This document shows, in pieces, positions 1-64,000 of a stretch of 64,000 nucleotides of DNA. The translations under genes were made by a program, and so were the position numbers. Position 1 is the first letter of the stretch; every line of letters starts with the position of its first letter. Where the stretch lies: the IMG/VR virus record IMGVR_UViG_3300029267_004162, positions 124,001 to 188,000 of that record. One strand, written 5' to 3'. The notes beneath the pieces were generated by a model. The model did no database searches. It was not told the DNA's origin and worked only from the letters and a program-made list of their open reading frames with translations.

Positions 1-510
1 TTTACCCTTTACGCCTTCTCTGATTAACTGCGTTTTCTCAACTTCACTAGGACAAAAATGGTGGGTGGCTATATCTGCCATCAGAACCCGGTTCAGTTCT
101 TCAGGAAAGGGATTGTGCTGATAAGTTCGTAAACCAGCTTCAACGTGTCCAACAACTTCGATCCCGGCCAACTTAGCAGCAAGCCCCATTGCTAGTACAG
201 TTAGTGTGTCACCTTGAACCAGAACCGCATCGATGGTGCCAATGAGTGAAGCTAAGAAATTGGAGCACAAGCGAAGCATTTCACCAAACTGGTGAGCAAG
301 AGTCGGGCTATTCTGATATTGTCTATTCGCTCGGGCATTCAGATAAAAACTTTTAGGTGACTGAATACTGAATTCCTTCAGGAAACTATCCAAATCATCA
401 TGCTGGCCAGTATTCACAAAAGCAACATCGGCACCCCGTTCTTGCAAGGCCAAGTAAACCGGAATCATCTTGATTGCTTCTGGTCTTGTCCCAATAGTAA
501 CTAGAATCAT
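1..510 (-). CDS. wecB: UDP-N-acetylglucosamine 2-epimerase (non-hydrolysing), runs off the window edge
   Basis: Manual translation from ATG at 510: MILVTIGTRPEAIKMIPVYLAL...NTGQH...LVQGDTLT...HVEAGLRTY...PFPEELNR. These are the hallmark WecB motifs. Not in the ORF track because it is open-ended. Confidence 0.93.
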   Translation of the reverse strand, partial: MILVTIGTRPEAIKMIPVYLALQERGADVAFVNTGQHDDLDSFLKEFSIQSPKSFYLNARANRQYQNSPTLAHQFGEMLRLCSNFLASLIGTIDAVLVQGDTLTVLAMGLAAKLAGIEVVGHVEAGLRTYQHNPFPEELNRVLMADIATHHFCPSEVEKTQLIREGVKGK

Positions 511-519
511 CGAACTTCC

Positions 520-762
520 TCAATACACACATACCGTTTTGGGGGAATGGATGGGAACAAGGATAGATGTAGCTCGTTCAGCCGAAGTCAAGGCAGTCTC
601 TTGATGCTGAACCAGTTTCTCGGGGTCTCTCGATGCCACAATTTGGATTTTTTGGCCATTCCAATAAGCTAAGGCGGCACCACCAGGAACTCGTTTTTCC
701 AACTCATCCCGTTGAAACTCAATTACCTCAAGTCCGTAATTGGCATATTCTAAATCATTCAT
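520..762 (-). CDS. hypothetical protein
   Basis: ORF fills the gap between the glycosyltransferase and wecB; likely start MNDLEYA at 762. Confidence 0.5.
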   Translation of the reverse strand: MNDLEYANYGLEVIEFQRDELEKRVPGGAALAYWNGQKIQIVASRDPEKLVQHQETALTSAERATSILVPIHSPKTVCVY

Positions 763-769
763 ACAACAC

Positions 770-2947
770 CTATTGATGCCATTTAATGGCTTGCAATACG
801 GCTTCAGATAAATCCTGATCAAAGGTGGGGTTCAAGTCCACCGATTCTCGGACGGTCATATGCATGTTAGTATGACATCGTTCCATAGCCTCAGCAATCG
901 ATTCCACTGACACAACAACTTCGGGAAAGATAATACCATCTTCACGAGTAACCAGTTTGTCCACTTTGATCAACTCCCCATACTTGGGGGTGATGAATTC
1001 GTTCATAGGAGGATGGTCTGTTGTCACCGTAGGAATACCGGCGAATATAGCTTCAGGTAAACACAGTCCCAAACCATCTAATTTAGAGGGGTATACGTGA
1101 ATAGCACCTAAGTTATATGGAAGCAAAAGGTCATCTTCCGTACTCTCTTCTATCCAGGTGATGGAGGAATCGCGTTCGTTCAATACTCGTTGACACTCCA
1201 AAGGTAGTTTGTCTCTGCTGGTCTGACACCAAATTCCCAATGTCCATTCGGGGTGTTCCTGGAGCAGTTTATCAAAAGCTAAGATCAGTTTATCTGTTCC
1301 CTTGCGGTAATTGATTCCTAACCAACCAGCATTGTGAACAAAAGTAAACCTCCTATTACGAGTCACACGTTCGAGGGGTGTGTAATAGCCCTCAAGGCCC
1401 TGGGCATCAAACCGCCAGTCCAGTTTGACATAATTGCACAGTCCTTTGATTTGAGCGGAAGCCCATTCAGTGGAGGTCAACACCAGATCATAGATGTTGA
1501 GAGCGGGCTTCCAATCCTCCTTGAAATAATCCAAGTAGGTCATAACCAAACAGTGGCCACGAAGCACAAACGGCAAGGAGAAATCATACTCCTCGTTGAA
1601 TATGACCACATCGAGGTTGTTTGCTTTCACCCAATTCAACAAATCCGTTGGCTTGATCTGATACTGGGGATAAGACGTAATCCTGGGATGTGCCCATTTA
1701 CCTGTGGTTATCGGTGGTTTGTCCTCACCATGCACACCTCCGGTTCTGGCCAAGATGTAGGTTTCAATCTGAGGGTGTCTCTCCAAAGCGCCCGCCATCA
1801 TCCTAGCTACATAAGATTGGCCACGTTCAAACCAGATGTTCACAAACCCTACACGATAAGGAGTGTTTCGACGCGATAAAAGAGGCTTGCGTCTCTTGTA
1901 TGAGGATACGACACGACCAGCATGAGCTAACTTGGTAATATTAGAACCCATTACCGCAGCTTGAACGATGTTCTCTACTTCAGCAGGACTCTCCGTAAAT
2001 ATCTTTGGCGGTATCTCCTGCACCTGTAACGCTACGGAGGGTTCTTCTTTTTGAGGAACAGGGAGTTTTTCTTTTCCTAGTGCGATCCTCTTTATGATGG
2101 AGAGGAATTGTTTGCACTTATTGGAATACGTATGAGTATCCCAGACTTCCGTCTGCCCAGCAGCCGCAGTTCTAGCGAAATCAATGGTCTTATTTGAGAG
2201 AGCTTCGACTACATCATCGGGAGAATGAACTACCACATGAGAAGGTAATTGTGATGCGGAGAGGGGTTCGGTCAGTAAACAAGCACCACAACCCGTAACT
2301 TCAAAAACACGAGTCTCGGTGTTGATTCGTTTCGAGCAGTGGATGTTCAAAAAGAACTGACAGTTCTTGATGAATTTGAACATCTCATCGCCCTCTGTTC
2401 GTCCTCCCTTTTTCCAATTAGCTGGCAGCATAATCTGAAAGTGCTTGCTTATCTGATCGATCCATTCAATCCGACGAGGTGTGGGGTGCCCAACGAATCC
2501 AACCTGAAAGGGTCTCTTTTCCCATTTCGGGCCTTTAACTTCTCGACCAACACTTACACCATAGCTGGGAGCACACACCACACGAGGATGGAGGGTTTGC
2601 ATGTACTCTAAGCAAGAGGGTTCGTGGACAGCAAGAATATCAAAAGCAGCAAGGTTCTGCTGGAGCTGTTTCAGTTTAAGATCGGCAAGGTCATCCTCCG
2701 ATCCATCAGGTAGTAATTCGCTGTACCAATTGATTGTAATACCAGACAGACCCTGAATCCAATTTGGGTTAACTCCATCTCCCTTAATAAACAACTGTAT
2801 ATCGGCTACTTGGGCCTGTTGTATGTAATCTTTTGACTGGCGAGTGTCAAAAGTATTAACCTCTACACCCAGACTCCGAAATCCTTCTGCCATTCCCGCT
2901 TCAGTAGACGCCGGATTAGCAAAACTACCGAACATGTTAATTTTCAA
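770..2947 (-). CDS. two-domain glycosyltransferase (CgeB-like N-half plus GT-B/GT4-like C-half)
   Basis: N-half: GFVGHPTPRR...LNIH...RVFEVTGCGACLLT...HTY. C-half: RKGTD...YPSKLDGLGLCLPEAIFAGIPTVTTDHPPMNE. Confidence 0.85.
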   Translation of the reverse strand: MKINMFGSFANPASTEAGMAEGFRSLGVEVNTFDTRQSKDYIQQAQVADIQLFIKGDGVNPNWIQGLSGITINWYSELLPDGSEDDLADLKLKQLQQNLAAFDILAVHEPSCLEYMQTLHPRVVCAPSYGVSVGREVKGPKWEKRPFQVGFVGHPTPRRIEWIDQISKHFQIMLPANWKKGGRTEGDEMFKFIKNCQFFLNIHCSKRINTETRVFEVTGCGACLLTEPLSASQLPSHVVVHSPDDVVEALSNKTIDFARTAAAGQTEVWDTHTYSNKCKQFLSIIKRIALGKEKLPVPQKEEPSVALQVQEIPPKIFTESPAEVENIVQAAVMGSNITKLAHAGRVVSSYKRRKPLLSRRNTPYRVGFVNIWFERGQSYVARMMAGALERHPQIETYILARTGGVHGEDKPPITTGKWAHPRITSYPQYQIKPTDLLNWVKANNLDVVIFNEEYDFSLPFVLRGHCLVMTYLDYFKEDWKPALNIYDLVLTSTEWASAQIKGLCNYVKLDWRFDAQGLEGYYTPLERVTRNRRFTFVHNAGWLGINYRKGTDKLILAFDKLLQEHPEWTLGIWCQTSRDKLPLECQRVLNERDSSITWIEESTEDDLLLPYNLGAIHVYPSKLDGLGLCLPEAIFAGIPTVTTDHPPMNEFITPKYGELIKVDKLVTREDGIIFPEVVVSVESIAEAMERCHTNMHMTVRESVDLNPTFDQDLSEAVLQAIKWHQ

Positions 2948-2949
2948 CG

Positions 2950-3639
2950 TTATGCCCCTTCCGGTTGAGAATTAGCACTAGAGGAAACTACAATCAGGTT
3001 AGCTCCATCTGGATTGATCTGGACGAAGTTAGAAATGGCAATGTTGTTGGAGAAACCAGTAACGATGAAACCTACGGTTGCTAAAGCGTGATCTATTGCC
3101 AGGTGATCTAGTAAAACGACAGTTTCTGCTCGATTCTGATAGGCTCCAAACGCAATCAAAGCCTGATCATGGGTACCGCTAATTAGGAGAACATCGCTAG
3201 AGGGGACTTCTTCTGGGAATGGAAGGGTTCGCAGGAGACTAAGTTCTGGGCTACAGTGATTTGACGTCCCCTCCAAAACAGGACGATATTTATCGATACT
3301 ATCCTGATCGGTCGTTAGTATCACAACCTCAGCAGCTATTTGAGCTAGATACAAAGACCATTTGTCAAAGCCAATTTGAACGACGTGTTTTTTTGCACAC
3401 AAACTAGCTAAAAACACCACGTCTTTACGGGTACTCCCCTCAACCACAGCGCACGAAAAAGGGTCAAAGCTGTTTGTGGGCTGCTTAGTTGTAGTCACGG
3501 CTCCCTCTACTGCTGGAGCAGCGGTTATCATGTCCTGTGAATTAGTGCCTACTCTTTCCAGAGATAAGCCCAGATTCTCTTCCGGGGATTTACTAGATTG
3601 GATAACTTTAGCCATAGGACCAGTACCAATTCGCGGCAA
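2950..3639 (-). CDS. hypothetical protein, possible degenerate class I methyltransferase fold
   Basis: HVVQIGFDKWSLYLAQIAAEVVIL resembles the VLEIGxGxSTxxLA segment but lacks the glycine loop. Confidence 0.35.
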   Translation of the reverse strand: MPRIGTGPMAKVIQSSKSPEENLGLSLERVGTNSQDMITAAPAVEGAVTTTKQPTNSFDPFSCAVVEGSTRKDVVFLASLCAKKHVVQIGFDKWSLYLAQIAAEVVILTTDQDSIDKYRPVLEGTSNHCSPELSLLRTLPFPEEVPSSDVLLISGTHDQALIAFGAYQNRAETVVLLDHLAIDHALATVGFIVTGFSNNIAISNFVQINPDGANLIVVSSSANSQPEGA

Positions 3640-3640
3640 T

Positions 3641-4441
3641 TTACATCTCCCTAAACCAGCCCGTTAAAACGGGTTCCAAGATTGCGTTCTTTGCAGACAG
3701 ATCCATACCGTTATTATCGATTACCAGATCAAACTCTTCATCTTTCATTTCCTCAACTGCCGTTTCGGACAAATGAGTGTCGGAGAACAAAGATCTCATG
3801 AGCCTAATCTTTTTATGGTTGGGATGACAACAAACTTCATTTGGAAAACGAGCATCAGTGACCAAAGCTAACTTGGTCCCTTTCTTCTCATCTCGTTGAA
3901 TATCCGTCAGAAGAGCGTTGATAAAAGATTCACTGAGCAAAGCTCGAACCATGTCGGTTCCAAATACCTGCATCAGTCTCCTATTAGACATTGACCCGAT
4001 TCGCAGACCGTTGGGGTGTCCGGCCCGTGGGGTAACGAAGAAGGATTCTTGATCATGAAGTGAACACTTTGACAAGTCAGCGTATTGGGCGCGAATTGAA
4101 GTCGGCAGATTATCCCATACACAATTACTGGGGGCGTTCTTCTCTTCATCAGTCCCCCACAGCCCCCCGCGAGTAGTCATTTGTGTTCGCTCAAGAAATT
4201 CCTTCAGGGCCGTGGCATAACTATACGTCTTGACCACTCCAGAGAATAACCCCTCTCTAAGTATTTGAACTTCGGAAATAGAAATGGTTCTACCCGCCCC
4301 TGTAGTTAGAGTCAAACATCCGTTCTGATCAATCTCAAAATCACGGATTAGTTGCTGTTGTTTTAGATAAAGACCTGCCGCCAAATTGGCGGAACTATTT
4401 TTACCACTCTGCTTTTTACCAGCGAAAACAATTACCATCAA
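3641..4441 (-). CDS. deoxynucleoside monophosphate kinase (phage dNMP kinase family)
   Basis: P-loop AGKKQSGKN, SYATALKE, RRLMQVFGTDMVR, VTDARFPNE, HLSE. Confidence 0.85.
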   Translation of the reverse strand: MMVIVFAGKKQSGKNSSANLAAGLYLKQQQLIRDFEIDQNGCLTLTTGAGRTISISEVQILREGLFSGVVKTYSYATALKEFLERTQMTTRGGLWGTDEEKNAPSNCVWDNLPTSIRAQYADLSKCSLHDQESFFVTPRAGHPNGLRIGSMSNRRLMQVFGTDMVRALLSESFINALLTDIQRDEKKGTKLALVTDARFPNEVCCHPNHKKIRLMRSLFSDTHLSETAVEEMKDEEFDLVIDNNGMDLSAKNAILEPVLTGWFREM

Positions 4442-4446
4442 GGCTC

Positions 4447-4866
4447 CTACATCACAGGACGCGAAGTTACTGGAATGGAATTGATTCTGTCCTGATCAAA
4501 ACTGAAATTGGAGCAATGGTCATTGTTCGGGGGTTGACGGCCATCAGATAACTGTGCTCTTCCATCTAGAGCTTCAACCGTTGGCCAACCAACTAAACCA
4601 CCGGATCGCTGCAGGATAGTGGGAGGATAGGCACTGGAAAGATTACCCTGACTGCCAAGGTTTTGAGTCGGCGCCTCATGGACACACCTACCAAAAGTTC
4701 CTTGCACCCTCTTAAAATAACGACAATTCCCACAATCCCTTTGAATTTCTTGACCTTTCATGGTAGTGGTGAATTGAGGAGCGGGAGCGACACTACTCGC
4801 AAGCTCCTTGGTAAACTTGAATCGAAAGGTATCTTTTGATGGTAGTTGGTTATCATCGATACTCAT
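4447..4866 (-). CDS. hypothetical protein with CxxC motif
   Basis: CGNCRYF...GRC...WPTV...C pattern; tightly packed gene. Confidence 0.55.
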   Translation of the reverse strand: MSIDDNQLPSKDTFRFKFTKELASSVAPAPQFTTTMKGQEIQRDCGNCRYFKRVQGTFGRCVHEAPTQNLGSQGNLSSAYPPTILQRSGGLVGWPTVEALDGRAQLSDGRQPPNNDHCSNFSFDQDRINSIPVTSRPVM

Positions 4867-4869
4867 GAG

Positions 4870-6147
4870 TTATCTCCGAAGCCGAAGGGCTTTTTTGACT
4901 TGTGGTGGTAGCACTACACCGGTTTCTCTAACTGCTTTAGCGGTTGCTGGTTTCCACTTCTCAGGAGAAACGTGGAGTTTGATTACCCGACGAGAAGCGT
5001 TAATTCTCTTGGTTTGCGAATTTTTCCAAACCTCTATGGTGTCCATTCGGCCAACAAATGCAGTATCCTGTAAGGGTTTTATCAAAAACGCACTAGCAGT
5101 TGGACGAAGATCAAACTGACGATTGAGATACCATTTGCCCTTCTCTAGTTCCGAGTATGAAACAGTGGTGGATTCCTTTTGCGTCTTTACTTTCTTCTTT
5201 GCTTGCTCAATTACTTCATTCAGTTGTTTGGGAGTTGCAAGCACCCATTCATGTCGATGTTCCAACAGGAATTTTCGAATGACTGACTTCCTCTTACCAC
5301 CCTCCATCGTTACCACTCTGGCCCTAATTCGATCTCCGGTCGGGTTTCCTGTATTCCCGTTTTCACGAGGTTGGATGGCGAATAGACCAGATACCGTGGG
5401 ACTAACATACCATTTCCCCTTTAGTAATTCACGGCTTTCCTCAGCAATTAGGAATTCCTTGGGAACCCATTGCGTGGAATTATCGTAGAATTTAACAAGA
5501 CATTTCTGCTTTCCTACTTTCTTTACCGCCACATCCCAGGGGTGAGATTTGGAAGTGCCCTTTTTCACGGGCGTGAGAACAACACTTTTTTCTATTTTTG
5601 AGGTGAAAAATACAAAGACCGTTTGACCAACTTCAAACTGCTTCCATTCCTCTACATCAATAGGGTCGGGACCCGTGTGAGCATAAATCAATTCCTGACG
5701 GAGTAATTCTGGGGCTCCTTTTTTAAACTGAACCAGAAAACCTTTACCACTGACGATCTTGGTTATTTTTCCTTCCCAGGCATGAGCACCCTGGTCTCCC
5801 TTACTGGCGTAGTAGTATTCCTTATTCTTTGTTTCTTCTCGGACAACATATAGTACGGCCTTGCTACCAACTTTCCATTCATCCCCCGAACTAAGAATGG
5901 GACCGGCAGGAGGTCTTACAAGAGGAAAATGAGCAGGAGGTTCATGATCCCAACGACTATCATAAGGAGATATTCTACGACGAGCCCATCTAGCCACAGG
6001 CGCCTCCTTTCTAACATGACGACGAAGCTGATAGGAAGGAATCCATAGATTCGACTTCCAGTAATCGGTTTGGTAATTCCCCTCTTGCTCCAAACCCGCA
6101 GGAGAATCAGGAGCCAATAATTTTAGCAAAGCAGGTAAAAATTGCAT
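4870..6147 (-). CDS. basic hypothetical protein with repeated SH3/Tudor-like segments
   Basis: 425-aa ORF; WKVGSKAVLY...WEGKITKIVSGKGFLVQF and FEVGQTVFV...CLVKFYDNSTQWV. Confidence 0.55.
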   Translation of the reverse strand: MQFLPALLKLLAPDSPAGLEQEGNYQTDYWKSNLWIPSYQLRRHVRKEAPVARWARRRISPYDSRWDHEPPAHFPLVRPPAGPILSSGDEWKVGSKAVLYVVREETKNKEYYYASKGDQGAHAWEGKITKIVSGKGFLVQFKKGAPELLRQELIYAHTGPDPIDVEEWKQFEVGQTVFVFFTSKIEKSVVLTPVKKGTSKSHPWDVAVKKVGKQKCLVKFYDNSTQWVPKEFLIAEESRELLKGKWYVSPTVSGLFAIQPRENGNTGNPTGDRIRARVVTMEGGKRKSVIRKFLLEHRHEWVLATPKQLNEVIEQAKKKVKTQKESTTVSYSELEKGKWYLNRQFDLRPTASAFLIKPLQDTAFVGRMDTIEVWKNSQTKRINASRRVIKLHVSPEKWKPATAKAVRETGVVLPPQVKKALRLRR

Positions 6148-8066
6148 TATGGTACCAGAACTTGGTTGTTGGTAGGAACGGGAATGATCCCCGCCCCACC
6201 GGAGATAGTGTTTTGAACATCCATACTGGCCCCACCTAAAAGATAATTTACACCAGTGACCATGCCAATTCCCTTGACATTGTATTTACCTGCGACTACT
6301 CTCAATACCGCATTCAACAAGTTCAGAGTACCAGTTACATCGAAGCCATCTCCACTGACTGAGCTAGCATCAGACAACCCCAAGGCCAGGACACCACCCG
6401 GCTGAACAATTCCGATATCCCCGGTTTGAGATTCCAGGATACTCAGACTAACATTGGCAGTGCCGATTACTGAAAGTGCACGAGCAGAGCCGGCTGCAAT
6501 AATCCGACCATTAGCCAAACTAAAGTTAGTACCAGAGGCCACTTCAACTGTGTCCTGATTTCCTCGTGCTTGGAATTGGACATTACCCCCAAGGGCAACC
6601 GTACCCATCTGTAAATCAAGGGCCTTGTTATCCCCGAAGTGAATAATAATAGAATCAGTACCCTCATATATTTGAGCACTAGCGTTGACCACCGAAATAC
6701 AGGGATAAGCATTGTGGGTGCTCTGAATGTTCACTCGGCGAGGGTAAAGACGACAAGGAGCAGACCCAGAAGCGGTGATAACCGGCCCACCCGAACTAGC
6801 AAACAGGATCAGGTTTTCCAGATACACGGTGTTGTCAGAAAGAGTACCCCCGACTGGTGCCCATGTGTGGTACCCAGTCAACTCCACAGCTCGGGTAGTA
6901 GGTCCCATCAGGTTAATGCCTGGTTGCAGGGTCAGGTTCTCGGCATACTGACCAGGTAGGATGTAAACGGTAGCAGGCTTACTGCCACCATAACCGTCTA
7001 AACCAGCCTTTGTAATGGCTTCCTGAATCAAACCAAAGGTATCGTTTATTCGACCTGTTGCGCCCTGAGCAGCTAATCTGCCCATTGTAGAAACAAAATA
7101 CAGCCCCTCTGTGGCATGCGAATCCAAATCAATGAGCGTTCCAGCTATGTTGGAAACAGGCAAACTCCCCGACAGGGGATAGAGGCTGCCGATCACCAAA
7201 GCACCGGTGCTGGTTTTAGTGATGATAGGATTAGACCCAGAATCAATCTGGGATCCCTTCATAATACCCCCAGATGTCCCGATCATCAAAATTTGACCAA
7301 GGCAGGAGTGGTTTGTCAAATCAAATTCGCAGGTTCCCTGCACATCAATGGAGGTACCTGAATTACTGGCCGCGTTGGTTTGACTGTTAGAGCCATTCAA
7401 CTTACATCCATTTTGTAACAGCACAGCCGGACCAGAGGAGGTGTTATTCCAACTCACATTTTCATGAACTACGAGACTACCCGTTCCAGAATTGGTGGCC
7501 AAGAGAGCCGGGTTAACACTGGCAGACGTAACCTCGCAATTGAACATGTGAAATTGTTGGACGTTGGTTCCGATGAACTGAACAGGAGCACCTATCCCAT
7601 AGTTGATGTCTATGCCAGACCAAGCTGTCACATTAGTTGCACCAGCAAGATCAATTGTAAGGAACCCTGATAGTCTGGTTAGGTTGACTTTTTGTCCAAC
7701 CGTAGCAACGACCGAAATTCCAGGGTGCATGGTGATGTTTTCGGCGTAGTTCCCTGGCTTAACCAGAACGGTGGCTGGGCTATTAAAGTTATGCCCATCG
7801 GTGACCGCTTGATCGATAGCTGCCTGAATGGTGACAAAAGGATCACCTAGGTCTAAACCAACCACATAACGAGCCAAACCAGTTAGCTTGGTTCTTTCGG
7901 CAGATGTAAGAACATTGCCCGATCCTGCATCGGCGAGAGCATCCAGAACAGTTTGATTGGCGTGAAGGTGTTGATCGGTAAGAAGATCACCGAAAGTAGT
8001 CTCGTTAAGGTCACTACTTAAAGTCCCGATCTTTAATGCATCGACTTGAAAAGGTTGCGCTGCCAA
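6147..8066 (-). CDS. putative tail spike/fibre with two pectin-lyase-like beta-helix modules
   Basis: Duplicated motif TIQAAIDQA...VLVKPGNYAENITMHPGI and LIQEAITKA...VYILPGQYAENLTLQPGI; rich in G/S/T/N. Confidence 0.65.
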   Translation of the reverse strand: MAAQPFQVDALKIGTLSSDLNETTFGDLLTDQHLHANQTVLDALADAGSGNVLTSAERTKLTGLARYVVGLDLGDPFVTIQAAIDQAVTDGHNFNSPATVLVKPGNYAENITMHPGISVVATVGQKVNLTRLSGFLTIDLAGATNVTAWSGIDINYGIGAPVQFIGTNVQQFHMFNCEVTSASVNPALLATNSGTGSLVVHENVSWNNTSSGPAVLLQNGCKLNGSNSQTNAASNSGTSIDVQGTCEFDLTNHSCLGQILMIGTSGGIMKGSQIDSGSNPIITKTSTGALVIGSLYPLSGSLPVSNIAGTLIDLDSHATEGLYFVSTMGRLAAQGATGRINDTFGLIQEAITKAGLDGYGGSKPATVYILPGQYAENLTLQPGINLMGPTTRAVELTGYHTWAPVGGTLSDNTVYLENLILFASSGGPVITASGSAPCRLYPRRVNIQSTHNAYPCISVVNASAQIYEGTDSIIIHFGDNKALDLQMGTVALGGNVQFQARGNQDTVEVASGTNFSLANGRIIAAGSARALSVIGTANVSLSILESQTGDIGIVQPGGVLALGLSDASSVSGDGFDVTGTLNLLNAVLRVVAGKYNVKGIGMVTGVNYLLGGASMDVQNTISGGAGIIPVPTNNQVLVP

Positions 8067-8076
8067 GGGCGATCTC

Positions 8077-9042
8077 CTAAGTAAGGGCCTGCATTCCCTT
8101 AGTGAATGTGCTACTGGATTTCTTCATAATCGTTTTGAGAGCTTTATTGGGTGGTCTGGTAGGTGGTCGTTTAACCTGAGGTAAATTAGACCGCTTAATT
8201 CGTTTCAGCCGACGAGCCACTTTCTTTAGGATTTCTTCTTTTTTTGTTCTAGCCTCGCCCTTCCGTTGTTGGGCAGTCTTTGGAACGGGGGGCTTGGGCT
8301 GTTTCGCGTATTGTTCCCCTCGGCGTTTCCACCAAGTACGATTATAGACGCGATGACGACGTTTATGGCGTCTGTAGTCCTGCCTTCTCTTTCTATTTCG
8401 TTTCAATTCTTCCGATGTCTGGGGAGTGGTCCTGGCTCGCATCATCTTGCGATACCATTTTAGTCTCTCTGACCTAGTTTTCTTTTTGCGGAACCACGCC
8501 TTGCTAGACAACTCTGTTTTCCCCGTCTCTTCCATTTCATCGAGACGAGTGTAGTAATCAGGCAACTCGCGTAAATGTGCCCAAGCTATCTTCCCGATTA
8601 CCTTTAGATCGGTGGAAACATCAAAGTGTTCTGTTTCTACTTCCAACCCACGTCTAAATTCGGAAAGAGAAATTCCTGCCTTAGCTAGGTTAAACCCAAT
8701 TTTATGGGCAATGTCCGCAGCTTCTTGTGGAGTAATTTCTAACTCGGCTGTGACTGATACACGGAGAAGACCTTGAATTTTGCCAATGTTTTCCTTTACC
8801 TGGTCATCCTTACTACGTAAACGCAACAGGACTTTTTTATAACCTTCTAACCCATCTCGATCAGCCTGCTTCAAGTAGTATTTGTCAGAATGTTTGTCGA
8901 ATTCGATCAACATGATTTCGTCTTGAAGACGAAATATCTCCATGGCATCTCGTGGAGAATACAACCGTTTGATGGCCGTATACGCATTGGGCATCAAAGC
9001 AGGAAATTTGTTGTTCGAAACCAGGTCTTGAAAAGTTTGCAA
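8077..9042 (-). CDS. DUF5661-like domain protein with Arg/Lys-rich C-terminal tail
   Basis: EFRRGLEVETEH...KIAWAHLRELPDYYTRLDEME, followed by ~140 very basic residues. Confidence 0.7.
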   Translation of the reverse strand: MQTFQDLVSNNKFPALMPNAYTAIKRLYSPRDAMEIFRLQDEIMLIEFDKHSDKYYLKQADRDGLEGYKKVLLRLRSKDDQVKENIGKIQGLLRVSVTAELEITPQEAADIAHKIGFNLAKAGISLSEFRRGLEVETEHFDVSTDLKVIGKIAWAHLRELPDYYTRLDEMEETGKTELSSKAWFRKKKTRSERLKWYRKMMRARTTPQTSEELKRNRKRRQDYRRHKRRHRVYNRTWWKRRGEQYAKQPKPPVPKTAQQRKGEARTKKEEILKKVARRLKRIKRSNLPQVKRPPTRPPNKALKTIMKKSSSTFTKGMQALT

Positions 9043-9051
9043 GAGACTGCC

Positions 9052-9252
9052 CTACCTACCTCTTAGCTTTCGAGCCGCGGAAAGAAGGGTCTGGGCTTTG
9101 TGTTCTAAAGCCGCAGCTACGGTTAGTCTTCTGGGTCGTTTCTTAGCGGCTGCTGCTTCTCGATTCCTCTTCACCTGTTTCAGTCGTTTCTGAATCTTTC
9201 TTCGGGTAGGACTTATTGCCCTTTTCAGCCTTTTGAATACGCTACTTTCCAT
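9052..9252 (-). CDS. small basic protein
   Basis: 66 aa, K/R-rich, tightly packed. Confidence 0.55.
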   Translation of the reverse strand: MESSVFKRLKRAISPTRRKIQKRLKQVKRNREAAAAKKRPRRLTVAAALEHKAQTLLSAARKLRGR

Positions 9253-9261
9253 CGTATTTAC

Positions 9262-10089
9262 CTACTTTCTAAACCAAGGACAAATTGATTTGGGACGAGG
9301 GGTCGGAGATGGAATGGGTTCTGATCCATCCTCTATCTTACGACAAACCCAAAAATCATCAGCGTAGCAGCTATCGTCTACCATCGCAAAAGGAATGTAG
9401 CAATAGCCATCAGCGCCCCAGTTAAGCCCCCAAGAATTCCTGACGATGTACAATTTTGATACCATGTCGTACCCCACCAATAACATGGCGTGCCCTCCAT
9501 GGGCACTCTCGTCTGAACCAGGAACAGCAACTACACCATCAGAACCGGTTCGATAAAAGGATTCATACAGCATAATCCCAAAACTGACAGGAAATCCCTC
9601 CGCCAAAACAGTAAGCAGATCACGCCCAGTACGAACTCGCGTGTATTCCAAAGCCTGATACCTCTGGGCTTGGGTATAACACTTTTTAAGGGGCTTATTC
9701 TTCCACTTATCCGACTGATAAGGCCACATGCGTTCATCGCACGCCCCATCAGTAGCTAGGCTCTTGAATACGTCCCGTAGATGAGCACCACTGTCCACAT
9801 TCTTATGAGTTCGAGAGTTGTAATAGACGAATAGCCTACTAAAATCGTCTATCTCAGACGCAGTTTCAGTGATAACATCCAAATATTCCAGGGCTGCCGT
9901 TACCGCCTGAGCAGTACAAGACCCAATTCGTCCCTGATCGTCTGGAGAAGAGAAGTGTTGTCTGAGATCAACCTGCTTGGGCAAACGAATAGAGCGAAGG
10001 CCGTATTGTTGATGATACCATTTGTCCCGTGCATCGGGTACATCAGGTATCCAGCCAAGAGGAATTTCCATTAGTTCTTCGGGGGTCAT
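9262..10089 (-). CDS. papain-family (C1A) cysteine peptidase
   Basis: VDLR...DQGRIGSCTA (Gln/Cys), GGHAMLLVGYD (His), VRNSWGLNWGADGY (Asn). Confidence 0.93.
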   Translation of the reverse strand: MTPEELMEIPLGWIPDVPDARDKWYHQQYGLRSIRLPKQVDLRQHFSSPDDQGRIGSCTAQAVTAALEYLDVITETASEIDDFSRLFVYYNSRTHKNVDSGAHLRDVFKSLATDGACDERMWPYQSDKWKNKPLKKCYTQAQRYQALEYTRVRTGRDLLTVLAEGFPVSFGIMLYESFYRTGSDGVVAVPGSDESAHGGHAMLLVGYDMVSKLYIVRNSWGLNWGADGYCYIPFAMVDDSCYADDFWVCRKIEDGSEPIPSPTPRPKSICPWFRK

Positions 10090-10098
10090 GCCGGACTC

Positions 10099-10428
10099 CT
10101 AGGCAGCACCACCAGCAGCATCTATCCAACCACTACCGTCCCAGTAATTGGGGATTCCGGTGCTGGTATTAAAGAAAGAATAACCCACGGGTGGAGTAGC
10201 GGGACGGGTAGCGGGAAGGCCACTAGGATACAATTCTTCTTGGGCAACGCCACTAAGAGCACTGGTATCAAAACTGATAACCGCCAGTACACCATTAGTA
10301 ATCAGTCCATCCACTTCTGGATCAGACCGCAGAGCATCAAGAATGGTGGCTTGTTGACCTATGGCAATCTCGGTGGGATGGGCTTTTGAACAAAAAATGG
10401 GAATCGTACTAATGTTCTCTACGATCAT
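10099..10428 (-). CDS. probable virion structural/decoration protein
   Basis: TRPATPPVGYSFFNTSTGIPNYWDGSGWIDA, a motif typical of tail-fibre/decoration proteins. Confidence 0.55.
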   Translation of the reverse strand: MIVENISTIPIFCSKAHPTEIAIGQQATILDALRSDPEVDGLITNGVLAVISFDTSALSGVAQEELYPSGLPATRPATPPVGYSFFNTSTGIPNYWDGSGWIDAAGGAA

Positions 10429-10438
10429 GGGAATTTTC

Positions 10439-10675
10439 CTATAAGGTAAAGTTGGTGGCTATCAATACCGCCTCTTGTATGAGAGAACTAATCTCGGATT
10501 GGGTTAATTTGTAGTCATAATCAGTAGCAATAATACCACTAGACGTTTGATTCATTGCCCGTGATTCACCTGTATCAGGATCGGCATAGTAAAAGGTTAC
10601 CGTACCCCCAGACACATGAGAATTGACATCACACCAGGTGCGAACTGGGATTTCAAAATCAATATCAATTGGCAT
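10439..10675 (-). CDS. hypothetical protein
   Basis: Packed ORF with RBS-like sequence upstream. Confidence 0.5.
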   Translation of the reverse strand: MPIDIDFEIPVRTWCDVNSHVSGGTVTFYYADPDTGESRAMNQTSSGIIATDYDYKLTQSEISSLIQEAVLIATNFTL

Positions 10676-11021
10676 CTCGAATCTCAGCTTGTTTAGTGGT
10701 TTGTTTAGTGAAGATATTTTCCCGACCTAACTCACCCAGCCTTCGAAGGGATTGAATGTACGCAGCTTCAAGTGGGGTATACAAATCCCTAATCTCGGAA
10801 AACCTACCAGTTACCGAAGAGAGCAGTTTTCTCTCTTTGTTCTCAAAGGACTGGTATGTCTCAATGCGAAAACTCCCCACTTCTGGTAAATACAGTACCA
10901 CATCGATTCGACCGATATACCATTCCCACCGTTCCTTGGTATCAGCATCGATGTATACGGATAGACTCCCTCTGAGAATCATATTTCGTAATTCGGATGA
11001 ATAGTTTAATCGGGCTCGCAA
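10665..11021 (-). CDS. hypothetical protein
   Basis: Packed ORF overlapping the next gene. Confidence 0.5.
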   Translation of the reverse strand: MRARLNYSSELRNMILRGSLSVYIDADTKERWEWYIGRIDVVLYLPEVGSFRIETYQSFENKERKLLSSVTGRFSEIRDLYTPLEAAYIQSLRRLGELGRENIFTKQTTKQAEIRDAN

Positions 11022-11031
11022 GGGGTACCTC

Positions 11032-11304
11032 CTACGGAAGAGATTTAGATACGGTCAAATCTAATCCACTAAGTTGAGCTGGAGTGATTGTTATCTGTGG
11101 TCTCAAAACGGTAGGAACAAACCTGACCGGAACCATGGTTTCGTTTGCTATGTTGGCCCCCACCTCAGCGGTGTATTCTAGCACAGCATCAGCCAGTTCC
11201 ACTTCTGTATCAAAAGACCCTTGTAGAATATACTGAGGATCTTCGTCCGTGGCGTTATCTTCTTTTATGAAAAGAAGGTATGGTTTTATGTCGTCGAGAG
11301 CCAA
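11032..11304 (-). CDS. hypothetical protein
   Basis: Packed acidic ORF. Confidence 0.5.
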   Translation of the reverse strand: MALDDIKPYLLFIKEDNATDEDPQYILQGSFDTEVELADAVLEYTAEVGANIANETMVPVRFVPTVLRPQITITPAQLSGLDLTVSKSLP

Positions 11305-11418
11305 CTAACACCCACCTTTGCAATGAGCCACCCGAGGAATAGTAAATCTAGGGAAAGAGAGAACCATAACACGCCTCCTAATCTTCTTCTTTATACGGGC
11401 AGAAGAGTTCTCTCTTCT

Positions 11419-11949
11419 CTATACTCCTATCGCAGCAGAAGCAAGAGTGAAGGCAGTAAAAATACTAATGGGTTTGAAGTTGTGGCAGTCTACCCCCACG
11501 TCAAGCCGATGAGTCTGAAAAGGGCTTTTCCCGTGGGAGTGTCCATGAAAGTGAAAACTCCCGTGTATTCGGCGATCCCAAGATTCCAAAGGATAATGAT
11601 CAAGGACAAAAATCCCATAATCCAAAGACAAGGTTAGACGCTGAAAAACAGACGTGAAAACTTCAGAGAGCCGCTGCTTAGGAAGACCCTGCTTAGTTTT
11701 AGGATCGTGATTACCATGAATCAGAATTACATGGCGACATTGGATTTGATTTCGCCAAAAAAGAAGTCGTCCCTTGGAATAATTTTTACAGAAGTCCCCA
11801 AGAATGAATAACTGATCTTTTTCGTCTACCGCGGAATTGATCCCCCCGATCATGGTCTCGTTCATTTCATGAGTAGAAACAAAAGGACGATCACAATGAG
11901 AAATGATTTTCTCATGATCTAAATGAAGATCAGCTGTTAACCAAATCAT
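11419..11949 (-). CDS. calcineurin-like metallophosphoesterase (phage type)
   Basis: ADLHLDH, LGD, GNHD, HYP, HGHSH, DVGVD. Confidence 0.9.
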   Translation of the reverse strand: MIWLTADLHLDHEKIISHCDRPFVSTHEMNETMIGGINSAVDEKDQLFILGDFCKNYSKGRLLFWRNQIQCRHVILIHGNHDPKTKQGLPKQRLSEVFTSVFQRLTLSLDYGIFVLDHYPLESWDRRIHGSFHFHGHSHGKSPFQTHRLDVGVDCHNFKPISIFTAFTLASAAIGV

Positions 11950-12766
11950 CTTGATACCGCTCCATCTTCATTTCCGGCAATTCAATTAGCACATAGGAGA
12001 GTCGCTTCATCTGTCCCGGCTGTACACACCAGGTCTGACCAAGTTCAGTGCGCCAAGTACCACTCACGTCTGGGGACTCGTGAATATGTCCGTGGAGTGT
12101 CATTAGTGGCTGATGGTGCTTGATAAATTGGTGTATCGCTTCCGATCCGACGGTATCCCCAGACCCACACATATCCAAACGAAGGCCCGCTGGAGGCATA
12201 TGAATGACATAGATAGCAGTTTCTGGATTTCGTGGTAGTGGTAGACAATTAAGTTCTTCTTCGATGGTTGGCCAAGCACGCATCTGGGCGGGCCAATCAG
12301 GGACATCTTCAAAGCCATCAGGCTGAGAAAGTAAGCCAGTCCCAAGTTGCCAGTCAGGGCGATAATTCTCTGTGTCCCTACGGCAACGGTCCTTCAAGCG
12401 GAAGGGGTAGTCTACTACCCAGTTCATACCGATTAGATCAAATTCATCAACTTCCAATCGCGATTGTGCTAAGTTCGTCACCAATGGATAATGGGAACAC
12501 ATCTTATCAAATTGCTCATTGTAAATACGAAGATCATCATTGCCTAGCATCGCTGCGTAACGAATCCTGGCCTCCTGATATTCTCCCAAATGTGGATCAA
12601 GGAAGTCGAAAAACTTAGCTTGCACCGTGTGTAAGTCACCACCAGACTTGGGCAATATATCACCACCGTTGACGACGATATCGACACCCAGGTCGCGGGC
12701 AATGCGGAAAATCTGCCGATACTTGGCATGGTGTCCATGAAGATCAGTAACGTAAAGCAGTTTCAT
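11930..12766 (-). CDS. Icc-related metallophosphoesterase
   Basis: TDLHG, GGD, GNDD, HMPP, HGHIHE, QPG; start taken at MKLLYVTDLHG. Confidence 0.9.
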   Translation of the reverse strand: MKLLYVTDLHGHHAKYRQIFRIARDLGVDIVVNGGDILPKSGGDLHTVQAKFFDFLDPHLGEYQEARIRYAAMLGNDDLRIYNEQFDKMCSHYPLVTNLAQSRLEVDEFDLIGMNWVVDYPFRLKDRCRRDTENYRPDWQLGTGLLSQPDGFEDVPDWPAQMRAWPTIEEELNCLPLPRNPETAIYVIHMPPAGLRLDMCGSGDTVGSEAIHQFIKHHQPLMTLHGHIHESPDVSGTWRTELGQTWCVQPGQMKRLSYVLIELPEMKMERYQDDLVNS

Positions 12767-12801
12767 ATTTTTCCTTGTGGGAATCCCATCAGTGTCTTTA
12801 T

Positions 12802-12868
12802 TAAATCGTGTGGGACTCGAACCCACATTCTCGATCGAGCGAGGCTTATCCAATTAGCTGAACGATTT
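12802..12868 (-). pseudogene. tRNA-like element (67 nt) with shortened anticodon arm, possibly a degenerate tRNA-Arg
   Basis: Minus strand: AAATCGT-TCA-GCT AATTGGATA AGC-CTCG CTCGAT CGAG-AAT-GTGGG TTCGAGT CCCAC-ACGATTT-A. Acceptor stem (7 bp) and T-arm are perfect; the anticodon arm has a 4-bp stem and 6-nt loop. Confidence 0.7.
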
Positions 12869-12882
12869 ACTTACGAACAACG

Positions 12883-14841
12883 CTACTTCTTCTCTCGTAG
12901 AATGGCAATCACTTCTGTAGCAGATGAAACCCAATCTGATGATCCTGGATACATAATCAAATAAGGACGGTCCTTACCACGTTCCAGAATTTCACGAATC
13001 TGAGTATTACGCCAGTAAAGAGTGCTCCCAAAATACTCCAAGTAAATCATAGGAGCGGCTACATAATCGTTGGACAGATCCACCAGTGCTGCCTGAGCCG
13101 TTTTGTTATCTCGGCGGTTTGGTGGTTCACAAATGGTGATATCGGCTAACTGGCAATCAATAGTGTCCTGCACCATCTTCATCAGAGGGACATAAACCGA
13201 TCGCTGATCATTGTTTGCCAATAACACGGGGTACCAGATGTATTTCACACCCTGCGGTAAATACTCCAGACCCTTCTTCACTTGTTCAAGGTCCAGGGGA
13301 TCCCCGCCTCTCCATAGATCACCCAAGCATGATTCATGTTCAAAAACCAGGGTTCGTTGACCAGAAGTTTTTAATACAGCATTCACTTCTACAGCGAACG
13401 CTTTCCAAGCATCGGGAGAATCAAACTTCCCCTTCAGCATGTCGTTGGTTTTGAGCCCAGGAATGATGGTCATATTGGGTAGACGTTCGCGAAGTTCCAT
13501 ATACAAGTCGGCGTGACCAGTATTGGTGGAAACAATAATCGTATCGGTAACCCCAGCCCAAATTTTTGCTCCAGCTACACAAGTATCTCGCTCAACCTTT
13601 CTGTCTTCTTCCCTAGAAGAACCTTGGTTCACTTCCAACCAAGGAATTAGAGGCGGGTTTGTGGTAATTGGGTCAATGACTGGTGGATCAACCGGGGGTG
13701 GATCAACAGGAGGCAGAGGTGGTTTCTCAGGATCCTCCGGTTCTGTAGCGATAGCCTTAGCGATAGCGAGAGCAGATTCAGCCCAGAGCGTTGACCCAGG
13801 ATACGGAATAATGGTCTGGGCTGAAGTATGTCTCAGTATTTCTTCTATTTGATCTGGTCGCCAATATTGCGTGTAAAAATACACAATAGGAAGAGTGGGC
13901 TTCTCAGCAACCTTAGCGATGCCTTCTGCGTTCGTCTTACGTTGGGGCGCGTACCAACTTCTCGTAGCCGCCTCACAACTGATATCGAAATCAACGAAAC
14001 GAACATCGAGAACTTCTTCTACTGCCTCGATAATTCGACTGCCTCTTTCCTTACCAGGAGACACCACTGGATACCAGATGTATCTTACACTCTTCGGGAG
14101 TAGTTGTAGACCCGCTCGAAATTTGTCGATGTCAATCTCAACTTCACCATCCCAATAAGCCTTAAGGGCGGATTCATTCTCCAAAACAACAGTTCGTTCT
14201 CCGGACGTTTCCAGAATCTCACTCACATCTTTTGCAACCAGTGCCCAACCTTCTAATGAGTCCGGGGTTGCCTTCAGTCTTTTGTAAGTTTTCATACCTG
14301 GAATAACACGAATGTCTGGACCGAAAGCTTGAAGAAGAGCATACAGACCACTTGCCCCCGGTGCAGTAGATACTATTACGGTGTCGGTTAACTCACTCCA
14401 AGTCTCTAATCCAGCAATGATACCTTTGATTCGAGTTGAATTCATATCATTGCATTCAACCCAGGGGACAAACCCTTTTGGCAGGGGTACCGGAGGTTCA
14501 AAATGAACCACCCCATTACGTCGGTCACACTCTATTTGTCCCAAAACTGCAGTTGTTACTAGATCGCCTTCTAAGAATGGCCCTTCCTTAGTCATATAGG
14601 TGGTGACAGTTCCACTAGCTGAGATGCAGACTTGAATCTCGATGACACCTAGGGGAGTAGAACTACACACCCATGCCGAGGCCATTTCATGGGTTTGCTT
14701 ACACTGAGGACAAGTCACCACCTCTTTGGTTTCTTGTAACACGAAAACAGGGTCGCCGATAGAATGAATGGGAGTGATCTGTCCATACGCGGAAAAAACG
14801 AAGAACAGACTCAAGAAAATTAACAACAGATTACGTAACAA
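12883..14841 (-). CDS. secreted protein with two tandem homologous ~250-aa domains (possibly glycoside-hydrolase-like)
   Basis: Signal peptide and CPQC. Repeats VPWVECN...TDTVIVST...IPGMKT...LENES...YIWYP and IPWLEVN...TDTIIVST...IPGLKT...FEHES...YIWYP are joined by a PPVD linker. Confidence 0.6.
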   Translation of the reverse strand: MLRNLLLIFLSLFFVFSAYGQITPIHSIGDPVFVLQETKEVVTCPQCKQTHEMASAWVCSSTPLGVIEIQVCISASGTVTTYMTKEGPFLEGDLVTTAVLGQIECDRRNGVVHFEPPVPLPKGFVPWVECNDMNSTRIKGIIAGLETWSELTDTVIVSTAPGASGLYALLQAFGPDIRVIPGMKTYKRLKATPDSLEGWALVAKDVSEILETSGERTVVLENESALKAYWDGEVEIDIDKFRAGLQLLPKSVRYIWYPVVSPGKERGSRIIEAVEEVLDVRFVDFDISCEAATRSWYAPQRKTNAEGIAKVAEKPTLPIVYFYTQYWRPDQIEEILRHTSAQTIIPYPGSTLWAESALAIAKAIATEPEDPEKPPLPPVDPPPVDPPVIDPITTNPPLIPWLEVNQGSSREEDRKVERDTCVAGAKIWAGVTDTIIVSTNTGHADLYMELRERLPNMTIIPGLKTNDMLKGKFDSPDAWKAFAVEVNAVLKTSGQRTLVFEHESCLGDLWRGGDPLDLEQVKKGLEYLPQGVKYIWYPVLLANNDQRSVYVPLMKMVQDTIDCQLADITICEPPNRRDNKTAQAALVDLSNDYVAAPMIYLEYFGSTLYWRNTQIREILERGKDRPYLIMYPGSSDWVSSATEVIAILREKK

Positions 14842-15022
14842 AACGAGTCTCCTAAAATATGATTATTTTTTCTGCGACCCATTGTCACAGGATTGTTTTT
14901 CATCACATAAGTCTTCATCGTCATCACAAGGAGGCGATTTCTCTACTACTGGAGGGAAGGCAAGTTCCCAACGGTCTTTCATCTCCTTTTCGCTACAAAA
15001 TTGGGGACGGCGTACCGATCCT

Positions 15023-15286
15023 TTACTCACTGGACGCCTCCTTCGTAGTGATGCTTTGTTCAATCAGATTTATAAGGTCGGTCATTGTTTCTATTCCATC
15101 GATTTTTTCATCAGGAATAGTAATATCGAAGGTGTCTTCAATATCCATTACTACTTCCATGATCCCCAAAGAATCGGCATCCAACTCCTTAAACGTGAGT
15201 AAGACCGTGAAGTCATCCTTGTGAACACCGAAGTATTCTTCTGCTAGAGATTGGACTTTTGCTTCAATTTCATTACGTTTCATCAT
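15023..15286 (-). CDS. acpP: acyl carrier protein
   Basis: ELDADSLGIMEVVMDIEDTFDITIPDE with the phosphopantetheine Ser (DSL). Confidence 0.9.
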   Translation of the reverse strand: MMKRNEIEAKVQSLAEEYFGVHKDDFTVLLTFKELDADSLGIMEVVMDIEDTFDITIPDEKIDGIETMTDLINLIEQSITTKEASSE

Positions 15287-15489
15287 AACAAATCCCTTTG
15301 TTTCGCTTCTACCAATTCATGAAGATACTGAGCTAAAGGAATACCGAGTGCTTGGGATTTTTCCAAGGCGGAACCCAACTCCTCATCAGTTACTTTACCC
15401 CGCATTCCCCTTTTGCCAGAAGAATACCGCCCCTTTTTAGGTGCTACCCGAGCAACTCTCCGACAATTCCTTCTCTTCATTGATTCCAT
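15283..15489 (-). CDS. small basic hypothetical protein
   Basis: AGGAG RBS; overlaps the acpP start. Confidence 0.5.
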   Translation of the reverse strand: MESMKRRNCRRVARVAPKKGRYSSGKRGMRGKVTDEELGSALEKSQALGIPLAQYLHELVEAKQRDLL

Positions 15490-15746
15490 AGTGGTCTCCT
15501 ATGACGTTAAGGAAGCCGACGACAATATACAGAGGTGCTAAGAGAGAAGCAGTTCGCCATTAACGGGAATCCCCCACCCAACAACCCCAACAACAGTAAT
15601 TGGCTTGGTCTTTTATTCAGCATGTATAAATAACGAACTATGAGAGCCCATGAAAGAACGCCCGTCCCCGCTGGTCAGGTGTGTCAATCAAGGTGCATCC
15701 ATCCTGGTCGGCCAGCCAGTCGCGGCCCATTTTCCTTTTCTTTATA

Positions 15747-16331
15747 CTATTTGGCTCGACGGCATTGGCTTTGACCCCAACAGCCACACCATTTGGCACG
15801 ATGAACGTATTTGCGTTCCAATTTCTTCATTTCGACCAGATTGGTGCTACAGATATTGTTCCAAATATCAAACCACGCAACTGAGTATCGCTGGTCACGT
15901 GGAGGTTTCCACTCGAAAACGTCGGCTTTATGAATTGTTAACCGTGCTGGGTGCCGCGAGAGCATATGTGGCCCAACAAGACTTATTACATCGGAAGATT
16001 TCTCGATAACAGTGACGTGCTCAATATTATCACACACCAAAACCAAATCTATCACTACACCCAGACCAAGACCCGCAACTAATACATTCCCACCGTATTG
16101 TTGTGCCTGAGACAAAACTCCATAGTGGTCTCGGATTTCATCTGGCGTATCTGACATAACAAGACGTGCGCCCCGCTTAAGCATAGTGTACCTTCCGGCC
16201 GGAACGAATCGGCCACCATCATTACCTATAGAAGCACGCAGACGACCCAAATTGGCTTCTGCCTCGGTTACTTCGTATCGTTCTACCGCCCATTCACCAG
16301 CACATCCAGTAGGAACGGTACTCTTATACAT
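15747..16331 (-). CDS. class I SAM-dependent methyltransferase (spermidine-synthase-like fold)
   Basis: VMSDTPDE, VLVAGLGLG, VTVIEKS, ADVF, WFDIW; start MYKSTVP. Confidence 0.8.
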   Translation of the reverse strand: MYKSTVPTGCAGEWAVERYEVTEAEANLGRLRASIGNDGGRFVPAGRYTMLKRGARLVMSDTPDEIRDHYGVLSQAQQYGGNVLVAGLGLGVVIDLVLVCDNIEHVTVIEKSSDVISLVGPHMLSRHPARLTIHKADVFEWKPPRDQRYSVAWFDIWNNICSTNLVEMKKLERKYVHRAKWCGCWGQSQCRRAK

Positions 16332-16347
16332 AACCACCTTCCGGTTC

Positions 16348-17850
16348 TCAATGAGGGAGCCTGATGCAAAACGCAGCACCATTTTCCTCTTGTTCCAGTA
16401 GTTCAATTGTGCCGTCATGCCGTTCGATGATCTGTCGGCAGATTGCCAACCCTAATCCTGTGCCTTTCGCCTTGGTGGTGAACAGGGGCTCAAACAGGTG
16501 TTCGCAGTCCTCAGGCGTGATACCAGGGCCAGTGTCCTGAATCTTAATGGTATCATAATCCTCACCCTGTTGGGCAACTATCGTAACATCCCCCTGACCG
16601 TCCATCACTTGAATGGCATTAAGCAAGATGTTGCTGATGACCTGCTGTAATTGCCCAGCATCGGCGTTTATTGAAAACGGACCCGGCTTCAGCGATATGT
16701 CACATTGAATGATCCCCGAATAAAGTTGTTCCCAACAATCTCGGAGTAACGAACCTAAATCCACCGGCTTCTTCACAGGTTCTTTAGAACGAGCCATTTC
16801 CATCATGTCACAGATAACGCGGTTGGCAGCGTTAATTTGCTGATCGATAATGTCAAGATATTCCTGTAGCCTTGGATTCTCCGTAGGCACATGCCGTTTC
16901 AGGTAATAAGCAGCGTTACGTACAGATCCCAAAGGATTGCGAAGTTCGTGTGCGATGCTCGCGGCGATCTGGCCAATAGTTGCTAGCCGAGCGTTGCGAA
17001 CCAGTTCCCCACGGGCCTTGGCCAGTTCTGCCTCGACTAGCTCCTTCTCTCTTTCTTGGCGGTCAAGTAATTCCTCCTGTGCCTTCTGTGCCACTTCCTC
17101 GGCCTGTTTGCGTTCAGTGATGTCCTGGAAGGTTCCGCACAGCTTGACTGTCTTGCCGTTCTTGACCAGGGGCTTACAGATGGCGTGAGTCCAGAGTTGC
17201 TTCCCTTTGGCCGTAGTGAAGCGCATTTCCATGTCAAATGAATCGCAATGTTCGAGGGCCTGTTCGATGGCATCTGTCAGACGTTGGCGATCATCAGGGT
17301 GGAAGAAGTTGATGGCCTCATCCAGCGGCGGCTGGTAGTTCAGGGGGACTTCGTGAATACGATAGACTTCCTCAGTCCAACTCATCTTTCTTGTGGTTGC
17401 ATCGAGTTTCCAACCGCCCACCTTCGCCATTCGCCCAGTCACATGAAGGAACTGTTGGGTTTCTCTCAGCGTCTGCTCCACTAACTTAAGATTGGTAATG
17501 TCTAGCCCCAGACCGACGAGATGTGGTTTCCCGTTGAACTCCCGACGTAAGCCGGTGAAGTAGTACGGAATTCGCTGACCATCTTTCGTCACCAAATCCG
17601 CCTCAGCATCCGCAGCACCCTCGCGGAAGACCTTCATCATTTGCTTTTCCATCATCTTTTTGACTGGGTCTTCAAAGAAATCCGGACCATACATCTCACC
17701 CAGTTCTTCATCGCTGTAGCCAGTCACCTCTCCCCATACCTTGTTCCACTTGACGAACTGCCGTTGCTCATCGAACACATAAAACAAGCCAGGCAAGCTA
17801 TTGATGTATTCCTCGGAAAGCAGTGCATCCTCCGACCACTTCATGTTCAA
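16348..17850 (-). CDS. soluble PAS-PAS sensor histidine kinase
   Basis: Two PAS/PAC domains (ending GLDIT and FQDITE); H-box AHELRNPL, N-box NILLNAIQ, G1 DTGPGI, F-box LFEPLFTT, G2 GTGLGL; no TM segment. Confidence 0.95.
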   Translation of the reverse strand: MNMKWSEDALLSEEYINSLPGLFYVFDEQRQFVKWNKVWGEVTGYSDEELGEMYGPDFFEDPVKKMMEKQMMKVFREGAADAEADLVTKDGQRIPYYFTGLRREFNGKPHLVGLGLDITNLKLVEQTLRETQQFLHVTGRMAKVGGWKLDATTRKMSWTEEVYRIHEVPLNYQPPLDEAINFFHPDDRQRLTDAIEQALEHCDSFDMEMRFTTAKGKQLWTHAICKPLVKNGKTVKLCGTFQDITERKQAEEVAQKAQEELLDRQEREKELVEAELAKARGELVRNARLATIGQIAASIAHELRNPLGSVRNAAYYLKRHVPTENPRLQEYLDIIDQQINAANRVICDMMEMARSKEPVKKPVDLGSLLRDCWEQLYSGIIQCDISLKPGPFSINADAGQLQQVISNILLNAIQVMDGQGDVTIVAQQGEDYDTIKIQDTGPGITPEDCEHLFEPLFTTKAKGTGLGLAICRQIIERHDGTIELLEQEENGAAFCIRLPH

Positions 17851-18176
17851 TCCTCATAGACGAAAATTGGGTCCAATTGTCCAAACTTTCCATCCACCCC
17901 CGCCTCAGGAGCGTCCCACGAACCCTCTAACACCATTCAATGCGAGCACCCTCACCCAAGTTTCGGATAGCACGAGCATAATTACGTACATACGTTTTCG
18001 TGTAATGACGACGGCTAAACCGAACCGGGACTGGCCACTCACCACCAACACCGCTAATAGGCGTTATCCAAACTTTAGCTAAGATCATTCATTTCTCCAT
18101 ACCGCGTGGCGCGTTTACTCGAAGACGACTTTCCCCTCCACTTCGGCGTATTTTACGATAACCCGTTTACATCCTG

Positions 18177-18665
18177 CTAGTGCAACACAACGTCAATCGG
18201 CCGAAGAACTTTGATTTCATCTCTTGGCGCAAGAATACAACTACCGTCTTGTAGAATAACTTCTATTCTACTTCGTCCCTCTCTTATATCACCAATCTTA
18301 GCCAGAATTGGATGATTTTCAATTGTGCAAGGCGAATTCCCCACTTCACCTGAAAGGAAAACGACACAGATGTCACCCTTGTGAGGGGCCGGAAAAAACT
18401 CACAGACCTTTTCTCTTAGGCAATCAAAGATTACCTTCGGAAGTAGATTAACACTGTTGACCGGACACACGTAAAAACATTTCATATTGTTGGTTATATG
18501 ATCCGGAAACGCTTCCCAAAGCCTAACCAAGTTCCCCTGATCTACCTGGATTTCTGCCTTCTTTGTCTGCTCCGCACTAGAGGCAAAGTAGAAGCCATGA
18601 TTTGACACCCACTCCATAACCGATTCACGTTCTCGCATAATTGCTCCTAACTTCTGGATCGCCAA
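18177..18665 (-). CDS. hypothetical protein
   Basis: ORF overlapping the thyX end. Confidence 0.5.
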   Translation of the reverse strand: MAIQKLGAIMRERESVMEWVSNHGFYFASSAEQTKKAEIQVDQGNLVRLWEAFPDHITNNMKCFYVCPVNSVNLLPKVIFDCLREKVCEFFPAPHKGDICVVFLSGEVGNSPCTIENHPILAKIGDIREGRSRIEVILQDGSCILAPRDEIKVLRPIDVVLH

Positions 18666-19254
18666 ATACCGCCGGTGCTTCCTGACGTAATAATTGCCGA
18701 GCCTGGATCATAAGACCGCGTATTTGGGGATGAGCGGCCGGGGCACACCTCAAATCAAAAATGTGCAACCACTCCCGGAAGTTAGCCGTACAAACGATCT
18801 CGGTTTTGAGACAGATAGGCAATGCGGCTCGCGCTATTTGAGGCTTAGCTCCAGCTTCTCTCAATTGCTCATAAGCGTGAACTGAGGCTTTTACGCCTTC
18901 CAACCAGATCGCGTGCTGTGTATCATCCAACCCAGGCGGCTCGATAACTCTCACACCACTAGAACGGCCATCACCGGCATAATCGCAGTACCGCGTAGAC
19001 TCTTGAGAATACGCTGCAAGACGATGGCGCACCAACTCATGAGTTACGCCGCGATCACAGATGAATCTCATGCCAGCTACAGCGTGTTCAAGCACAGACA
19101 TGTGCCCCCGCTTCTTAATCATCAGCACAAACTTGCCGGGGTCTCCCTGTGATTCCGATTTATAACACGTCCTACCGGCCTTCTCGATTACCTGGAGTGC
19201 ATTTGGGGTGATGCTCTCCAGTGTTACTGACGGTTTTATGATTTCATATGACAT
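18625..19254 (-). CDS. thyX: FAD-dependent thymidylate synthase
   Basis: GHMSVLEH, RGVTHELVRHRLAAYSQESTRY, ARAALP, NFREWLH...LRC...AHPQIR. Confidence 0.96.
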   Translation of the reverse strand: MSYEIIKPSVTLESITPNALQVIEKAGRTCYKSESQGDPGKFVLMIKKRGHMSVLEHAVAGMRFICDRGVTHELVRHRLAAYSQESTRYCDYAGDGRSSGVRVIEPPGLDDTQHAIWLEGVKASVHAYEQLREAGAKPQIARAALPICLKTEIVCTANFREWLHIFDLRCAPAAHPQIRGLMIQARQLLRQEAPAVFGDPEVRSNYART

Positions 19255-19274
19255 AAATGTCCTCTTATGGATTG

Positions 19275-19505
19275 TCAATTGAACCCCTTGATAAACTCAC
19301 GCATTTTAGCTTCAGTGTTGAGGTGGCCGCCTACGAGTAATCGTGAACCCAGTTGCATCCCAGTGTGCCCTTGAGTTTCGGGATGTTTGCCTAGATCGGA
19401 GAACATAGATGTAAATGCTTGTTCCAAGTCTCCGTCATCAACCAATGCTAAGGCTCGCTCTTTGCACCACGTCACGTGTTCATTTCTAGTCATCTCATCC
19501 CTCAC
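19275..19505 (-). CDS. small phage hypothetical protein
   Basis: HVTWCKERAL...SMFSDLGKHPET; packed ORF. Confidence 0.6.
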   Translation of the reverse strand: MRDEMTRNEHVTWCKERALALVDDGDLEQAFTSMFSDLGKHPETQGHTGMQLGSRLLVGGHLNTEAKMREFIKGFN

Positions 19506-19810
19506 TCGATTATTTCTTCGCCAACACTGGCGAATGCTTCATCAAACACTGCCCTAGCAATCTCCATCGCTTCATCATCGGACAAGTCCAAGTTGGACCA
19601 CAGAGTAGCATTGGCTAATGTGGTCCGACCCTTCCCAACAGAATAACCATCGAACAGCAAGTCCCCTTGATTGCCACCAATGCAACGATAATGACCTCGC
19701 ATACAAGAAGAGAGCGCCTCTGCCCTCCTGATCTCGGTGATAGAGGGATCGGCGAACCGTGATTTTGCTGCAAAATTCAGTACAAACGGTTGCTTCAATG
19801 GGTATAGCAT
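19502..19810 (-). CDS. hypothetical protein
   Basis: Packed ORF. Confidence 0.5.
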   Translation of the reverse strand: MLYPLKQPFVLNFAAKSRFADPSITEIRRAEALSSCMRGHYRCIGGNQGDLLFDGYSVGKGRTTLANATLWSNLDLSDDEAMEIARAVFDEAFASVGEEIIE

Positions 19811-19815
19811 GGTAG

Positions 19816-20376
19816 TTATTCCCTCCCCTTCAATGGGTAGTATGGTGGTTGTTCCCTCCCGAAGGCTCTGCTCAGAGCCTCTTCTAGGTCTTTCATAGGA
19901 CCAGCAAGACGGGTACCCGCCCAGTGACCAGCAGTATACGTACTACCGGTGTCTGGGTCCATGACGTGTTTGGCTCCATCGGTTTGCATGAGAGTTTCAT
20001 ACGCCGCAAGGACTTTACTCATAGCGGTAAGTAAGTCTGGCGTAGTGGTAGCAAAGGCGTCAAGCACAGAAACGGCTTCTCCCTGAGACAGATCGAACAG
20101 GTGCCGAAGATGACTAAGCGTAGCTGCCCTAAGAAACCCTCCGGCTTCGGTGGTCTTCGCCTGGAAATCAACGATTTCTCCGGTTACTACTACCTCGGTT
20201 AAGAAGCGTAAAGCCTGAACGCTAGCCGGGACGATGCCTCCGCTATCACTCGCGGCGTTTTCGGCACCGGCGTCTTTGTAGCACTCCAAGCAAAGCTGGA
20301 CATCAGCCTCACCTTCCCCAGTGTCGCGGGTTATCTTATTACAAGCACGGCACTGGTAGCTTTTTATTGCCTTCAT
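19816..20376 (-). CDS. hypothetical protein with N-terminal Zn-ribbon
   Basis: CRAC...CLEC; GGAG RBS. Confidence 0.6.
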   Translation of the reverse strand: MKAIKSYQCRACNKITRDTGEGEADVQLCLECYKDAGAENAASDSGGIVPASVQALRFLTEVVVTGEIVDFQAKTTEAGGFLRAATLSHLRHLFDLSQGEAVSVLDAFATTTPDLLTAMSKVLAAYETLMQTDGAKHVMDPDTGSTYTAGHWAGTRLAGPMKDLEEALSRAFGREQPPYYPLKGRE

Positions 20377-20391
20377 GGTCGTCTCCGTGTA

Positions 20392-20465
20392 TGGGCCTGA
20401 CTGGATTTGAACCAGTGACCGGTAGATTATGAGTCCACTGCTCTAACCAACTGAGCTACAGGCCC
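20392..20465 (-). tRNA. tRNA with CAT anticodon, most likely tRNA-Ile2 (lysidine-type); CCA not encoded
   Basis: GGGCCTG TA GCTC AGTTGGTTA GAGC A GTGGA CT CAT AA TCTAC CGGTC ACTGG TTCAAAT CCAGT CAGGCCC A. Paired position 1:72 rules out an initiator; the body resembles bacterial Ile2. Confidence 0.9.
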
Positions 20466-20713
20466 TCTTGGTTAATAACGAATCCAAAAACCGCCTTGAT
20501 AGTAGACATATCCCCACCATGACATCTGTTGTCGGACACTGCGATTGGGTCGAATATTCTGGTTGGGACGGGGACGAGGCCGGACCAAAACTGCCCCATT
20601 ACTGAGAGTTTGACTTGATCGTTTTTCGAGCAACTTCAAACCTTCGATGATCTGACCAGACCGGTTTAAGCGACACCGTCCCGTTTTACCTTTCCCAATC
20701 GACATAATCTCTC

Positions 20714-21280
20714 CTACCAATCAATCCCCGATTGAAGCGTCAAGGACGTACCCACACAGCCGGATCGTCCGCAGTGCTTACAACTCACGTCCAAAAACAA
20801 CCTGCCGTGGTCCCAAGTAGGTGTAACGGAATCCCAATCAGGTTCATGGAGTTTGCCTGTTGTACAGATGCCCGTCGTTTCCCCCAGTTGGTTCCAACCC
20901 ATATCCGTACAGACATGAACTACGCCATTAATTACGAGGGCATCGCCCACACTCATGCTGGTGTGCTTGAGACCTTTGCCACGAATCAGATTGTTTGCCT
21001 CACCCCTGGGCGACCAAACCTCACCTTGCAACTGATGGAATACAAGGTCCCGGTCTTGGCTCTTTACCTTGCCCAATAGGATATGAGTCTGACGAAAATT
21101 AGGCCCCGTCGCATCAGCATCAAAAGTGGGGTTTTTGGCGTACCAAATCTCGGTGTCACCTCCGGCTAAATCTCCAAGGGCGTGGGTGTTTGCCGCATCA
21201 TTGAGGGTGGTGTACTGCTTCGATTTTCCATCACACATTATCGTTCTCCGAACCAACGTTGCTTTGCTTTTTACACTCAA
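20714..21280 (-). CDS. YodL-like domain protein with C-terminal Cys cluster
   Basis: HTSMSVGDALVING...CTDMGW; CKHC. Confidence 0.55.
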   Translation of the reverse strand: MSVKSKATLVRRTIMCDGKSKQYTTLNDAANTHALGDLAGGDTEIWYAKNPTFDADATGPNFRQTHILLGKVKSQDRDLVFHQLQGEVWSPRGEANNLIRGKGLKHTSMSVGDALVINGVVHVCTDMGWNQLGETTGICTTGKLHEPDWDSVTPTWDHGRLFLDVSCKHCGRSGCVGTSLTLQSGIDW

Positions 21281-21485
21281 TAATTGGTCGCGGTACTCCT
21301 TCTAATCCAGGTTTGATCTCGTCTTCGTACCGAGGAACAGGGGCGGGGTGGCCATCAAGAAGTACCCAATACGTGTTGGTAATTGTCGCCTGACCTACTT
21401 CTGTGATTATTCCAGGACACCACGAGTTATCCTGTTTCTTTACAAGAACTCTTTGATCGACCTCATACATATTTCTCCTCCTCAC
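21231..21485 (-). CDS. small SH3/Tudor-like protein
   Basis: YEVDQRVLVKKQDNSWCPGIITEVG...YWVLLDG. Confidence 0.5.
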   Translation of the reverse strand: MRRRNMYEVDQRVLVKKQDNSWCPGIITEVGQATITNTYWVLLDGHPAPVPRYEDEIKPGLEGVPRPIIECKKQSNVGSENDNV

Positions 21486-23356
21486 TCTACTGATCGGAGA
21501 AAATCTTCTTCTCCGATTACGGTCGTACCCAATTTTCGAGCTTTTTGAGCTTTGGTGCTGGTACTGTTGGGGTCAGCCATTACCAAGTAATCAAGACCCT
21601 TTGACACGCTGCCCTTGACTTCTCCACCATTCTGCTCCACCAGAGCTTGTAATTCCTTTCGAGGACGACTAGCGGCACCAGTGAAACAATAAGATTTCCC
21701 AGCCAAGGAACCACCCACGACTTCTTCCTTCTCAGCTTCTACCACCGTTACGGTCAACAGCCTTGATAGGTTGGTAAGCGTGTTCTTTCGACCCTGAATC
21801 CCTCGTGCAATGGTTTTAGCCTTAGTTTCTTGGAAACCAGGAAACTCCAGTAATTGTTCCTCAGTCAGAGCGAGAAATTTATCCACCGTGTCTACACCAA
21901 GGGATACGAGATTAGCCGCTTCAGTACGACCTAACATATGAATAGACACTGAACCCACCAAGTCGTGCAAATCACACTTCCGAGATTTATCTAGTTCTCG
22001 CATGATCTTCGCGGCCATCTTTTTTCCAACGCCTGCGTCAACCAAATCAGAAGTAGACATTTTGTACAACTTCGTAACCGTTCTGATGCCGGCTCCCCAC
22101 AGTTGAGCCAAAGTCTTATCCCCGATGTAGAGGATATTCCTAGCCTTAATCCATCTGTGTAACCTAGCCATTAAAACATCTTCGCATTTCCCCGGACGGG
22201 CACATTTTAATAATGGCCCGACTTGTTTGATAGGCCCGCCACAGCTTGGGCATTTTTTACAGGTGATGACCTTTCTGGTTTTACCCTTCCTGACTCGACG
22301 AACACAATAGGGAATCACATCCCCAGATCGGATCACTTCAATGGTATCCCCTATCTGCACATCCAACCGTTTGATCTCGGCTTGATTGTGAAGAGTCACG
22401 CTGGTTATGGTAGTACCCCCAACTGCCACCGGCTGAACCTTCCCAACCGGGGTTAAGCGACCCTGAGAACCCACCTGCCAATCGACTCGGTCCAAAACCG
22501 TATGACCACCTTGTGGAGGAAATTTCCACGCCCTAGCCCAGTACGGACGGCCATGCCTCTCACCAAGATGCTCTTGTTGAGTTAGAGAATCGACCTTCAC
22601 CACCGCCCCATCGATCTCAAAACGATTGGAGTCCCGCGAAGCCAGGATTTTAGCATATGCCTTCTTGGCACCTGCAAAGTCACAGGACACGGTGGATACC
22701 GCATCGAATCCATGATCCTGCAACCACTTGATCTTCCGAGTTTCAGTGGGAAGATCAACCCCCACAAGATCGAACGCAACGCATCGAATGCTAGCAGCCC
22801 CCACAGCGTCTAGCCTTCTGACCAGACCAGCCGCAGCATTCCTGGGGTTGGATTTCCCAGAAAAATTCTGCTTCCATTCTTTGATCGGCAGCAACGCCTC
22901 ACACCTAACCGATACAGACAGGGACGATGACAACTTCTTAGGGAGACCTTTTGCCTTCCGGATCGTGTGAGTGACGTTTTCTCCGATTGCCCCATCCCCT
23001 CGCGTGACGGCACGTACGAATTTGCCCCGTTCATAGATCAACTCAATACTGATACCATCCAGTTTATCCTGAACAACCAGAGCGGGAGTTTTCATCGCCA
23101 GCAACCGGTACCACTTGATGAATTCCCCTTCCGAGTGAAGATTGTTCAATGAACCCATTGGGATCTGATGCTGGGTCTTCTCCAGCGGGGAGTCCACGCT
23201 CGGCGTGGCCCCAATCTCCTTTAGAAAGGGGTTTCCAGGGTCTTCTTTCTGCAGGGACGCCCGGAGTTCATCGAAACGCGCATCGGACATGACGGGAGAG
23301 CCATCATAATAGGCCTGTGAGGCTGAACGCAATAGCCGCTCTAGTTTCGCTTCCAT
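21482..23356 (-). CDS. ligA: NAD-dependent DNA ligase
   Basis: YYDG...SDARFD, KLDG, TRGDG...GENVT, NPRNAAAG, IDGAVVK, TLHN, RSGDVIP, Cys4 Zn finger, C-terminal BRCT. Confidence 0.97.
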   Translation of the reverse strand: MEAKLERLLRSASQAYYDGSPVMSDARFDELRASLQKEDPGNPFLKEIGATPSVDSPLEKTQHQIPMGSLNNLHSEGEFIKWYRLLAMKTPALVVQDKLDGISIELIYERGKFVRAVTRGDGAIGENVTHTIRKAKGLPKKLSSSLSVSVRCEALLPIKEWKQNFSGKSNPRNAAAGLVRRLDAVGAASIRCVAFDLVGVDLPTETRKIKWLQDHGFDAVSTVSCDFAGAKKAYAKILASRDSNRFEIDGAVVKVDSLTQQEHLGERHGRPYWARAWKFPPQGGHTVLDRVDWQVGSQGRLTPVGKVQPVAVGGTTITSVTLHNQAEIKRLDVQIGDTIEVIRSGDVIPYCVRRVRKGKTRKVITCKKCPSCGGPIKQVGPLLKCARPGKCEDVLMARLHRWIKARNILYIGDKTLAQLWGAGIRTVTKLYKMSTSDLVDAGVGKKMAAKIMRELDKSRKCDLHDLVGSVSIHMLGRTEAANLVSLGVDTVDKFLALTEEQLLEFPGFQETKAKTIARGIQGRKNTLTNLSRLLTVTVVEAEKEEVVGGSLAGKSYCFTGAASRPRKELQALVEQNGGEVKGSVSKGLDYLVMADPNSTSTKAQKARKLGTTVIGEEDFLRSVE

Positions 23357-23372
23357 TTCTTTCTCCTACCCC

Positions 23373-23400
23373 ATTAACCACAAGAGGGGCTTTTTGTCAA
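23373..23400 (-). promoter_or_regulatory. putative sigma70-type promoter of ligA
   Basis: Minus strand TTGACA-aaaagcccctcttgtg-GTTAAT, followed by AGGAG RBS; spacer shares CCCCTCTTGTGGT with the promoter at 32778. Confidence 0.55.
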
Positions 23401-23633
23401 GTATCAGCCACCCATTTCTAGGTTAAGTAACCCCAGGTCGACCCCGGCGTCGAGTGCCTCGATCCAATGATACATTTGAGTCGTGGTCAAACGCGGCCCA
23501 ATATCGCGAAGCCCACCTTCAGGACTCTGTAGGACAATGCGTGGACGGTTGGCCGTCCAATCAAACCGCAGGTCAAGGCCAGTTTTGTTGCATACAACGT
23601 TTAGTGCTTGTTCAATGTCGGCTCTGGTTCTTC

Positions 23634-23921
23634 TCATCTTGATTCCTCCTCGGTTGGCACGGTGTCTCGATCTGAACCACAATCGGGATCAAACTTTGCC
23701 CAGTGCGTCACTTTGTCTTGCGTTCTCTGATCTAACCGCTGCCATGCGTTAGACAATTGATTAGGACCACCGAACGAACCATCGGGCGTTTCTGGCATGG
23801 GGCTATCATCACGTACCATTGCAGCCCACAACGCACGATACGTTGTATCATCTGTACCTGCTTTGGTACACTCGGCGATTTGGTCCAACGTCCAATCAGC
23901 CCAATTCTCAGGATAACTCAT
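23634..23921 (-). CDS. hypothetical protein
   Basis: Packed ORF with ATGA overlap. Confidence 0.55.
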   Translation of the reverse strand: MSYPENWADWTLDQIAECTKAGTDDTTYRALWAAMVRDDSPMPETPDGSFGGPNQLSNAWQRLDQRTQDKVTHWAKFDPDCGSDRDTVPTEEESR

Positions 23922-24664
23922 GCCGATCCCTCTTTATCGTACTCCCGTTTCCGCCATTCCTCAACCAAATCAATCACGGCCTCGCCCAACTCGCGGTCTG
24001 CGTATCTCAGCGAGATAGATAAGGTTCCCTCCCCGTGACACTGCACTTCATGGTATGGAAAAGGCGTGCGCAACATCTCCGAAGAACGAGACAACTCAGC
24101 CCCGGCGATGCGATTCCTGGTAGCGTTGACGAGTTCCTCAAGATCAGAGGTATACGCGTTATGTGCAGTAACACGATTGGTAACGGTTTCCCAAGCGGAA
24201 TCGAAATCAGGCAGAAACCGGCGGGAAACATCTCTGGATATGGCTTCTGGAGAACGAGTAGCTGCGACAGTAATAGAAACGTTGATGTCCATGTGATGGT
24301 GGGAATTACCGGTTCCCGTTGGCCAATCTCCATCGATCACGAGACGGCTTGGCTTTCTCCACTCAGGACGGATGATAAAGTGTCGTTCAGCGAGATCGAC
24401 AAAAACTGCTCCCCACATAGAACCCACGCTTTTCACGAGGATCTTTAGTGCGAAACATCCACCAGAAGCCTTGGCGATGGCCGCGTAAAACTTACGACAG
24501 GCTGCCTTGTTGTGACCCACGTCGAACATGCTGCTCATCTCAATCCTCTCAGTACCGTTGATGCCCCGAATTTGAAAGGCCGGCCATCTTGGCGAACGGC
24601 CAGTATTGGATAGCGTCTGGCTTTTATCGACAAACCAGTAATGGTGTACGTGTTTCCACGACAC
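23918..24664 (-). CDS. hypothetical protein (true start probably near 24538)
   Basis: Long ORF; its N-terminal part overlaps the preceding gene. Confidence 0.55.
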   Translation of the reverse strand: MSWKHVHHYWFVDKSQTLSNTGRSPRWPAFQIRGINGTERIEMSSMFDVGHNKAACRKFYAAIAKASGGCFALKILVKSVGSMWGAVFVDLAERHFIIRPEWRKPSRLVIDGDWPTGTGNSHHHMDINVSITVAATRSPEAISRDVSRRFLPDFDSAWETVTNRVTAHNAYTSDLEELVNATRNRIAGAELSRSSEMLRTPFPYHEVQCHGEGTLSISLRYADRELGEAVIDLVEEWRKREYDKEGSA

Positions 24665-25068
24665 GTGAAAGAACGTCCCAGCATCTCAGGTTCCAGTCCG
24701 TGGGATTTGGCGTGTGCCCGGAAGTACCCTGCTTCTGGAGTCAGGACCGTACCATCCGACTCTACCACAGATATATCGAGTTTGAATGAACACGATGTTG
24801 GGCTGAAACGGGCGGAGCCCAATACCACTGATACTCCCCAGCAGTGTTCGAATTCAGCAAGAGCCTCCTGCAAAGCGGGCCGCATCAACTGTACTACGCT
24901 ACGATCCAAATGTTCCAGCGCTCGTGCTCGAATTTCACTCCCTGAAAAGAGAGCGACATAACCGTCCTCGAATTCGACGCGGTACTGCTTCCCTACTACC
25001 GCAGTAATCACGCCCGGAAAGAACTGGCCCTCATACGGAGCCTTCACCAGTTGTCCTGTTTTAAACAC
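24535..25068 (-). CDS. hypothetical protein with N-terminal Tudor/SH3-like domain
   Basis: FKTGQLVKAPYEGQFFPGVITAVVGKQYRVEFEDG. Confidence 0.6.
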   Translation of the reverse strand: MFKTGQLVKAPYEGQFFPGVITAVVGKQYRVEFEDGYVALFSGSEIRARALEHLDRSVVQLMRPALQEALAEFEHCWGVSVVLGSARFSPTSCSFKLDISVVESDGTVLTPEAGYFRAHAKSHGLEPEMLGRSFTCRGNTYTITGLSIKARRYPILAVRQDGRPFKFGASTVLRGLR

Positions 25069-25257
25069 ATTCCTTCTCCTGATTCGCCATAGCAGCAGAA
25101 AGGAGCGGACTCAGGGTTATTCCTCTTCTATGGCAGTGCTGCGCAAAGAAGAACAACGCTCCTCGGAAATCAGCTCGCTCTACTGCTCGCCTAAAACGGC
25201 GGTTCACTCTGCCATAGTAATGCTCGACAATGACTCCAATTTGCATGCGATTCCTCA

Positions 25258-25524
25258 CTAAAAAGCACCCTTGCTCTGAACGACTGTAATCTGGAATTCA
25301 CTGCCATCAGCCAACGTGAGAACGAAACCAGCGTCTTTCGTCAAGACCACAGCCGCCTCGAACGATCTGGCGTGCAAAATTTGGCTGAACCGATTGTCAT
25401 CACAGATGGCATCCATTGCATCCTCAATGTCTATCGGATCGGTATTGAGGTCCACATCGACCATTTGCTCAAACACTTGTTCCATCGTCTCAGCGACGTG
25501 TGTTGCTGTTATACCCAACACCAT
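25258..25524 (-). CDS. small acidic phage protein
   Basis: GGAGGAG RBS before ATG at 25524; C-terminal SFEAAVVLTKDAGFVLTLADGSEFQITVVQS. Confidence 0.6.
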   Translation of the reverse strand: MVLGITATHVAETMEQVFEQMVDVDLNTDPIDIEDAMDAICDDNRFSQILHARSFEAAVVLTKDAGFVLTLADGSEFQITVVQSKGAF

Positions 25525-25532
25525 TCTCCTCC

Positions 25533-25561
25533 AAAAGGGGCGGGGTACTTCACCCCGCCCC
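25533..25561 (-). terminator. intrinsic terminator
   Basis: GGGGCGGGGT/ACCCCGCCCC 10-bp stem followed by TTTT on the - strand, just after the gene at 25574. Confidence 0.75.
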
Positions 25562-25573
25562 ACGAACAATACA

Positions 25574-26815
25574 CTAGCGAGTGAACACGAACTCGTCCAG
25601 GAGCAACCAGCGACCCTTGGGGCCAGCAGTAAACTCCACCTGACAGTAACGGCCACGCCCATCAACTGCGATTTGAGTGAAGGACGAGCCCGTAACGGCT
25701 CGTTCATCAGCAGTGGGCTCATACGACAGACCATCTGACCAATTCTGGCCATCATCACTGAAACTAACCACGGCTGAGCCGAACAACTCAACGCCACCAG
25801 CGGCCTGATTGTTGCAGTGAACCGCGACCTCGGACAGGGTGATTTCCTCACCAAAATCAAAAACGACTGCCATGGTACCGAACTTATCCCAGCCAACCCA
25901 GATGAGGGCGTCATCAGCGGTTTCGGTAAATTCACCAGGAGCCATCTCGTCCCAGATACCATCGATCAACTGACCCGTGCCACCACTGAGGTAGGCCCTG
26001 GCGACAGTGTTATCACCATCACCATCATAAGACGAATCAGCATGAGGCAGATTGGGCCACCAGCCCTGATCTCCATTGTGCATGGCGTAGCTGATTGGGA
26101 CAGCAGCAATAACTTCTTCGGCGGCAGCTTCACGAGCAATCGCGTTGTCCCACGTTACCTGAAACTCCACCAGGAGCGGACCAGCTTCATCCCAAATCAC
26201 CATAGGGTGAGATACGAACAGGTACTGCTCACGCGTAAACGTCATCTCATAGCGATACTGAGAATGCTCATCATCCCAGCCGATCAGTTGAGGCTGCGTA
26301 AACTTGCACTCCTCAGTTGAGTCATCAGGGTAAACGCCGATTACCGCGACTGCGATTTCCTCCTGGTACTCAGGTTCAAAGACCAACTGCGTCGGACACC
26401 AGATCGTGAAAGTCTGGTCATCACCCGGCGAGAACAATCCTTCTTCCTTCGAAGAAGAAATGTACTGCTTGGTGATGTACCCTTCATATTCCACATCCTT
26501 CACCCAGTTCCCGGATTCCGTTCCAGCGGGCGGCTCAACAAACACGGTACTGCGAATACCGGGCTCAGGGCCAAACGGGTTCCCAATGATCTCCTCGGGC
26601 TCAGCCTCGTCCTTCCCCCTCATCAAAGGTGCGGCAGGGGGTTCAGCAGCGGGGGGTTCAGCTACCAGTGCAGTAACACCGGCTACGGTTGAATCTATCC
26701 CCAGGGTGTTGAGCAAACCTTTCATGCTCTCCACGTCCTCAGGAAGACAACCAGTGAGACAAATTCCCAATACGACGACGACGGCGGCAAATTGCTTCTT
26801 CATCTTACGCTCCAT
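25574..26815 (-). CDS. acidic lipoprotein with C-terminal discoidin (F5/8 type C)-like domain
   Basis: Lipobox LTGC(LPED); VVFDFGEEITLSEVAVH...SFSDDGQNW...GRYCQVEF...LLDEF. Confidence 0.7.
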   Translation of the reverse strand: MERKMKKQFAAVVVVLGICLTGCLPEDVESMKGLLNTLGIDSTVAGVTALVAEPPAAEPPAAPLMRGKDEAEPEEIIGNPFGPEPGIRSTVFVEPPAGTESGNWVKDVEYEGYITKQYISSSKEEGLFSPGDDQTFTIWCPTQLVFEPEYQEEIAVAVIGVYPDDSTEECKFTQPQLIGWDDEHSQYRYEMTFTREQYLFVSHPMVIWDEAGPLLVEFQVTWDNAIAREAAAEEVIAAVPISYAMHNGDQGWWPNLPHADSSYDGDGDNTVARAYLSGGTGQLIDGIWDEMAPGEFTETADDALIWVGWDKFGTMAVVFDFGEEITLSEVAVHCNNQAAGGVELFGSAVVSFSDDGQNWSDGLSYEPTADERAVTGSSFTQIAVDGRGRYCQVEFTAGPKGRWLLLDEFVFTR

Positions 26816-26919
26816 TCAGGTCCACGAAACAGAATCACGACAGGGCCTGTCCTCCAGGGGAGCATATAGTGGCGATTGTTTCTCCTCTCTTTCTCTGTCA
26901 GTGTGAAAGGCTACCCGAC

Positions 26920-27207
26920 CTAGGCCGGACACGCATAGCGGTCTCCATCAACTCTCCATGTGCTCTTCCCATCACCCACTCGGACCATAGGTCCATCCTC
27001 CGCTCGAATGTCATCATGTTTGATAGACGTAATCTTCACTTTGACGTACTGACCGTCAATGTAAGTGATGGCCTCCTGCCCTCGCTTCAAAGTAGCGAAC
27101 TTCTTAAAAACTTGTTCCCAAAATGCGAAATCCCCCTCCGCGAACTTCACGTAGGCAGGAGAAATTGCAAGGGCTTGCTCTCTCGTGATAACCATATCAG
27201 TCTCCAC
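26920..27207 (-). CDS. hypothetical protein
   Basis: AGGAGG RBS; packed ORF. Confidence 0.55.
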   Translation of the reverse strand: METDMVITREQALAISPAYVKFAEGDFAFWEQVFKKFATLKRGQEAITYIDGQYVKVKITSIKHDDIRAEDGPMVRVGDGKSTWRVDGDRYACPA

Positions 27208-27212
27208 ACCTC

Positions 27213-27431
27213 CTAGTCGAACAGATTGAACAGAAAACCTAAACCCCCATCGTTCCCACGATCATCATAGTAGTAGTCATCATAACGATGACCACGGTCA
27301 CGGTTGTCATAGTCAATATCAACCCAATAACCCCCGCGATCCTCCCCGAAGTTGATGGCCACATCATCACATCCACAGCAGCCGAATGCGACAACGACGA
27401 GCAACGACAGACAGCACAAAGTCTTCTTCAT
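27213..27431 (-). CDS. small lipoprotein
   Basis: MKKTLCCLSLLVVVAFGCCGC signal/lipobox; D/Y/G-rich mature part. Confidence 0.6.
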   Translation of the reverse strand: MKKTLCCLSLLVVVAFGCCGCDDVAINFGEDRGGYWVDIDYDNRDRGHRYDDYYYDDRGNDGGLGFLFNLFD

Positions 27432-27447
27432 GGTAATCCCTTTCGGT

Positions 27448-27615
27448 TCACATTTGGTCGGTGTCTTCTTCTGATTCTTGGCAGTCAGGACACAAGTCCC
27501 GATCTGGGGTACAAGACCACCCGAACACCTCAGCCTGTAGAGGCTCGGTTACATCTTCTGGGAACAAGGTACGACAGTGTTCGCCATCACACCTCAGTTG
27601 TCGGTCTTCGATCAT
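27448..27615 (-). CDS. small Zn-finger protein
   Basis: MIEDRQLRCDGEHC...GW...DLCPDC; GGAGGAG RBS. Confidence 0.6.
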   Translation of the reverse strand: MIEDRQLRCDGEHCRTLFPEDVTEPLQAEVFGWSCTPDRDLCPDCQESEEDTDQM

Positions 27616-27649
27616 GATGCTCCTCCACCCAAGTGAATCATAGGCGAAA

Positions 27650-27928
27650 TCATTTGATTTCCTCCTCCACCATAGGACCAATATTGGCCCATTCAGCGGC
27701 AAACGCCGCACGAGCCTCCACCGGACAAGCAGCGAAGATCGACTTGCTCTGCTCCCACGAGATGCTCCAGTCACTGGGTTGAGCCTTCTCGGGCAGCAGC
27801 GACAAATCATCCACCTCCAGAATTGTCTGCCACAGCAGGAACAGACCTTCCATCGGGGACTTGGTGATCTGCTTGGTAATCGCTCGCAAATCTTTAGCGG
27901 AAAACTCAACGTGTTGTGCAATCTTCAT
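27650..27928 (-). CDS. hypothetical protein
   Basis: Start MKIAQHV after GGAGGTG RBS. Confidence 0.55.
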   Translation of the reverse strand: MKIAQHVEFSAKDLRAITKQITKSPMEGLFLLWQTILEVDDLSLLPEKAQPSDWSISWEQSKSIFAACPVEARAAFAAEWANIGPMVEEEIK

Positions 27929-27929
27929 T

Positions 27930-28220
27930 CTATTCACCTCCGAATAGGTCAGAGAGTTTCTCCAAGTACCCCGCCGTACAGCACTCCCGGCTGATGACAA
28001 AATCCTCGAAAGCCTGCTCGGCCATCGGACTCGTTTGAACCTCAACCACGAGGTTGGCATCTTCCCCTAGGCGGGTAATGAGCTTTATATGTTCCATCAC
28101 CTTCGCGATAGAAGAAGAGACGAACCCATCCGTGTCTAGTTGTGGCCACTCTACCAGACACTCCCATAGACCGTCCCGGTAGTAATCCACTACGATTTTT
28201 ATAGTGTTGTCATCGGACAT
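27930..28220 (-). CDS. hypothetical protein
   Basis: Start moved downstream of tRNA-Leu (MSDDNT). Confidence 0.5.
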   Translation of the reverse strand: MSDDNTIKIVVDYYRDGLWECLVEWPQLDTDGFVSSSIAKVMEHIKLITRLGEDANLVVEVQTSPMAEQAFEDFVISRECCTAGYLEKLSDLFGGE

Positions 28221-28255
28221 CACATTCTCCATTTGGCGATCCATGGTTAGGACAC

Positions 28256-28330
28256 TGGCCACGATGGGACTTGAACCCACACTGGACGGATTTTAAATCC
28301 GTTGCCTCTGCCGAATTGGGCTACGTGGCC
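28256..28330 (-). tRNA. tRNA-Leu(TAA) with short variable region; CCA not encoded
   Basis: GGCCACG TA GCC CAATTCGGCAGA GGC A ACGGA TT TAA AA TCCGT CCAGT GTGGG TTCAAGT CCCAT CGTGGCC A. Confidence 0.9.
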
Positions 28331-28333
28331 TCC

Positions 28334-28363
28334 CCGATGCCCCAACAAGGGGCATCGGTTTTT
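28334..28363 (+). terminator. 10-bp hairpin with T-tract on the + strand, abutting the tRNA-Leu 5' end
   Basis: CCGATGCCCC-AACAA-GGGGCATCGG-TTTTT. Confidence 0.6.
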
Positions 28364-28377
28364 CTAGTCAGCGACGA

Positions 28378-29139
28378 TCACATCCCCTTGTTCCAAGCCA
28401 TGGCGAACACATCAGCGTAATCAGCATCACGGGGATCAGACATTTCAATGAACTGATACTCCAGGTACGTGGCAGCACGATCTTCCATGGTCAGCTCATA
28501 GTAGAGCAGTCCATTCTCTGACCAGCTCTCGATCTTGATATCCAATGCTTCGATCTTGGTGATGTTCATGTCTTCGTCCATGACGGCTCCAAAACCACCA
28601 TCCCAACACTGGGAGTATTGGAATTCCAGCGGAACATTGGATTCAATCACTACCACCGAACTCTCATGGTTATTGCCCGCGAAACCAAGGAACCAATCAT
28701 CGGGCTCACCATCATCATCACAGTCGTTCCAATAGTCGTTCAGGTCGAAGATCACGACCTCACGCTCCACATTTGAGTAATCCACCGGAGCGTTCTCAGC
28801 CTCAGCCTCAGCGTTGTTCTCAGCCTCAGCCTCAGCGTTGTTCTCAGCCTCAGCCTCAGCGTTCTCAGCCTCAGCGTTCTCAGCCTCGAAACCATCGGAC
28901 GACTCAATCGTGGGGACTACGCCCGACTCGCCAGCATCAGCAAAACGGACACCCGGTTCAGCAACAGTAGCAGGACCCTCGGTGATGTACGTGTTGGTCA
29001 CGTTGTTAATAACGTTGGTCGTCACGTTGGCGTCGGCGTGAACATCAACCAGGCCATCCAGACTGCCATCCTCGGGCAGACAACCTACGACACAGAGAGC
29101 AGAAACAGCAACAGCAACAGCACAGTAATTGCGAAACAT
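28378..29139 (-). CDS. acidic lipoprotein with AEN low-complexity linker
   Basis: VVGC(LPED) lipobox; very D/E-rich. Confidence 0.7.
   Translation of the reverse strand: MFRNYCAVAVAVSALCVVGCLPEDGSLDGLVDVHADANVTTNVINNVTNTYITEGPATVAEPGVRFADAGESGVVPTIESSDGFEAENAEAENAEAEAENNAEAEAENNAEAEAENAPVDYSNVEREVVIFDLNDYWNDCDDDGEPDDWFLGFAGNNHESSVVVIESNVPLEFQYSQCWDGGFGAVMDEDMNITKIEALDIKIESWSENGLLYYELTMEDRAATYLEYQFIEMSDPRDADYADVFAMAWNKGM
28790..28887. repeat. coding tandem repeat (CTCAGC/GTTCTCAGC units) encoding AEN/AEAEAENN repeats
   Basis: Directly visible periodic sequence. Confidence 0.9.
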
Positions 29140-29213
29140 GTCATTCTCCACTCGGCGATAAACCTATTTTGTTACGACCCAACACAAACGTGATTCAGTT
29201 GGCTTTGGCTGCC

Positions 29214-29495
29214 CTACTTGGGCTTCACGGCCTCAGGATTCTTCCCTCTCACATATCGCGTAGCGGTGTACTGCTCAGGTCGAACCTCGACACATCTTAG
29301 TTTGAGATCACCCACAAACTGCCTGTGATAGTCAACCCAGGTCAACCTGTAGTACCGATCCGAGGCGATGTGCCGCACGACCTTTGCATAGGTCGTTGCA
29401 TAACGGTCCTCATCAGTAGCGTACGCTTGCAAAACTACTTCATATCCCTTGACATCCTCATCATCGATTAGGGCGTTCTTTTCAGCGAGTCTCAT
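29214..29495 (-). CDS. hypothetical protein
   Basis: GAGAGGA RBS; 93 aa. Confidence 0.55.
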   Translation of the reverse strand: MRLAEKNALIDDEDVKGYEVVLQAYATDEDRYATTYAKVVRHIASDRYYRLTWVDYHRQFVGDLKLRCVEVRPEQYTATRYVRGKNPEAVKPK

Positions 29496-29741
29496 GTTTT
29501 CATCCTCTCTCAGTTACCCCGGAAAACGCGCCCGGAGCTACAGCTCCCGGATGGATACCAAATCTCGACCGACCACGCGATAAAGCGTACAACTGCCACC
29601 TTCGGCTTGATGTTGCCAGTTCCGCACGCAACCCGCGACAACAACCACGTCACGGTGAGCGGCAACACACACTCCCTCGGAGTTCAGAGCAAAAAACATA
29701 GCGGTTCCTTATCGGCGACTGTCTCTCAAACCTGGACGCAG

Positions 29742-29894
29742 GGTGGGGTACTGAACCCTACCCACTAGTAGTATAGCAATCAGGAGAGGTTCTGTCAAGT
29801 CCTTTTTTGACCTCCTTGACCCCCCAGGAGAGGCCAGAAAGGGCCACGTTATAGGACGTTCCAGGACGTTCCAGAACGTCCTATAACGTGGCCC
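29742..29894 (-). repeat. copy 1 of ~150-bp hairpin-promoter cassette
   Basis: Near-identical to 32573-32725; contains a perfect 21-bp inverted repeat (29841-29861 / 29874-29894). Confidence 0.95.
29770..29798 (-). promoter_or_regulatory. consensus sigma70 promoter (early)
   Basis: TTGACA-17 nt-TATACT, with a TG dinucleotide before the -10 and an A-tract upstream of the -35. Confidence 0.88.
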
Positions 29895-29955
29895 AGAGAA
29901 GCCCAGAAAGGGGGTATCCAGAGAAGCCCAGAAAAGGGGTATCCAGAGAAACCCA
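29893..29955. repeat. 25-bp tandem direct repeat, ~2.5 copies
   Basis: CCAGAGAAGCCCAGAAAGGGGGTAT / CCAGAGAAGCCCAGAAAAGGGGTAT / CCAGAGAAACCCA. Confidence 0.9.
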
Positions 29956-30007
29956 TGGAAAATGGTGGGAATCGAACCCACACCCCCCCAGCCGAGGCCA
30001 GTGACAG

Positions 30008-30403
30008 TCAGATCCTGGCAATGTCACCTGGGTACTCACCGGTTTCTTCACCCCAAAGACGACGAGGCGCCAGTTGAGTCCCATTCCAGTTGTAGTCAGC
30101 CCCACATTCGCAGGTAGAGGTGAAGCCCGCACAACATACGGTTTCACCACAATCACACTTGACTTCTACCCACCCCGGAACCCTCTGGTCGAAGTCTCGA
30201 ACCTCGTGCTCAAGAATACCTCCACACTCACACTTCATACCGATTTGCTTGCGATTATCGGGAAATTCTAGTTCCACCTTGTCATCAACCGTGTGGATGA
30301 TGGTCACGCCACAGCCACAATCCTCGCACATGGCACTTTCACTATGATGTTGGCGATACTGGTCATCAACGATACGTATTTCAGACATCAACAACCTCCT
30401 CAA
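30008..30403 (-). CDS. Cys-rich Zn-ribbon protein
   Basis: CEDC, CECG, CDCG, CECG...YNWNGTQLAP. Confidence 0.65.
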   Translation of the reverse strand: MRRLLMSEIRIVDDQYRQHHSESAMCEDCGCGVTIIHTVDDKVELEFPDNRKQIGMKCECGGILEHEVRDFDQRVPGWVEVKCDCGETVCCAGFTSTCECGADYNWNGTQLAPRRLWGEETGEYPGDIARI

Positions 30404-30678
30404 ACTCTGTCTTGCTCTGCGAGATAGGCGGCGTAGCAGTCAGGACACGCATCACTAATCGTCTGATCCAGCGGAACCAACCGCCTACAACGAACACAGT
30501 TGATTCTGAGAGAAGAGCCAACTGCTTTTTCCCAACGAGGGATATGAAGGATTGTTTTCTCTCCTCCAAACGTGGTGACTGTAACATGAGCGGCAGGCCC
30601 TTCCCGTTCCACTTCGATGGACTGGATTCCTTGATCCTGCAAGAAGGCCAGGACGGCATCAAGTTGGGTGGCTGACAT
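30400..30678 (-). CDS. small Zn-ribbon protein
   Basis: CVRC...CPDC; AGGAG RBS. Confidence 0.6.
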   Translation of the reverse strand: MSATQLDAVLAFLQDQGIQSIEVEREGPAAHVTVTTFGGEKTILHIPRWEKAVGSSLRINCVRCRRLVPLDQTISDACPDCYAAYLAEQDRV

Positions 30679-30681
30679 GGA

Positions 30682-31245
30682 TCAGTTCTCCTGGTATTCC
30701 ACAAAGTCCCGGTACATGCCACCATCTCGGATAGACACGGTGTCTTCGGTCAGCAGAGCACCATTCATGTAGATGCTCACAGTAACCTCGGTGTACCCGA
30801 TTTCATCCTCGAAAGGATAACCAGCAGACAACTGAAACTGGTACAGCGATTCGTCTTCGCAGTATCCCTGCCGGAAACCAAACGCCACCTTCCCAGATTC
30901 ACCATCGCGGGGGTAGGGCGTTCCATCGGAGTCCATCACCCAAAGTTGCATGGGAACGATCTCGTCCCACTCAAACGCGAAGTAGAGGTCATATCCCTCA
31001 GATGGATGCCCCTCCTCATCGTCGGCCAGGGTGTCATCGACATCACCGGCAACCGCTCCCGTATCGGCGGTTACGTTACCGATTGACACGTTAGAGTTAT
31101 CTCCAACCTCGATATTGAAGACATTCGTCGCCACGTCGGTGTCCACGGTCGTATCAAGGCCCAGTTCAACTGGAACGTCTCCAGCGATCGGACAGCCACC
31201 AAGAACGACACACAGCATCAGATTTAGCAGAACGATTGCTCTCAT
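30682..31245 (-). CDS. acidic lipoprotein
   Basis: MRAIVLLNLMLCVVLGGC lipobox; D/E-rich. Confidence 0.7.
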   Translation of the reverse strand: MRAIVLLNLMLCVVLGGCPIAGDVPVELGLDTTVDTDVATNVFNIEVGDNSNVSIGNVTADTGAVAGDVDDTLADDEEGHPSEGYDLYFAFEWDEIVPMQLWVMDSDGTPYPRDGESGKVAFGFRQGYCEDESLYQFQLSAGYPFEDEIGYTEVTVSIYMNGALLTEDTVSIRDGGMYRDFVEYQEN

Positions 31246-31248
31246 CGG

Positions 31249-31464
31249 TTACTCTCCTCTCAATTCCCAGCCTTTTTGGAACCCCTCGCAGTACGCTTGG
31301 AACCAAATTTCCGCCTTCGAAGTTGCGTGATCGTAACTCATCTCATAATCCACAACCCAACCCCATTGTGGGTCTTTCCGGCATTGCGGATTAAGCGAGG
31401 CGGAGTTTGGGTGCATCGCGATATGCTTTGCGACCGCTTCACTTGCACATGACAGGGTTCTCAT
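31249..31464 (-). CDS. hypothetical protein
   Basis: Packed ORF. Confidence 0.5.
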   Translation of the reverse strand: MRTLSCASEAVAKHIAMHPNSASLNPQCRKDPQWGWVVDYEMSYDHATSKAEIWFQAYCEGFQKGWELRGE

Positions 31465-31628
31465 GCTTTATCCTCTCGCCCCGGTTCCGGTTTCACTTCG
31501 GGCTCTTCTTTGGGGGAGTTGCAATTCGGACAATGCGTAGTCTCAGGTGCTGCGAAGAACTGAAAGTAGCACCCACTGCATCGCACTAATGGCGAATTGC
31601 GACATGGTAAAAACTTAACGGTCTGCAT
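31461..31628 (-). CDS. 55-aa Zn-ribbon microprotein (not in ORF track)
   Basis: MQTVKFLPCRNSPLVRCSGCYFQFFAAPETTHCPNCNSPKEEP...; AAGGA RBS; ATGA overlap with the next gene. Confidence 0.6.
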   Translation of the reverse strand: MQTVKFLPCRNSPLVRCSGCYFQFFAAPETTHCPNCNSPKEEPEVKPEPGREDKA

Positions 31629-31670
31629 AGTGATCCTTTCTGGTCGTTAACATTCATCATCTGCTCCGAT

Positions 31671-32021
31671 TCATTCCCAAGGGAACTTCCCGCAGCGTTC
31701 CACACAATCTTGTAACTCCCGTCTAATCTGACGGACACGTTCTCGGGACAAGCCATGCTTCTTGGCGAGAGTGGCACCCTGGCCCTGCTCCATTCCCAGG
31801 ATATCGGCTACGATTCCAGGGTGGTTCCGTTCGATTTTGCCAAACGGGGTGGTTATACCACGTTGAGGTAGTAAATCCCGATAAAGAACTGCCAACTTCT
31901 TCACGACCTCAGCCATGCCTTGGGATACGTCCCATTGCTCGGCGATCTCCCTGCATGAGAGGGAAAGGATGCCCGGCTCGCGGGCCAGTTTATCTACGGT
32001 TGTAGTCATCTGTTTGCACAC
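31671..32021 (-). CDS. HTH protein with sigma70 region-4-like recognition helix
   Basis: LAKKHGLSRERVRQI; a second HTH-like segment LSCREIAEQWDVSQG; AGGAGGT RBS. Confidence 0.7.
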   Translation of the reverse strand: MCKQMTTTVDKLAREPGILSLSCREIAEQWDVSQGMAEVVKKLAVLYRDLLPQRGITTPFGKIERNHPGIVADILGMEQGQGATLAKKHGLSRERVRQIRRELQDCVERCGKFPWE

Positions 32022-32126
32022 CTCCTATACTCCTGACGGGTGAGCCTGAAAACGAACCTCGTTCGAGCGGGGTTTTGTTCGTTTGGCTCCAACGTTACGA
32101 AAATTAGGGGTTGGCGACCCGTCCAC

Positions 32127-32489
32127 TCAATCAGTTCTCAGTGGCGTCCATTCACCACTCAGAAGGAGCATTAGACACCCTTCATCACCTTCGAGGTTTA
32201 AGATACCATCGAGTTGGCGAACCCATCCATCTTCTAACCATTGTTCTTGGCTGGTGGGCGGCGTTTCAGAGTCGGGGTCATACTCACTACAAACTGGGTA
32301 GATTCTCGTAGGGTCAAACTCTACCGTTTCTGCCGTTGCCAACGCTTCTTGTGCTTTCTTCGCCGATAGTTTCTCTTGTGCTTGTGCACTAACACTTCGA
32401 AGATGTACTAGTAAATTGGCAGCGCTGGCTCCCAGCTGCCTTCGCAAGCGGGGCCGACCGGCAGGATCATTCTTATCGTTGTGCTTCAT
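32127..32489 (-). CDS. hypothetical protein, first gene after early promoter
   Basis: GAGGAG RBS; 120 aa. Confidence 0.6.
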   Translation of the reverse strand: MKHNDKNDPAGRPRLRRQLGASAANLLVHLRSVSAQAQEKLSAKKAQEALATAETVEFDPTRIYPVCSEYDPDSETPPTSQEQWLEDGWVRQLDGILNLEGDEGCLMLLLSGEWTPLRTD

Positions 32490-32572
32490 TGTGATTCTCC
32501 TCGGCGAGGTAGAGCGAATGGAAAACGCCCGGCCCCGACCGGACTGGGACTACCACGGACGGGACGACGCGA

Positions 32573-32725
32573 GGTGGGGTACTGAACCCTACCCACTAGT
32601 AGTATAGCAATCAGGAAGGCTCGTGTCAAGTCCTTTTTTGACCTCCTTGACCCCCAGGAGAAGGTCAGAAAGGGACACGTTATCGGACGTTCTAGAACTT
32701 CTAGGAACGTCCGATAACATGCCCC
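32573..32725 (-). repeat. copy 2 of ~150-bp hairpin-promoter cassette
   Basis: Near-identical to 29742-29894; the hairpin shows a compensatory base change. Confidence 0.95.
32601..32629 (-). promoter_or_regulatory. consensus sigma70 promoter (early, leftward)
   Basis: TTGACA-17 nt-TATACT on the - strand. Confidence 0.88.
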
Positions 32726-32777
32726 TTGGGGGGCTCCCCTTGGGGGTATATTCAAGACCAGCCTGGAAACCCGAGGG

Positions 32778-32807
32778 TTGACAGATACCCCCCTCTTGTG
32801 GTATAAT
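32778..32807 (+). promoter_or_regulatory. consensus sigma70 promoter (rightward, divergent)
   Basis: TTGACA-18 nt-TATAAT with extended -10 TG, upstream of the only + strand operon. Confidence 0.85.
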
Positions 32808-32901
32808 GGAAATAGGATCAACATAGGAAAACGGCCCGATACCCAGTGGGTGCTCACCCACCGACCGCAGTCCATGATGATCCGTGAGGAAGGAAGTACC
32901 C

Positions 32902-33741
32902 ATGCCTAAGAAGAAATCCGCCCCGAAATCCAAATCCGTAAAGAAGAAACCCACCCCTGGATCCATACTTGATCAACTAGAGGAGGCCGCACCCGCTCCC
33001 AAGAAGAAGATGCCCTCCAAACGGACTGCGCCAATCAAGACCCTCACCGAGGAACAGACCGTCGCAATAGCCAACCTCGCTCTGCTCACGAGTCGTGCCA
33101 AAGACTTAGACGCCCAGATTAAAGCTCTAAGGGCCGACCTGCATGAGGACATCCTAGAATGGTTCAACCAACGGTGTGAAGAAGACGGGGCGGCCCATTC
33201 CTCCGCTGATTTGGCCCCTCACCTAGAAACGAGTATGGCTTACGTTTTGAGCGTTCGTCCAGGATTCGACAGGAAAAGTCTGCGTGAATTCGTCAAGTCT
33301 ACCTTTGGGAAGGGGGCATCCAAGACCTGGAAAGCTTTAACCGAAGATGGGGGTCCGATTCAAATCACCGCTCTCCCACTAAAGCTAGACCAAGACCATG
33401 TTGCTCAAGTTATTTCCCAGCACCGGGGTGGAAGTGTGCTGAGTAAAAACAGTGGTCTGAGTGCTTCACAAATCAAACTCATGGGTGGCCGTCGAGTGAT
33501 TCTTGCCCTCAAACCACAGTTTGCGACCGGTGACAAAGTAGAACAGGTCGTAAAGGATCTGAAAGAGGCACTCGGGGATAAATTCGCCCAGTTTTTCGAA
33601 ATTGAGGTTGTTGTTGACGTTAGTGGAGATTTCCTCAAGAACAGAATCTCTTCCCAATCCGCATTAAGGGATGCCGCAAAACAGGCCATTGAAGTGGGCT
33701 GTGGTAAAGTTGTCCAGTACATCCGACCAGTGTCCAAATAA
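32902..33741 (+). CDS. hypothetical protein with Lys/Pro-rich N-terminus and coiled coil
   Basis: MPKKKSAPKSKSVKKKP...; AGGAAGG RBS. Confidence 0.7.
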   Translation: MPKKKSAPKSKSVKKKPTPGSILDQLEEAAPAPKKKMPSKRTAPIKTLTEEQTVAIANLALLTSRAKDLDAQIKALRADLHEDILEWFNQRCEEDGAAHSSADLAPHLETSMAYVLSVRPGFDRKSLREFVKSTFGKGASKTWKALTEDGGPIQITALPLKLDQDHVAQVISQHRGGSVLSKNSGLSASQIKLMGGRRVILALKPQFATGDKVEQVVKDLKEALGDKFAQFFEIEVVVDVSGDFLKNRISSQSALRDAAKQAIEVGCGKVVQYIRPVSK

Positions 33742-33753
33742 GGGAGTGATCAC

Positions 33754-34026
33754 ATGGCTGCTAAGATATCGGATATGATCAAAGAAATGGACTTTTTTGA
33801 CTTGCGATCCTTAATGAACGCCGTCAAGGAAGAGATCAGTTTGCGAAAGAGCGCTGACCGCTTCGTAATCGGTCAGAACGTAATAGTAAGACTGGGGGAT
33901 GAAATCGAATACCTCGCTGTAGTCGTCGATCACCAGTCAACCCAAAAGATCAAGCTGGAATTCCCAGACGGAACAACCAAAATCGTCTTGGCACACCGCG
34001 CTAGACCAAATGTGGGAAAATCATGA
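33754..34026 (+). CDS. small protein with SH3-like C-terminal half
   Basis: GGGAG RBS; FVIGQNVIVRLG...KIKLEFPDG. Confidence 0.6.
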   Translation: MAAKISDMIKEMDFFDLRSLMNAVKEEISLRKSADRFVIGQNVIVRLGDEIEYLAVVVDHQSTQKIKLEFPDGTTKIVLAHRARPNVGKS

Positions 34027-34601
34027 TCGCAATAACAGCCCTGCGACTCCCAGACAAACCTCAACGATGTACGACTGATGCTCTACATCGTTTGGATGAT
34101 GGGAGGCACGTAGCCCAGAAGAAATGGAATGGATGGCGGTGCGTTATCGTCTGGCAAAAACCCACATTACAAATCCTGTCCCGCTACAAGACCAGAACGA
34201 TCCCAATTTCTAAGTCGGCAAAGCAAGCAATCACCGCTATGTGTTTGCGTGCCAAGACCAAGGGACTTGTTCTGGATGCGGAGTACATGGGAATGAGGAG
34301 TGGAGCCCGTCGAGAAAGCGTGGTTCTGCTAGACGTGTTGTATCTCGAAGGGGTATGGCAAGGCAGCAAGCCATGGAATGAACGAGATGCCATGTTGCAA
34401 AGTCTACCGGTGTCTGCCCCCATACAACTGGTGGAGAATTTCTACACCGACTTCGCTGAAACGTATGCTCATCAACAACAAGATTCAGAAAGCGAGGGTC
34501 TCGTGATAAAGAGACTCAAGAGCAAACTGATCGGAGGAATCGATGGTTGCAAGAGGAATCCTCACTGGTTCAAGGTTAGGTACCGGGAGGATCAAGTATG
34601 A
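34023..34601 (+). CDS. ATP-dependent ligase-like nucleotidyltransferase, adenylation domain only
   Basis: Motif I QKKWNGWR, III LDAEY, IIIa LLDVL, IV EGLVIK, V WFKV; the ORF ends without an OB domain. Confidence 0.8.
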   Translation: MIAITALRLPDKPQRCTTDALHRLDDGRHVAQKKWNGWRCVIVWQKPTLQILSRYKTRTIPISKSAKQAITAMCLRAKTKGLVLDAEYMGMRSGARRESVVLLDVLYLEGVWQGSKPWNERDAMLQSLPVSAPIQLVENFYTDFAETYAHQQQDSESEGLVIKRLKSKLIGGIDGCKRNPHWFKVRYREDQV

Positions 34602-34881
34602 TGACATCAACCAGATGAGCTTCGCTCAATCTCAGGGACAGATCATAGTCCCCAACTCGAAGTTGTAAAGGGTCACCCAAGGGTGCGCGTCGCAGTACCC
34701 GAACCCCCGCCCCCTCAATGAGTCCCATCTCCATCATACGGAGTGACCAGGGACCAGGACGCACACCAACGATACGGCAACTCGCACCCTTGGGCACAGC
34801 ACTAAGTTCCTCCTCATTTCTCCCGGTCAAACTTATTCCAAACCTGAAAAATCTTGAGCAGGTTGTCTTCCATATGGTCAA
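34576..34881 (-). CDS. feoA: FeoA-family protein (start uncertain)
   Basis: RMMEMGLIEGAGVRVLRRAPLGDPLQLRVGDYDLSLRLSEA. Confidence 0.88.
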   Translation of the reverse strand: MTIWKTTCSRFFRFGISLTGRNEEELSAVPKGASCRIVGVRPGPWSLRMMEMGLIEGAGVRVLRRAPLGDPLQLRVGDYDLSLRLSEAHLVDVIILDPPGT

Positions 34882-35047
34882 GACGATCTGCCCATTCTCT
34901 TAGGGCTTTACGAAGCTGTGCTTTCATTTTCTGTCGTTTAACGTCCTTCTCCACACCAAAGGAATTAGCTAGACCTTCCACATCTTCTATAAGATTAGAT
35001 ATCTGCTTGATAATTTGATTTTTCTTCGATTCGTAATCAGCTCGCTC

Positions 35048-35437
35048 CTATTCGCACAACAAATCTTTCTGAGAATGACAGGGAACCACCTGATGCCACT
35101 GAGCCATGTTTTCTTCTATCGTTTTGAGACGTTGGTCTTGTGTGGCGTCTATAGCGGGTACTGTCTGGTTCCACGCTTCTAACCAATCCTCTATCCGCGC
35201 AAGTCTTGCTTCCGTATCCTCGGAAGCAGTTTTCAATGAGGCTAACTCAGCAGCTATATGGCCTTGATGTTTTACACCTGCATCGACCACCTTCCTCATT
35301 TCTGACACTTCTTTTTGTTGATAATCAATTTGCATACGCATAGGCTGAACCATTGCGTATACACCAGCAATGATCGCCAATATCGCTACTACACCCCCGA
35401 ATGCTTTGGCGTTGCCACCACTACTGTCTTCTGGCAT
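35048..35437 (-). CDS. single-pass membrane coiled-coil protein
   Basis: N-terminal TM (FGGVVAILAIIAGVYAMV) followed by heptad-like helices; ends in TAG with an open frame beyond it. Confidence 0.65.
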   Translation of the reverse strand: MPEDSSGGNAKAFGGVVAILAIIAGVYAMVQPMRMQIDYQQKEVSEMRKVVDAGVKHQGHIAAELASLKTASEDTEARLARIEDWLEAWNQTVPAIDATQDQRLKTIEENMAQWHQVVPCHSQKDLLCE

Positions 35438-35873
35438 TTTTTATCCCTGCGTGTACTTGTTGGATTAGTTCACCTGGATCGCCGGCTTTCTCCACGTACG
35501 CGAATGCACCCAGGTTCAGAGCTTCCTTGGCAGAAGCAAGAGTCCCATGGGCTGTGTTGATTATGACGCGAACCTTGCCATTCATGTTCTTGATCTTCGC
35601 CAAGAGTTGGGTGCCATCTAAATCAGGTAAGCGTTGGTCCACTACCGCTACGTCAAAATCCTCATGCTGAACTTGTTCTAAAGCTTCAGTCGCATTCGGA
35701 CAGCCAACAACTTGAAAACCTTCACCCTCCATGAGACCAGTGAGTGTGAATAGTTGTGACTCCTCATCTTCAACGATGAGCAGACGAGCGCGTTTGTTTG
35801 GTGATACCGTAGAATCTGCGAAGAGGAGAATCCACGCTAGACCAGCGAGCCCTATTAGTATAGCTCCCATCAT
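35421..35873 (-). CDS. stand-alone response-regulator receiver domain with N-terminal TM anchor
   Basis: TM MMGAILIGLAGLAWILLF; LLIVEDE, VVDQRLP (phospho-Asp), NTAHG, YVEK; no output domain. Confidence 0.88.
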   Translation of the reverse strand: MMGAILIGLAGLAWILLFADSTVSPNKRARLLIVEDEESQLFTLTGLMEGEGFQVVGCPNATEALEQVQHEDFDVAVVDQRLPDLDGTQLLAKIKNMNGKVRVIINTAHGTLASAKEALNLGAFAYVEKAGDPGELIQQVHAGIKNARRQ

Positions 35874-35874
35874 T

Positions 35875-35982
35875 TCAATCCTTCGGCCAGAACAACCAGT
35901 GATACCAGTGATTAGTAATCCAAGTCGGTTCAAAAAGTAGAATCCACGCCAGACCAGAGAGAGCTATTAGGATAATCCCCAT
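35875..35982 (-). CDS. 35-aa membrane microprotein, paralogue of the receiver's TM anchor (not in ORF track)
   Basis: MGIILIALSGLAWILLFEPTWITNHWYHWLFWPKD; GGAG RBS. Confidence 0.6.
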   Translation of the reverse strand: MGIILIALSGLAWILLFEPTWITNHWYHWLFWPKD

Positions 35983-36055
35983 AGCATTCGTACTCCATAA
36001 CCATGACAGCGTTACACTGGGCTATTTCCCCCTCTTTGTAGTGACAGAACCCCGG

Positions 36056-36496
36056 TTACCCTGTACTACCAAATCCAGTAGCCCCTCGCTCAGTAACAGG
36101 TAACTCTTGAACTGATTCTATTTCCATTTGCGGGACGGGAAATACCATCATTTGACTGAGCCTTTCCCAGGGATCAACTGTAACTGATAAAAGACCCGAA
36201 TTCCAAACCACACTATAAAGGGGTCCGGTGTATCCGGAATCAATCAACCCCGTTATAATTGTTAAGCCCTTTTTCACAAAAGCAGAGGACCGAGGGATAA
36301 TCAGCCCGCAGTATCCCTCTGGAATTTTGACTTGGATTCCTGCCGGTATTAATTCTTTTGCATTGGGGAGTAAGAGGATTTGTTTACCGGATGCGTTGGC
36401 CAAATCCAGTCCACAATCCCCCGATTTGGCGTATTTAAGAGGTGCTTGTGCTTCTATTTCTGGACTAGCATACTTTACCATTAGCTTGGGAATCAT
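36056..36496 (-). CDS. dut: trimeric dUTPase
   Basis: GDCGLDL, PRSS, GLIDSGYTG, ERLSQ, RGATGFGSTG. Confidence 0.95.
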   Translation of the reverse strand: MIPKLMVKYASPEIEAQAPLKYAKSGDCGLDLANASGKQILLLPNAKELIPAGIQVKIPEGYCGLIIPRSSAFVKKGLTIITGLIDSGYTGPLYSVVWNSGLLSVTVDPWERLSQMMVFPVPQMEIESVQELPVTERGATGFGSTG

Positions 36497-38351
36497 CAGA
36501 GTCTCCGAACAACAACTTTTTGCGGTGGGAAGAATCACTCCCCATCAGTTGATCTACTCTGATATCGTCCTGATCTAACGCTCCAGGTTTAATCTGACTG
36601 ATAACCCTGGTCGCGGGGTCTAAAGCTACATACTGAAGTTGGTCCGCATTCATCTCACCCAGTCCCTTAAAACGGGTGACCCTCCAACCCTGCGGGTTCT
36701 TTCCTATCGCTCGTTTCAATTCTTTTCTGGTGTTTCCATAAATTCGTTTCTTACCCTTGCTAGCACCAAACAAAGGGGGTTCAGCAACATAGACACACCC
36801 GGCTTCAAGTAAAGGACGGAACCACTGGTGGAAAAGCACTAGTAATAAACATGCGATGTGATGACCATCACTATCAGCATCAGCTAAGATGATGATTTTC
36901 CCGTACCGAGTTTTCTCTACCACACACTTATCAATGATGTTGGTGCCAATGGTATCGGCTATGGCTCGCAGGGTACCATTATCTAGTGCCCGTGTTGGGT
37001 TGAACCTGAGTACATTCAGGATCTTACCCCGCATGGCCAGAATAGCCTGCGTATGGGGATCCCGGCCCATCTTAGCAGTTCCTGCCGCAGACTCACCCTC
37101 AACAATGAACAATTCTCGCTCGGCGGGATTGGGATTGCTACACTCAGATAAACCCCCAACCATCAAGAAATCGTTTTTCCTACGACCCTGTTTTCTGAGT
37201 TTCTTAGCAATCTCTTTCCAGTCCTGAGCTTCGGTCTTGGCTTGATATGAAGCGGAGAGTTTCTCAAAAAGCTGAGTTAGGTCTTCCTTACCCACAAGTT
37301 TAGTCAACGTGCGAGTAACACACTTCTTCACCAATGCTCGGGCTGTCTTTGTAACCAACCGTTCTTTTGATTGCGAGCTATAGCTGGGTTCTTTTAGTAG
37401 AACATGGATTACCCCCGATAATCCTTCCATTAACTCATTGCGGGTAAATTCGAATCCTTCTTTCTTCCCTAGAGGAACCAAGGTTTCTTCTAGCCCGTCC
37501 AAAAACCCCTCGTAATGCCGGCCGTGTTGGGGAGTTTCTACCACGTTACAATAGGAATAAACTGACCGCTCGCTACTGTCTACAAATAAAATGGCAGCTT
37601 CAATACGGTCTTTCCCCTCTTTGTCAGACACATGAAGCGGACCGAGCAGACTTTCTCCCTTGGGTGCCCAATCAGTTACGAATTGGGTTAAACCAGTGCT
37701 GGAGTATGTGGTTGTTTTCTTTCCGCATTGGAAGACCAGGGTTAATCCTGGACAAAGGTACCCAACCTCTTCCAGCCTCTCCGAAATCAACTGAGGATCG
37801 AACTGAATTTCCTCGAACTGTTTTTCTAGGGACGTATCTGGGGTAAAGGTAACTTCGGTTCCGGATTGTTTCTTAGTCGCCTTCCCCACCTTTCTCAATT
37901 TAGTCGTTTCTGTTCCCCGACTAAACTCCTGCTGCCATTCATGACCATCTCGCCACACCCGAACCTTGAGATGGCTGGAAAGGGCGTTAACAACGACTGA
38001 CCCAACACCATGCAACCCACCAGCAGTGGCATACACCTTATCGTCAAATTTACCCCCACTGAACAAGGTCGTGAACACGGTAGTAAGGGCAGGCTTACCG
38101 GTTTTCTTGTGGAGCCCAGTAGGAATTCCCCTACCATAGTCACGGATCGAAATCGTTGTCTTGTCCTCAGACAAGACGACCTCGATTTGGTTTCCTTCTT
38201 GCGCTAGGTGTTCGTCAACAGCGTTGTCGAGGATTTCCCGAAATAATTTGTAAGCAGTAACTTCACCAACCCACATCCCAGGCCGATGACGGATCTGTTC
38301 GACCCCCTCCATCGCTGTAATGTTGTCAGCGGTGTACTTCTTCTTAGCCAT
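36465..38351 (-). CDS. gyrB: type IIA topoisomerase ATPase/TOPRIM subunit (GyrB/ParE-like)
   Basis: EILDNAVDE, DYGRGIP, GGLHGVGSVVVNALS, IVEGESA, MRGKILN, DADSDGHHI, RFKGLGEM. Confidence 0.93.
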   Translation of the reverse strand: MAKKKYTADNITAMEGVEQIRHRPGMWVGEVTAYKLFREILDNAVDEHLAQEGNQIEVVLSEDKTTISIRDYGRGIPTGLHKKTGKPALTTVFTTLFSGGKFDDKVYATAGGLHGVGSVVVNALSSHLKVRVWRDGHEWQQEFSRGTETTKLRKVGKATKKQSGTEVTFTPDTSLEKQFEEIQFDPQLISERLEEVGYLCPGLTLVFQCGKKTTTYSSTGLTQFVTDWAPKGESLLGPLHVSDKEGKDRIEAAILFVDSSERSVYSYCNVVETPQHGRHYEGFLDGLEETLVPLGKKEGFEFTRNELMEGLSGVIHVLLKEPSYSSQSKERLVTKTARALVKKCVTRTLTKLVGKEDLTQLFEKLSASYQAKTEAQDWKEIAKKLRKQGRRKNDFLMVGGLSECSNPNPAERELFIVEGESAAGTAKMGRDPHTQAILAMRGKILNVLRFNPTRALDNGTLRAIADTIGTNIIDKCVVEKTRYGKIIILADADSDGHHIACLLLVLFHQWFRPLLEAGCVYVAEPPLFGASKGKKRIYGNTRKELKRAIGKNPQGWRVTRFKGLGEMNADQLQYVALDPATRVISQIKPGALDQDDIRVDQLMGSDSSHRKKLLFGDSDDSQANGKVC

Positions 38352-38356
38352 GGCAC

Positions 38357-38914
38357 CTACTCGCGATCTTTGTACATTTCTTCAAGAGCCTCATTGTAGT
38401 TTCCTTGGGCTACTTTGTCAATCCATTCTTTGGCTACGTTTTGTCGCTCTTGCCAATTTGCCAGACCCACAAAATCAATTACTTCGTGAGCGGCTTGACG
38501 CATTCTCTCTATACTATCTTCCTCTACTAAAGGACTGAGGTCCCCTTCAACTACGATCATGGACCGACTTCCGTCCAAATGAGGGCATAGTTGAAAATAA
38601 TACTCCGCATCACCATGAGATTTAAAACAGAATTCAGTGACTATCTGTGATGGGGTCGTATGCTTATGATCGGTTCCACACTCGATGTAATAAAACCAGA
38701 TTCCTGGTGCAAAGGCAGTCCGATAGCAATAAGAAACACGCCATTCTTTGTCCTTGAAATAAACTTTCTTTCCTGGCGGGTATTTCGGGGGTGGAAGAGG
38801 TGGAAAATGACTGCTCTGAATTACGGGTATCGAACCCCCATTCCTACCGCCCAATGTTTTAGTGGACTTAGTACGAGGTAAAGGAACTCTTATTTCCGGT
38901 AATTCTGAAATCAC
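38357..38914 (-). CDS. hypothetical protein
   Basis: AGGAG RBS; 185 aa. Confidence 0.55.
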   Translation of the reverse strand: MISELPEIRVPLPRTKSTKTLGGRNGGSIPVIQSSHFPPLPPPKYPPGKKVYFKDKEWRVSYCYRTAFAPGIWFYYIECGTDHKHTTPSQIVTEFCFKSHGDAEYYFQLCPHLDGSRSMIVVEGDLSPLVEEDSIERMRQAAHEVIDFVGLANWQERQNVAKEWIDKVAQGNYNEALEEMYKDRE

Positions 38915-38926
38915 GTGACCACACTC

Positions 38927-39160
38927 CTATACACATAGTCGCAGAACATCAGTCTTGCCCAACATCCCAGTAGTCAACAAAGCCTGAACTTCTTTCCGAA
39001 GCTTGATCAACACAGTGTCTCTTCCAAGGAGCTTCTCGGAGAAAACCAACTCACCTTCTTTTAAGCAAAAGACACCGGCTGGCTCTCCCGCAGCGAACTT
39101 GACGGAATACAGGAATTCAACGCCTTCAGGAAGCAGACCCATTTTTCGAGCAATAAACAT
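38927..39160 (-). CDS. hypothetical protein
   Basis: Packed ORF. Confidence 0.5.
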   Translation of the reverse strand: MFIARKMGLLPEGVEFLYSVKFAAGEPAGVFCLKEGELVFSEKLLGRDTVLIKLRKEVQALLTTGMLGKTDVLRLCV

Positions 39161-39514
39161 CAGCGGGGCTTTTCCGGGCGATAAGTATCAGGACTCAACT
39201 TCTGACTACTGAATACCAGCGAGGCAGCAAAATCAGGTAACCCAACGCCACGGACACCATTCACGAACATCGTTAATACTTCGACGATACGTTGACTCGG
39301 AATCTCATTGAGGGCTGCGGCAGTTAAGAATGTCCTTAACCCGTCCAGGGATACAACATCCTTACGATGACAAGGAGGCGGTAATTCTTTGCGCGTCTTC
39401 ATATTCCTCTCATGCGATAAGCGGGTGTCACGTGATCCCCAAGGGGGACGAGCTAACCAAGTTCCAGGCGCCATACTTTTCTTCCTTTCCTGTTATTTTA
39501 ATAACGAAAGGAGG

Positions 39515-40453
39515 TTACTCGGAAAGAAGAAGAAAAAGACCATTACGAAGGCTATCTAGATCGGGCTGAAACCGCTCTTTGACTTCTTCATCAACCCAGT
39601 TCAAAGCGCGGTGAAGCCCGTGGGAACCAGGCAGGAGATTAGCTCGACAGCGGCTGGCCAATACTCTGGCATAACCAGACGTAATATTGCTACCATCGGG
39701 CTTGGTAATGGTATCTTCGATATGCTTGGAATTACCCCCAGATAAGACAATGCTAAACGCCATTAATTGACTTCTGTTTAAACTGGCCAACGCTTTGGCG
39801 ATTTGAAGGGGGTGTGCTTCGGGCTCAGAAAGTGCCCAATCAAAATGCTTCCCCAAATGGTGTACTCGGCTAGCGAGCAGAGTTTCGAACAATTTGAAGA
39901 CGGGGACTGATTCGGATCGCCTTTGTAAAATTTGTGCCAAACCTCTTTTTTGAAGTCGGCCTTCATTCATAAAGGCGAGATAGTCCAATGCGGCCACTGC
40001 TTCAGGATATTCCCTTATCTCTGTGATAGCTTCAATAACACCATCTTCAATTTCGCAACCTAGAGCAATATACCGTTTTCGCAATCGCCGGATTAAAACA
40101 CCCCCCGATTCTCCGGTTAATTGAAAACAGGTGTACTCCGCATCCTGAGCTTCTTTAATTTTTTCCTCAGGCAACCGCATTAACAGACAGTATCCTAGTT
40201 TCGCTTCCTTTTTTGCCCATCTATCAATTTTCTTTAGGTCAAAACCAGCGAGAACGACGTGGTGATCATGAAAAATACTGGGACCATATTTACCCTCACC
40301 ATGAGTTTGGAGAGCAAAACCGTCCTCTTCTAACCCAGCCAGAAGACGAGCCCAAACGTAATCAGATACTGGGGAGATGAGGTAATAGGGTAATTCCCTC
40401 TCAGTCAAATGACGAATAAGGGCTTTTTGGCTAACCGTCTGTGGTTTAGCCAT
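39515..40453 (-). CDS. divergent DNA Pol III delta (HolA)-like clamp-loader subunit
   Basis: Size ~310 aa; helical pattern (GCEIEDGVIEAI...VFKLFETLL...HPLQIAKAL...LNWVDEEVK); a holB-like gene and a clamp-like gene are nearby. Confidence 0.55.
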   Translation of the reverse strand: MAKPQTVSQKALIRHLTERELPYYLISPVSDYVWARLLAGLEEDGFALQTHGEGKYGPSIFHDHHVVLAGFDLKKIDRWAKKEAKLGYCLLMRLPEEKIKEAQDAEYTCFQLTGESGGVLIRRLRKRYIALGCEIEDGVIEAITEIREYPEAVAALDYLAFMNEGRLQKRGLAQILQRRSESVPVFKLFETLLASRVHHLGKHFDWALSEPEAHPLQIAKALASLNRSQLMAFSIVLSGGNSKHIEDTITKPDGSNITSGYARVLASRCRANLLPGSHGLHRALNWVDEEVKERFQPDLDSLRNGLFLLLSE

Positions 40454-40976
40454 CCCCAGATTCCTCGCCTGTGTAGTATTGGACCCGCCAATACCCATAA
40501 TCTGCGGCTACTTCACATGCTTTAAATATGGGTTGGATTTTTTCACGCTCAGTGGTAAGTATCCGAGTCGTTAACACCCCGTTGGTACCCCTTCTCCGGT
40601 TCTTACGAGCTTGTAACACTTTGGACGTAGGGTCTAGCATCTCTATCTCAACTGCTGAGTTATCAACCAACCAAGTCCCGAGGTTAGAGGCAAGCCACCA
40701 TACTTGATCCACACTCCGGGGGAACCCGTCTACTGCCAAAGGTTTTTCAAGAGCAACGGCTAGTAGAACGGATTCTTTTACCAGGGAACGAACCATGTTT
40801 TCTACCTGGGGATTAGCTAGGTGTGATCCATGTTTGACGAAGAAGTCTTCTCCTAAAAGCACTCGCATCAGCTTTCCACATGACAGAACAATCGTTTCAG
40901 AATTATCGCTTTTGTGGTGATCACACCGATACGATTTTCCGCTACAGGGTAAACCAGTTATGAAGGTTAGCTGCAT
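40446..40976 (-). CDS. adenylate-kinase-like NMP kinase
   Basis: ITGLPCSGKS P-loop, LSCGKLMR, DGFPRSVDQ. Confidence 0.8.
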   Translation of the reverse strand: MQLTFITGLPCSGKSYRCDHHKSDNSETIVLSCGKLMRVLLGEDFFVKHGSHLANPQVENMVRSLVKESVLLAVALEKPLAVDGFPRSVDQVWWLASNLGTWLVDNSAVEIEMLDPTSKVLQARKNRRRGTNGVLTTRILTTEREKIQPIFKACEVAADYGYWRVQYYTGEESGDG

Positions 40977-40986
40977 CCGTCATTCC

Positions 40987-42048
40987 TTAATCCGGGAGTT
41001 GCCTAAGTTCCACTTCATCATTTTTGGGGCCTGTTCCCAGCATCCACAGTTTACACCCGTGAGCATTTAGACACTGCTGCAGTTTTTCGTAAAAAGGCTC
41101 TGGGTCTGTTAGATAATTAACGAAATTCAAAAACATGTAATTTGGACGAACGTGTTGTAGGAATCTTTCTAGTTGCAAAAAGCTGAAATCAAAGACTCTC
41201 CGTACTCGACCTGTGACGGTCGTGTACTCTTCTATTTGTTGACCAATCTTTTCACTAAGGTGCGCCCAGGTTGTTTCTTCATGGTCTGAGTAATAGGGGC
41301 CTGAGGTCGATCCTTCCAGACTACCGACTCGAATGGGATAGGTTCGAATAATTCCTACTATGTCACCATAGTAATCTGGATGGGGTGGAATACCAGCGTT
41401 ATCAAAAGCACGTCCTACCAAACAATCCCGACTGGTGGTGTAGGGGTATTGATGCCCAAAGTTAATGCCGAGATCAAATCCTTGAGCAGTTTCAGAAATC
41501 ACCGCGGCCCCTGCCAACAAAGATTCTCTGACCAGTGTGCCAGTATCAGCAACAAATTTGGCAACACGCAGATCATGTTTAGCAATATTGCTATCTTTGG
41601 GGTCGCGCCGCATCTTACGTATCACGGCTTCAGCACTACCCTGCATGGTGGAACTGATACCAGTCAGTCTTTGTTTCTCAACGTCAGCATCAGCTTGTGA
41701 CAAGACACACGCACGAGGGTGAATAGCCAGGGTGAAATCTCCCCGTTCTTTTTGGGCCGCTGCAACTTCCATTAGTAGGCGATCCACGTCAAATACAGCA
41801 TGAGGTCCAATTATCACGGTGTGGACAGTGGGGAACCATGCGCCTACTGGCAAGGCTTTAGACACATGTTTTTCGCCGGAAACTGGGCCATAAAAAGAAT
41901 GGCCTGCATTGGGCATGTTGTCCCCAACTACTACAGAAACTTGGGGATTCTGCTCGAAGATAAAGGCCAGCAATTTGCCTTTACCGGTTGATCCCCATTG
42001 CCCGTCAATAACTATTGAAAACTTGCCTGTGGGAAACATACTCATCAT
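40987..42048 (-). CDS. purZ: PurZ-type adenylosuccinate synthetase homologue (N6-succino-2-amino-2'-deoxyadenylate synthase)
   Basis: QWGSTGKG (Ser where PurA has the Asp of GDEGKG), NAGH, AQGFDL, YPYTTSR, RTYPIRV, SGPYYSD, TTVTGRVRRVF, FLNFVNY (NFxN rather than PurA TKxD); short 353-aa form. Confidence 0.85.
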   Translation of the reverse strand: MMSMFPTGKFSIVIDGQWGSTGKGKLLAFIFEQNPQVSVVVGDNMPNAGHSFYGPVSGEKHVSKALPVGAWFPTVHTVIIGPHAVFDVDRLLMEVAAAQKERGDFTLAIHPRACVLSQADADVEKQRLTGISSTMQGSAEAVIRKMRRDPKDSNIAKHDLRVAKFVADTGTLVRESLLAGAAVISETAQGFDLGINFGHQYPYTTSRDCLVGRAFDNAGIPPHPDYYGDIVGIIRTYPIRVGSLEGSTSGPYYSDHEETTWAHLSEKIGQQIEEYTTVTGRVRRVFDFSFLQLERFLQHVRPNYMFLNFVNYLTDPEPFYEKLQQCLNAHGCKLWMLGTGPKNDEVELRQLPD

Positions 42049-42699
42049 TCACCAACCTTCCTGGTCTTCTTCCGAAAAAGAATCCCCTACCCCAACATCA
42101 AAATGAATAAACGACCGGCGATGATACTCGGTCATTCCATACAAACGAAGAGCCTCAACATGACTACTGTCGTAATACCCATGATTCACATCCCACCCAT
42201 ACACGGGATGACAGGTGTGTAATGCATCCATAAAACTGTCTCTGGCGGTCTTGGCCATAATTGAGGCACAAGCAACAGCAAATTCAGATGAATCTCCTTT
42301 AATAACGCACTTATCAACCGGTGCATCACACAGGGGCCTATTGCCATCGAACACCACCAGAGTTTGATTTCCCAGTGGTGAAAGAGAAAACAATTGCCTC
42401 AAACACCGCTCGGCTGCTTTTGATATGGCGGGGTTAATCCCCTCTTTGTCAATATAGCTGGCGTCCACCATTTCAACAGAATAAGGTAGTTTATCAGCGA
42501 TCCATTGCGCTGCGTGTTGTCGTTCAGTTAGGGTCAATTCTTTGCTGTCATTTATTTGTGGAACAGATACCCCGACTTGATCCATTTTTAACAGAGTGGC
42601 TCCCACCGCCACCGGACCAGCGATAGACCCCCGGCCCGTTTCATCGACCCCAATCACAACCTCGTGGCCATCAAGCGTTTCAGTGGTAATACTCAACAC
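42049..42699 (-). CDS. rnhB: ribonuclease HII
   Basis: GVDETGRGSIAGPV, DSKEL, FDGN, IKGD...ASIMAKTARD, NHGY, HRRSF. Confidence 0.93.
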   Translation of the reverse strand: MLSITTETLDGHEVVIGVDETGRGSIAGPVAVGATLLKMDQVGVSVPQINDSKELTLTERQHAAQWIADKLPYSVEMVDASYIDKEGINPAISKAAERCLRQLFSLSPLGNQTLVVFDGNRPLCDAPVDKCVIKGDSSEFAVACASIMAKTARDSFMDALHTCHPVYGWDVNHGYYDSSHVEALRLYGMTEYHRRSFIHFDVGVGDSFSEEDQEGW

Positions 42700-43004
42700 G
42701 TGACTACCACCCTTTAGGATACTCGTATGTGCGAAACGTACCACCGTCCAGATCGTCACCCAGATCGTCGGATGAACATCGCGGGTAAACGGCCACATAT
42801 GTGTCGCCACTAGCAATCAGTCGGGTAAGCACGTCTGTGGTTACAACCGCGAAGGTGTTATCGTCGAAGCCAATCCCAAGCTCCACTACTCGCCCACCAA
42901 CACGATTCGCATGGCGATGAGCGTTATCGATGTCCTCGAAACCCACTGTCTTGAACGTGTCGTTTTTCGTCTTCGTCGTCATTTTCTTGTTATCTTGGTT
43001 CATA

Positions 43005-44027
43005 TTACCCATCCACCGCCGTAACAATTTTTCTGGCCTCATCTTTAACCACTTGAGTTTTCTCTTCGGAAAGGTCGTACCCACCCTGTTTAAGTATGTC
43101 TTCTATCCCACTCAAAGGGTCTTCTACAGTCGCCGATTGGATTTCAATGTCTGTTTTAACAGCGGTGGTTTCCACTTTTGTGACCCTCTTATCTTCACCT
43201 AGGTCAATTGTTACGCCTTGTTTGACCTTGACTTTCACGGTGTAAGAAGGGGGAATTTCGGCCAAGCGACTATTTAGTTGATCTTGAGTCTCTACCTCTA
43301 TGGTTATAAGTGGATAGTCCTGGGGAATGTTAACTGGTTTTGCTTTAGGACCGGATTTCGTCCACTTGACCAGTAAGTAACCCCGCTTAAGAGACTTCTC
43401 TCCAAATTTGGTTTGATAGGCAGACCCCGGATAAGCAGCATTGTTTATTCGCTGTCTAGAGTGGAAATCTCCCAACGCGATATAGGGAATAGAAGAATAG
43501 GGGGATAAATCCAGCCCCCGGTAGGATTTCACCCCATTGTCATACGCCCCACCTTTTACATCAGCATGAATCACCAAGATATCGGGGTCTTCACCCACCA
43601 AATCCGAGACACATTCATTGCGGTGCCCCGGAACGACCGCGACCTTTAACCCCCACAAATCATACACCTTGGGGTCATTTACGAGTATGACATTCGAAAG
43701 CTTACCCTGAAGAGGACGCAAATGATCCAAAACCGTCGTAGTGGGGTTCTGTTGATCATGGTTTCCCGGAATAATGATGCAAGGCACACCAAGAGTGTCT
43801 AATTCCAGAAGAAAACGAATTACCGCCCCGATTTCTTCTGGAGTGGGGTTTTTAGTGTGCCACAGATCCCCAGCAGAAATTACTCCGTCAACTCCTTTTG
43901 AACGAAAGGATTCTACTAGCCTATCGCAAGCGGATACTGTCCGATCCAGATAAGAGAATTCGCCCCCCATTGAGAATAAACCTTTCCCGGATCCGAAATG
44001 CTGGTCAGCACAGTGAGCTATTAACAT
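43005..44027 (-). CDS. sbcD: SbcD/Mre11-like nuclease
   Basis: ADQH, AGDLWH, PGNHD, IHA, ALGDFH, YPGS...FGE. Confidence 0.88.
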   Translation of the reverse strand: MLIAHCADQHFGSGKGLFSMGGEFSYLDRTVSACDRLVESFRSKGVDGVISAGDLWHTKNPTPEEIGAVIRFLLELDTLGVPCIIIPGNHDQQNPTTTVLDHLRPLQGKLSNVILVNDPKVYDLWGLKVAVVPGHRNECVSDLVGEDPDILVIHADVKGGAYDNGVKSYRGLDLSPYSSIPYIALGDFHSRQRINNAAYPGSAYQTKFGEKSLKRGYLLVKWTKSGPKAKPVNIPQDYPLITIEVETQDQLNSRLAEIPPSYTVKVKVKQGVTIDLGEDKRVTKVETTAVKTDIEIQSATVEDPLSGIEDILKQGGYDLSEEKTQVVKDEARKIVTAVDG

Positions 44028-44419
44028 TGTTCCGGAACCCACTTCATGTCTTGCCATCGATATACAACCAAACTGGATTCACCTTCTAATTTCAAGATGA
44101 CCGAATTTGGCTGGGTTTCTATGGGGGTGACCTCCAACATATGCTGCAAGGAGGGGTTGGGCCCGTGCCACATACCAAATTCTCCTGGCTTATGCTCGCA
44201 CCCTATCGCGTACACACATTCGTGAGGAGGATCACTAGTACGAAAACTAACCGCTTGTTCAAACTCTTGAACCGCCCTAAGAGGAACTCTATTTATAACA
44301 GTTCTCGCTAAACAGGCATCAACAGTTTGACCCCCAGCACCTGATTGGCTACGAGGACATTTGGCAAGAATGGTGAGAAATTTAGTTGCTGCTTCTAAGA
44401 GATTGGACATGATCATCAC
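44021..44419 (-). CDS. hypothetical protein
   Basis: Packed ORF. Confidence 0.5.
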   Translation of the reverse strand: MMIMSNLLEAATKFLTILAKCPRSQSGAGGQTVDACLARTVINRVPLRAVQEFEQAVSFRTSDPPHECVYAIGCEHKPGEFGMWHGPNPSLQHMLEVTPIETQPNSVILKLEGESSLVVYRWQDMKWVPEQC

Positions 44420-44691
44420 TTTTTGGAGAGCGTTCGACTACGAATAATACAAGTCTGAGATACTTTCCGACCAACTGGTGTTATACGATATTTGATTCTA
44501 GGGACTGACTTAAGATGGCATATGCGAATCAGACCACGTGATACCAGAGAGCGTACACTTCTGCCATCGGCTTTGACGTGCGTATCGCTCCAAACAATAA
44601 CACCATCGTTGCTCTTCTTGAATAAATAACTTCCTTTAACATGAACCAAACGATCTAGAATGAGAGTTTGTTGTCTGGACAACACAATCAC
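44416..44691 (-). CDS. small basic winged-helix-like protein
   Basis: LSRQQ..IL...RSVRSLVSRGLIR...YRITPVGR. Confidence 0.5.
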   Translation of the reverse strand: MIVLSRQQTLILDRLVHVKGSYLFKKSNDGVIVWSDTHVKADGRSVRSLVSRGLIRICHLKSVPRIKYRITPVGRKVSQTCIIRSRTLSKK

Positions 44692-44885
44692 TTCTGAACT
44701 CCTAAATCGACTCCCCGATCTTGAAACAGTTTTAACAACCTTTGCTCCGTTGCGTCAATCAACTCCCTGGCCTTACCCAACTCCAATAAGCTCCAGTGTT
44801 CGACGTATTCTTCTCTCGAATACTCTTCCAAAGCCTTTAACACTTCAGGCAGTGTAACGGAAACTCTGATAGTCACTGCTGCCAT
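44688..44885 (-). CDS. hypothetical protein
   Basis: GGAG RBS; packed ORF. Confidence 0.5.
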   Translation of the reverse strand: MAAVTIRVSVTLPEVLKALEEYSREEYVEHWSLLELGKARELIDATEQRLLKLFQDRGVDLGVQK

Positions 44886-44898
44886 ACTAATCTCCGAT

Positions 44899-45669
44899 TC
44901 ACTTTATCATTCGAACGATGGGGTAATCATCATGGATTATTGATGATGTAATTTGACAAAGAGAAGACCAAGATAAAACATGCGACTCACTGAACCCAGC
45001 GTGTTTAGCCATTTTTACCAATTCCCCCGGACTAAAAACACCCAGCTTAATTGCCTCGGATGTCTTGTGCAGGTTTTTCCCAACCCGAGTGTTATCAGAG
45101 GCAATACTCATGAAAGCAGAAGTAGCATTGGATACCCAGTCTATATCTAACCCTGACAATTTAATGGACGCTTTGATATCTTTCCGCGACCTACTCCAGG
45201 AATAATTCTGAAGCGCGTGTAAACGAAGGTACCCATCGTAGATATGACCAAAATATACCAGATACGATCCTCCCTTACGTAAAGCGGCGTGCACTTTACG
45301 TAAATGTTTAACCATAGCGGATACGGTGGGGAGTTTGTATTGCATCAACAGGATATTCGTCGTAATGGCTAAATTTATCCCTTGTGGACTTTCCCCTGGT
45401 TCCAATATTTCAACAGAAAAATGGTCAAAGATGCCCTCTTCTGCCCACTTATAATGCACATATTCGGAAGCCTGTAAACAAGAGGGAGTTAAACTAGCCT
45501 TACCCAATTCCCGGTAAAGAACATCTTTAGTATAATCCCCAGTAACCGATATAACTTCCCAGACACTACTCGGGGTTAAACTAGATGCCGCCAAAAGTTT
45601 ATCAGTCACCTCAGGAATGGAAGCGTGATCGACAAACAACAATTCGTAAGTGTCGGGGCACCGATCCAT
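44899..45669 (-). CDS. degenerate class I methyltransferase-like protein
   Basis: VWEVISVTG at the motif I position; HLRKVHAALRKGGSYLV; FSPGELVKMAKHAGFS. Confidence 0.55.
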   Translation of the reverse strand: MDRCPDTYELLFVDHASIPEVTDKLLAASSLTPSSVWEVISVTGDYTKDVLYRELGKASLTPSCLQASEYVHYKWAEEGIFDHFSVEILEPGESPQGINLAITTNILLMQYKLPTVSAMVKHLRKVHAALRKGGSYLVYFGHIYDGYLRLHALQNYSWSRSRKDIKASIKLSGLDIDWVSNATSAFMSIASDNTRVGKNLHKTSEAIKLGVFSPGELVKMAKHAGFSESHVLSWSSLCQITSSIIHDDYPIVRMIK

Positions 45670-46283
45670 TAAAGCAATGACCCCCTAGTCGAACTAACTC
45701 GTTCGATAAATTCCGCTTTAACATGACCCTCTACGAAAGCCCCCAAAACAGTAGTGGTGGTTATTCGAGACGTGGGACTTTGCACTCCTCGACAACTCAT
45801 GCAATTATGCATTGCCTCTACCATCACAGCGGTTCCCCTTGCATGAACACTATTGTGTAAGGTCGTGGCTAGCTCATAGGTGTAGGATTCTTGCAGGATG
45901 GGCTGCTTAGCCATAGTAGTCGCGAGGCGAGTTAGTTTACTAATACCCAGTATTCGGAATTCTTGCCTTTCTGCGGCTGGAACGTAGGCTATGTGAACCA
46001 AAGCCATAACCGGAAGAAGGTGGTGGGGACACATAAAATTCACGATATTTTGCGTACTGCAAATCATTGCATCATACACCCCGTTTCCTTGATCTGGGAA
46101 TGAACAAGAAAGAATTTTGGCGACTTCTTTATTGATCTGATCTTTCGACCACACCATTTCATGCAGGGCTTTAGCAGCTCGCGAATCAGTACCTTTGAAG
46201 TTATATCCGGAGTGGCCCATCTCGGCTAAACCTTCTAGGATTAGCGCGTACCCCGTTTGAAATTTGTCTTCGTTTGATGACAT
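45669..46283 (-). CDS. folE: GTP cyclohydrolase I
   Basis: MCPHHLLP, GISKLTRL, LQESYT, HNCMSCRGV; Zn ligands intact. Confidence 0.93.
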   Translation of the reverse strand: MSSNEDKFQTGYALILEGLAEMGHSGYNFKGTDSRAAKALHEMVWSKDQINKEVAKILSCSFPDQGNGVYDAMICSTQNIVNFMCPHHLLPVMALVHIAYVPAAERQEFRILGISKLTRLATTMAKQPILQESYTYELATTLHNSVHARGTAVMVEAMHNCMSCRGVQSPTSRITTTTVLGAFVEGHVKAEFIERVSSTRGSLL

Positions 46284-46285
46284 AA

Positions 46286-47557
46286 TTATCCTTTAACCTC
46301 AGTCGTGGCCACGATTAAATTGGCAGAGCCATCTTCAGCAAACACCATTCTACCGTCAGAACGAAGTCGAAGAGTCTTGTCTACTACCAACGTTGAACCC
46401 GCCTTTAGCACGAGATCCCACGCTGTACGATTAGTCCGCATCGTTTCTCTGTAGTTTTTACACCCCTTAACTACAGTGTCGGCAGCTTTTTTCTTGGGTT
46501 CTTCTTTTTCCGTCTTTTTGCCAGGCTTCTTAATGGGTTCCTTGTCTATTTCCACCTTTTCAGTAGCGGCAAAGCTTTCCCCAACCTTTCCCAAATTCAG
46601 GCTAGACCTAGCCTGGGAATCTTCGGCAAAGAGAGAAAACACTTTTTCTTCTCGACGCAGTTCAATGGCTGGGTCCCCCGGTAAACAACTACACGCCATG
46701 TTGATAGCAGTGGCCATACTGGGGCAGAATACTACCAGATCATTTTTGCCTTTAAACTTCTTATCATTACGACGCTTCATGATTGATTGCACGTCTTTGA
46801 ACCGATCCGATTCAGGAAGAGCGTGCACAATTTTCCACCGATCAGTGTGGATAGCCACGCAAGAATCTTCTTCTTCACTGGAAAGAAGCAGTTTGATTTT
46901 TGACCCCTTCCCACCACGAATCAAATGAGGCCACGTTGCTAACCAATCAGCCGGAACCAAAATTTGACCCTTGCCAAGGGTCTTTGATAAATGAACCCGG
47001 CGGAAAAAGGCACTATGAGAATCAGTTGCCTCGATAGTGATTTCCTTGCCGTTTATGCTGATTCTAACTAATGAATCAGGGCTAAACGTAGTGATAGATT
47101 CAGCGAATGTACACGCTGATGGAATTGATCCAATTAACTCAGTGGCCGATTCAATTGGAATCACCAATTCTTGTGGCTCAGAAACCTTTAACCTATTCCA
47201 ACTTTCATCGCCGCCTTGACCTACCTCTCGCGTGTACTGCTTATTGCGAATGGTAAGTGTTGTATCATCAGTGGCTCGGAATTCGTAATTCCCCGCCATA
47301 TCAGGCAAGGACTGAATAAAGGACCCGTCGATTACGATAGGGGTCATGTCTTTTGATAACCAGTCGACTTCATTCGGCTTTAGGACTGTCTTTCCATAAG
47401 CCTTCTCTCCAACCATTTCGATTACCAACCATCTGCCATCTTTCTTTTTCAAGACAGAGAACCGAGTATTAATAGTGACGGTACCAGCCACCGAGACGGT
47501 TCGAGAAAGGATCGACATGATTGACTTGATCAGTGCAGTTTCTACTGTAAATTCCAC
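46286..47557 (-). CDS. divergent DNA polymerase sliding clamp (DnaN-like)
   Basis: MEFTVET...LSRTVS N-terminus; ITIEATDSHS (cf. VATDGHRL); ~420 aa; replication context. Confidence 0.55.
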   Translation of the reverse strand: MEFTVETALIKSIMSILSRTVSVAGTVTINTRFSVLKKKDGRWLVIEMVGEKAYGKTVLKPNEVDWLSKDMTPIVIDGSFIQSLPDMAGNYEFRATDDTTLTIRNKQYTREVGQGGDESWNRLKVSEPQELVIPIESATELIGSIPSACTFAESITTFSPDSLVRISINGKEITIEATDSHSAFFRRVHLSKTLGKGQILVPADWLATWPHLIRGGKGSKIKLLLSSEEEDSCVAIHTDRWKIVHALPESDRFKDVQSIMKRRNDKKFKGKNDLVVFCPSMATAINMACSCLPGDPAIELRREEKVFSLFAEDSQARSSLNLGKVGESFAATEKVEIDKEPIKKPGKKTEKEEPKKKAADTVVKGCKNYRETMRTNRTAWDLVLKAGSTLVVDKTLRLRSDGRMVFAEDGSANLIVATTEVKG

Positions 47558-47744
47558 GGTTTCTTATCCTATATCGCTTGACGTGTCTTTCTCAGATGTT
47601 GGGACCGGAGTTTCTCCAGCGGCTTTTTCACTGTCTGGTCTACCCTCCGCGGTACCAACAGGACCGAGCGAATCAAAAGTCCAAATTTGAAGAGGGGGTG
47701 GCTGTCTATTGATAATTTTACCCACACCTTTACTCCGTGGTTTC

Positions 47745-48266
47745 TTATCCTATCAACTGGGAAAACCCAAATTCATCATCGGGCTCGGACTCATCAGATT
47801 TACCTAACTCATAATCCATCAGGCCATTTTCTATTGATGTGATTTCACAGTGCTCTCCCTGGTAAATAACGACATCCCCCCTCTTCTTCCCCAAAAGCGT
47901 TTGACCAAAGGGAGATTCATAACTTATCACGCCCCCATCGGGGTTGGAGTCAAACGGCCCCAGTACCCTAAAGACAATCGTTTTTGATCCCTTGAAAGTG
48001 ACCTTTGAACCAACCCCCACAACATCGGTTGGAACCTCTGCTTCATCAAGAGGCACAGCCGCAGACAACGATGTTTGTAAATCCTGGAGTCTCTTGGAAA
48101 GAAAATCTCGTTCTTCTATGGCGAATTTCCATTCAGAGTTTTCACTCAGATCTCCGTGTTCAGCCGCTTCACCAATCCTTTTAATCACCGCAGGAAGATC
48201 AACCATTTGCATCTTCTCAGCAAGCAATAACTTGGCATCGATTGCTTGCGTACTATGATAACTCAT
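47745..48266 (-). CDS. greA: transcription elongation factor GreA/GreB
   Basis: HGDLSENSEW (acidic tip intact), VGVGSKV, ISYESPFGQTLLGKKRGD. Confidence 0.9.
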   Translation of the reverse strand: MSYHSTQAIDAKLLLAEKMQMVDLPAVIKRIGEAAEHGDLSENSEWKFAIEERDFLSKRLQDLQTSLSAAVPLDEAEVPTDVVGVGSKVTFKGSKTIVFRVLGPFDSNPDGGVISYESPFGQTLLGKKRGDVVIYQGEHCEITSIENGLMDYELGKSDESEPDDEFGFSQLIG

Positions 48267-48853
48267 TTGGACTCCGTCACTTGAGGAGACAAAGTGAGTT
48301 TCCAATCTCCAAGAGGGAGTTCTACTTGACCATCGTAATCAGGAAAACCTGGGGAAGGGCCATCACCACATTCCCATATATCTGATAACCCCCGATATTT
48401 GCCTTTCAGGTCCATCCCAAACCCAATCACGAACTTGCCCGAAACATCAAGACTAGAGTAATTACCAACATGCCCTGACTTCTTCGTGTCCAGTAAGAAA
48501 CACGCGTCTGCATCTCGAAATCCAAAATCCGCTAGCATGGTCAGAATCTTATCATAAGTCTCGCCTGTGTTTATGATGGCATCAATTACTAGCACAGAAT
48601 AATCGGCTGGGTTGCTTGGCGGTTCCCAATCGTGTGCAATGGTTACCCCACGATCAGCAGAATAAGTAGCCGTCCAAACCGGACGAATTATCATGTCAAT
48701 TCGCAAAGTCCTGAATAGTTCCATTACAAAGAGACTGGCGCCCCACAAGACCGGAACTACAACCACCTTTTCTCCACGGTAGGCATCGTTTATTTGATTG
48801 GCGATTGTATCGATGTGAGTGACAATGTCTCTATGTTCTAGAAATTTTTTCAT
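48263..48853 (-). CDS. HPRT-like phosphoribosyltransferase, paralogue B (altered PRPP loop)
   Basis: VLWGASLF, VLVIDAIINTGET, FVIGFGMDLKGKYRGL. Confidence 0.85.
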   Translation of the reverse strand: MKKFLEHRDIVTHIDTIANQINDAYRGEKVVVVPVLWGASLFVMELFRTLRIDMIIRPVWTATYSADRGVTIAHDWEPPSNPADYSVLVIDAIINTGETYDKILTMLADFGFRDADACFLLDTKKSGHVGNYSSLDVSGKFVIGFGMDLKGKYRGLSDIWECGDGPSPGFPDYDGQVELPLGDWKLTLSPQVTESK

Positions 48854-49377
48854 GACCTTTCATCCTGACCCTTACATTCTTCGATTATGCATATGTCTGG
48901 TAAGCCCCGATATCTACCACCCATGTCCAATCCAAACCCTACTACAAATTTATCCGGGATAACAAATCCAGTATAATTTGGGCAACGGCTAGATTTCTCT
49001 TTGTCCAACAAAAAACACGTTCTTGTGTCGTGAAACCCGGAACCTTTCAACAAAGACACTACGCCATTGATGGTTTTACCAGAGTCCAAAATGTCGTCTA
49101 CTATTAACGCCGAACAGGCGGCGGGATCTATTTGGGATAAATCCCAATCATGTTTGATAGATAAATTACCCTGAGAAGTCCCAGAATAAGAAGTAGCCCA
49201 TATTGGAAGAATAGTCACGGTAGTTTTTAAACGATTAAATAGCTCCATCGAAAAAGTGCAAGCACCCCACAAAACGGGAACAACTATTAGTCTTCGGCCC
49301 TCAAAGTCTGAGTCAATCTGACTAGCTAATTGATCGATACGAACAAGAATCTGCTGGTGTTCCAATAGTTTTTTCAA
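48850..49377 (-). CDS. hpt: hypoxanthine/guanine phosphoribosyltransferase, paralogue A
   Basis: VLWGACTF, ATSYSG, LIVDDILDSGKT, FVVGFGLDMGGRYRGLP. Confidence 0.9.
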   Translation of the reverse strand: MKKLLEHQQILVRIDQLASQIDSDFEGRRLIVVPVLWGACTFSMELFNRLKTTVTILPIWATSYSGTSQGNLSIKHDWDLSQIDPAACSALIVDDILDSGKTINGVVSLLKGSGFHDTRTCFLLDKEKSSRCPNYTGFVIPDKFVVGFGLDMGGRYRGLPDICIIEECKGQDERS

Positions 49378-49389
49378 TTTTACCCTCGG

Positions 49390-50334
49390 TTATTTATGAA
49401 ACCCAATCTGAGGGGCTTCATCTCCTGGAGCTATATCCAATAGAGTGTCTCTACAAGCGGTTAAATTCTGCCAAGCCAAATGAAACACTTCTCGGCCAAC
49501 TGATTGAGCATTCTCAGTTGTATCCACATGAGCCATGAACCGATCAAAATCACCCAGCAAAGAGTATTGTTTTATCGGTGATTTAAAATCTTTCTTACTT
49601 AGTTTAACCAATTTCCAGTTGGTTTTTGCCCGAGGGACAAAAGCAAGTAGAGCCTCTCTGGCTTTGGCTGTCATGGCCCCTTTCGATTCCTCAGATTTCA
49701 ACCAAGCAATTGATTCCTTCATCTTCTTAAATGGGGCGATCAACAAAGGAGCGATCTTCTTACGGTGTAAACGGGGTACACCCGGTATGCCATCACTAGA
49801 ATCCCCGAACCAAGATTTGTACATGGCGATTTGGCGAGCTTTTACTCCAAACGTGTCTTGACAATCCTTACGAGAGACCAGCCCTGACGATCGCAAGTCC
49901 CAGATTCGAATCCAACGATTGTCTAACAATTGCCACAAATCTCGATCACCCGTTAGGATGTTGACTTCCCAATCAGGTAAAGACAGTGCCATCCAAGCCA
50001 ACACATCATCGGCTTCTTCGCCCTCTGCCCACAGATAAGACTGTGGAACCCATTGTAACAGGGGATCCAGCGCCGTCCAAACTTCTGGGGCTTCCTCTTT
50101 AGCACGATCAGCCTTGTATGTTGCATCGATAGATCTTTTCCTATCAGGTCGAGTATCCAAAACAAAGAAGATATTGGTTCTGTCAGTGTATATCTTCTTG
50201 AGCAACCGGAGTAAGATCCATTTCCAGTTTACGTAGTTTTCACCCGGAGGCCCTGCCTGACATTTGTATACCACTGGACTCATATCCACTAAAGTGATGA
50301 TTTGTTCATCAAATAGAGAAGGCTGGTTAGTCAT
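49390..50334 (-). CDS. 5'-3' exonuclease / flap endonuclease (PolI N-terminal-like)
   Basis: LVD, YKADR, EADD, TGDRDLWQL, GDSSDGIPGVP. Confidence 0.9.
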   Translation of the reverse strand: MTNQPSLFDEQIITLVDMSPVVYKCQAGPPGENYVNWKWILLRLLKKIYTDRTNIFFVLDTRPDRKRSIDATYKADRAKEEAPEVWTALDPLLQWVPQSYLWAEGEEADDVLAWMALSLPDWEVNILTGDRDLWQLLDNRWIRIWDLRSSGLVSRKDCQDTFGVKARQIAMYKSWFGDSSDGIPGVPRLHRKKIAPLLIAPFKKMKESIAWLKSEESKGAMTAKAREALLAFVPRAKTNWKLVKLSKKDFKSPIKQYSLLGDFDRFMAHVDTTENAQSVGREVFHLAWQNLTACRDTLLDIAPGDEAPQIGFHK

Positions 50335-51295
50335 CAGTCGATTCCTCCGCCTTGGTAAATACTTCCTCTGAAACAGCGATAAAGGCACTTTCCATGAACA
50401 GTTGAAGGTTCCTATGGGGACATCGGCTGAGTTGAATTTCACGAGCCTCCAGTATGATCTGGATGATCCGAGCTATGCCATAGGTTCCCCACTGTTCGAA
50501 GACGGCTGGAGCCCATTTTCCCTTGATCCTAAACTGATTAAGAATCATGGATAGGTGTTCAACGCAAATAGCGGTGGTAAGATTGAATTCCTCTTGCAGG
50601 GCGGTGCAGAATTGACTTTGTTCCCAAAATCCAGCAGGACGGATCTGCCATAAGAATTTCAGGATGTTCTCCCCCATCTGGTATAGCTCATCTGGTTCAG
50701 TAGATAAAACCGCCCCCATGTTGTTACCCACCAACTTTAGACACTTGGCGATAACATCTTCTTCTGCGTCTGGGTAACGGAGCTTAACCAAGGCGGTTAA
50801 ATCATCATGACTGGGCGTGTTGAATCGAACTGTTACAGAGCGGGATAGAATAGTTCCCAGCAGATAGTCTAAATCCGGTACTATCAGAATGATAGTCAAA
50901 CGCCCAGGGGGTTCTTCCAGAGTCTTGAGCAGGCCCGGTAGGATTGAGTTATTGCCCTTGCTGGGGGCACTAAGAAAATCCACGACATGGAATTTGTGAT
51001 TTGAAATGATGGGCCTGAAATTATCGCCCTTGACGAAAGCCGAAACCTCCCGAGGAAGCATCGAACCAATTTCATACTCCAACCATTTTACATCTGGGTG
51101 TTCTTTCCCCGTTTCTAACAGCCATCGAGATTTGGGGTCTCCCAGAACCTCCCACATGTATTCTAGGGCGGCAGTAGCTTTCCCCACCTTCCGAGGACCA
51201 ACCAGGATTAGGCAATTAGGTGGTTTTTTAGTAAGAGCCATCAATTGTTTGATAGCCCGTGAATTACCTATGAAATCAGAAAAGGCTTTAACCAT
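50327..51295 (-). CDS. holB: DNA Pol III delta-prime (HolB)-like clamp-loader subunit
   Basis: FIGN, GPRKVGK, HPDV, LLKTLEEPP, LLGTILSRS. Confidence 0.8.
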   Translation of the reverse strand: MVKAFSDFIGNSRAIKQLMALTKKPPNCLILVGPRKVGKATAALEYMWEVLGDPKSRWLLETGKEHPDVKWLEYEIGSMLPREVSAFVKGDNFRPIISNHKFHVVDFLSAPSKGNNSILPGLLKTLEEPPGRLTIILIVPDLDYLLGTILSRSVTVRFNTPSHDDLTALVKLRYPDAEEDVIAKCLKLVGNNMGAVLSTEPDELYQMGENILKFLWQIRPAGFWEQSQFCTALQEEFNLTTAICVEHLSMILNQFRIKGKWAPAVFEQWGTYGIARIIQIILEAREIQLSRCPHRNLQLFMESAFIAVSEEVFTKAEESTDD

Positions 51296-51329
51296 AACAC
51301 GCCTTAATTACCTGGTGTTTACCATGTCT

Positions 51330-51371
51330 AAATATAATAACGAGGCCCAAGGAGAGTATCCTTGAGCCTCG
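51330..51371 (-). terminator. intrinsic terminator
   Basis: Minus strand CGAGGCTCAAGGA-TACTC-TCCTTGGGCCTCG-TTATTATATTT. Confidence 0.7.
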
Positions 51372-51397
51372 CAGGAGGGGGAGGGGAAGGGGTTTGG

Positions 51398-51847
51398 TTA
51401 GGGCTTATTGGCGGCTGCCTCATCAACCGCCTCAAGCACCTTTTTAGTCGCTTCGCTAAATTTGCCCCCCAGATAGTTAAGGATACCAATGTCGCTGTAT
51501 AACTTCATATCAACAGTGACATACTTGTATGCATTTGCTCTTTCAAAATCCTGAGACCATTCTAGTTGCCGGTCTCTCTTCGTAGCCAGTTCCACCAGAA
51601 TCGCCTCAGCGGCTGGTTGATCCTGAGCTTCAACTGCTTTCTGAAGTTTCAGGCGTGCGGTTTCGAAATTTTCTCTAGACAAAGCATTGAAAGTGTCATA
51701 GAAGACGCCGTCCTTCACAGCTTGAGTACGCAAACTGGCTTTTTGAGCCACCAGGGTACTAGTGGAAGTACAACCAACCATAACGAACAAACACAAACAA
51801 CCGGTTAACAGAAGGAAGAAAACGCTGAACCACTTCGTTGATCTCAT
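51398..51847 (-). CDS. lipoprotein, helical
   Basis: Hydrophobic N-terminus with MVGC lipobox. Confidence 0.6.
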   Translation of the reverse strand: MRSTKWFSVFFLLLTGCLCLFVMVGCTSTSTLVAQKASLRTQAVKDGVFYDTFNALSRENFETARLKLQKAVEAQDQPAAEAILVELATKRDRQLEWSQDFERANAYKYVTVDMKLYSDIGILNYLGGKFSEATKKVLEAVDEAAANKP

Positions 51848-51850
51848 CGC

Positions 51851-52168
51851 TTACCCCAATCTCGAAAGAAGTTGAACAGCCATAAAGAACCCCGCAATCC
51901 AGTTCTCACCAGCAATACTCTCAGCCATTTTTTTGTTGGCCTCTATGATTTCTTGTTTGGTAATCGGGGTGTAGGTCTTCTTGTAACTGTCAATTGCTGG
52001 AGCCCCATAGTCGGGGCCAGAAGAGGGCTGCTCAGGTAGCTGAACTTCAATGTCGTTCCTAGCCATCACCTCAACAAAGATACTGGCCTTTTCCACGAAC
52101 TCGCGGACAGCCTTAGCTACTTCCGCATTGGACTTTAGTGTTGCTTCAGACAACGGTTGGGGCATCAT
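51851..52168 (-). CDS. hypothetical protein
   Basis: GAGAGG RBS; ATGA overlap. Confidence 0.55.
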   Translation of the reverse strand: MMPQPLSEATLKSNAEVAKAVREFVEKASIFVEVMARNDIEVQLPEQPSSGPDYGAPAIDSYKKTYTPITKQEIIEANKKMAESIAGENWIAGFFMAVQLLSRLG

Positions 52169-52674
52169 ACACCTCTCGTTTCAATCATAGGATCATCCCC
52201 TCGAATAAAAGGATCAACCGAATAACAATACGAGGCAGTATCCCGGAACAAGCTGAGTTTTTCTTCGAAGCTCCAGACCTCTACTTCTTTTCCTCTAGCT
52301 CGAACCCGTGCAAACAGATCGGAAAAAGTTGTCAAACCAGTCACTATCGCCAGGACATCGAACATAGGTAACGATTCAATTACATCAAGAACTATACTCA
52401 CGTTCCACGCCGTGTAATCTCTTGTGGTTTTAGTTTGAACGTCAAACCCGGATTGATTCAGCATAAAGGCGAACTTCTTTATGTTCTTTCCTGGCTCCTC
52501 TACGGCGTAGTAAGAGGCCCTCTGTAAGGTTCTAGCACCACGAATATGAGACAATAGAGCTTCATAATCCAAAAGCTTCTGACCGTTAAATATGCCAGAC
52601 CCATCCACGATTACCAGAAGCTTTTTACTATCATTCAAACGACCTTGAATAATTTGCGAAATTTGCTTATCCAT
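52165..52674 (-). CDS. NYN/LabA (DUF88)-like domain protein, catalytic Asp residues degenerate
   Basis: VIVDGSGI, LDYEALL, WNVSIVLD, IVTGLTTF (cf. SGDGDF), RARGKEVEV. Confidence 0.7.
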   Translation of the reverse strand: MDKQISQIIQGRLNDSKKLLVIVDGSGIFNGQKLLDYEALLSHIRGARTLQRASYYAVEEPGKNIKKFAFMLNQSGFDVQTKTTRDYTAWNVSIVLDVIESLPMFDVLAIVTGLTTFSDLFARVRARGKEVEVWSFEEKLSLFRDTASYCYSVDPFIRGDDPMIETRGV

Positions 52675-52733
52675 TTATTGTTCTCCAGTTAAAACTTTAT
52701 ACCTCTTTGTAGAGCCCCGATCCAAATAGGCAT

Positions 52734-54143
52734 TTAGTCTATTTCTGGAAAAACCACCCCTTCTGTGTCTCCTTCTTTTCGTTTCCCTTTTTGGCCACCA
52801 TATCTGGCCAAAGGAGATCTAGTAGTCACCTTTTCATCAGCATCCCCCAGACGGCTTTCACCACAATCAGTAACGCGCATAATACTAAAATCAGCCCGTA
52901 GTGGAAACTGAAACTTCTCTATATTCCTGCCCTTATCGATCTGACAATCAAAGGTCTGAATCGGATCATATATCCCTTCCTCTTCATCCGTTGCGTCACC
53001 TTCACTCTGAAGAACCCAGGTCAACATAATGTCACAGTGTTCACGAACTGCCCGACTATAACGAATCTGTTGCTGCTTTTCATCATATTGTGCCGCGACA
53101 ACAACCACGATCTTCTGGTCCATGGCCAGGATTTTCAATTCTCGGGCTATATCGCCTAGCTGCTGCCATAAGGATTCATCTGCCCCGCCTCCGGTCATCA
53201 TATTCAGGTAGTCAATAAACACAACCTTGTACCCGCCCACCATCACATCAGATAGAATGTCGATCACTTTTAGATTTGGGGTGTTTTTAACCCAGAAGAT
53301 AGAATCCTTCCTGCTCCTATCCTCCGATGCTCCCTTGATGGTCTCAACTATCGTTTCCCTAATCTCATCATCCCATTTCTTTGACGACCGCAACTGACTG
53401 AAGGGGACTTGAGCTAGATTAGCCAAACACCTGCGATAAACTTGACCCTTGTCCAATTCCAGGGATTGAAACAACACCGGTACTTTCTTAGACATATTCA
53501 GGGCCATCTGGATCATGACGGTGGTCTTCCCCTGATTAGATGGAGCAGCAATCACCACCATATCTCCGGGTTGAAAACCCCCGACTCTTTCATCAAACCC
53601 AGTGAAACCAGTTGGCACCAATAAAGTTTCTTCTGAATGTAGAAACCTCATTATCTCTTCATGGGAAATGCCTTTACCAAAACCAATCCCATCATCTCTC
53701 CGGTTCATCATTGTGGAGAGTTCTTGACACGCCAAATAAGACTGGCCCAAAGCCTCATCGGGGGTGGATTGTTCCTCAGCTAAATCCCGCCAAATGTCTT
53801 TGAAACGATTAGCTATTTCAGATCGGTGATAATCCGACAAGATGGCAGTTGTGATATCCTTTACCACCCCATCAGAATCAATGATAGTGAAGTTGGCTAA
53901 CGATTCTAAATAAGCCGCCTGATCATCTGGGAGATTTCTTCCTGCTGTCGCTGGGATGATACTGATATCAATGTCCCGATCACCCAAGACCATTTTTGAC
54001 AGAATGTCCCACACCGGTCTGATGTGGATTATGGCTTCCGAAGGAACCATCTTCAGCACATAAGCCTTGTGCGCTTTACTCCCAAAGGCTAGCACTCCCG
54101 CTAACCTCAATTCCCTTTCCATCGCTTTTAGATCAGCAGACAT
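52734..54143 (-). CDS. dnaB: replicative DnaB-like helicase
   Basis: PTGF...GGFQPGD, AAPSNQGKT, SLEL, FIDYL, ARELKILA, AAQ, KGRN. Confidence 0.9.
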   Translation of the reverse strand: MSADLKAMERELRLAGVLAFGSKAHKAYVLKMVPSEAIIHIRPVWDILSKMVLGDRDIDISIIPATAGRNLPDDQAAYLESLANFTIIDSDGVVKDITTAILSDYHRSEIANRFKDIWRDLAEEQSTPDEALGQSYLACQELSTMMNRRDDGIGFGKGISHEEIMRFLHSEETLLVPTGFTGFDERVGGFQPGDMVVIAAPSNQGKTTVMIQMALNMSKKVPVLFQSLELDKGQVYRRCLANLAQVPFSQLRSSKKWDDEIRETIVETIKGASEDRSRKDSIFWVKNTPNLKVIDILSDVMVGGYKVVFIDYLNMMTGGGADESLWQQLGDIARELKILAMDQKIVVVVAAQYDEKQQQIRYSRAVREHCDIMLTWVLQSEGDATDEEEGIYDPIQTFDCQIDKGRNIEKFQFPLRADFSIMRVTDCGESRLGDADEKVTTRSPLARYGGQKGKRKEGDTEGVVFPEID

Positions 54144-54617
54144 CTAGAACACCCTCTTGTCAACAGAAACAAAATACTCGGGTGTATATCGAAACGTAGT
54201 CATCCACTCTCTCTTACTTCCAGCGAATGTGACCAACAAAGTGTGCCTACTGAACATACCCCGAATTCGAGTCAGAATGTGTTTAGGTACCATAGCAGAG
54301 ACCGCATACACCACCACTCTTTGTTTTTTGGCAAGGGACTCAGGCGTAACTTCTATAACACGATCTGCTGAAATGGCTAGCGAGGCTGGTTTGTTTACGG
54401 CCACCAATGCCTTGAAAGCTTCCAAAATGGCCCCGTTCTCAGGATTGGACAAGAAAACCACGCTGGTTCTATCACCGGTGATCTTCGCTATAATCTCTGG
54501 TTTAGTGAACTTAGGCCCTTCTTTTATCCAAGACCAATAAAACTTCGGTATGCCCCACTGCCATAAAACTCGGTTGTAATCATCATGATGTTGAAATGCA
54601 TGATCCGCGATTATCAA
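54144..54617 (-). CDS. hypothetical protein
   Basis: Packed between the two helicase genes. Confidence 0.55.
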   Translation of the reverse strand: MIIADHAFQHHDDYNRVLWQWGIPKFYWSWIKEGPKFTKPEIIAKITGDRTSVVFLSNPENGAILEAFKALVAVNKPASLAISADRVIEVTPESLAKKQRVVVYAVSAMVPKHILTRIRGMFSRHTLLVTFAGSKREWMTTFRYTPEYFVSVDKRVF

Positions 54618-55039
54618 TCGAAAACCTCCGCTTCACTCAGATCGAAAGGGTCTAAGGTACTTTTCCGCCCTAGAATGAGTTTGCTCTGTTGTGGCAGTCC
54701 AAACAAAGATTCCATATTAGCACATGTTTCTAGATCATTGCCTACATAGATGGCCGGTTGACCGGTTTGCAAAGTCAGGATTGAATGTGGACCCCACCAA
54801 GTGGTAATCTGACTTATCAACCCTTTCTCATTTATTAACGGAGGGGTGTTGTTAGAAAACACCCCAACCACTTTGTCATCATATGTGGAGACGAAAGTGT
54901 GAAACCGATTAAGCAGAGCAAGGTCTGTGTCTTCTCCTACCAAAATACAGAAACCGGTAGGGGAAGTCTGTGTCTCTACCCCCGAACAAGAATCTCTACT
55001 AAGAAGAGTATACACCATACGTAAAACATCGTTTGTCAT
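54614..55039 (-). CDS. hypothetical protein
   Basis: Packed ORF. Confidence 0.55.
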   Translation of the reverse strand: MTNDVLRMVYTLLSRDSCSGVETQTSPTGFCILVGEDTDLALLNRFHTFVSTYDDKVVGVFSNNTPPLINEKGLISQITTWWGPHSILTLQTGQPAIYVGNDLETCANMESLFGLPQQSKLILGRKSTLDPFDLSEAEVFD

Positions 55040-56572
55040 TCAATCAAAATCCCTGATGTTTTTATTGGCCCAATCGATAGACCGCTTTTTCTTCCAAGTC
55101 CCCAGCCTTTTAGTGACTGCACCGACCTCACTATCAATATCCGAATAAGTGGTGTCTATTGTTACAGGGATGCTGAGATTCTTAAACGCTTTTTTAACGG
55201 TGTTAACACAACCGTAGATTACATTAGGTCCAGAATCTGCCAAATACACCACTACGGGGGTTTGCTTGCCTGGTACCCGGCGTTCAACTCGACCGGTCCA
55301 TTGTTCAATGTTAGCTGGATTAGCACTCGGAATGGTAATACACAACAGCGATAAAGCGGGGAGATTGAACCCCTTTCCAAACAGTTTCTCAGTAGCTACT
55401 AAACAGGTGAGTTCCCCACTAGTGATTCTCTGCTTGAAATCGTCTATCTGCCACTTGTTATCACCATTCAAACTCTCTGCCCGAATCTTGTATTTCTTTC
55501 GCATCAATTCAGCTAAATCACGGCAATGAGCTTTTCTGCTGACCAAAACAATTACTTTATGACCGGCCAGTATTGCTTTCTTGACTTCTTTAGCGATAAC
55601 GTTGTTACGAGATTCATCCACCATCAAGTAATTCAAGATGTTGTTGAAATTCCGCATGTTGGCACTGAGTTTACATCCAGTGTAAACTATACGGGCTATC
55701 GTACCAACATTGCGTTCTGCTTCGTGGCGAACCGGACCAATTAGATCATCGAATAAGAAATGCAACCCATCTTTTCTGTATGGGGTAGCAGTCATGCCGG
55801 CTCGAACAAGGGGGTTCAAACTGGTAGCAGCACGAGAGAAATATTTAGCACCAACAACATGAACCTCATCAAATATCGCCACCCCGAATTGGTTTTTTAT
55901 CATTCTCAGGTACTTAGGGTTGGCGAAGAAATACTGGTAAGGTGCGTAACTGATAGGACAAACATTATCGCCCAGTCTCTTGTTCACTGGACCCAGGAGT
56001 CTGCGACCTAAAGCATCTTCCAATTCGTCTATGTTGGTGAACGCCCGAAATTCCTTCTCGAATTGGTCTAATAGATTAGTTTGATCAGCAATGAACACTG
56101 CCCTTTGACCTTGAGCAACTATATAAGCTACGGCAACCACCGTTTTACCAAACGCAGGCGGAGCCTTTAAGATACCACCCAAATTGGGGTCTAACCAGTC
56201 TCGCAGAGCTTCAGTTTGGCCCTCCCTGTATGAAAATTTTGCCCCTTCTTCCCCACCACGCATACGAAGATGAAAACCTAAAGGCACATTGGCCCGTTCA
56301 TCTTTTATGCGAAAATCATCCCCAAAAAGATGCTCGATCTTTTCCAAGTCCCCTCGATTAAAGCCGTACCAGTCCCCATCAGGCGAAATTTGGTAAGTTT
56401 GGATTAGTTGAAAATCATACCCCAAATCATCGCCGAATGCCTTGGTCGGATCGTAGTCCTTAAACTCGTAGGGGTATTCAAAGGGCTTTGTGTGTTCCGG
56501 TTTTACGTGTTTGGCGGGAACAAAAAGCCTATTTCGGAGAATTGCTTGCGGTCGGGCCATGGTCCAGCTCAA
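55040..56572 (-). CDS. superfamily 2 DNA helicase
   Basis: PPAFGKT, DEVH, MTATPYR, GKGFNLP, QWTGRVER. Confidence 0.92.
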   Translation of the reverse strand: MSWTMARPQAILRNRLFVPAKHVKPEHTKPFEYPYEFKDYDPTKAFGDDLGYDFQLIQTYQISPDGDWYGFNRGDLEKIEHLFGDDFRIKDERANVPLGFHLRMRGGEEGAKFSYREGQTEALRDWLDPNLGGILKAPPAFGKTVVAVAYIVAQGQRAVFIADQTNLLDQFEKEFRAFTNIDELEDALGRRLLGPVNKRLGDNVCPISYAPYQYFFANPKYLRMIKNQFGVAIFDEVHVVGAKYFSRAATSLNPLVRAGMTATPYRKDGLHFLFDDLIGPVRHEAERNVGTIARIVYTGCKLSANMRNFNNILNYLMVDESRNNVIAKEVKKAILAGHKVIVLVSRKAHCRDLAELMRKKYKIRAESLNGDNKWQIDDFKQRITSGELTCLVATEKLFGKGFNLPALSLLCITIPSANPANIEQWTGRVERRVPGKQTPVVVYLADSGPNVIYGCVNTVKKAFKNLSIPVTIDTTYSDIDSEVGAVTKRLGTWKKKRSIDWANKNIRDFD

Positions 56573-56966
56573 TGAAATAAGGAAGTTCTCTCAAACCTTT
56601 CTCTTGAATTAACGAATATAGTTTGTGAGAAGCCCCTTTCATCACAGAACTGGCTACCACGGCTGTGAAAATGGGTTTACTCTGAGGCGTCATCCGCACC
56701 CTGGAATATGTCTTCTGAATAGTCAGGGTAAGTTTGACTGCTTCGCCCATTATTTCTAACTGAACCCGCTCCCCCACTTCAAATTGAGTAGAAGTTTCCC
56801 TGAGCCATAAAATTAGGGGATCGGCAAAGGGGGATTTCTCTGGAATGCGCAAAGCTTCAACGAGTAGGGAGAAGTCCGACTTCTTGAAAAGTTCTACAGA
56901 CCTGTTCCCTCCAGTGTTTTTTATGTGAACAACAACACCATCAAGAATAATCATCGGAATACCCAC
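56529..56966 (-). CDS. hypothetical protein
   Basis: ORF; likely start MIILDG overlapping the upstream stop. Confidence 0.5.
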   Translation of the reverse strand: MGIPMIILDGVVVHIKNTGGNRSVELFKKSDFSLLVEALRIPEKSPFADPLILWLRETSTQFEVGERVQLEIMGEAVKLTLTIQKTYSRVRMTPQSKPIFTAVVASSVMKGASHKLYSLIQEKGLRELPYFIELDHGPTASNSPK

Positions 56967-57115
56967 AAAGCGAATGCCAGCATACTAAATAATAAGGGCA
57001 CAAGTAAGGTTGGCCTGTTGCTAAACCTTATACGCCATATGAACGCTGGTAAGTTCATCAAGATAGCGCACACCAGAATCGCTATAATCATTGCTTGTAG
57101 CATCAATGGCTGCAT
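56951..57115 (-). CDS. 54-aa two-TM membrane microprotein (not in ORF track)
   Basis: MQPLMLQAMIIAILVCAILMNLPAFIWRIRFSNRPTLLVPLLFSMLAFALWVFR; GAGG RBS. Confidence 0.55.
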   Translation of the reverse strand: MQPLMLQAMIIAILVCAILMNLPAFIWRIRFSNRPTLLVPLLFSMLAFALWVFR

Positions 57116-57126
57116 TTCTTTCCTCG

Positions 57127-57945
57127 CTAATTTGATTGCTCCGGAGAATCTGGGGGAGATTCAGGCCCGTTCCGAAGTCCAATCTCAACGCTCTTCTTGA
57201 CCGATTCAACGAAGGAAGAATAGCGTTGCATCATTTCTTCATCGAACGTCCCAGAATTGGCCAAGAATTCCTTACATACACGACGACACAAAACCTGTGT
57301 AACAATGCCAATTACCGCACTGGTTATTTCCCAAGGGCAATCTGATACCGTAAGAGAGTATGCTTTCCATAAATCCTGATCTGGATCACTAGGTCTAGAC
57401 CGGACAGCGCAGATGGTAACCATGTCTAAGTTAAGAATAGTCCCGATGAGGTTGATCAATTGCCCCAATTTTCCTCCACTAGGACCAACGGTCAATTTTT
57501 GAGCGAGTTCTCGAGTGAAAGCATCGCTAAATCCCCCAGAAAGATTCTCCTCATCTATGTCGTCCCCCACAGTGGAAAGCCCCACCCGCTCACTGAGAAC
57601 AACTTCCCTACGTCGCTCCCAAATCAAGTCGTTACACGCCGAATCAAGATCCTTGATCACCTTTTGGCATTTTTGCTTGAAACTTTTGTCGAATTTGGCC
57701 CTCTCCTGTTCAGACAAACTAGAGAGTTTTCTCCCCTTGAATGAACCGTCTAAAACTTCTAGCTTAACCGCCTCCCGAACAGATTTTTTAGCTCGTGAAT
57801 GCGTGGTTTTGAGGTCATATTCTATAGCGGTTAGAGCCAATAAAACTTCCGGAGGTAACAAATTAATGCACCTCTTCCACTCAGTTTTACTTTTATGTTC
57901 AAGGGCGTGAAGAACCGGCTTATCCCTGTTGTTACTTGCCATCAA
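57127..57945 (-). CDS. hypothetical protein
   Basis: 272-aa packed ORF. Confidence 0.6.
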   Translation of the reverse strand: MMASNNRDKPVLHALEHKSKTEWKRCINLLPPEVLLALTAIEYDLKTTHSRAKKSVREAVKLEVLDGSFKGRKLSSLSEQERAKFDKSFKQKCQKVIKDLDSACNDLIWERRREVVLSERVGLSTVGDDIDEENLSGGFSDAFTRELAQKLTVGPSGGKLGQLINLIGTILNLDMVTICAVRSRPSDPDQDLWKAYSLTVSDCPWEITSAVIGIVTQVLCRRVCKEFLANSGTFDEEMMQRYSSFVESVKKSVEIGLRNGPESPPDSPEQSN

Positions 57946-58610
57946 ACCCTCTCCTGAGCAAGACGATAGATGGCGTCATAGTCAAACTTGGAAACCAAAT
58001 CTCTATTGACTAATTTCAGAATGATTCTGATTATATCCGGAGTCAAATCATCTAAGTAACGGTGTTGGAGATAATACGAAGGATCAAATGGCTTTCTGGT
58101 CTCCTGACTACCTTTATTCATTATCTTTTGGGCCAGGACAAACGCTTTGGTGGTAGTTCGGGTGAGTTGAAGTTTCTTAGCTAATCGACTGAGAACCCGA
58201 TGCGAAGACCCGAGGAGGGCTTCATATCGAACAAACCCACAATTAGCTTTGTGGGCTTCAAAGTATTGCAGATAGTGGGCGTTCCTTTGGTTCCACATCT
58301 GCATAGCCTCTGTCAGAGATGCCCCCTGTCGATACGCACGAAAGCTACGGTACCAAGCAAAGGGGTTTTTCACGCAAAAACACCACTTCAGTTCCCCCTG
58401 CTGATAAGCAGCTTGAAGAGCGGGTACTTTCCCTCTCAGTTTGGGGACAGTTGCCAGTTGAGTCCAATCGGGGTCATTGGTGTTTATCGAGCCGTGTTTC
58501 CACCCCATCTCATTAACCAGTACGGTCACATCAAAATTAGCGGCTAAGATCCACTCCATCCAATTGGTGTGAGTCCGTTGAAGGCCATACATTTTTATAA
58601 ATCGCATCAT
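57942..58610 (-). CDS. sulfotransferase-like protein
   Basis: YGLQRTHTN (5'-PSB-like loop), GWKHG, VKNPFAWYRS (3'-PB-like), VRYEALL. Confidence 0.7.
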   Translation of the reverse strand: MMRFIKMYGLQRTHTNWMEWILAANFDVTVLVNEMGWKHGSINTNDPDWTQLATVPKLRGKVPALQAAYQQGELKWCFCVKNPFAWYRSFRAYRQGASLTEAMQMWNQRNAHYLQYFEAHKANCGFVRYEALLGSSHRVLSRLAKKLQLTRTTTKAFVLAQKIMNKGSQETRKPFDPSYYLQHRYLDDLTPDIIRIILKLVNRDLVSKFDYDAIYRLAQERV

Positions 58611-59047
58611 TCATGACTCTCCCAATAAGCAAGAGGATTAAGATGGTCGGGGAAGTGTGATATCAACCACCCAATAGCTGTTTTACGGACTTCCCGTTCT
58701 ACTTCAGGAAAATCAGGCAGATAACAATCCACCTTATCGGTTTGATACAATGAGGTGTTCCCACCTCTTGTATCATATACTACGGCCCGAACTTGTTTAG
58801 CAGATTGTTGATCCAGACGGATGTCCAACGTTTCTACCTGGATAATATAACGGGTTTGTGGGAAGATCGCTTTCTTGGTGTACAGGATTCGAACATTTCT
58901 ATCCATATCCAATACAACGCGCCAATGCTTCACACCTCGTTCAGTATCCACCCACCCTTTAGGCGGGGTGTTCCCGTCAAACCCCATTTTGTCTAACACG
59001 TCTCGTATGGCTTCAAGTAGAGGCGGGAAATCACACTCGGTAGTCAT
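58607..59047 (-). CDS. hypothetical protein
   Basis: Likely start MTTECDF. Confidence 0.5.
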   Translation of the reverse strand: MTTECDFPPLLEAIRDVLDKMGFDGNTPPKGWVDTERGVKHWRVVLDMDRNVRILYTKKAIFPQTRYIIQVETLDIRLDQQSAKQVRAVVYDTRGGNTSLYQTDKVDCYLPDFPEVEREVRKTAIGWLISHFPDHLNPLAYWESHE

Positions 59048-59624
59048 AATGAAATATCCACTCCCAAATAAACTTGGACTTAACAGGAACCAGCAACACT
59101 GGCCTCCCTTTCTTGGTACTGATTCTGATCCCCTCCATTCCTTTGAATTCTTCAGGACCAAACAACATCCCTGTATTAGTCAACGGAATTTGAAATACAG
59201 TTTTTCCCTTGGGGGGCCGGGACAAGACAATGGAATCCAATAGCTGAATCTTAAACCGAGGCATTTGTTGTAAACACCACACACAAAATGCTCGGCATTC
59301 CCCCTTGAGAAAGTTAAAGACGGGGTTAACTAGAGCCTGGGAAGAAGACACTCTCTTAACAAAAACAGAGGAGAGTACCCTCCCGAATAAAAGGTATTCA
59401 TCCAGGGTAAGAACCAGGTCGTTTTTTCCGGGGCTCGATTTGGGCAAAAAAGGCAATTTGAAATACCCCGATTCTGACAGAGTTAGACGAAGCTGGATCG
59501 CCTCCTTGTCCAAAGCTATCCTGTGTATTCTGCATTCAAAATCCCCCACCACCCCCTGGAGAAGATCCGTCCAAGTCTTAGTAGACACTGAATGAGGGTC
59601 AACTCGTAATTTACCAAATTTCAT
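59031..59624 (-). CDS. hypothetical protein
   Basis: ATGA overlap with sbcC. Confidence 0.55.
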   Translation of the reverse strand: MKFGKLRVDPHSVSTKTWTDLLQGVVGDFECRIHRIALDKEAIQLRLTLSESGYFKLPFLPKSSPGKNDLVLTLDEYLLFGRVLSSVFVKRVSSSQALVNPVFNFLKGECRAFCVWCLQQMPRFKIQLLDSIVLSRPPKGKTVFQIPLTNTGMLFGPEEFKGMEGIRISTKKGRPVLLVPVKSKFIWEWIFHYDYRV

Positions 59625-61984
59625 CCAACCACCGTCTCCAAAGAGCTAGACCCCTTTTTCTTATTAACTCTGATAACCCTATTCCAACAGTCCCGAGTCT
59701 GAACCCCCTCTGAATGGGTAATAACCCAAATAGCGGTCTCGGGGTTTTGAGACCGGTGGTCTTCTAAAGCATCGATGATTCGATGACGGTTGTCCTCAGT
59801 ACAATGCTGGTCAAACTCATCGAGGACCAGTAAATTAGACTGCTTGTGGTGAGGGGTGTAATCCCGAAGCGAGAGCATGGCTGCTATGGCTACCTTTCTT
59901 CTCTCGCCTCCACTAAGGCTAGCCATGGTAGCTTCATACCCCTGACTGCTTTCACAATCTAAGTATATCTCTTCCTCTGAACTAGCGATTCGACAACGAA
60001 ATCCATTGCGGTATTCTGGAAATAGAATACTGATGTATCGTTCAAACCGTTCATTCAACTGCTTGACTATCCCCCCGATGCGAAGTGAAAAGCCTTTAGG
60101 ACCAAACAAGTAAGAGAGGATTTCATAAGTCGAAATCTTCTCCCTTTTAGCATCAAGTCCCTGCCTTCGTTTTTTCAAATCTCGGACAAGCTTGTTCAAT
60201 TCCTTGACCCGAGCGATTTTCTGTTTTAGACGAGCCCGCTCTTCTAAGATAGAATCTATCACAGCCTGGAGAGCTTTCGTGTCCTCGCTAGATACCTCTG
60301 TTACCTTTCCCATTTCCTTTAGTTGTGACTTGAGATCTGCGATTCGTTTTTGAGTGGCTATTTTAGTCGTTTCATAATCGACCCACAATCCATTCTGTTC
60401 TCTAGCCTTAGCGAGTTTTCCCTTCAGTTTAGCAATTTGATCAGATACATCTTCTGGACATCCGTCTTCGACTTCCCCTATATCCCCTAAGGATTCTTGA
60501 AGTTCGGTGATTCGTCCAAAGGTCCGCTGTAACTTCTCAAGCCGTCTAATCTTCTTCTGTAGAAGCTTAACCCGTTCTTCAGCTTCAATCAGTCCAGTGA
60601 AAAAAGTGGAAAGAGAAGTCGTCGGTAACTTCCCGAACAACTTGTCCACGACTGCGTTTGTTTCTTGGTTACCAACTTCATTCTTTATCCGTTGACAATC
60701 AGTCTTACACTGCGATATGGCCGCATCCAAAGTTTCTACTGTTTGATCATCATGAATGTCCTGGCCACACTCTGAACACTTCCCGGCCTCGACAAGTTTT
60801 CTTCGGTGGGAAAGCTCTTTCCCCTCGACCTTCAGATTAGCTACCTGGGTTTTCAACTGATCCAGATGTTCCTGTCCAGAGAATTTGAATTCAGAAGCAT
60901 CCCTCTCCCCGATCAATTCTTTCAATTCATGTGCGATCCCCAGGGATCGGTTAAGCTCCAGATAAAGTCCTGCGTTTTTCTTGAGCTTTTTGGTAAGACG
61001 AACTATCTCTGGTCCCAGCGCTTCTGGCTCATCTACGTCTTGAACTTTCTCTTCCAACGTCCCCAATTCTTCCGTTATACGTGACCTTCTCTTTAACAGA
61101 GGCAGAGCCGATTCCAACCCCGAGATCGAGTCGACCCAATCAGTTATCATTGCTTGGGGAGTTTTTTTGGCGGAAGGTTTAGTGGTGGTGTCTTCTAAGG
61201 CAGTCTCTGCTTTGTCAATGGACGCCCGCAGTTTAGAAAACTCCTTGAATCGAGTAGCCTGGACCTCTTTGTGCTTCTTCTCTTCCCTCTTAGCGAGCAA
61301 CTCAACAGCTACCGATTCTAACTTCTCGACAGTTTCATCGAGATCAATCTCTTTCCTTTCTTCCTCGGCCTGTTCAAACCTACCCTGAATATTTGATTCG
61401 GATTCGGTCAAATCATTCTGTAGTTGTTTGAGTTGATCCTTGGTCTCTCTGAGATAATCCCCGAATCTCAGAGAATAAATCTGGCTGAGCAAATCCCGAC
61501 GACTTTTCCCGCCACGAGTGTTATCGAGGAAGGGGTGAGCATAACCCTGCATGAGATAACACAAGCAAGTCCATTCGTGGGGAGTCATACCCAGTATTTG
61601 CTGGGGTAGTGTTTGAGTCGTATTCAAATCAGAACTGAGATCTTCCCCAGCTAAAACCACCCGCATTCCGTTCCCCGATTTGGGAACGCCCCGCCACTGT
61701 TCGATTTGGAGGTCTTTACCGCCTATACTAACGCACAGAGACCCCCTGTACCCAGAGTCACTGGACCAACGAATGATAGAATCTTTTTTAATAGTCTTGC
61801 CAGTGTTCCCGAATAGGATGTGATTGACTATCTCAAAAATGTTGCTCTTTCCAGACCCATTGCTTTGACCATCCTCGGAGTTATGCCCCAGAATCAAATT
61901 CAGACCGGGGGTACCTAGGTCAATCTTCAGGTGTTGGAAAGTAGTCGCATTTTTGGCTTCTAAAAGACCAAATTGAATGTGCAT
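59621..61984 (-). CDS. sbcC: SbcC/Rad50-like SMC ATPase
   Basis: NGSGKS, coiled coils, CSEC Zn hook, LSGGE, LVLDE, ITH. Confidence 0.92.
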   Translation of the reverse strand: MHIQFGLLEAKNATTFQHLKIDLGTPGLNLILGHNSEDGQSNGSGKSNIFEIVNHILFGNTGKTIKKDSIIRWSSDSGYRGSLCVSIGGKDLQIEQWRGVPKSGNGMRVVLAGEDLSSDLNTTQTLPQQILGMTPHEWTCLCYLMQGYAHPFLDNTRGGKSRRDLLSQIYSLRFGDYLRETKDQLKQLQNDLTESESNIQGRFEQAEEERKEIDLDETVEKLESVAVELLAKREEKKHKEVQATRFKEFSKLRASIDKAETALEDTTTKPSAKKTPQAMITDWVDSISGLESALPLLKRRSRITEELGTLEEKVQDVDEPEALGPEIVRLTKKLKKNAGLYLELNRSLGIAHELKELIGERDASEFKFSGQEHLDQLKTQVANLKVEGKELSHRRKLVEAGKCSECGQDIHDDQTVETLDAAISQCKTDCQRIKNEVGNQETNAVVDKLFGKLPTTSLSTFFTGLIEAEERVKLLQKKIRRLEKLQRTFGRITELQESLGDIGEVEDGCPEDVSDQIAKLKGKLAKAREQNGLWVDYETTKIATQKRIADLKSQLKEMGKVTEVSSEDTKALQAVIDSILEERARLKQKIARVKELNKLVRDLKKRRQGLDAKREKISTYEILSYLFGPKGFSLRIGGIVKQLNERFERYISILFPEYRNGFRCRIASSEEEIYLDCESSQGYEATMASLSGGERRKVAIAAMLSLRDYTPHHKQSNLLVLDEFDQHCTEDNRHRIIDALEDHRSQNPETAIWVITHSEGVQTRDCWNRVIRVNKKKGSSSLETVVG

Positions 61985-62093
61985 ATTTTCATCGGTTAAA
62001 AGAACCGGTGAAACGCTCTAAAAAGATCCTAATTCTGATTTCTTAATCTGGACAACCGCGTATCAAGTTCAGCAATTTCGCTTTAACAGGCGG

Positions 62094-62522
62094 TTATTCC
62101 AAAGTGGTAGGCCGATAAGAAGGATTACTAGAATAAGGCAATCGCGAAGGAACCGTGTGGAGTAGAGTTAAGGAAAAGAAAGGGTCCTTTTCCAAATCAG
62201 TATACTCATATACGTTGATACCGATTTGCCAAGCAACCAATACCTCAGTATTAGCGCCGGTTGACTCCCGCCAATTAGGAAGGATAATCACACACCCGCT
62301 CTGTCCATGACCCTCCGATTTGTTTAAATTCAAAACATGTTGTACATCTCGAAGCATGCATTCTCGTCTACCCCCTCCCAGAGCCTTGGTCATTTCAGCG
62401 GGGCACACAACTTTAAACCGGTTTTTACGCAGGATTTCCCTAACCCTTTTGAATTCAGGGAAATTGGCCTCGGGTAGTCCAGACATAGGACCAGCTAAAT
62501 ACACTCTTTTTTCGGGAACCAT
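62094..62522 (-). CDS. DUF4406 / nucleoside deoxyribosyltransferase-like protein
   Basis: VYLAGPMSG...NFPEF...CPAE...LPNWRESTGANTE. Confidence 0.8.
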   Translation of the reverse strand: MVPEKRVYLAGPMSGLPEANFPEFKRVREILRKNRFKVVCPAEMTKALGGGRRECMLRDVQHVLNLNKSEGHGQSGCVIILPNWRESTGANTEVLVAWQIGINVYEYTDLEKDPFFSLTLLHTVPSRLPYSSNPSYRPTTLE

Positions 62523-63247
62523 TACACTTGCCTCATTTTGTTACCAACCGTTATAGCGTTATCAAACCCCTCTGATTCTGCATCAGCGAAATCGGATTGA
62601 TATGCCCTTTCTTTAATAACCCCCGTCCAGTGCTCTCTGCTAAACCCTCTGGCGTTTTCCATTCGACGATCGATTAGTTCTTCGGGACTCGAAGCAGTGG
62701 CGAATAAAACCAGTGTAGTTCGGGCGTGTAGTTGTTGAGCGAGTTCCCGAAAACGAACTCGCGTACTCCTGAGGTGACACACTTTATCAACAATCACGTC
62801 TCGACCATTTAAGAGGGCGTTTTTAATGCAGTCCCATTCTATGGCCTTGTACAAAGGTTGGAATTTTCGCTGGTAATCAGTGTACACCCCACCGTGCAAC
62901 ATTGCAGTAATACAATCAATATCAATAACGACTGTATCTGGGTGGTCTTTCAGGTGTTCTTTTGCCCACTTGGTTTTCCCCACACCCGGTAGACCACACA
63001 AGACATGCAAAGTAGGTGGGTGTTCTTTTTCTGTGTGCACCTCTGTTGCCCTCTTAAGTTGAACTAAGGCTTGGTCTAAAACTGTGGCACGCTTTTGTTG
63101 ATCTTTATTCGCTTGAACACAAGAAGGTCCAGTGGTATTCCATCTGACATCACAACTACGGCGATAGGCCTCCAGTATCCGAACCGGGTACTCTTCATCT
63201 GGAGTAACATCTATAGTCATTGGAAAACTGATTTCAGGATTCATCAA
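62522..63247 (-). CDS. P-loop kinase (AAA_33 / polynucleotide-kinase-like) with N-terminal extension
   Basis: LCGLPGVGKTKWA, IDID, VIVD...R...R, EGFD. Confidence 0.8.
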   Translation of the reverse strand: MMNPEISFPMTIDVTPDEEYPVRILEAYRRSCDVRWNTTGPSCVQANKDQQKRATVLDQALVQLKRATEVHTEKEHPPTLHVLCGLPGVGKTKWAKEHLKDHPDTVVIDIDCITAMLHGGVYTDYQRKFQPLYKAIEWDCIKNALLNGRDVIVDKVCHLRSTRVRFRELAQQLHARTTLVLFATASSPEELIDRRMENARGFSREHWTGVIKERAYQSDFADAESEGFDNAITVGNKMRQV

Positions 63248-63818
63248 CTGCCTCCTCGGTTAATTCTGGCACCCATTTACGCAACCACGCCTCGGTAAAG
63301 GGGGCCAAATCTGAACCAGATAAAAGATCCCGATTAGTATAGACAGTATCGAACTCGATTATTGGTTTACTCAGTACCCTATCGATGTTCTGCTCGATCC
63401 AGGCCCACAACTCCACACGGTCTTTAGTAAGAACCTCTTGAAAACCATGAAAGTATACAGCTGTACGAACGTCTTCAATAGCTAGTGATAGGAAACATTC
63501 CTTTACTTCGATAGTAAAAACCCAACGATTTGACCAGCCCCACCAACGATTTGGTAGCCACAGGTAGACATCCCACCACCCAAATTTGTCTCGTGGTTTG
63601 TATTGCACACTGAAGAGAGGAAAGCTGGCTTTTCCTGCTCGATGACACCGACAAAGACGACGCAACCTCTGAGCCGTTAGTTTATGCCATTGTCGAGCGT
63701 GCTTGGCATCACGAAATCGAATTTTAGAATCTCGGTATTCATCCGCTGGAGTTCGCGAACAAACTCGATCCATTTGTTCTAAAACACTCCGCGTTTTATT
63801 CATATTATCTCCACCCAC
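63234..63818 (-). CDS. hypothetical protein
   Basis: Packed ORF. Confidence 0.5.
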   Translation of the reverse strand: MGGDNMNKTRSVLEQMDRVCSRTPADEYRDSKIRFRDAKHARQWHKLTAQRLRRLCRCHRAGKASFPLFSVQYKPRDKFGWWDVYLWLPNRWWGWSNRWVFTIEVKECFLSLAIEDVRTAVYFHGFQEVLTKDRVELWAWIEQNIDRVLSKPIIEFDTVYTNRDLLSGSDLAPFTEAWLRKWVPELTEEAVDES

Positions 63819-64000
63819 ACCGAGGACACTCGTGTTGAATTAGCCCTTCTCGCAGCCGTGACAATGTTCTACGTTTCTCAGGAACAGTGAACTGCTGAAT
63901 AGTTTGAACTCTAATGTTCCCTCGTTTAACGTAGTTCTCACTGATTTCGAGACCCACACCCCTCCGACCCACCAATTCACAAACAGCCAAAGTGGTGGCC
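63805..64000 (-). CDS. C-terminal end of an N4-C/N6-A DNA methyltransferase (starts outside the window)
   Basis: ATTLAVCELVGRRGVGLEISENY matches the (GSG)TT...GR..IGIE...Y tail; ends HECPRCG. Confidence 0.7.
   Translation of the reverse strand, partial: ATTLAVCELVGRRGVGLEISENYVKRGNIRVQTIQQFTVPEKRRTLSRLREGLIQHECPRCGWR

Follow-up and report, generated by a model that had tools for sequence, protein, structure and literature searches.

A phage GTP cyclohydrolase I gene as the predicted entry step of a scattered preQ1-type 7-deazaguanine pathway in a genome that also encodes PurZ and PurB

Phage systems for 7-deazaguanine DNA modification combine FolE, QueD, QueE and QueC, in some cases with QueF, and a DpdA transglycosylase (Hutinet 2019; Cui 2023; PMC10516641). 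DpdA-family proteins are the stated signature of this modification: published work finds a DpdA in every phage with 7-deazaguanine DNA and argues that the modification is post-replicative (PMC10516641). Methylated dPreQ1 exists in nature, and the responsible enzyme, DpdM (DUF3109/YkgJ-like), has a unique non-Rossmann fold with a CxxxCxxCC metal motif (Cui 2023; PMC10516641). A folE placed far from the que cluster has been reported for jumbo phage TRS5 (PMC8878043). Separately, Z-genome phages such as S-2L and phiVC8 use PurZ, accompanied by DatZ and MazZ, to introduce 2-aminoadenine (PMC8342488). A third precedent comes from the toyocamycin and tubercidin clusters of Streptomyces, in which synthesis of preQ0 or CDG is followed by a phosphoribosyltransferase, a PurA-like enzyme, PurB and a HAD hydrolase, TubE being a proven CDG phosphoribosyltransferase (PMC6112128; bioRxiv 10.64898/2026.04.15.718813).

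Here, we analyzed a 64,000-nucleotide stretch (the window; positions 124,001 to 188,000 of IMG/VR record IMGVR_UViG_3300029267_004162) of the 262,650-bp genome of an uncultured phage, rated 100% complete by CheckV. A first-pass annotation had noted in this window an intact folE whose stop overlaps the start of a degenerate methyltransferase-fold gene, located between a clamp and sbcD and about 3-4 kb from purZ. This observation proved correct. The ORF at window positions 45669-46283 (-) encodes a 204-aa GTP cyclohydrolase I that matches PF01227 at E 1.3e-33 (116 bits against a cut-off of 27, covering profile positions 21-177 of 179) and phrog_2197 at E 1.6e-36. NCBIfam FolE models score 1e-34 but below their cut-offs, and therefore this is a divergent member of the family. 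Alignment to solved GTP cyclohydrolases I (E about 1e-19) showed that the C-x-H-H and H-x-C zinc and catalytic residues, the substrate Glu (QE) and the SKL Ser are all kept: MCPHHLLP aligns to MCEHHLVP, and EAMHNCMSCRGV aligns to EATHMCMxxRGV. The folE start lies 2 nt after the stop of a 423-aa beta sliding clamp gene at 46286-47557 (-), which was identified by phrog_947 (E 5.6e-4), by language-model features (0.96, with 201 shared features) and by TM scores of 0.76/0.85 to DnaN models. The orthologue of this clamp in the record labeled L010 sits beside a clamp loader. On the downstream side, the segment is bounded by an sbcD-like nuclease subunit gene (350 aa) at 43005-44057 (-), matching PF00149 at E 5e-10 and phrog_100 at E 4e-38. 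A promoter and terminator scan around the genes gave results no better than shuffled sequence.

The TAA stop of folE (45671-45669) shares one base with the ATG (45669-45667) of a 256-aa ORF at 44899-45669 (-), here called P0001, forming TAATG. No match to P0001 was found in Pfam, PHROGs or NCBIfam, in a PDB profile search, or by tblastn against 50,697 phage records, and two word-index searches returned only P0001 itself and a second protein, P0003. The latter, encoded in another phage contig, is its one full-length relative (E 2.8e-12 against 1.8 billion representatives), and this conservation at protein level shows that P0001 is a real gene and not a chance ORF. Language-model features (0.94, all top hits being methyltransferases) and the ESM Atlas model (pTM 0.64; TM 0.60-0.63 to UbiE and Methyltransf_11/25 clusters) place P0001 among class I SAM methyltransferases, and P0003 scores 0.97, with 208 shared features, for the same fold. 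Confidence in this fold is only moderate, because an AlphaFold2 model built with the single relative was unusable (pLDDT 31). Where the glycine-rich GxGxG of motif I is expected P0001 reads EVISVTG, and it reads TPS at the position of the acidic residue that ends strand 2; P0003 reads ELFPGTA and FDNS at these positions, which were assigned by eye. The motif II acid and the motif IV Asp that P0003 keeps are lost in P0001. "Degenerate methyltransferase fold" is thus a fair description.

Whether P0001, which the first-pass annotation called coupled, is a functional partner of FolE is less certain. One could imagine a class I analogue of DpdM that N-methylates the aminomethyl group of preQ1 or dPreQ1. 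The one-base overlap, the predicted fold and the presence of QueF, which makes preQ1 with a free amine the expected product, are in line with this idea, and the only Pfam hint, which is not significant (E 0.15), is to the small-molecule amine N-methyltransferase family NNMT/PNMT/TEMT. However, in addition to the degenerate motifs, P0003 lies between a clamp and a dNMP-kinase-like gene with no folE, suggesting that the coupling may be positional. Identity with DpdM was rejected, since P0001 has only three Cys residues, none of the CxxxCxxCC motif, no DUF3109 match and a predicted Rossmann-type fold. The family has only two members among 15 billion proteins, and IMG/VR searches with the P0001 family and with the clamp returned only another copy of the same phage, so that the folE-P0001 arrangement was compared with just one 6.4-kb contig. 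We therefore consider a tailoring role in the pathway doubtful. Our best guess is that P0001 is a diverged SAM-dependent methyltransferase, or an inactive derivative of one, that belongs to the clamp-to-SbcD segment of this phage lineage and would be co-translated with FolE here without being an obligate partner.

Phage FolE is usually the first step of 7-deazaguanine DNA modification, and it had been proposed that the genome may modify both purines, an idea that would have fallen had no que or dpd genes been present elsewhere. Searching the rest of the genome revealed the preQ1 set outside of the window (genome coordinates): QueD at 210941-211393 (E 1.4e-28, with its CxxxHGH motif), QueE at 192320-193108 (best NCBIfam matches all QueE models, with CxxxCxxC), QueC at 106049-106822 (E 8e-60) and QueF at 103937-104398 (139 bits against the NCBIfam preQ1-synthase cut-off of 87). 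A 622-aa transglycosylase of the TGT/DpdA superfamily is encoded at 98692-100560. The interpretation of the first-pass annotation is thus partly supported: its main inference holds on genomic grounds, whereas the coupling of the methyltransferase-like gene and a hybrid base made through PurZ are not supported as written.

In the transglycosylase, DSGGxQ, LD-P, a catalytic Asp and CxCxxC...H are invariant across 8 homologues, and the C-terminus is Lys/Arg-rich. The family profile hits the archaeosine tRNA-guanine transglycosylase 1iq8 at E 3.8e-10, bacterial TGTs at about 1e-3 and the bacterial DNA-guanine transglycosylase 7ui4 at 0.016. BLASTP found no similarity to DpdA3 of Flavobacterium phage immuto_2-6A, and an AlphaFold2 model built with two relatives was unusable (pLDDT 39), so that the protein is placed here at superfamily level only. 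Its homologue in Achromobacter phage Motura lies inside a QueD-QueC-AsnB-TGT-QueE-FolE cluster. Because the best solved relative is a tRNA enzyme, and because ARAGORN reports a tRNA-Asn(GTT) candidate in the genome, the pathway could instead serve queuosine or archaeosine-type tRNA modification during infection. This appears unlikely. The candidate tRNA is atypical (90 nt) and only 6 tRNAs were found in all, the phage-encoded que/TGT systems examined in the cited work modify DNA (PMC10516641), and the que genes sit in replication modules, beside two clamps (which share no BLASTP similarity with each other) and near GyrA and DnaQ. The basic C-terminal tail also argues against a tRNA target.

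The first-pass annotation had left open that FolE supports ThyX through folate. GTP cyclohydrolase I is also the first folate enzyme, and thyX is indeed encoded 26 kb away (PF02511, E 2e-47; match at window 18670-19221 (-), genome 142670-143221). However, a search of the genome that did not extend to all of FolB, FolK and DHFR found no DHPS, the product of FolE has a dedicated consumer in QueD and a complete alternative sink in QueD, QueE, QueC and QueF, and none of the 50 PurZ contigs surveyed carries FolE. A folate role is therefore disfavored and seems very unlikely.

The purZ gene (353 aa) at window positions 40987-42048 (-), 3.6 kb from folE, encodes a succino-2-amino-deoxyadenylate synthase-like protein and matches phrog_1211 at E 2e-58. 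It scores 214 bits with the PurZ model NF038379, below its cut-off of 300 but against 117 bits or less for PurA models. The best solved matches are PurZ structures (6fm1/6fko, E 2e-59; 7odx, E 2.7e-40), against 2e-20 for PurA, and the P-loop reads GSTGKGK, with the PurZ-type Ser (S23 is listed as a PurZ-specific contact in PMC8342488). Directly downstream, at 40446-40976 (-), is a P-loop kinase-like protein (176 aa) that is a candidate (d)NMP kinase on weak ADK and AAA_17 matches only (E 4e-4 to 3e-5). The genome also carries a phage PurB. No HD (DatZ), MazG (MazZ) or DUF550 (PF04447) match was found in the genome, and therefore full replacement of A by Z is uncertain. HD proteins are present in 29 of the 50 nearest PurZ contigs but in 0 of the 13 closest. 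Among the 50 nearest PurZ contigs, FolE was found in 0 and QueC in 0, and among 11 deazaguanine or TGT-like phage records PurZ was found in 0. The pairing of both pathways thus looks new, being absent from these 61 comparable phage genomes.

Two tandem HGPRT-like genes lie 2-3 kb upstream of folE. Paralogue 2 (175 aa; 48850-49377 (-)) has canonical active-site motifs: it matches TIGR01203 at E 7e-33, below cut-off, and the solved HGPRT 3o7m at E 1.6e-24, with the VDDILDSGKT, LLDK and GFGLD motifs aligned. Paralogue 1 (196 aa; 48263-48853 (-)) matches TIGR01203 at E 1.4e-21 and the solved HGPRT 6igs at E 8e-15. It is 44% identical to paralogue 2 but has changes in the PRPP loop (IDAIINTGET against VDDILDSGKT) and at the purine site (LLDT against LLDK), at positions that correspond to the Asp that protonates N7 and the Lys that reads O6 in HGPRT. 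These genes bear on the more speculative proposal of the first-pass annotation, that a deaza-dGMP is fed through PurZ to make an unreported base. In such a route, an HGPRT-like enzyme would attach CDG, preQ0 or preQ1 to PRPP, the nucleotide would be reduced to the deoxy form, and PurZ and PurB would convert it to a 7-deaza-2-aminoadenine nucleotide for incorporation by the polymerase. No GMP reductase was found, so that the 2-amino group would be kept. The toyocamycin and tubercidin clusters use exactly this logic, PurZ, PurB and a HAD hydrolase are all phage-encoded, and HGPRT genes are rare in phage records and absent from the closest PurZ relatives. On the other hand, the transglycosylase, with intact catalytic motifs, gives a simpler base-exchange route that needs no deaza-nucleotide, the genes are not clustered, and PurB co-occurs with PurZ in related large contigs that have no que genes, and thus belongs to ordinary Z synthesis. 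As any use of 7-deaza substrates by PurZ is conjectural, we regard this route as unlikely, although the gene set keeps it open.

It is thus reasonable to think, with fair though not full confidence, that folE encodes the first enzyme of a phage pathway to a preQ1-type 7-deazaguanine. In this model, FolE converts GTP to dihydroneopterin triphosphate, and QueD, QueE, QueC and QueF convert this in turn to CPH4, CDG, preQ0 and preQ1. The transglycosylase would then swap guanine in phage DNA for the free base after replication, perhaps after tailoring by the QueF-linked operon of a 239-aa protein, a QueC-like protein and a PurD-like ATP-grasp ligase. In parallel, PurZ, PurB and the kinase-like protein would make dZTP, so that 2-aminoadenine enters DNA during replication and both purines would be non-canonical. 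The HGPRT-like enzymes would most simply recycle the guanine released by base exchange into GMP, feeding both FolE (through GTP) and PurZ (through dGMP). This recycling has little comparative support, since HGPRT-like genes are absent from five of the six deazaguanine jumbo phage records examined, which also led us to reject a phosphoribosyltransferase as a general companion of such phages. While gene content, motifs and the rarity of the pairing are demonstrated here, every chemical step, the DNA target, the guanine recycling and any role of the methyltransferase-like protein are inferred from sequence, and modification of both purines, although probable, remains a prediction.

A bolder and only tentative possibility is that A is replaced by 2-aminoadenine and G by a 7-deazaguanine derivative not yet described, such as preQ1 whose aminomethyl group is acylated by the PurD-like ligase or methylated by P0001, the more extreme version being a 7-deaza-2-aminoadenine made through HGPRT, PurZ and PurB. 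Phage DNA modifications are normally described one base at a time. A genome equipped to replace A through a nucleotide-pool route and G through a post-replicative base-exchange route would be a natural example of combining both strategies, and such DNA should resist a very wide range of restriction and possibly CRISPR defenses. The same genome carries a non-specific endonuclease inside the que region, which would be safe only if its own DNA is protected. In addition, the jumbo-phage transglycosylase family, the PurD-like ligase and second QueC-like protein linked to QueF, the methyltransferase-fold orphan and the HGPRT paralogue with an altered purine site could each yield a new deazapurine chemistry useful for synthetic nucleic acids.

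Compared to the described phage 7-deazaguanine systems, this phage has the same enzyme set through QueF plus a TGT-superfamily transglycosylase, but the que genes are scattered over about 110 kb and do not form one cluster, and PurZ and PurB are present in the same genome. The transglycosylase belongs to a family found in jumbo phages such as Motura, PhiXhv, the vB_PpuM phages and GR7B. Immuto also has a phosphoribosyltransferase gene next to folE and recruits a purine-biosynthesis enzyme, the PurN-like DpdN, to tailor preQ1, and here the PurD-like ligase occupies the analogous place. The tailoring candidates (the QueC-like, ATP-grasp, 239-aa and methyltransferase-fold proteins) differ from DpdL, DpdM and DpdN, although P0001 would act in the same context as DpdM, a preQ1-producing phage with a gene that might methylate the product. 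With respect to Z-genome systems, the PurA-like enzyme has the PurZ-type GSTGKG loop and is 38% identical to phiVC8 PurZ, but the phage carries its own PurB and has a genome of 263 kb, against about 40 kb. Finally, the phage encodes the same kinds of enzyme families as toyocamycin and tubercidin biosynthesis, but without clustering, without a detected GMP reductase, with a PurA-like enzyme of the dGMP-using PurZ type, and with a transglycosylase that those antibiotic clusters lack.

The window covers bases 124001-188000 of a 262,650-bp virus record (G000, the whole genome) that CheckV rates 100% complete. Essentially the same genome was assembled several times at 262.5-262.6 kb, with different start points, from JGI and ENA metagenomes, and it has no near relative among 50,697 phage records. 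The genes around folE lie on the minus strand. Window 45669-46283 (-) encodes a 204-aa GTP cyclohydrolase I that matches PF01227 at E 1.3e-33 and phrog_2197 at E 1.6e-36. This FolE is divergent, being about 31-35% identical to other phage FolE proteins and scoring below the NCBIfam equivalog cut-offs. However, alignment to solved enzymes shows that the Cys-x-His-His and His-x-Cys zinc and catalytic residues, the substrate Glu and the SKL Ser are kept.

The TAA stop of folE shares one base with the ATG of a 256-aa ORF at 44899-45669 (P0001), and folE starts 2 nt after the stop of a 423-aa ORF (46286-47557) that is a beta sliding clamp (ESM features 0.96, structure TM 0.76/0.85 to DnaN). This clamp has an orthologue beside a clamp loader in a related contig. 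SbcD (43005-44057) and PurZ (40987-42048) lie downstream, and an RNase HII gene (42049-42816, minus strand) ends right at the purZ start. The first-pass annotation, which described an intact folE overlapping a degenerate methyltransferase-fold gene between the clamp and sbcD and close to purZ, is therefore accurate as an observation.

P0001 matched nothing in Pfam, PHROGs, NCBIfam, PDB sequences or phage records. An exhaustive HMMER pass over 1.84 billion cluster representatives found one true relative, P0003 (262 aa, 26% identity, full length, E 2.8e-12). The ESM Atlas places P0001 among class I SAM methyltransferases, both by features (0.94) and by its stored model (pTM 0.64; TM 0.60-0.63 to UbiE and Methyltransf_11/25 clusters), while P0003 scores 0.97 with 208 shared features and has a viral methyltransferase cluster as its best hit. 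In the pairwise alignment the glycine-rich SAM loop is degenerate in both proteins, reading EVISVTG in P0001 and ELFPGTA in P0003. Although these motifs were assigned by eye, P0003 keeps an FDNS and an FDLA element where P0001 has TPS and INLA, and P0001 is therefore the more eroded copy. It is not DpdM, as the known dPreQ1 methylase is a DUF3109 protein with a CxxxCxxCC motif and a non-Rossmann fold (PMC10516641).

P0003 lies on a 6.4-kb contig (L010) in the order clamp loader, clamp, P0003, dNMP-kinase-like gene, SbcD and nucleoside 2-deoxyribosyltransferase-like gene, without folE. The stretch L010:3194-5304, in which the P0001 homologue is followed by the last three genes, hints that the relative also manipulates its nucleotide pool. 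The neighbours of P0003 are 25-43% identical to the corresponding proteins of our phage. The conserved home of this gene is thus the clamp-to-SbcD segment, and in this phage folE sits between the clamp and it. The translational coupling is real, but it may be positional and not functional, and the functional link between the methyltransferase-like gene and FolE is weak.

The refutation check set for the proposal that FolE serves a second purine modification was whether que or dpd genes exist elsewhere in the genome, and such genes were found. QueC is encoded at G000 106049-106822 (E about 1e-58, above the TIGR00364 cut-off) and QueF at G000 103937-104398 (TIGR03139, 139 bits against a cut-off of 87). 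QueD (G000 210941-211393) has the CxxxHGH signature that separates QueD from DpdL (PMC10516641). QueE (G000 192320-193108) has CxxxCxxC, and its five best NCBIfam matches are all QueE models. Each of the two beta-clamp genes of this genome is immediately followed by a deazaguanine-pathway gene, namely the clamp at window 46286-47557 by folE with a 2-nt gap, and a DnaN-like gene at G000 209691-210944 (locus L008:5691-6944) by queD with an ATGA overlap. The two clamps show no BLASTP similarity to each other. Also near queD, a Macro-domain protein (G000 212637-213092; L008:8637-9092) lies next to a UvrD-like helicase. Between queC and queF lies a non-specific DNA/RNA endonuclease (Endonuclease_NS, E 9e-40; G000 104751-105587, minus strand; locus L007:10751-11587), which may degrade unmodified host DNA while modified phage DNA is spared.

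A 622-aa protein (P0005, G000 98692-100560) gave only weak TGT hits on its own, but it carries TDSGGYQ and CACPVC...HN. In an alignment with seven homologues the invariant positions are DSGG-Q, LD-P, a His-x-x-Gly, the Asp of a T-x-D-S-S element, and CxCxxC...H, which correspond to the substrate and catalytic aspartates and the zinc site of TGT. The profile of that alignment hits archaeosine tRNA-guanine transglycosylase 1iq8 at E 3.8e-10 over 300 positions, bacterial TGTs at about 1e-3, and the bacterial DNA-guanine transglycosylase 7ui4 at 0.016. The assignment does not extend to a DpdA subfamily, as BLASTP finds no similarity to DpdA3 of Flavobacterium phage immuto_2-6A and an AlphaFold model of the protein was unusable. 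Homologues occur in jumbo phages that also carry FolE, and in Achromobacter phage Motura the homologue sits inside a QueD-QueC-AsnB-TGT-QueE-FolE cluster. In addition, no dihydropteroate synthase is encoded in the genome. FolE therefore most likely feeds a preQ1-type 7-deazaguanine pathway whose product is exchanged into DNA.

Further tailoring of the product is possible. A tight operon outside the window (G000 101223-104398, minus strand; L007:7223-10398) begins with QueF, which overlaps a 239-aa orphan protein with no matches. That is followed by a second QueC-like protein resembling the QueC (C-terminal) half of the Gat-QueC archaeosine-type enzymes, and then by a 420-aa PurD-like ATP-grasp ligase with no homologue in the 50,697 phage records. 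Between the ATP-grasp gene and the transglycosylase gene sits a 179-aa TnpB-like fragment with OrfB_IS605 and Cas12f1-like TNB domains (G000 100572-101111, minus strand; L007:6572-7111). In immuto_2-6A a PurN-like enzyme formylates preQ1. A PurD-like amine-carboxylate ligase in the analogous position suggests acylation of the same amine, making the operon a candidate for a new preQ1 derivative, although this is inference only.

The PurA-like protein of this phage is closer to PurZ than to PurA. NF038379 scores 214 bits, below its cut-off of 300, against 117 or less for PurA models. The best solved matches are 6fm1/6fko at E 2e-59 and S-2L PurZ 7odx at 2.7e-40, compared to 2e-20 for PurA. The P-loop is GSTGKGK, as in phiVC8, and S23 is a PurZ-specific contact (PMC8342488). 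The phage also encodes an adenylosuccinate lyase, PurB (G000 23173-24516, plus strand; locus L021:1474-2817; TIGR00928, 312 bits). No HD (DatZ), MazG (MazZ) or DUF550 protein was found in the whole genome.

To survey co-occurrence, we took from IMG/VR the 50 nearest PurZ-bearing contigs of at least 22 kb, of which 20 are at least 90% complete. FolE was matched in 0 of 50 and QueC in 0 of 50. An HD (DatZ-like) protein was found in 29 of 50 but in 0 of the 13 closest, large-genome relatives, whereas most small PurZ phages have one. MazG was found in 10 of 50, and a short HGPRT-like PRTase in 0 of the 13 closest. A PurB-like lyase was present in 3 of 18 large relatives, the three being related PurZ contigs of 126-136 kb. 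PurB therefore belongs to the Z toolkit of this clade, and large PurZ phages may not rely on host PurB. In the reverse direction, none of 11 deazaguanine or TGT-like phage records has a PurA/PurZ match above cut-off. Full-text literature searches for purZ with deazaguanine, and for DpdA with aminoadenine, found no paper describing both in one genome. Within these samples, the pairing is unique to this phage.

Taken together, the interpretation offered in the first-pass annotation is supported in part. Its main inference, a second purine modification of the 7-deazaguanine type alongside PurZ, is well supported by gene content and is rare, whereas its more speculative suggestion, a hybrid base made by passing a deaza-dGMP through PurZ, remains speculation. 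What our analysis shows is sequence, that is, gene content, motifs and co-occurrence; the modified nucleosides, the enzymatic activities and the DNA target are all inferred from it.

Two tandem HGPRT-like genes bear on the hybrid idea. They lie 2-3 kb upstream of folE in the same gene string, at window 48850-49377 and 48263-48853 (minus strand), and are 44% identical to each other. A GreA/GreB-like transcription elongation factor, unusual for a phage, is encoded between them and the clamp (window 47745-48305, minus strand). The first HGPRT-like protein has canonical VDDILDSGKT, LLDK and GFGLD elements. The second, downstream copy reads IDAIINTGET and LLDT, and in terms of HGPRT enzymology it has lost one PRPP-loop acid, the Asp that protonates purine N7 and the Lys that reads O6. 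True phage HGPRT genes are rare. The simplest role for this pair would be salvage of the guanine released by base exchange. We consider the nucleotide-level hybrid route very unlikely, because the transglycosylase offers a complete and simpler one. However, PRTase, PurA-like, PurB and HAD enzymes are exactly the tailoring set of toyocamycin and tubercidin clusters, where a PRTase loads CDG or preQ0 onto PRPP. With no GMP reductase found in this phage, a PurZ-type enzyme acting by the same logic would give a 2-amino-7-deazaadenine.

What the first reader, a model, noticed from the sequence alone, without database searches (positions are those of the whole stretch)
48263..49377. Tandem HPRT paralogues, one with a rewired catalytic loop (DDILD to DAIIN)
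Seen: two adjacent paralogues (MKKLLEH.../MKKFLEH...). Copy A has the canonical LIVDDILDSGKT; copy B has LVIDAIINTGET while keeping the rest of the fold. Known: the last Asp of this loop is the HPRT general base acting at purine N7, and APRTs lack it. Inference: copy B may have been retuned for a base without an N7-H requirement (a 7-deazapurine such as preQ0, or 2,6-diaminopurine). It could instead be a non-catalytic partner subunit. This would link salvage to the PurZ and FolE chemistry.
Basis: partly seen in the sequence, partly recalled or inferred. Interest (0 to 1): 0.72.

Follow-up and report, generated by a model that had tools for sequence, protein, structure and literature searches.

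The report
Phage HPRT pair, one copy rewired
A marine jumbo phage that appears to rewrite both of its purines carries two adjacent HPRT (purine-salvage) genes: one ordinary copy, of a kind that turns out to travel repeatedly with viral 7-deazaguanine genes, and one unique copy that has lost three substrate-contact residues and whose job is still open.

Summary
Window 48850-49377(-) (copy A, 175 aa) and 48263-48853(-) (copy B, 196 aa) are sister paralogues of the classical HPRT family: 44% identical, with ATGA overlap. A keeps every near-invariant HPRT residue. B has lost three: Asp134->Ala, Asp137->Asn, Lys165->Thr. It keeps all PPi, Mg and 5'-phosphate contacts, the base sandwich and a lineage-specific dimer interface. 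B has no relatives other than A among 1.84 billion representative proteins.

The host genome is a 262.65 kb marine jumbo phage. It encodes PurZ plus PurB, a full preQ1 pathway (FolE, QueD, QueE, QueC, QueF) and a TGT/DpdA-like base-exchange enzyme.

New here: canonical HPRT genes sit beside 7-deazaguanine genes in 20 of 80 viral HPRT loci, and 5 of 80 viral QueC loci hold an HPRT.

Best reading: A is a normal guanine/hypoxanthine salvage enzyme serving the phage's guanine-nucleotide economy. B is a selected, ligand-binding derivative that is no longer a conventional HGPRT. It is either re-tuned to another purine-like base or a partner subunit.

It is not required either, because a transglycosylase is present. 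Only biochemistry can settle B's function.

The parts
48850..49377 (-). Copy A: canonical HPRT-family phosphoribosyltransferase, 175 aa, TTG start
   Evidence: PF00156 at 3.5e-18. TIGR01203 at 113.7 bits. PDB 3o7m HPRT at 1.6e-24. Best outside relatives are bacterial HPRTs at about 42% identity. Keeps all 19 near-invariant family residues.
49072..49098 (-). Copy A PRPP/5'-phosphate loop DDILDSGKT (residues 94-102). This equals E. coli Hpt E103 D104 .. D107 .. T111 in PDB numbering.
   Evidence: Alignment with E. coli Hpt and with a panel of 138 homologues.
49000..49002 (-). Copy A Lys126, the equivalent of human Lys165 / E. coli Lys135 (contacts purine O6/N7)
   Evidence: Contact roles come from PMC2228302, Table 2.
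48263..48853 (-). Copy B: diverged HPRT paralogue, 196 aa, ATG start overlapping A's stop
   Evidence: PF00156 at 4.5e-12. TIGR01203 at 76.9 bits. PDB 6igs at 8.4e-15. Sister of A with support 0.99; branch lengths 0.95 (B) and 0.37 (A). Its only relative better than 1e-16 among 1.84 billion representative proteins is A.
48557..48583 (-). Copy B loop DAIINTGET (residues 91-99): the Asp134-equivalent is Ala92 and the Asp137-equivalent is Asn95
   Evidence: At these positions the panel has D in 131/138 and D in 128/138 (E 9, N 1). E. coli mapping.
48485..48487 (-). Copy B Thr123 at the Lys165-equivalent position
   Evidence: The panel has K 121 and R 15 of 138 at this position. There is no indel between A and B in this segment.
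48266..48358 (-). Copy B C-terminal extension (residues about 166-196), Pro/Gly/Asp-rich, absent from A and other HPRTs
   Evidence: Alignments. AF2 pLDDT is below 50 for 171-183 and 190-196. Structural matches cover only residues 1-166/168.
47745..48266 (-). GreA/GreB-like transcription factor. Its probable start (MSYHSTQ...) overlaps B's stop by ATGA.
   Evidence: PF01272 and PF03449. Junction sequence.
45669..46283 (-). FolE (GTP cyclohydrolase I), first step of 7-deazaguanine synthesis, in the same co-directional gene string
   Evidence: PF01227 at 1.3e-33. FolE NCBIfam models are the best hits.
40987..42048 (-). PurZ homologue (succino-amino-deoxyadenylate synthase type), 353 aa
   Evidence: PDB phiVC8 PurZ 6fm1 at 2.2e-59 and S-2L PurZ 7odx at 2.7e-40, against PurA at 1e-12 to 1e-20. 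NCBIfam NF038379 PurZ scores 214 bits (under its 300-bit cut-off), against at most 118 bits for PurA models.
40446..40976 (-). Small P-loop nucleotide kinase-like protein next to PurZ (weak adenylate-kinase similarity)
   Evidence: PF00406 at 4.2e-4, below cut-off. TIGR01351 at 3e-5. A lead only.

Best explanation
The two genes are a lineage-specific tandem duplication of a phage-borne HPRT.

Copy A is a working 6-oxopurine phosphoribosyltransferase (guanine or hypoxanthine + PRPP -> GMP or IMP). It is one example of a recurrent viral pairing of a canonical HPRT with 7-deazaguanine genes. By inference, its job is the phage's guanine-nucleotide economy. This phage draws on one guanine pool for dGTP, for dZ (PurZ/PurB start from dGMP) and for preQ1 (FolE starts from GTP). 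Its TGT/DpdA-like enzyme frees one guanine base for every preQ base it inserts. A would put that guanine back into the pool and remove a competitor of the exchange reaction.

Copy B is maintained by selection and still has an intact phosphoribosyl/PPi/Mg site and the hydrophobic base sandwich. The two polar side chains on the purine N7/O6 edge have been swapped (Asp->Asn, Lys->Thr), and one ribose contact is lost (Asp->Ala). B is therefore no longer a conventional HGPRT. I think it most likely still binds PRPP and a purine-like ring, and acts, as a homo-oligomer or with A, on a base other than guanine or hypoxanthine.

Shown: paralogy, residue pattern, genomic context, and the co-occurrence statistics. 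Inferred: A's physiological role, B's ligand binding, and any catalysis by B.
For: Paralogy and asymmetric divergence.

A is canonical. It keeps 19 of 19 near-invariant residues, and its relatives are named HPRT.

B keeps 15 of 19 near-invariant residues, including loop-II Tyr64, Gly97/Thr99 (5'-phosphate), Phe141 and Ile93 (base sandwich), Asp148 (Mg) and Arg154 (PPi). This is despite a branch of about 0.95 substitutions per site. The three radical changes fall only on residues that contact purine N7/O6 or the ribose hydroxyls (contacts from PMC2228302).

None of 138 homologues combines the three changes.

Of 16 residues shared by A and B but rare in the family, 9 lie in the predicted dimer interface (OR 5.2, p = 0.003).

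B models as a confident HPRT fold.

Context: PurZ, PurB, FolE/QueD/QueE/QueC/QueF, and a TGT-like enzyme with DSGGYQ, a nucleophile-Asp segment and CxCxxC..H aligned in register to E. coli Tgt.

Recurrence: 20 of 80 viral HPRT loci have 7-deazaguanine genes within 10 kb (15 with two or more families), and all of those HPRTs have canonical active sites. 5 of 80 viral QueC loci have an HPRT. At least 10 of these loci carry phage replication genes. Only 18 of 50,697 deposited phage records show any HPRT match.
Against: Nothing here shows catalysis or ligand binding by either copy.

Loss of the second acidic residue of the PRPP motif may cripple B for any base.

The T. brucei APRT1/APRT2 tandem pair shows that a PRT paralogue with an intact PRPP motif can be inactive on every base tested (PMC8836349). 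The same pattern of retained PRPP-site residues is also expected for a PRPP- or nucleotide-sensing regulatory subunit.

B has no relatives, so there is no independent evolutionary evidence that its new residue set is a working solution. No polymorphism was available for dN/dS: the second contig is 100% identical, and the sequencing runs are held as contigs.

The guanine-recycling role of A is inferred from pathway logic and co-occurrence, not shown. The co-occurring loci are partly non-independent, since eight belong to one group. The baseline frequency of Que genes in random viral loci was not measured. The HPRT search patterns favoured canonical motifs.
Confidence: 0.4

Rival explanations
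1. Copy B is a catalytically dead or very weak pseudoenzyme that co-assembles with copy A (a 'prozyme'-type or regulatory subunit). It tunes A's activity or its sensitivity to PRPP or nucleotides through the dimer interface that organises loops I and IV.
For: Three near-invariant substrate-contact residues are lost. A and B are translationally coupled. Lineage-specific interface residues are retained in both. The A+B prediction scored 0.56 against a best control of 0.00. The tool's verdict was 'weak support': the mark was reached by 51 of 78 solved complexes and 2 of 108 mismatched pairs, but at 0.60 or under by only 5 of those 78 solved complexes and by all 4 mismatches that passed. The predicted interface is the canonical HPRT one. 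Dimerisation is known to position loop I Lys and loop IV Arg of the active site (PMC2228302). PRTFDC1 is a precedent for an HPRT paralogue of doubtful activity with a proposed PRPP-dependent regulatory role (PMC3144895).
Against: The heterodimer prediction and the interface conservation are equally expected if B forms homodimers, and any two HPRT paralogues would score alike. B-GreA coupling is the same as A-B coupling, so coupling says little. A purely structural partner would not need Tyr64, Thr99, Asp148 and Arg154, all of which are retained. In the one tested purine-PRT tandem pair (T. brucei APRT1/2) no heterodimer forms.
Confidence: 0.3
2. One reading: copy B is a 7-deazapurine phosphoribosyltransferase (preQ0, preQ1 or CDG + PRPP). 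It would work like TubE/ToyH and open a nucleotide-level, pre-replicative route for 7-deazaguanine into DNA or into a small-molecule product.
For: The phage makes these bases. Both side chains that touch N7 (Asp137, Lys165) are replaced in B by smaller neutral H-bonding residues. That would make room for a C7 substituent. TubE shows that a purine-type PRT can use CDG (PMC6112128). The phage has its own RNR and small kinases.
Against: A TGT/DpdA-superfamily enzyme is present beside QueC/QueF, and the literature finds a DpdA in every 7-deazaguanine virus (PMC10516641). There is no GMP-reductase/IMPDH-type gene. TubE belongs to a different PRT subgroup. HPRTs next to viral Que genes elsewhere are canonical, not B-like. 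7-deazaguanines keep O6, which Lys165 normally clamps.
Confidence: 0.12
3. Copy B has shifted to 6-aminopurines (adenine or 2,6-diaminopurine, the Z base). It returns them to the nucleotide pool of a Z-genome phage.
For: An Asn amide plus a Thr hydroxyl can read a 6-amino/N7 edge, where Asp-/Lys+ reads 6-oxo/N7-H (inference from the contacts). Asp148 and the loop-IV backbone, which read the 2-amino group, are kept. What sets this phage apart from other HPRT-carrying viruses is PurZ/PurB. From memory, unverified here: a Lys-to-Ser change at this position let a protozoan HGXPRT accept adenine, and a Sulfolobus APRT is thought to derive from a 6-oxopurine PRT.
Against: No source of free Z base is evident. 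No PNP, adenine/adenosine deaminase or DatZ-type HD gene was found. The AdSS genes near HPRT in other viruses are PurA-type, so there is no recurrent HPRT-PurZ link. Hosts normally have Apt.
Confidence: 0.12
4. Copy B is a functionless duplicate on its way to loss.
For: It has a 2.6-fold longer branch than A, has lost three key residues, has no relatives, and sits in a jumbo phage with room for spare genes.
Against: The frame is intact and embedded in a chain of overlapping genes. Identical sequence occurs in four runs from three studies. It keeps 15 of 19 near-invariant residues despite about 0.95 substitutions per site. Interface residues are preferentially retained. The fold is predicted with confidence.
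Confidence: 0.07

Closest known systems
Bacterial hypoxanthine(-guanine) phosphoribosyltransferase (E. coli Hpt, TIGR01203)
   Same: Both copies share the fold and the family. Copy A also shares every catalytic and substrate-contact residue: Ser-Tyr loop II, the acidic pair, Asp107, Lys135, Phe156, Asp163 and Arg169 in E. coli numbering.
   Different: The genes are phage-encoded and tandemly duplicated. Both copies score under the equivalog cut-off and have Trp at the variable loop-I position. Copy B has Ala, Asn and Thr at the Asp104, Asp107 and Lys135 equivalents, plus a roughly 30-residue C-terminal extension.
Human PRTFDC1, the HPRT1 paralogue
   Same: It is an HPRT-family duplicate whose enzymatic activity is doubtful, with a proposed PRPP-dependent regulatory role and a possible interaction with HPRT (PMC3144895). 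It appears among the PDB hits of both copies as 2jbh.
   Different: It is a vertebrate gene, is not in tandem with HPRT1, and is much closer in sequence to its active paralogue. From memory it changes only the Asp137 position, whereas copy B changes three positions.
Trypanosoma brucei APRT1/APRT2 tandem pair
   Same: Two purine-PRT paralogues sit in tandem. One is active. The other keeps the PRPP motif but has no detectable activity on any base tested, and its function is unknown (PMC8836349).
   Different: They belong to the APRT family, not the HPRT family, and are 22% identical. The two proteins sit in different cell compartments and do not heterodimerise. Here the two genes are translationally coupled and 44% identical.
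TubE / ToyH, the 7-deazapurine phosphoribosyltransferases of tubercidin and toyocamycin biosynthesis
   Same: These are type I purine-type PRTs encoded alongside FolE/QueD/QueE(/QueC) genes. TubE puts CDG on PRPP (PMC6112128).
   Different: They come from actinomycete secondary-metabolite clusters with a GMP-reductase-like enzyme, which is absent here. TubE's reference structure (Sulfolobus 4Z1O type) is not among the PDB relatives of A or B at E <= 0.01. Their sequences could not be obtained for a residue comparison.
Viral 7-deazaguanine DNA-modification systems (FolE-QueD-QueE-QueC(-QueF) plus DpdA)
   Same: The genome has the full base pathway and a TGT/DpdA-superfamily enzyme. The literature states that every such virus has a DpdA and that insertion is post-replicative (PMC10516641).
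   Different: The two main papers on these systems do not mention a phosphoribosyltransferase at all (0 occurrences). Here an HPRT is a recurrent neighbour of these genes in several viral lineages. This phage also carries PurZ/PurB.

Membership tests
HPRT / 6-oxopurine PRT (TIGR01203, EC 2.4.2.8) | Type I PRT fold of the HPRT kind | tested here: met
   Both copies hit PF00156. All best PDB sequence hits are HPRTs. The AF2 model of B has pLDDT 85, and its top 50 Foldseek hits are all HPRT/HGPRT with query TM 0.70-0.76.
HPRT / 6-oxopurine PRT (TIGR01203, EC 2.4.2.8) | Score above the curated equivalog cut-off (150 bits) | tested here: not met
   A scores 113.7 bits and B 76.9 bits. Both are divergent members.
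HPRT / 6-oxopurine PRT (TIGR01203, EC 2.4.2.8) | Acidic pair of the PRPP motif (human Glu133-Asp134), which contacts the ribose hydroxyls | tested here: inconclusive
   Met in A (Asp94-Asp95). Not met in B (Asp91-Ala92). The panel has Asp at the second position in 131/138.
HPRT / 6-oxopurine PRT (TIGR01203, EC 2.4.2.8) | Asp137-type residue at purine N7 | tested here: inconclusive
   Met in A (Asp98). Not met in B (Asn95). The panel has D 128, E 9 and N 1 of 138.
HPRT / 6-oxopurine PRT (TIGR01203, EC 2.4.2.8) | Lys165-type residue that clamps the exocyclic O6 (6-oxo specificity) | tested here: inconclusive
   Met in A (Lys126). Not met in B (Thr123). The panel has K 121 and R 15 of 138. Contacts.
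HPRT / 6-oxopurine PRT (TIGR01203, EC 2.4.2.8) | Loop II Ser-Tyr, 5'-phosphate loop Gly/Thr, stacking Phe, Asp193 and Arg199 | tested here: met
   A has S63 Y64 G100 T102 F144 D151 R157. B has T63 Y64 G97 T99 F141 D148 R154.
HPRT / 6-oxopurine PRT (TIGR01203, EC 2.4.2.8) | Catalysis of guanine/hypoxanthine + PRPP -> GMP/IMP | not testable with these tools
   Needs an enzyme assay or genetic complementation.
TubE/ToyH-type 7-deazapurine PRT | Sequence kinship with TubE and its Sulfolobus-type purine PRT relatives | tested here: not met
   TubE's reference structure 4Z1O is absent from the PDB hits of A and B at E <= 0.01. The TubE/ToyH sequences themselves were not obtainable.
TubE/ToyH-type 7-deazapurine PRT | Cluster partners that process the deazapurine nucleotide (GMP-reductase-like ToyE/TubD) | tested here: not met
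   No PF00478 match in the genome.
TubE/ToyH-type 7-deazapurine PRT | Activity on CDG or preQ0 | not testable with these tools
   Needs an enzyme assay.
Pseudoenzyme partner subunit ('prozyme' type) | Loss of catalytic residues in one paralogue | tested here: met
   B has lost three near-invariant contact residues.
Pseudoenzyme partner subunit ('prozyme' type) | Physical complex with the active paralogue | tested here: inconclusive
   Complex prediction scored 0.56 against a best control of 0.00, verdict 'weak support'. The mark was reached by 51 of 78 solved complexes and 2 of 108 mismatched pairs, but at 0.60 or under by only 5 of those 78 and by all 4 mismatches that passed. Paralogues of a homodimeric family are expected to pass.
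PurZ (neighbouring gene, window 40987-42048) | Closer to characterised PurZ than to PurA, with the short (~350 aa) length | tested here: met
   6fm1 at 2.2e-59 and 7odx at 2.7e-40, against PurA at 1e-12 or weaker, and archaeal short AdSS at 2.4e-20. NF038379 scores 214 bits, under its 300-bit cut-off, against at most 118 bits for PurA models.
TGT/DpdA superfamily (622-aa ORF, genome 98692-100560) | DSGGxQ catalytic-Asp motif, nucleophile Asp, and CxCxxC..H zinc site on a TIM-barrel | tested here: met
   The motifs are invariant in alignment A2. hhalign to E. coli Tgt gives probability 73.7%, E = 2.9e-5, over 223 columns in register. Atlas look-alikes carry PF01702 and DpdA. The Pfam TGT and DpdA models and PADLOC give no hit, and the AF2 model is poor. 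It is therefore a member of the superfamily, with the subfamily unassigned.

The most novel reading that the evidence does not exclude
Copy B is an active phosphoribosyltransferase for a non-canonical purine that this phage itself makes or uses: preQ0, preQ1 or CDG, or 2,6-diaminopurine. That would give a phage a nucleotide-level (pre-replicative or pool-level) entry point for modified purines. [quoted passage not shown] In this reading the recurrent HPRT neighbours of viral Que genes would be part of that metabolism, not simple guanine salvage.
Probability: 0.2. Interest if true: 0.85.

Novelty: new variant of a known kind. Interest (0 to 1): 0.58.

Why it matters
There are three reasons.

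1. HPRT is almost absent from deposited phage genomes. Yet this work finds canonical HPRT genes repeatedly embedded in viral 7-deazaguanine gene clusters, a companion gene that the main descriptions of those systems do not mention. It suggests a testable point of physiology: base-exchange modification liberates as much guanine as it inserts preQ, and phages may need to recycle or remove that guanine.

2. Copy B is a natural experiment on the HPRT active site. All phosphoribosyl/PPi contacts are kept, while both polar readers of the purine N7/O6 edge are exchanged. Finding its ligand would either reveal a new base specificity in a well-studied drug-target family or give the first phage example of a PRT pseudoenzyme subunit.

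3. The host genome combines PurZ/PurB with a full preQ1 pathway and a TGT-like enzyme. Both purines of its DNA may therefore be non-canonical. No paper describing this combination turned up in the library search.

Tried and rejected
Close annotated relatives. Megablast of 10 kb against 50,697 phage records found nothing.

Relatives of B. The word-indexed search found only B itself. Three viral-contig scans found only a 100% identical contig. The exhaustive search found no B-type clade.

dN/dS or polymorphism. This was impossible. The second contig is identical over 20.6 kb, and the four public runs are held as contigs with all words shared. No RNA run was listed.

DpdA detection. Pfam TGT, Pfam DpdA, PADLOC, PHROGs and PDB sequence search were all negative. 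The AF2 model was too poor for a fold search. The question was settled by motifs, the atlas and hhalign instead.

MazZ/DatZ-type genes, PRPP synthetase, IMPDH/GMP reductase, PNP, adenosine/adenine deaminase and guanylate kinase. No Pfam match for any of them.

Contexts of rare panel variants at the same positions (P0117, P0064). Uninformative.

TubE/ToyH sequences. Not obtainable; the supplement figure is an image.

The recollected Lys-to-Ser/adenine mutagenesis in a protozoan HGXPRT. It could not be verified in the library.

The 'W at the loop-I Lys68 position' as a diagnostic. Rejected, because that column varies naturally (K 58, N 28, T 20, R 7).

G001's PRT 'lacking Lys165'. Withdrawn as a probable alignment artefact, because its close relatives have Arg there.

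An HPRT-PurZ association in other viruses. Rejected: the neighbouring AdSS genes are PurA-type.

Promoter/terminator scan. Nothing beyond chance, except one strong hairpin at 51372-51340.

Search failures. Two QueC alignments failed as search queries. The record of the TGT-like homologue P0153 is not held.
Full report
OBSERVATION.

Copy A is at 48850-49377 (175 aa), with a TTG start six bases after GAGGG. Copy B is at 48263-48853 (196 aa). A's stop overlaps B's start (ATGA). B's stop overlaps the probable ATG of the next gene, a GreA/GreB-like factor, in the same way.

A and B are 44% identical over 162 residues, E = 2e-52. Both are type I phosphoribosyltransferases (PF00156). Their best curated model is HGPRTase TIGR01203, at 113.7 and 76.9 bits, both below the 150-bit equivalog cut-off. 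All their best solved-structure relatives are HPRT/HGPRTs.

WHAT IS DIFFERENT IN B.

I aligned A and B with 138 homologues from an exhaustive search and with E. coli Hpt. In E. coli PDB numbering, E103/D104/D107/K135/F156/D163/R169 correspond to:
- A: D94/D95/D98/K126/F144/D151/R157.
- B: D91/A92/N95/T123/F141/D148/R154.

These positions match human E133/D134/D137/K165/F186/D193/R199. Their contacts are tabulated in PMC2228302: Glu133/Asp134 contact ribose O3', Asp137 contacts N7, Lys165 contacts O6 and N7, Asp193 contacts N2 and Mg, and Arg199 contacts PPi.

Of 19 columns that are at least 88% conserved in the panel, A keeps 19 and B keeps 15. B's changes are Ser->Thr (conservative), Asp134->Ala (panel D 131/138), Asp137->Asn (D 128, E 9, N 1) and Lys165->Thr (K 121, R 15). 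No panel member combines the three radical changes.

The Trp that both copies have at the loop-I 'Lys68' position is not diagnostic, because that column varies naturally (K 58, N 28, T 20).

B also has a C-terminal extension of about 30 residues. It is not modelled with confidence (pLDDT below 50), while residues 1-165 model as a confident HPRT fold (mean pLDDT 85). The top 50 Foldseek matches are all HPRT/HGPRT.

ORIGIN AND SELECTION.

Among 1.84 billion representative proteins, B's best relative is A (2.1e-39). The next best is at 1.3e-16 and 33% identity, so there is no B-type clade. A's best outside relatives are bacterial proteins named HPRT, at about 42% identity.

In a tree, A and B are sisters (support 0.99). 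B's branch is 2.6 times longer than A's (0.95 against 0.37 substitutions per site). This is a lineage-specific duplication with asymmetric divergence.

dN/dS could not be computed. The only other contig is 100% identical over 20.6 kb, and the four public runs that hold the virus are kept as contigs. Those runs are marine sediment and seawater metagenomes from three studies.

Two indirect signs argue against decay. First, B retains all PPi, Mg and 5'-phosphate contacts, the catalytic-loop Tyr and the hydrophobic base sandwich, despite its long branch. Second, of 16 residues that A and B share but that are rare (under 10%) in the family, 9 lie in the predicted dimer interface, which covers 37 of 157 positions (odds ratio 5.2, Fisher p = 0.003). 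The caveat is that the interface comes from a predicted model and overlaps the loop I/IV active-site region.

A+B COMPLEX.

The prediction scored 0.56 against a best control of 0.00, and the tool's verdict was 'weak support'. The mark was reached by 51 of 78 solved complexes and 2 of 108 mismatched pairs. At 0.60 or under it was reached by only 5 of those 78 solved complexes and by all 4 mismatches that passed. The interface is the canonical HPRT dimer interface. Two paralogues of a homodimeric family are expected to pass, so this does not separate a heteromer from homomers.

THE GENOME AROUND THE PAIR.

The window is part of a 262,650-bp virus record that CheckV rates 100% complete. The pair sits in a co-directional replication and nucleotide-metabolism string: clamp-loader delta', FEN, A, B, GreA-like, clamp-like, FolE, ORF256. 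DnaB, a NYN-domain protein, helicases, SbcCD-like genes, RNase HII, PurZ and gyrase B are nearby.

The adenylosuccinate-synthetase homologue at 40987-42048 is PurZ-type. It matches phiVC8 PurZ at 2.2e-59 and S-2L PurZ at 2.7e-40, against PurA at 1e-12 or weaker. The NCBIfam PurZ model scores 214 bits (under its 300-bit cut-off), against at most 118 bits for PurA models. The phage also has its own PurB (TIGR00928, 312 bits, E = 4e-93).

It encodes the whole preQ1 base pathway:
- FolE, in the window.
- QueD.
- A QueE-type radical-SAM protein.
- QueC, above the equivalog cut-off.
- A second QueC-like protein.
- QueF type II, above cut-off.

DOES THE PHAGE NEED A PRT TO PUT 7-DEAZAGUANINE INTO DNA?

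The Pfam TGT and DpdA models, PADLOC, PHROGs and the PDB sequence search all failed to find a transglycosylase. However, a 622-aa ORF lies two genes from the QueC-like/QueF/QueC cluster, at genome 98692-100560. It has CxCxxC followed by His at +22. With its two homologues it shares an invariant DSGG[F/Y]Q motif.

Its language-model look-alikes are viral clusters carrying PF01702 TGT and DpdA (score 0.94, 206-213 shared features). A profile comparison with E. coli Tgt aligns 223 columns in register (probability 73.7%, E = 2.9e-5). The aligned features include DSGGFQ, the nucleophile-Asp segment and the CxCxxC...HN zinc site. NCBIfam gives a weak TgtA hit on the same motif. The AF2 model was too poor to use.

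I conclude that a TGT/DpdA-superfamily base-exchange enzyme is present. This agrees with the published statement that every 7-deazaguanine virus has a DpdA and that insertion is post-replicative (PMC10516641). A PRT step is therefore not required.

A RECURRENT PAIRING.

Only 18 of 50,697 deposited phage records show any HPRT match, and most of those are short unannotated pieces or bacterial records. IMG/VR, in contrast, holds at least 168 HPRT-like loci.

Forward survey. I took 79 of the 80 best loci (the phage's own contig set aside) plus one distant locus found earlier, and searched the 10-kb flanks with this phage's and a second virus's pathway proteins.
- 20 of 80 loci have at least one of FolE, QueC, QueD, QueE or a TGT-like gene.
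- 15 have two or more families, usually on the same strand and 0-5 kb away.
- Three further loci have AdSS genes. These are PurA-type, not PurZ.

Reverse survey. 5 of 80 viral QueC loci carry an HPRT-family gene, and two of those are contigs already seen.

At least ten of the associated loci also carry PolB, a gp44-type clamp loader or FEN, so they are viral replication modules. Eight belong to one related group, so the count of independent lineages is smaller, at roughly five.

Every pathway-associated HPRT has the canonical Asp134/Asp137/Lys-or-Arg165/Asp193/Arg199 set. The caveat is that the search patterns favoured canonical motifs. No other locus has a tandem pair.

The two main papers on phage 7-deazaguanines contain no occurrence of 'phosphoribosyltransferase'.

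INTERPRETATION.

Copy A fits the recurrent pattern of a normal 6-oxopurine PRT attached to the 7-deazaguanine system. The simplest mechanism, which is inferred, is guanine economy. GTP is the precursor of preQ bases. dGMP is the substrate of PurZ, by established knowledge of Z-genome phages. Each TGT-type exchange releases one guanine, which also competes for the enzyme. An HPRT returns that guanine to GMP.

Copy B is unique. Its pattern keeps the phosphoribosyl, PPi and Mg site, the Tyr loop and the base sandwich, while both polar side chains on the N7/O6 edge are replaced by neutral H-bonding residues and one ribose contact is lost. This looks more like a re-tuned or ligand-sensing site than random decay.

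It is compatible with several readings:
(a) A C7-substituted 7-deazaguanine, since both N7 contacts are reduced in size.
(b) A 6-aminopurine such as adenine or 2,6-diaminopurine. An Asn amide reads N6/N7, and the 2-amino contacts are kept.
(c) A PRPP- or nucleotide-binding but non-catalytic partner of A.

Precedents exist for each:
- TubE uses CDG (PMC6112128), but it belongs to another PRT subgroup.
- PRTFDC1 is an HPRT paralogue of doubtful activity (PMC3144895).
- T. brucei APRT2 is a tandem PRT paralogue that is inactive on every base tried and does not heterodimerise (PMC8836349).

From memory and not verified here:
- Asp137 substitutions lower kcat by one to two orders of magnitude but do not abolish activity. 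PDB entries 1I0L and 1I13 show that such mutants were studied.
- UPRTs naturally have Asp-Pro in place of the acidic pair.

So none of B's changes alone proves inactivity.

VERDICT.

My probabilities for the B-specific readings:
- The overall best explanation (A canonical and serving guanine economy, B a selected, ligand-competent non-HGPRT acting on another base): 0.4.
- B as a non-catalytic partner subunit: 0.3.
- Within the active-enzyme reading, a 7-deazapurine substrate and a 6-aminopurine substrate: about 0.12 each.
- Decay: 0.07.

The finding is a new variant of a known family. The new elements are the unique residue set of B and the previously unremarked HPRT/7-deazaguanine pairing in viruses.

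Noticed in passing
window 40987-42048 (PurZ); L024:1474-2817 (PurB, genome 23173-24516); window 45669-46283 (FolE); L008:2692-4560, 6482-7216, 7937-8398, 10049-10822 (TGT-like, QueC-like, QueF, QueC); L009:1471-1923 (QueD); L010:1090-1878 (QueE): One jumbo phage combines a Z-base module (PurZ plus its own PurB) with a complete preQ1 pathway and a TGT/DpdA-like enzyme. Both A and G of its DNA may therefore be replaced or modified. No MazG- or HD-type (MazZ/DatZ-like) gene was found with Pfam models. The only paper in the library holding 'PurZ', 'DpdA' and 'phage' together mentions them in passing.
   Followed up: partly
L030-L108, L013, L113-L191 (IMG/VR loci): Canonical HPRT genes lie within 10 kb of FolE/QueC/QueD/QueE/TGT-like genes in 20 of 80 viral HPRT loci, and 5 of 80 viral QueC loci carry an HPRT. 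Example gene order in IMGVR_UViG_3300010297_003953: FolE, ORF335, QueC, ORF407 (DSGG motif), PolB, ORF249, PRT. The baseline and the phylogenetic independence were not properly controlled.
   Followed up: partly
L008:5223-6485 (-), L008:7213-7932 (-), L008:8376-8717 (-), L008:6482-7216 (-): The QueC/QueF cluster holds several extra genes. One is a 420-aa protein with weak full-length similarity to the ATP-grasp ligase PurD (1.1e-9). Another is a second QueC-like protein that also resembles QatC. There are also two ORFs with no family hit. An amine-acylating ATP-grasp enzyme beside QueF could mean further derivatisation of the preQ1 aminomethyl group.
   Followed up: no
L008:4572-5111 (-): A 179-aa ORF has OrfB_IS605 and Cas12f1-like TNB domains (a TnpB-type fragment). 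It sits between the TGT-like gene and the QueC-like/QueF genes.
   Followed up: no
window 44899-45669 (-): A 256-aa ORF starts on the last base of FolE, so it is probably co-translated. It has no hit in Pfam, PHROGs, PADLOC or NCBIfam. Its position suggests a role in the 7-deazaguanine pathway.
   Followed up: partly
window 47745-48266 (-): A phage-encoded GreA/GreB-like transcript-cleavage factor is translationally coupled to copy B. The ORF caller's TTG start at 48305 is probably wrong, and the ATG at 48266 overlaps B's stop.
   Followed up: partly
window 16348-17850 (-), 35421-35933 (-); window about 16000-34000: The phage carries a PAS-PAS-HisKA-HATPase histidine kinase and a separate receiver-domain protein. 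The block from about 16 to 34 kb has higher G+C (0.50-0.53 against about 0.45) and holds tRNA-Met and tRNA-Leu, an NAD-dependent ligase (21482-23356) and a discoidin-like domain protein. An ATP-dependent ligase fragment lies at 34023-34601.
   Followed up: no
genome ends (G000:C1:1-60 and 262591-262650): Both ends of the contig lie in the same GAGGAAGAG-type repeat, which would code for acidic residues. The assembly probably broke inside a repeat, and the record may be a circularly permuted complete genome even though it is classed as 'linear'.
   Followed up: no
window 51340-51372 (-): A strong terminator-like hairpin (14 pairs, 8 G-C, then a T-run) lies between a small lipoprotein-like ORF and the clamp-loader gene. 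It probably marks the upstream end of the transcription unit that contains the HPRT pair. Terminator-like hits in the region number 8, against 3.4 +/- 1.7 in shuffles.
   Followed up: no
L066:5779-6777, L077:5600-6598, L043:10818-11972: Some viral contigs carry a PurA-type adenylosuccinate synthetase 0.3-3.5 kb from a canonical HPRT. Two of these are short (332 aa). This looks like a separate purine-interconversion module in viruses, and it is not PurZ.
   Followed up: partly
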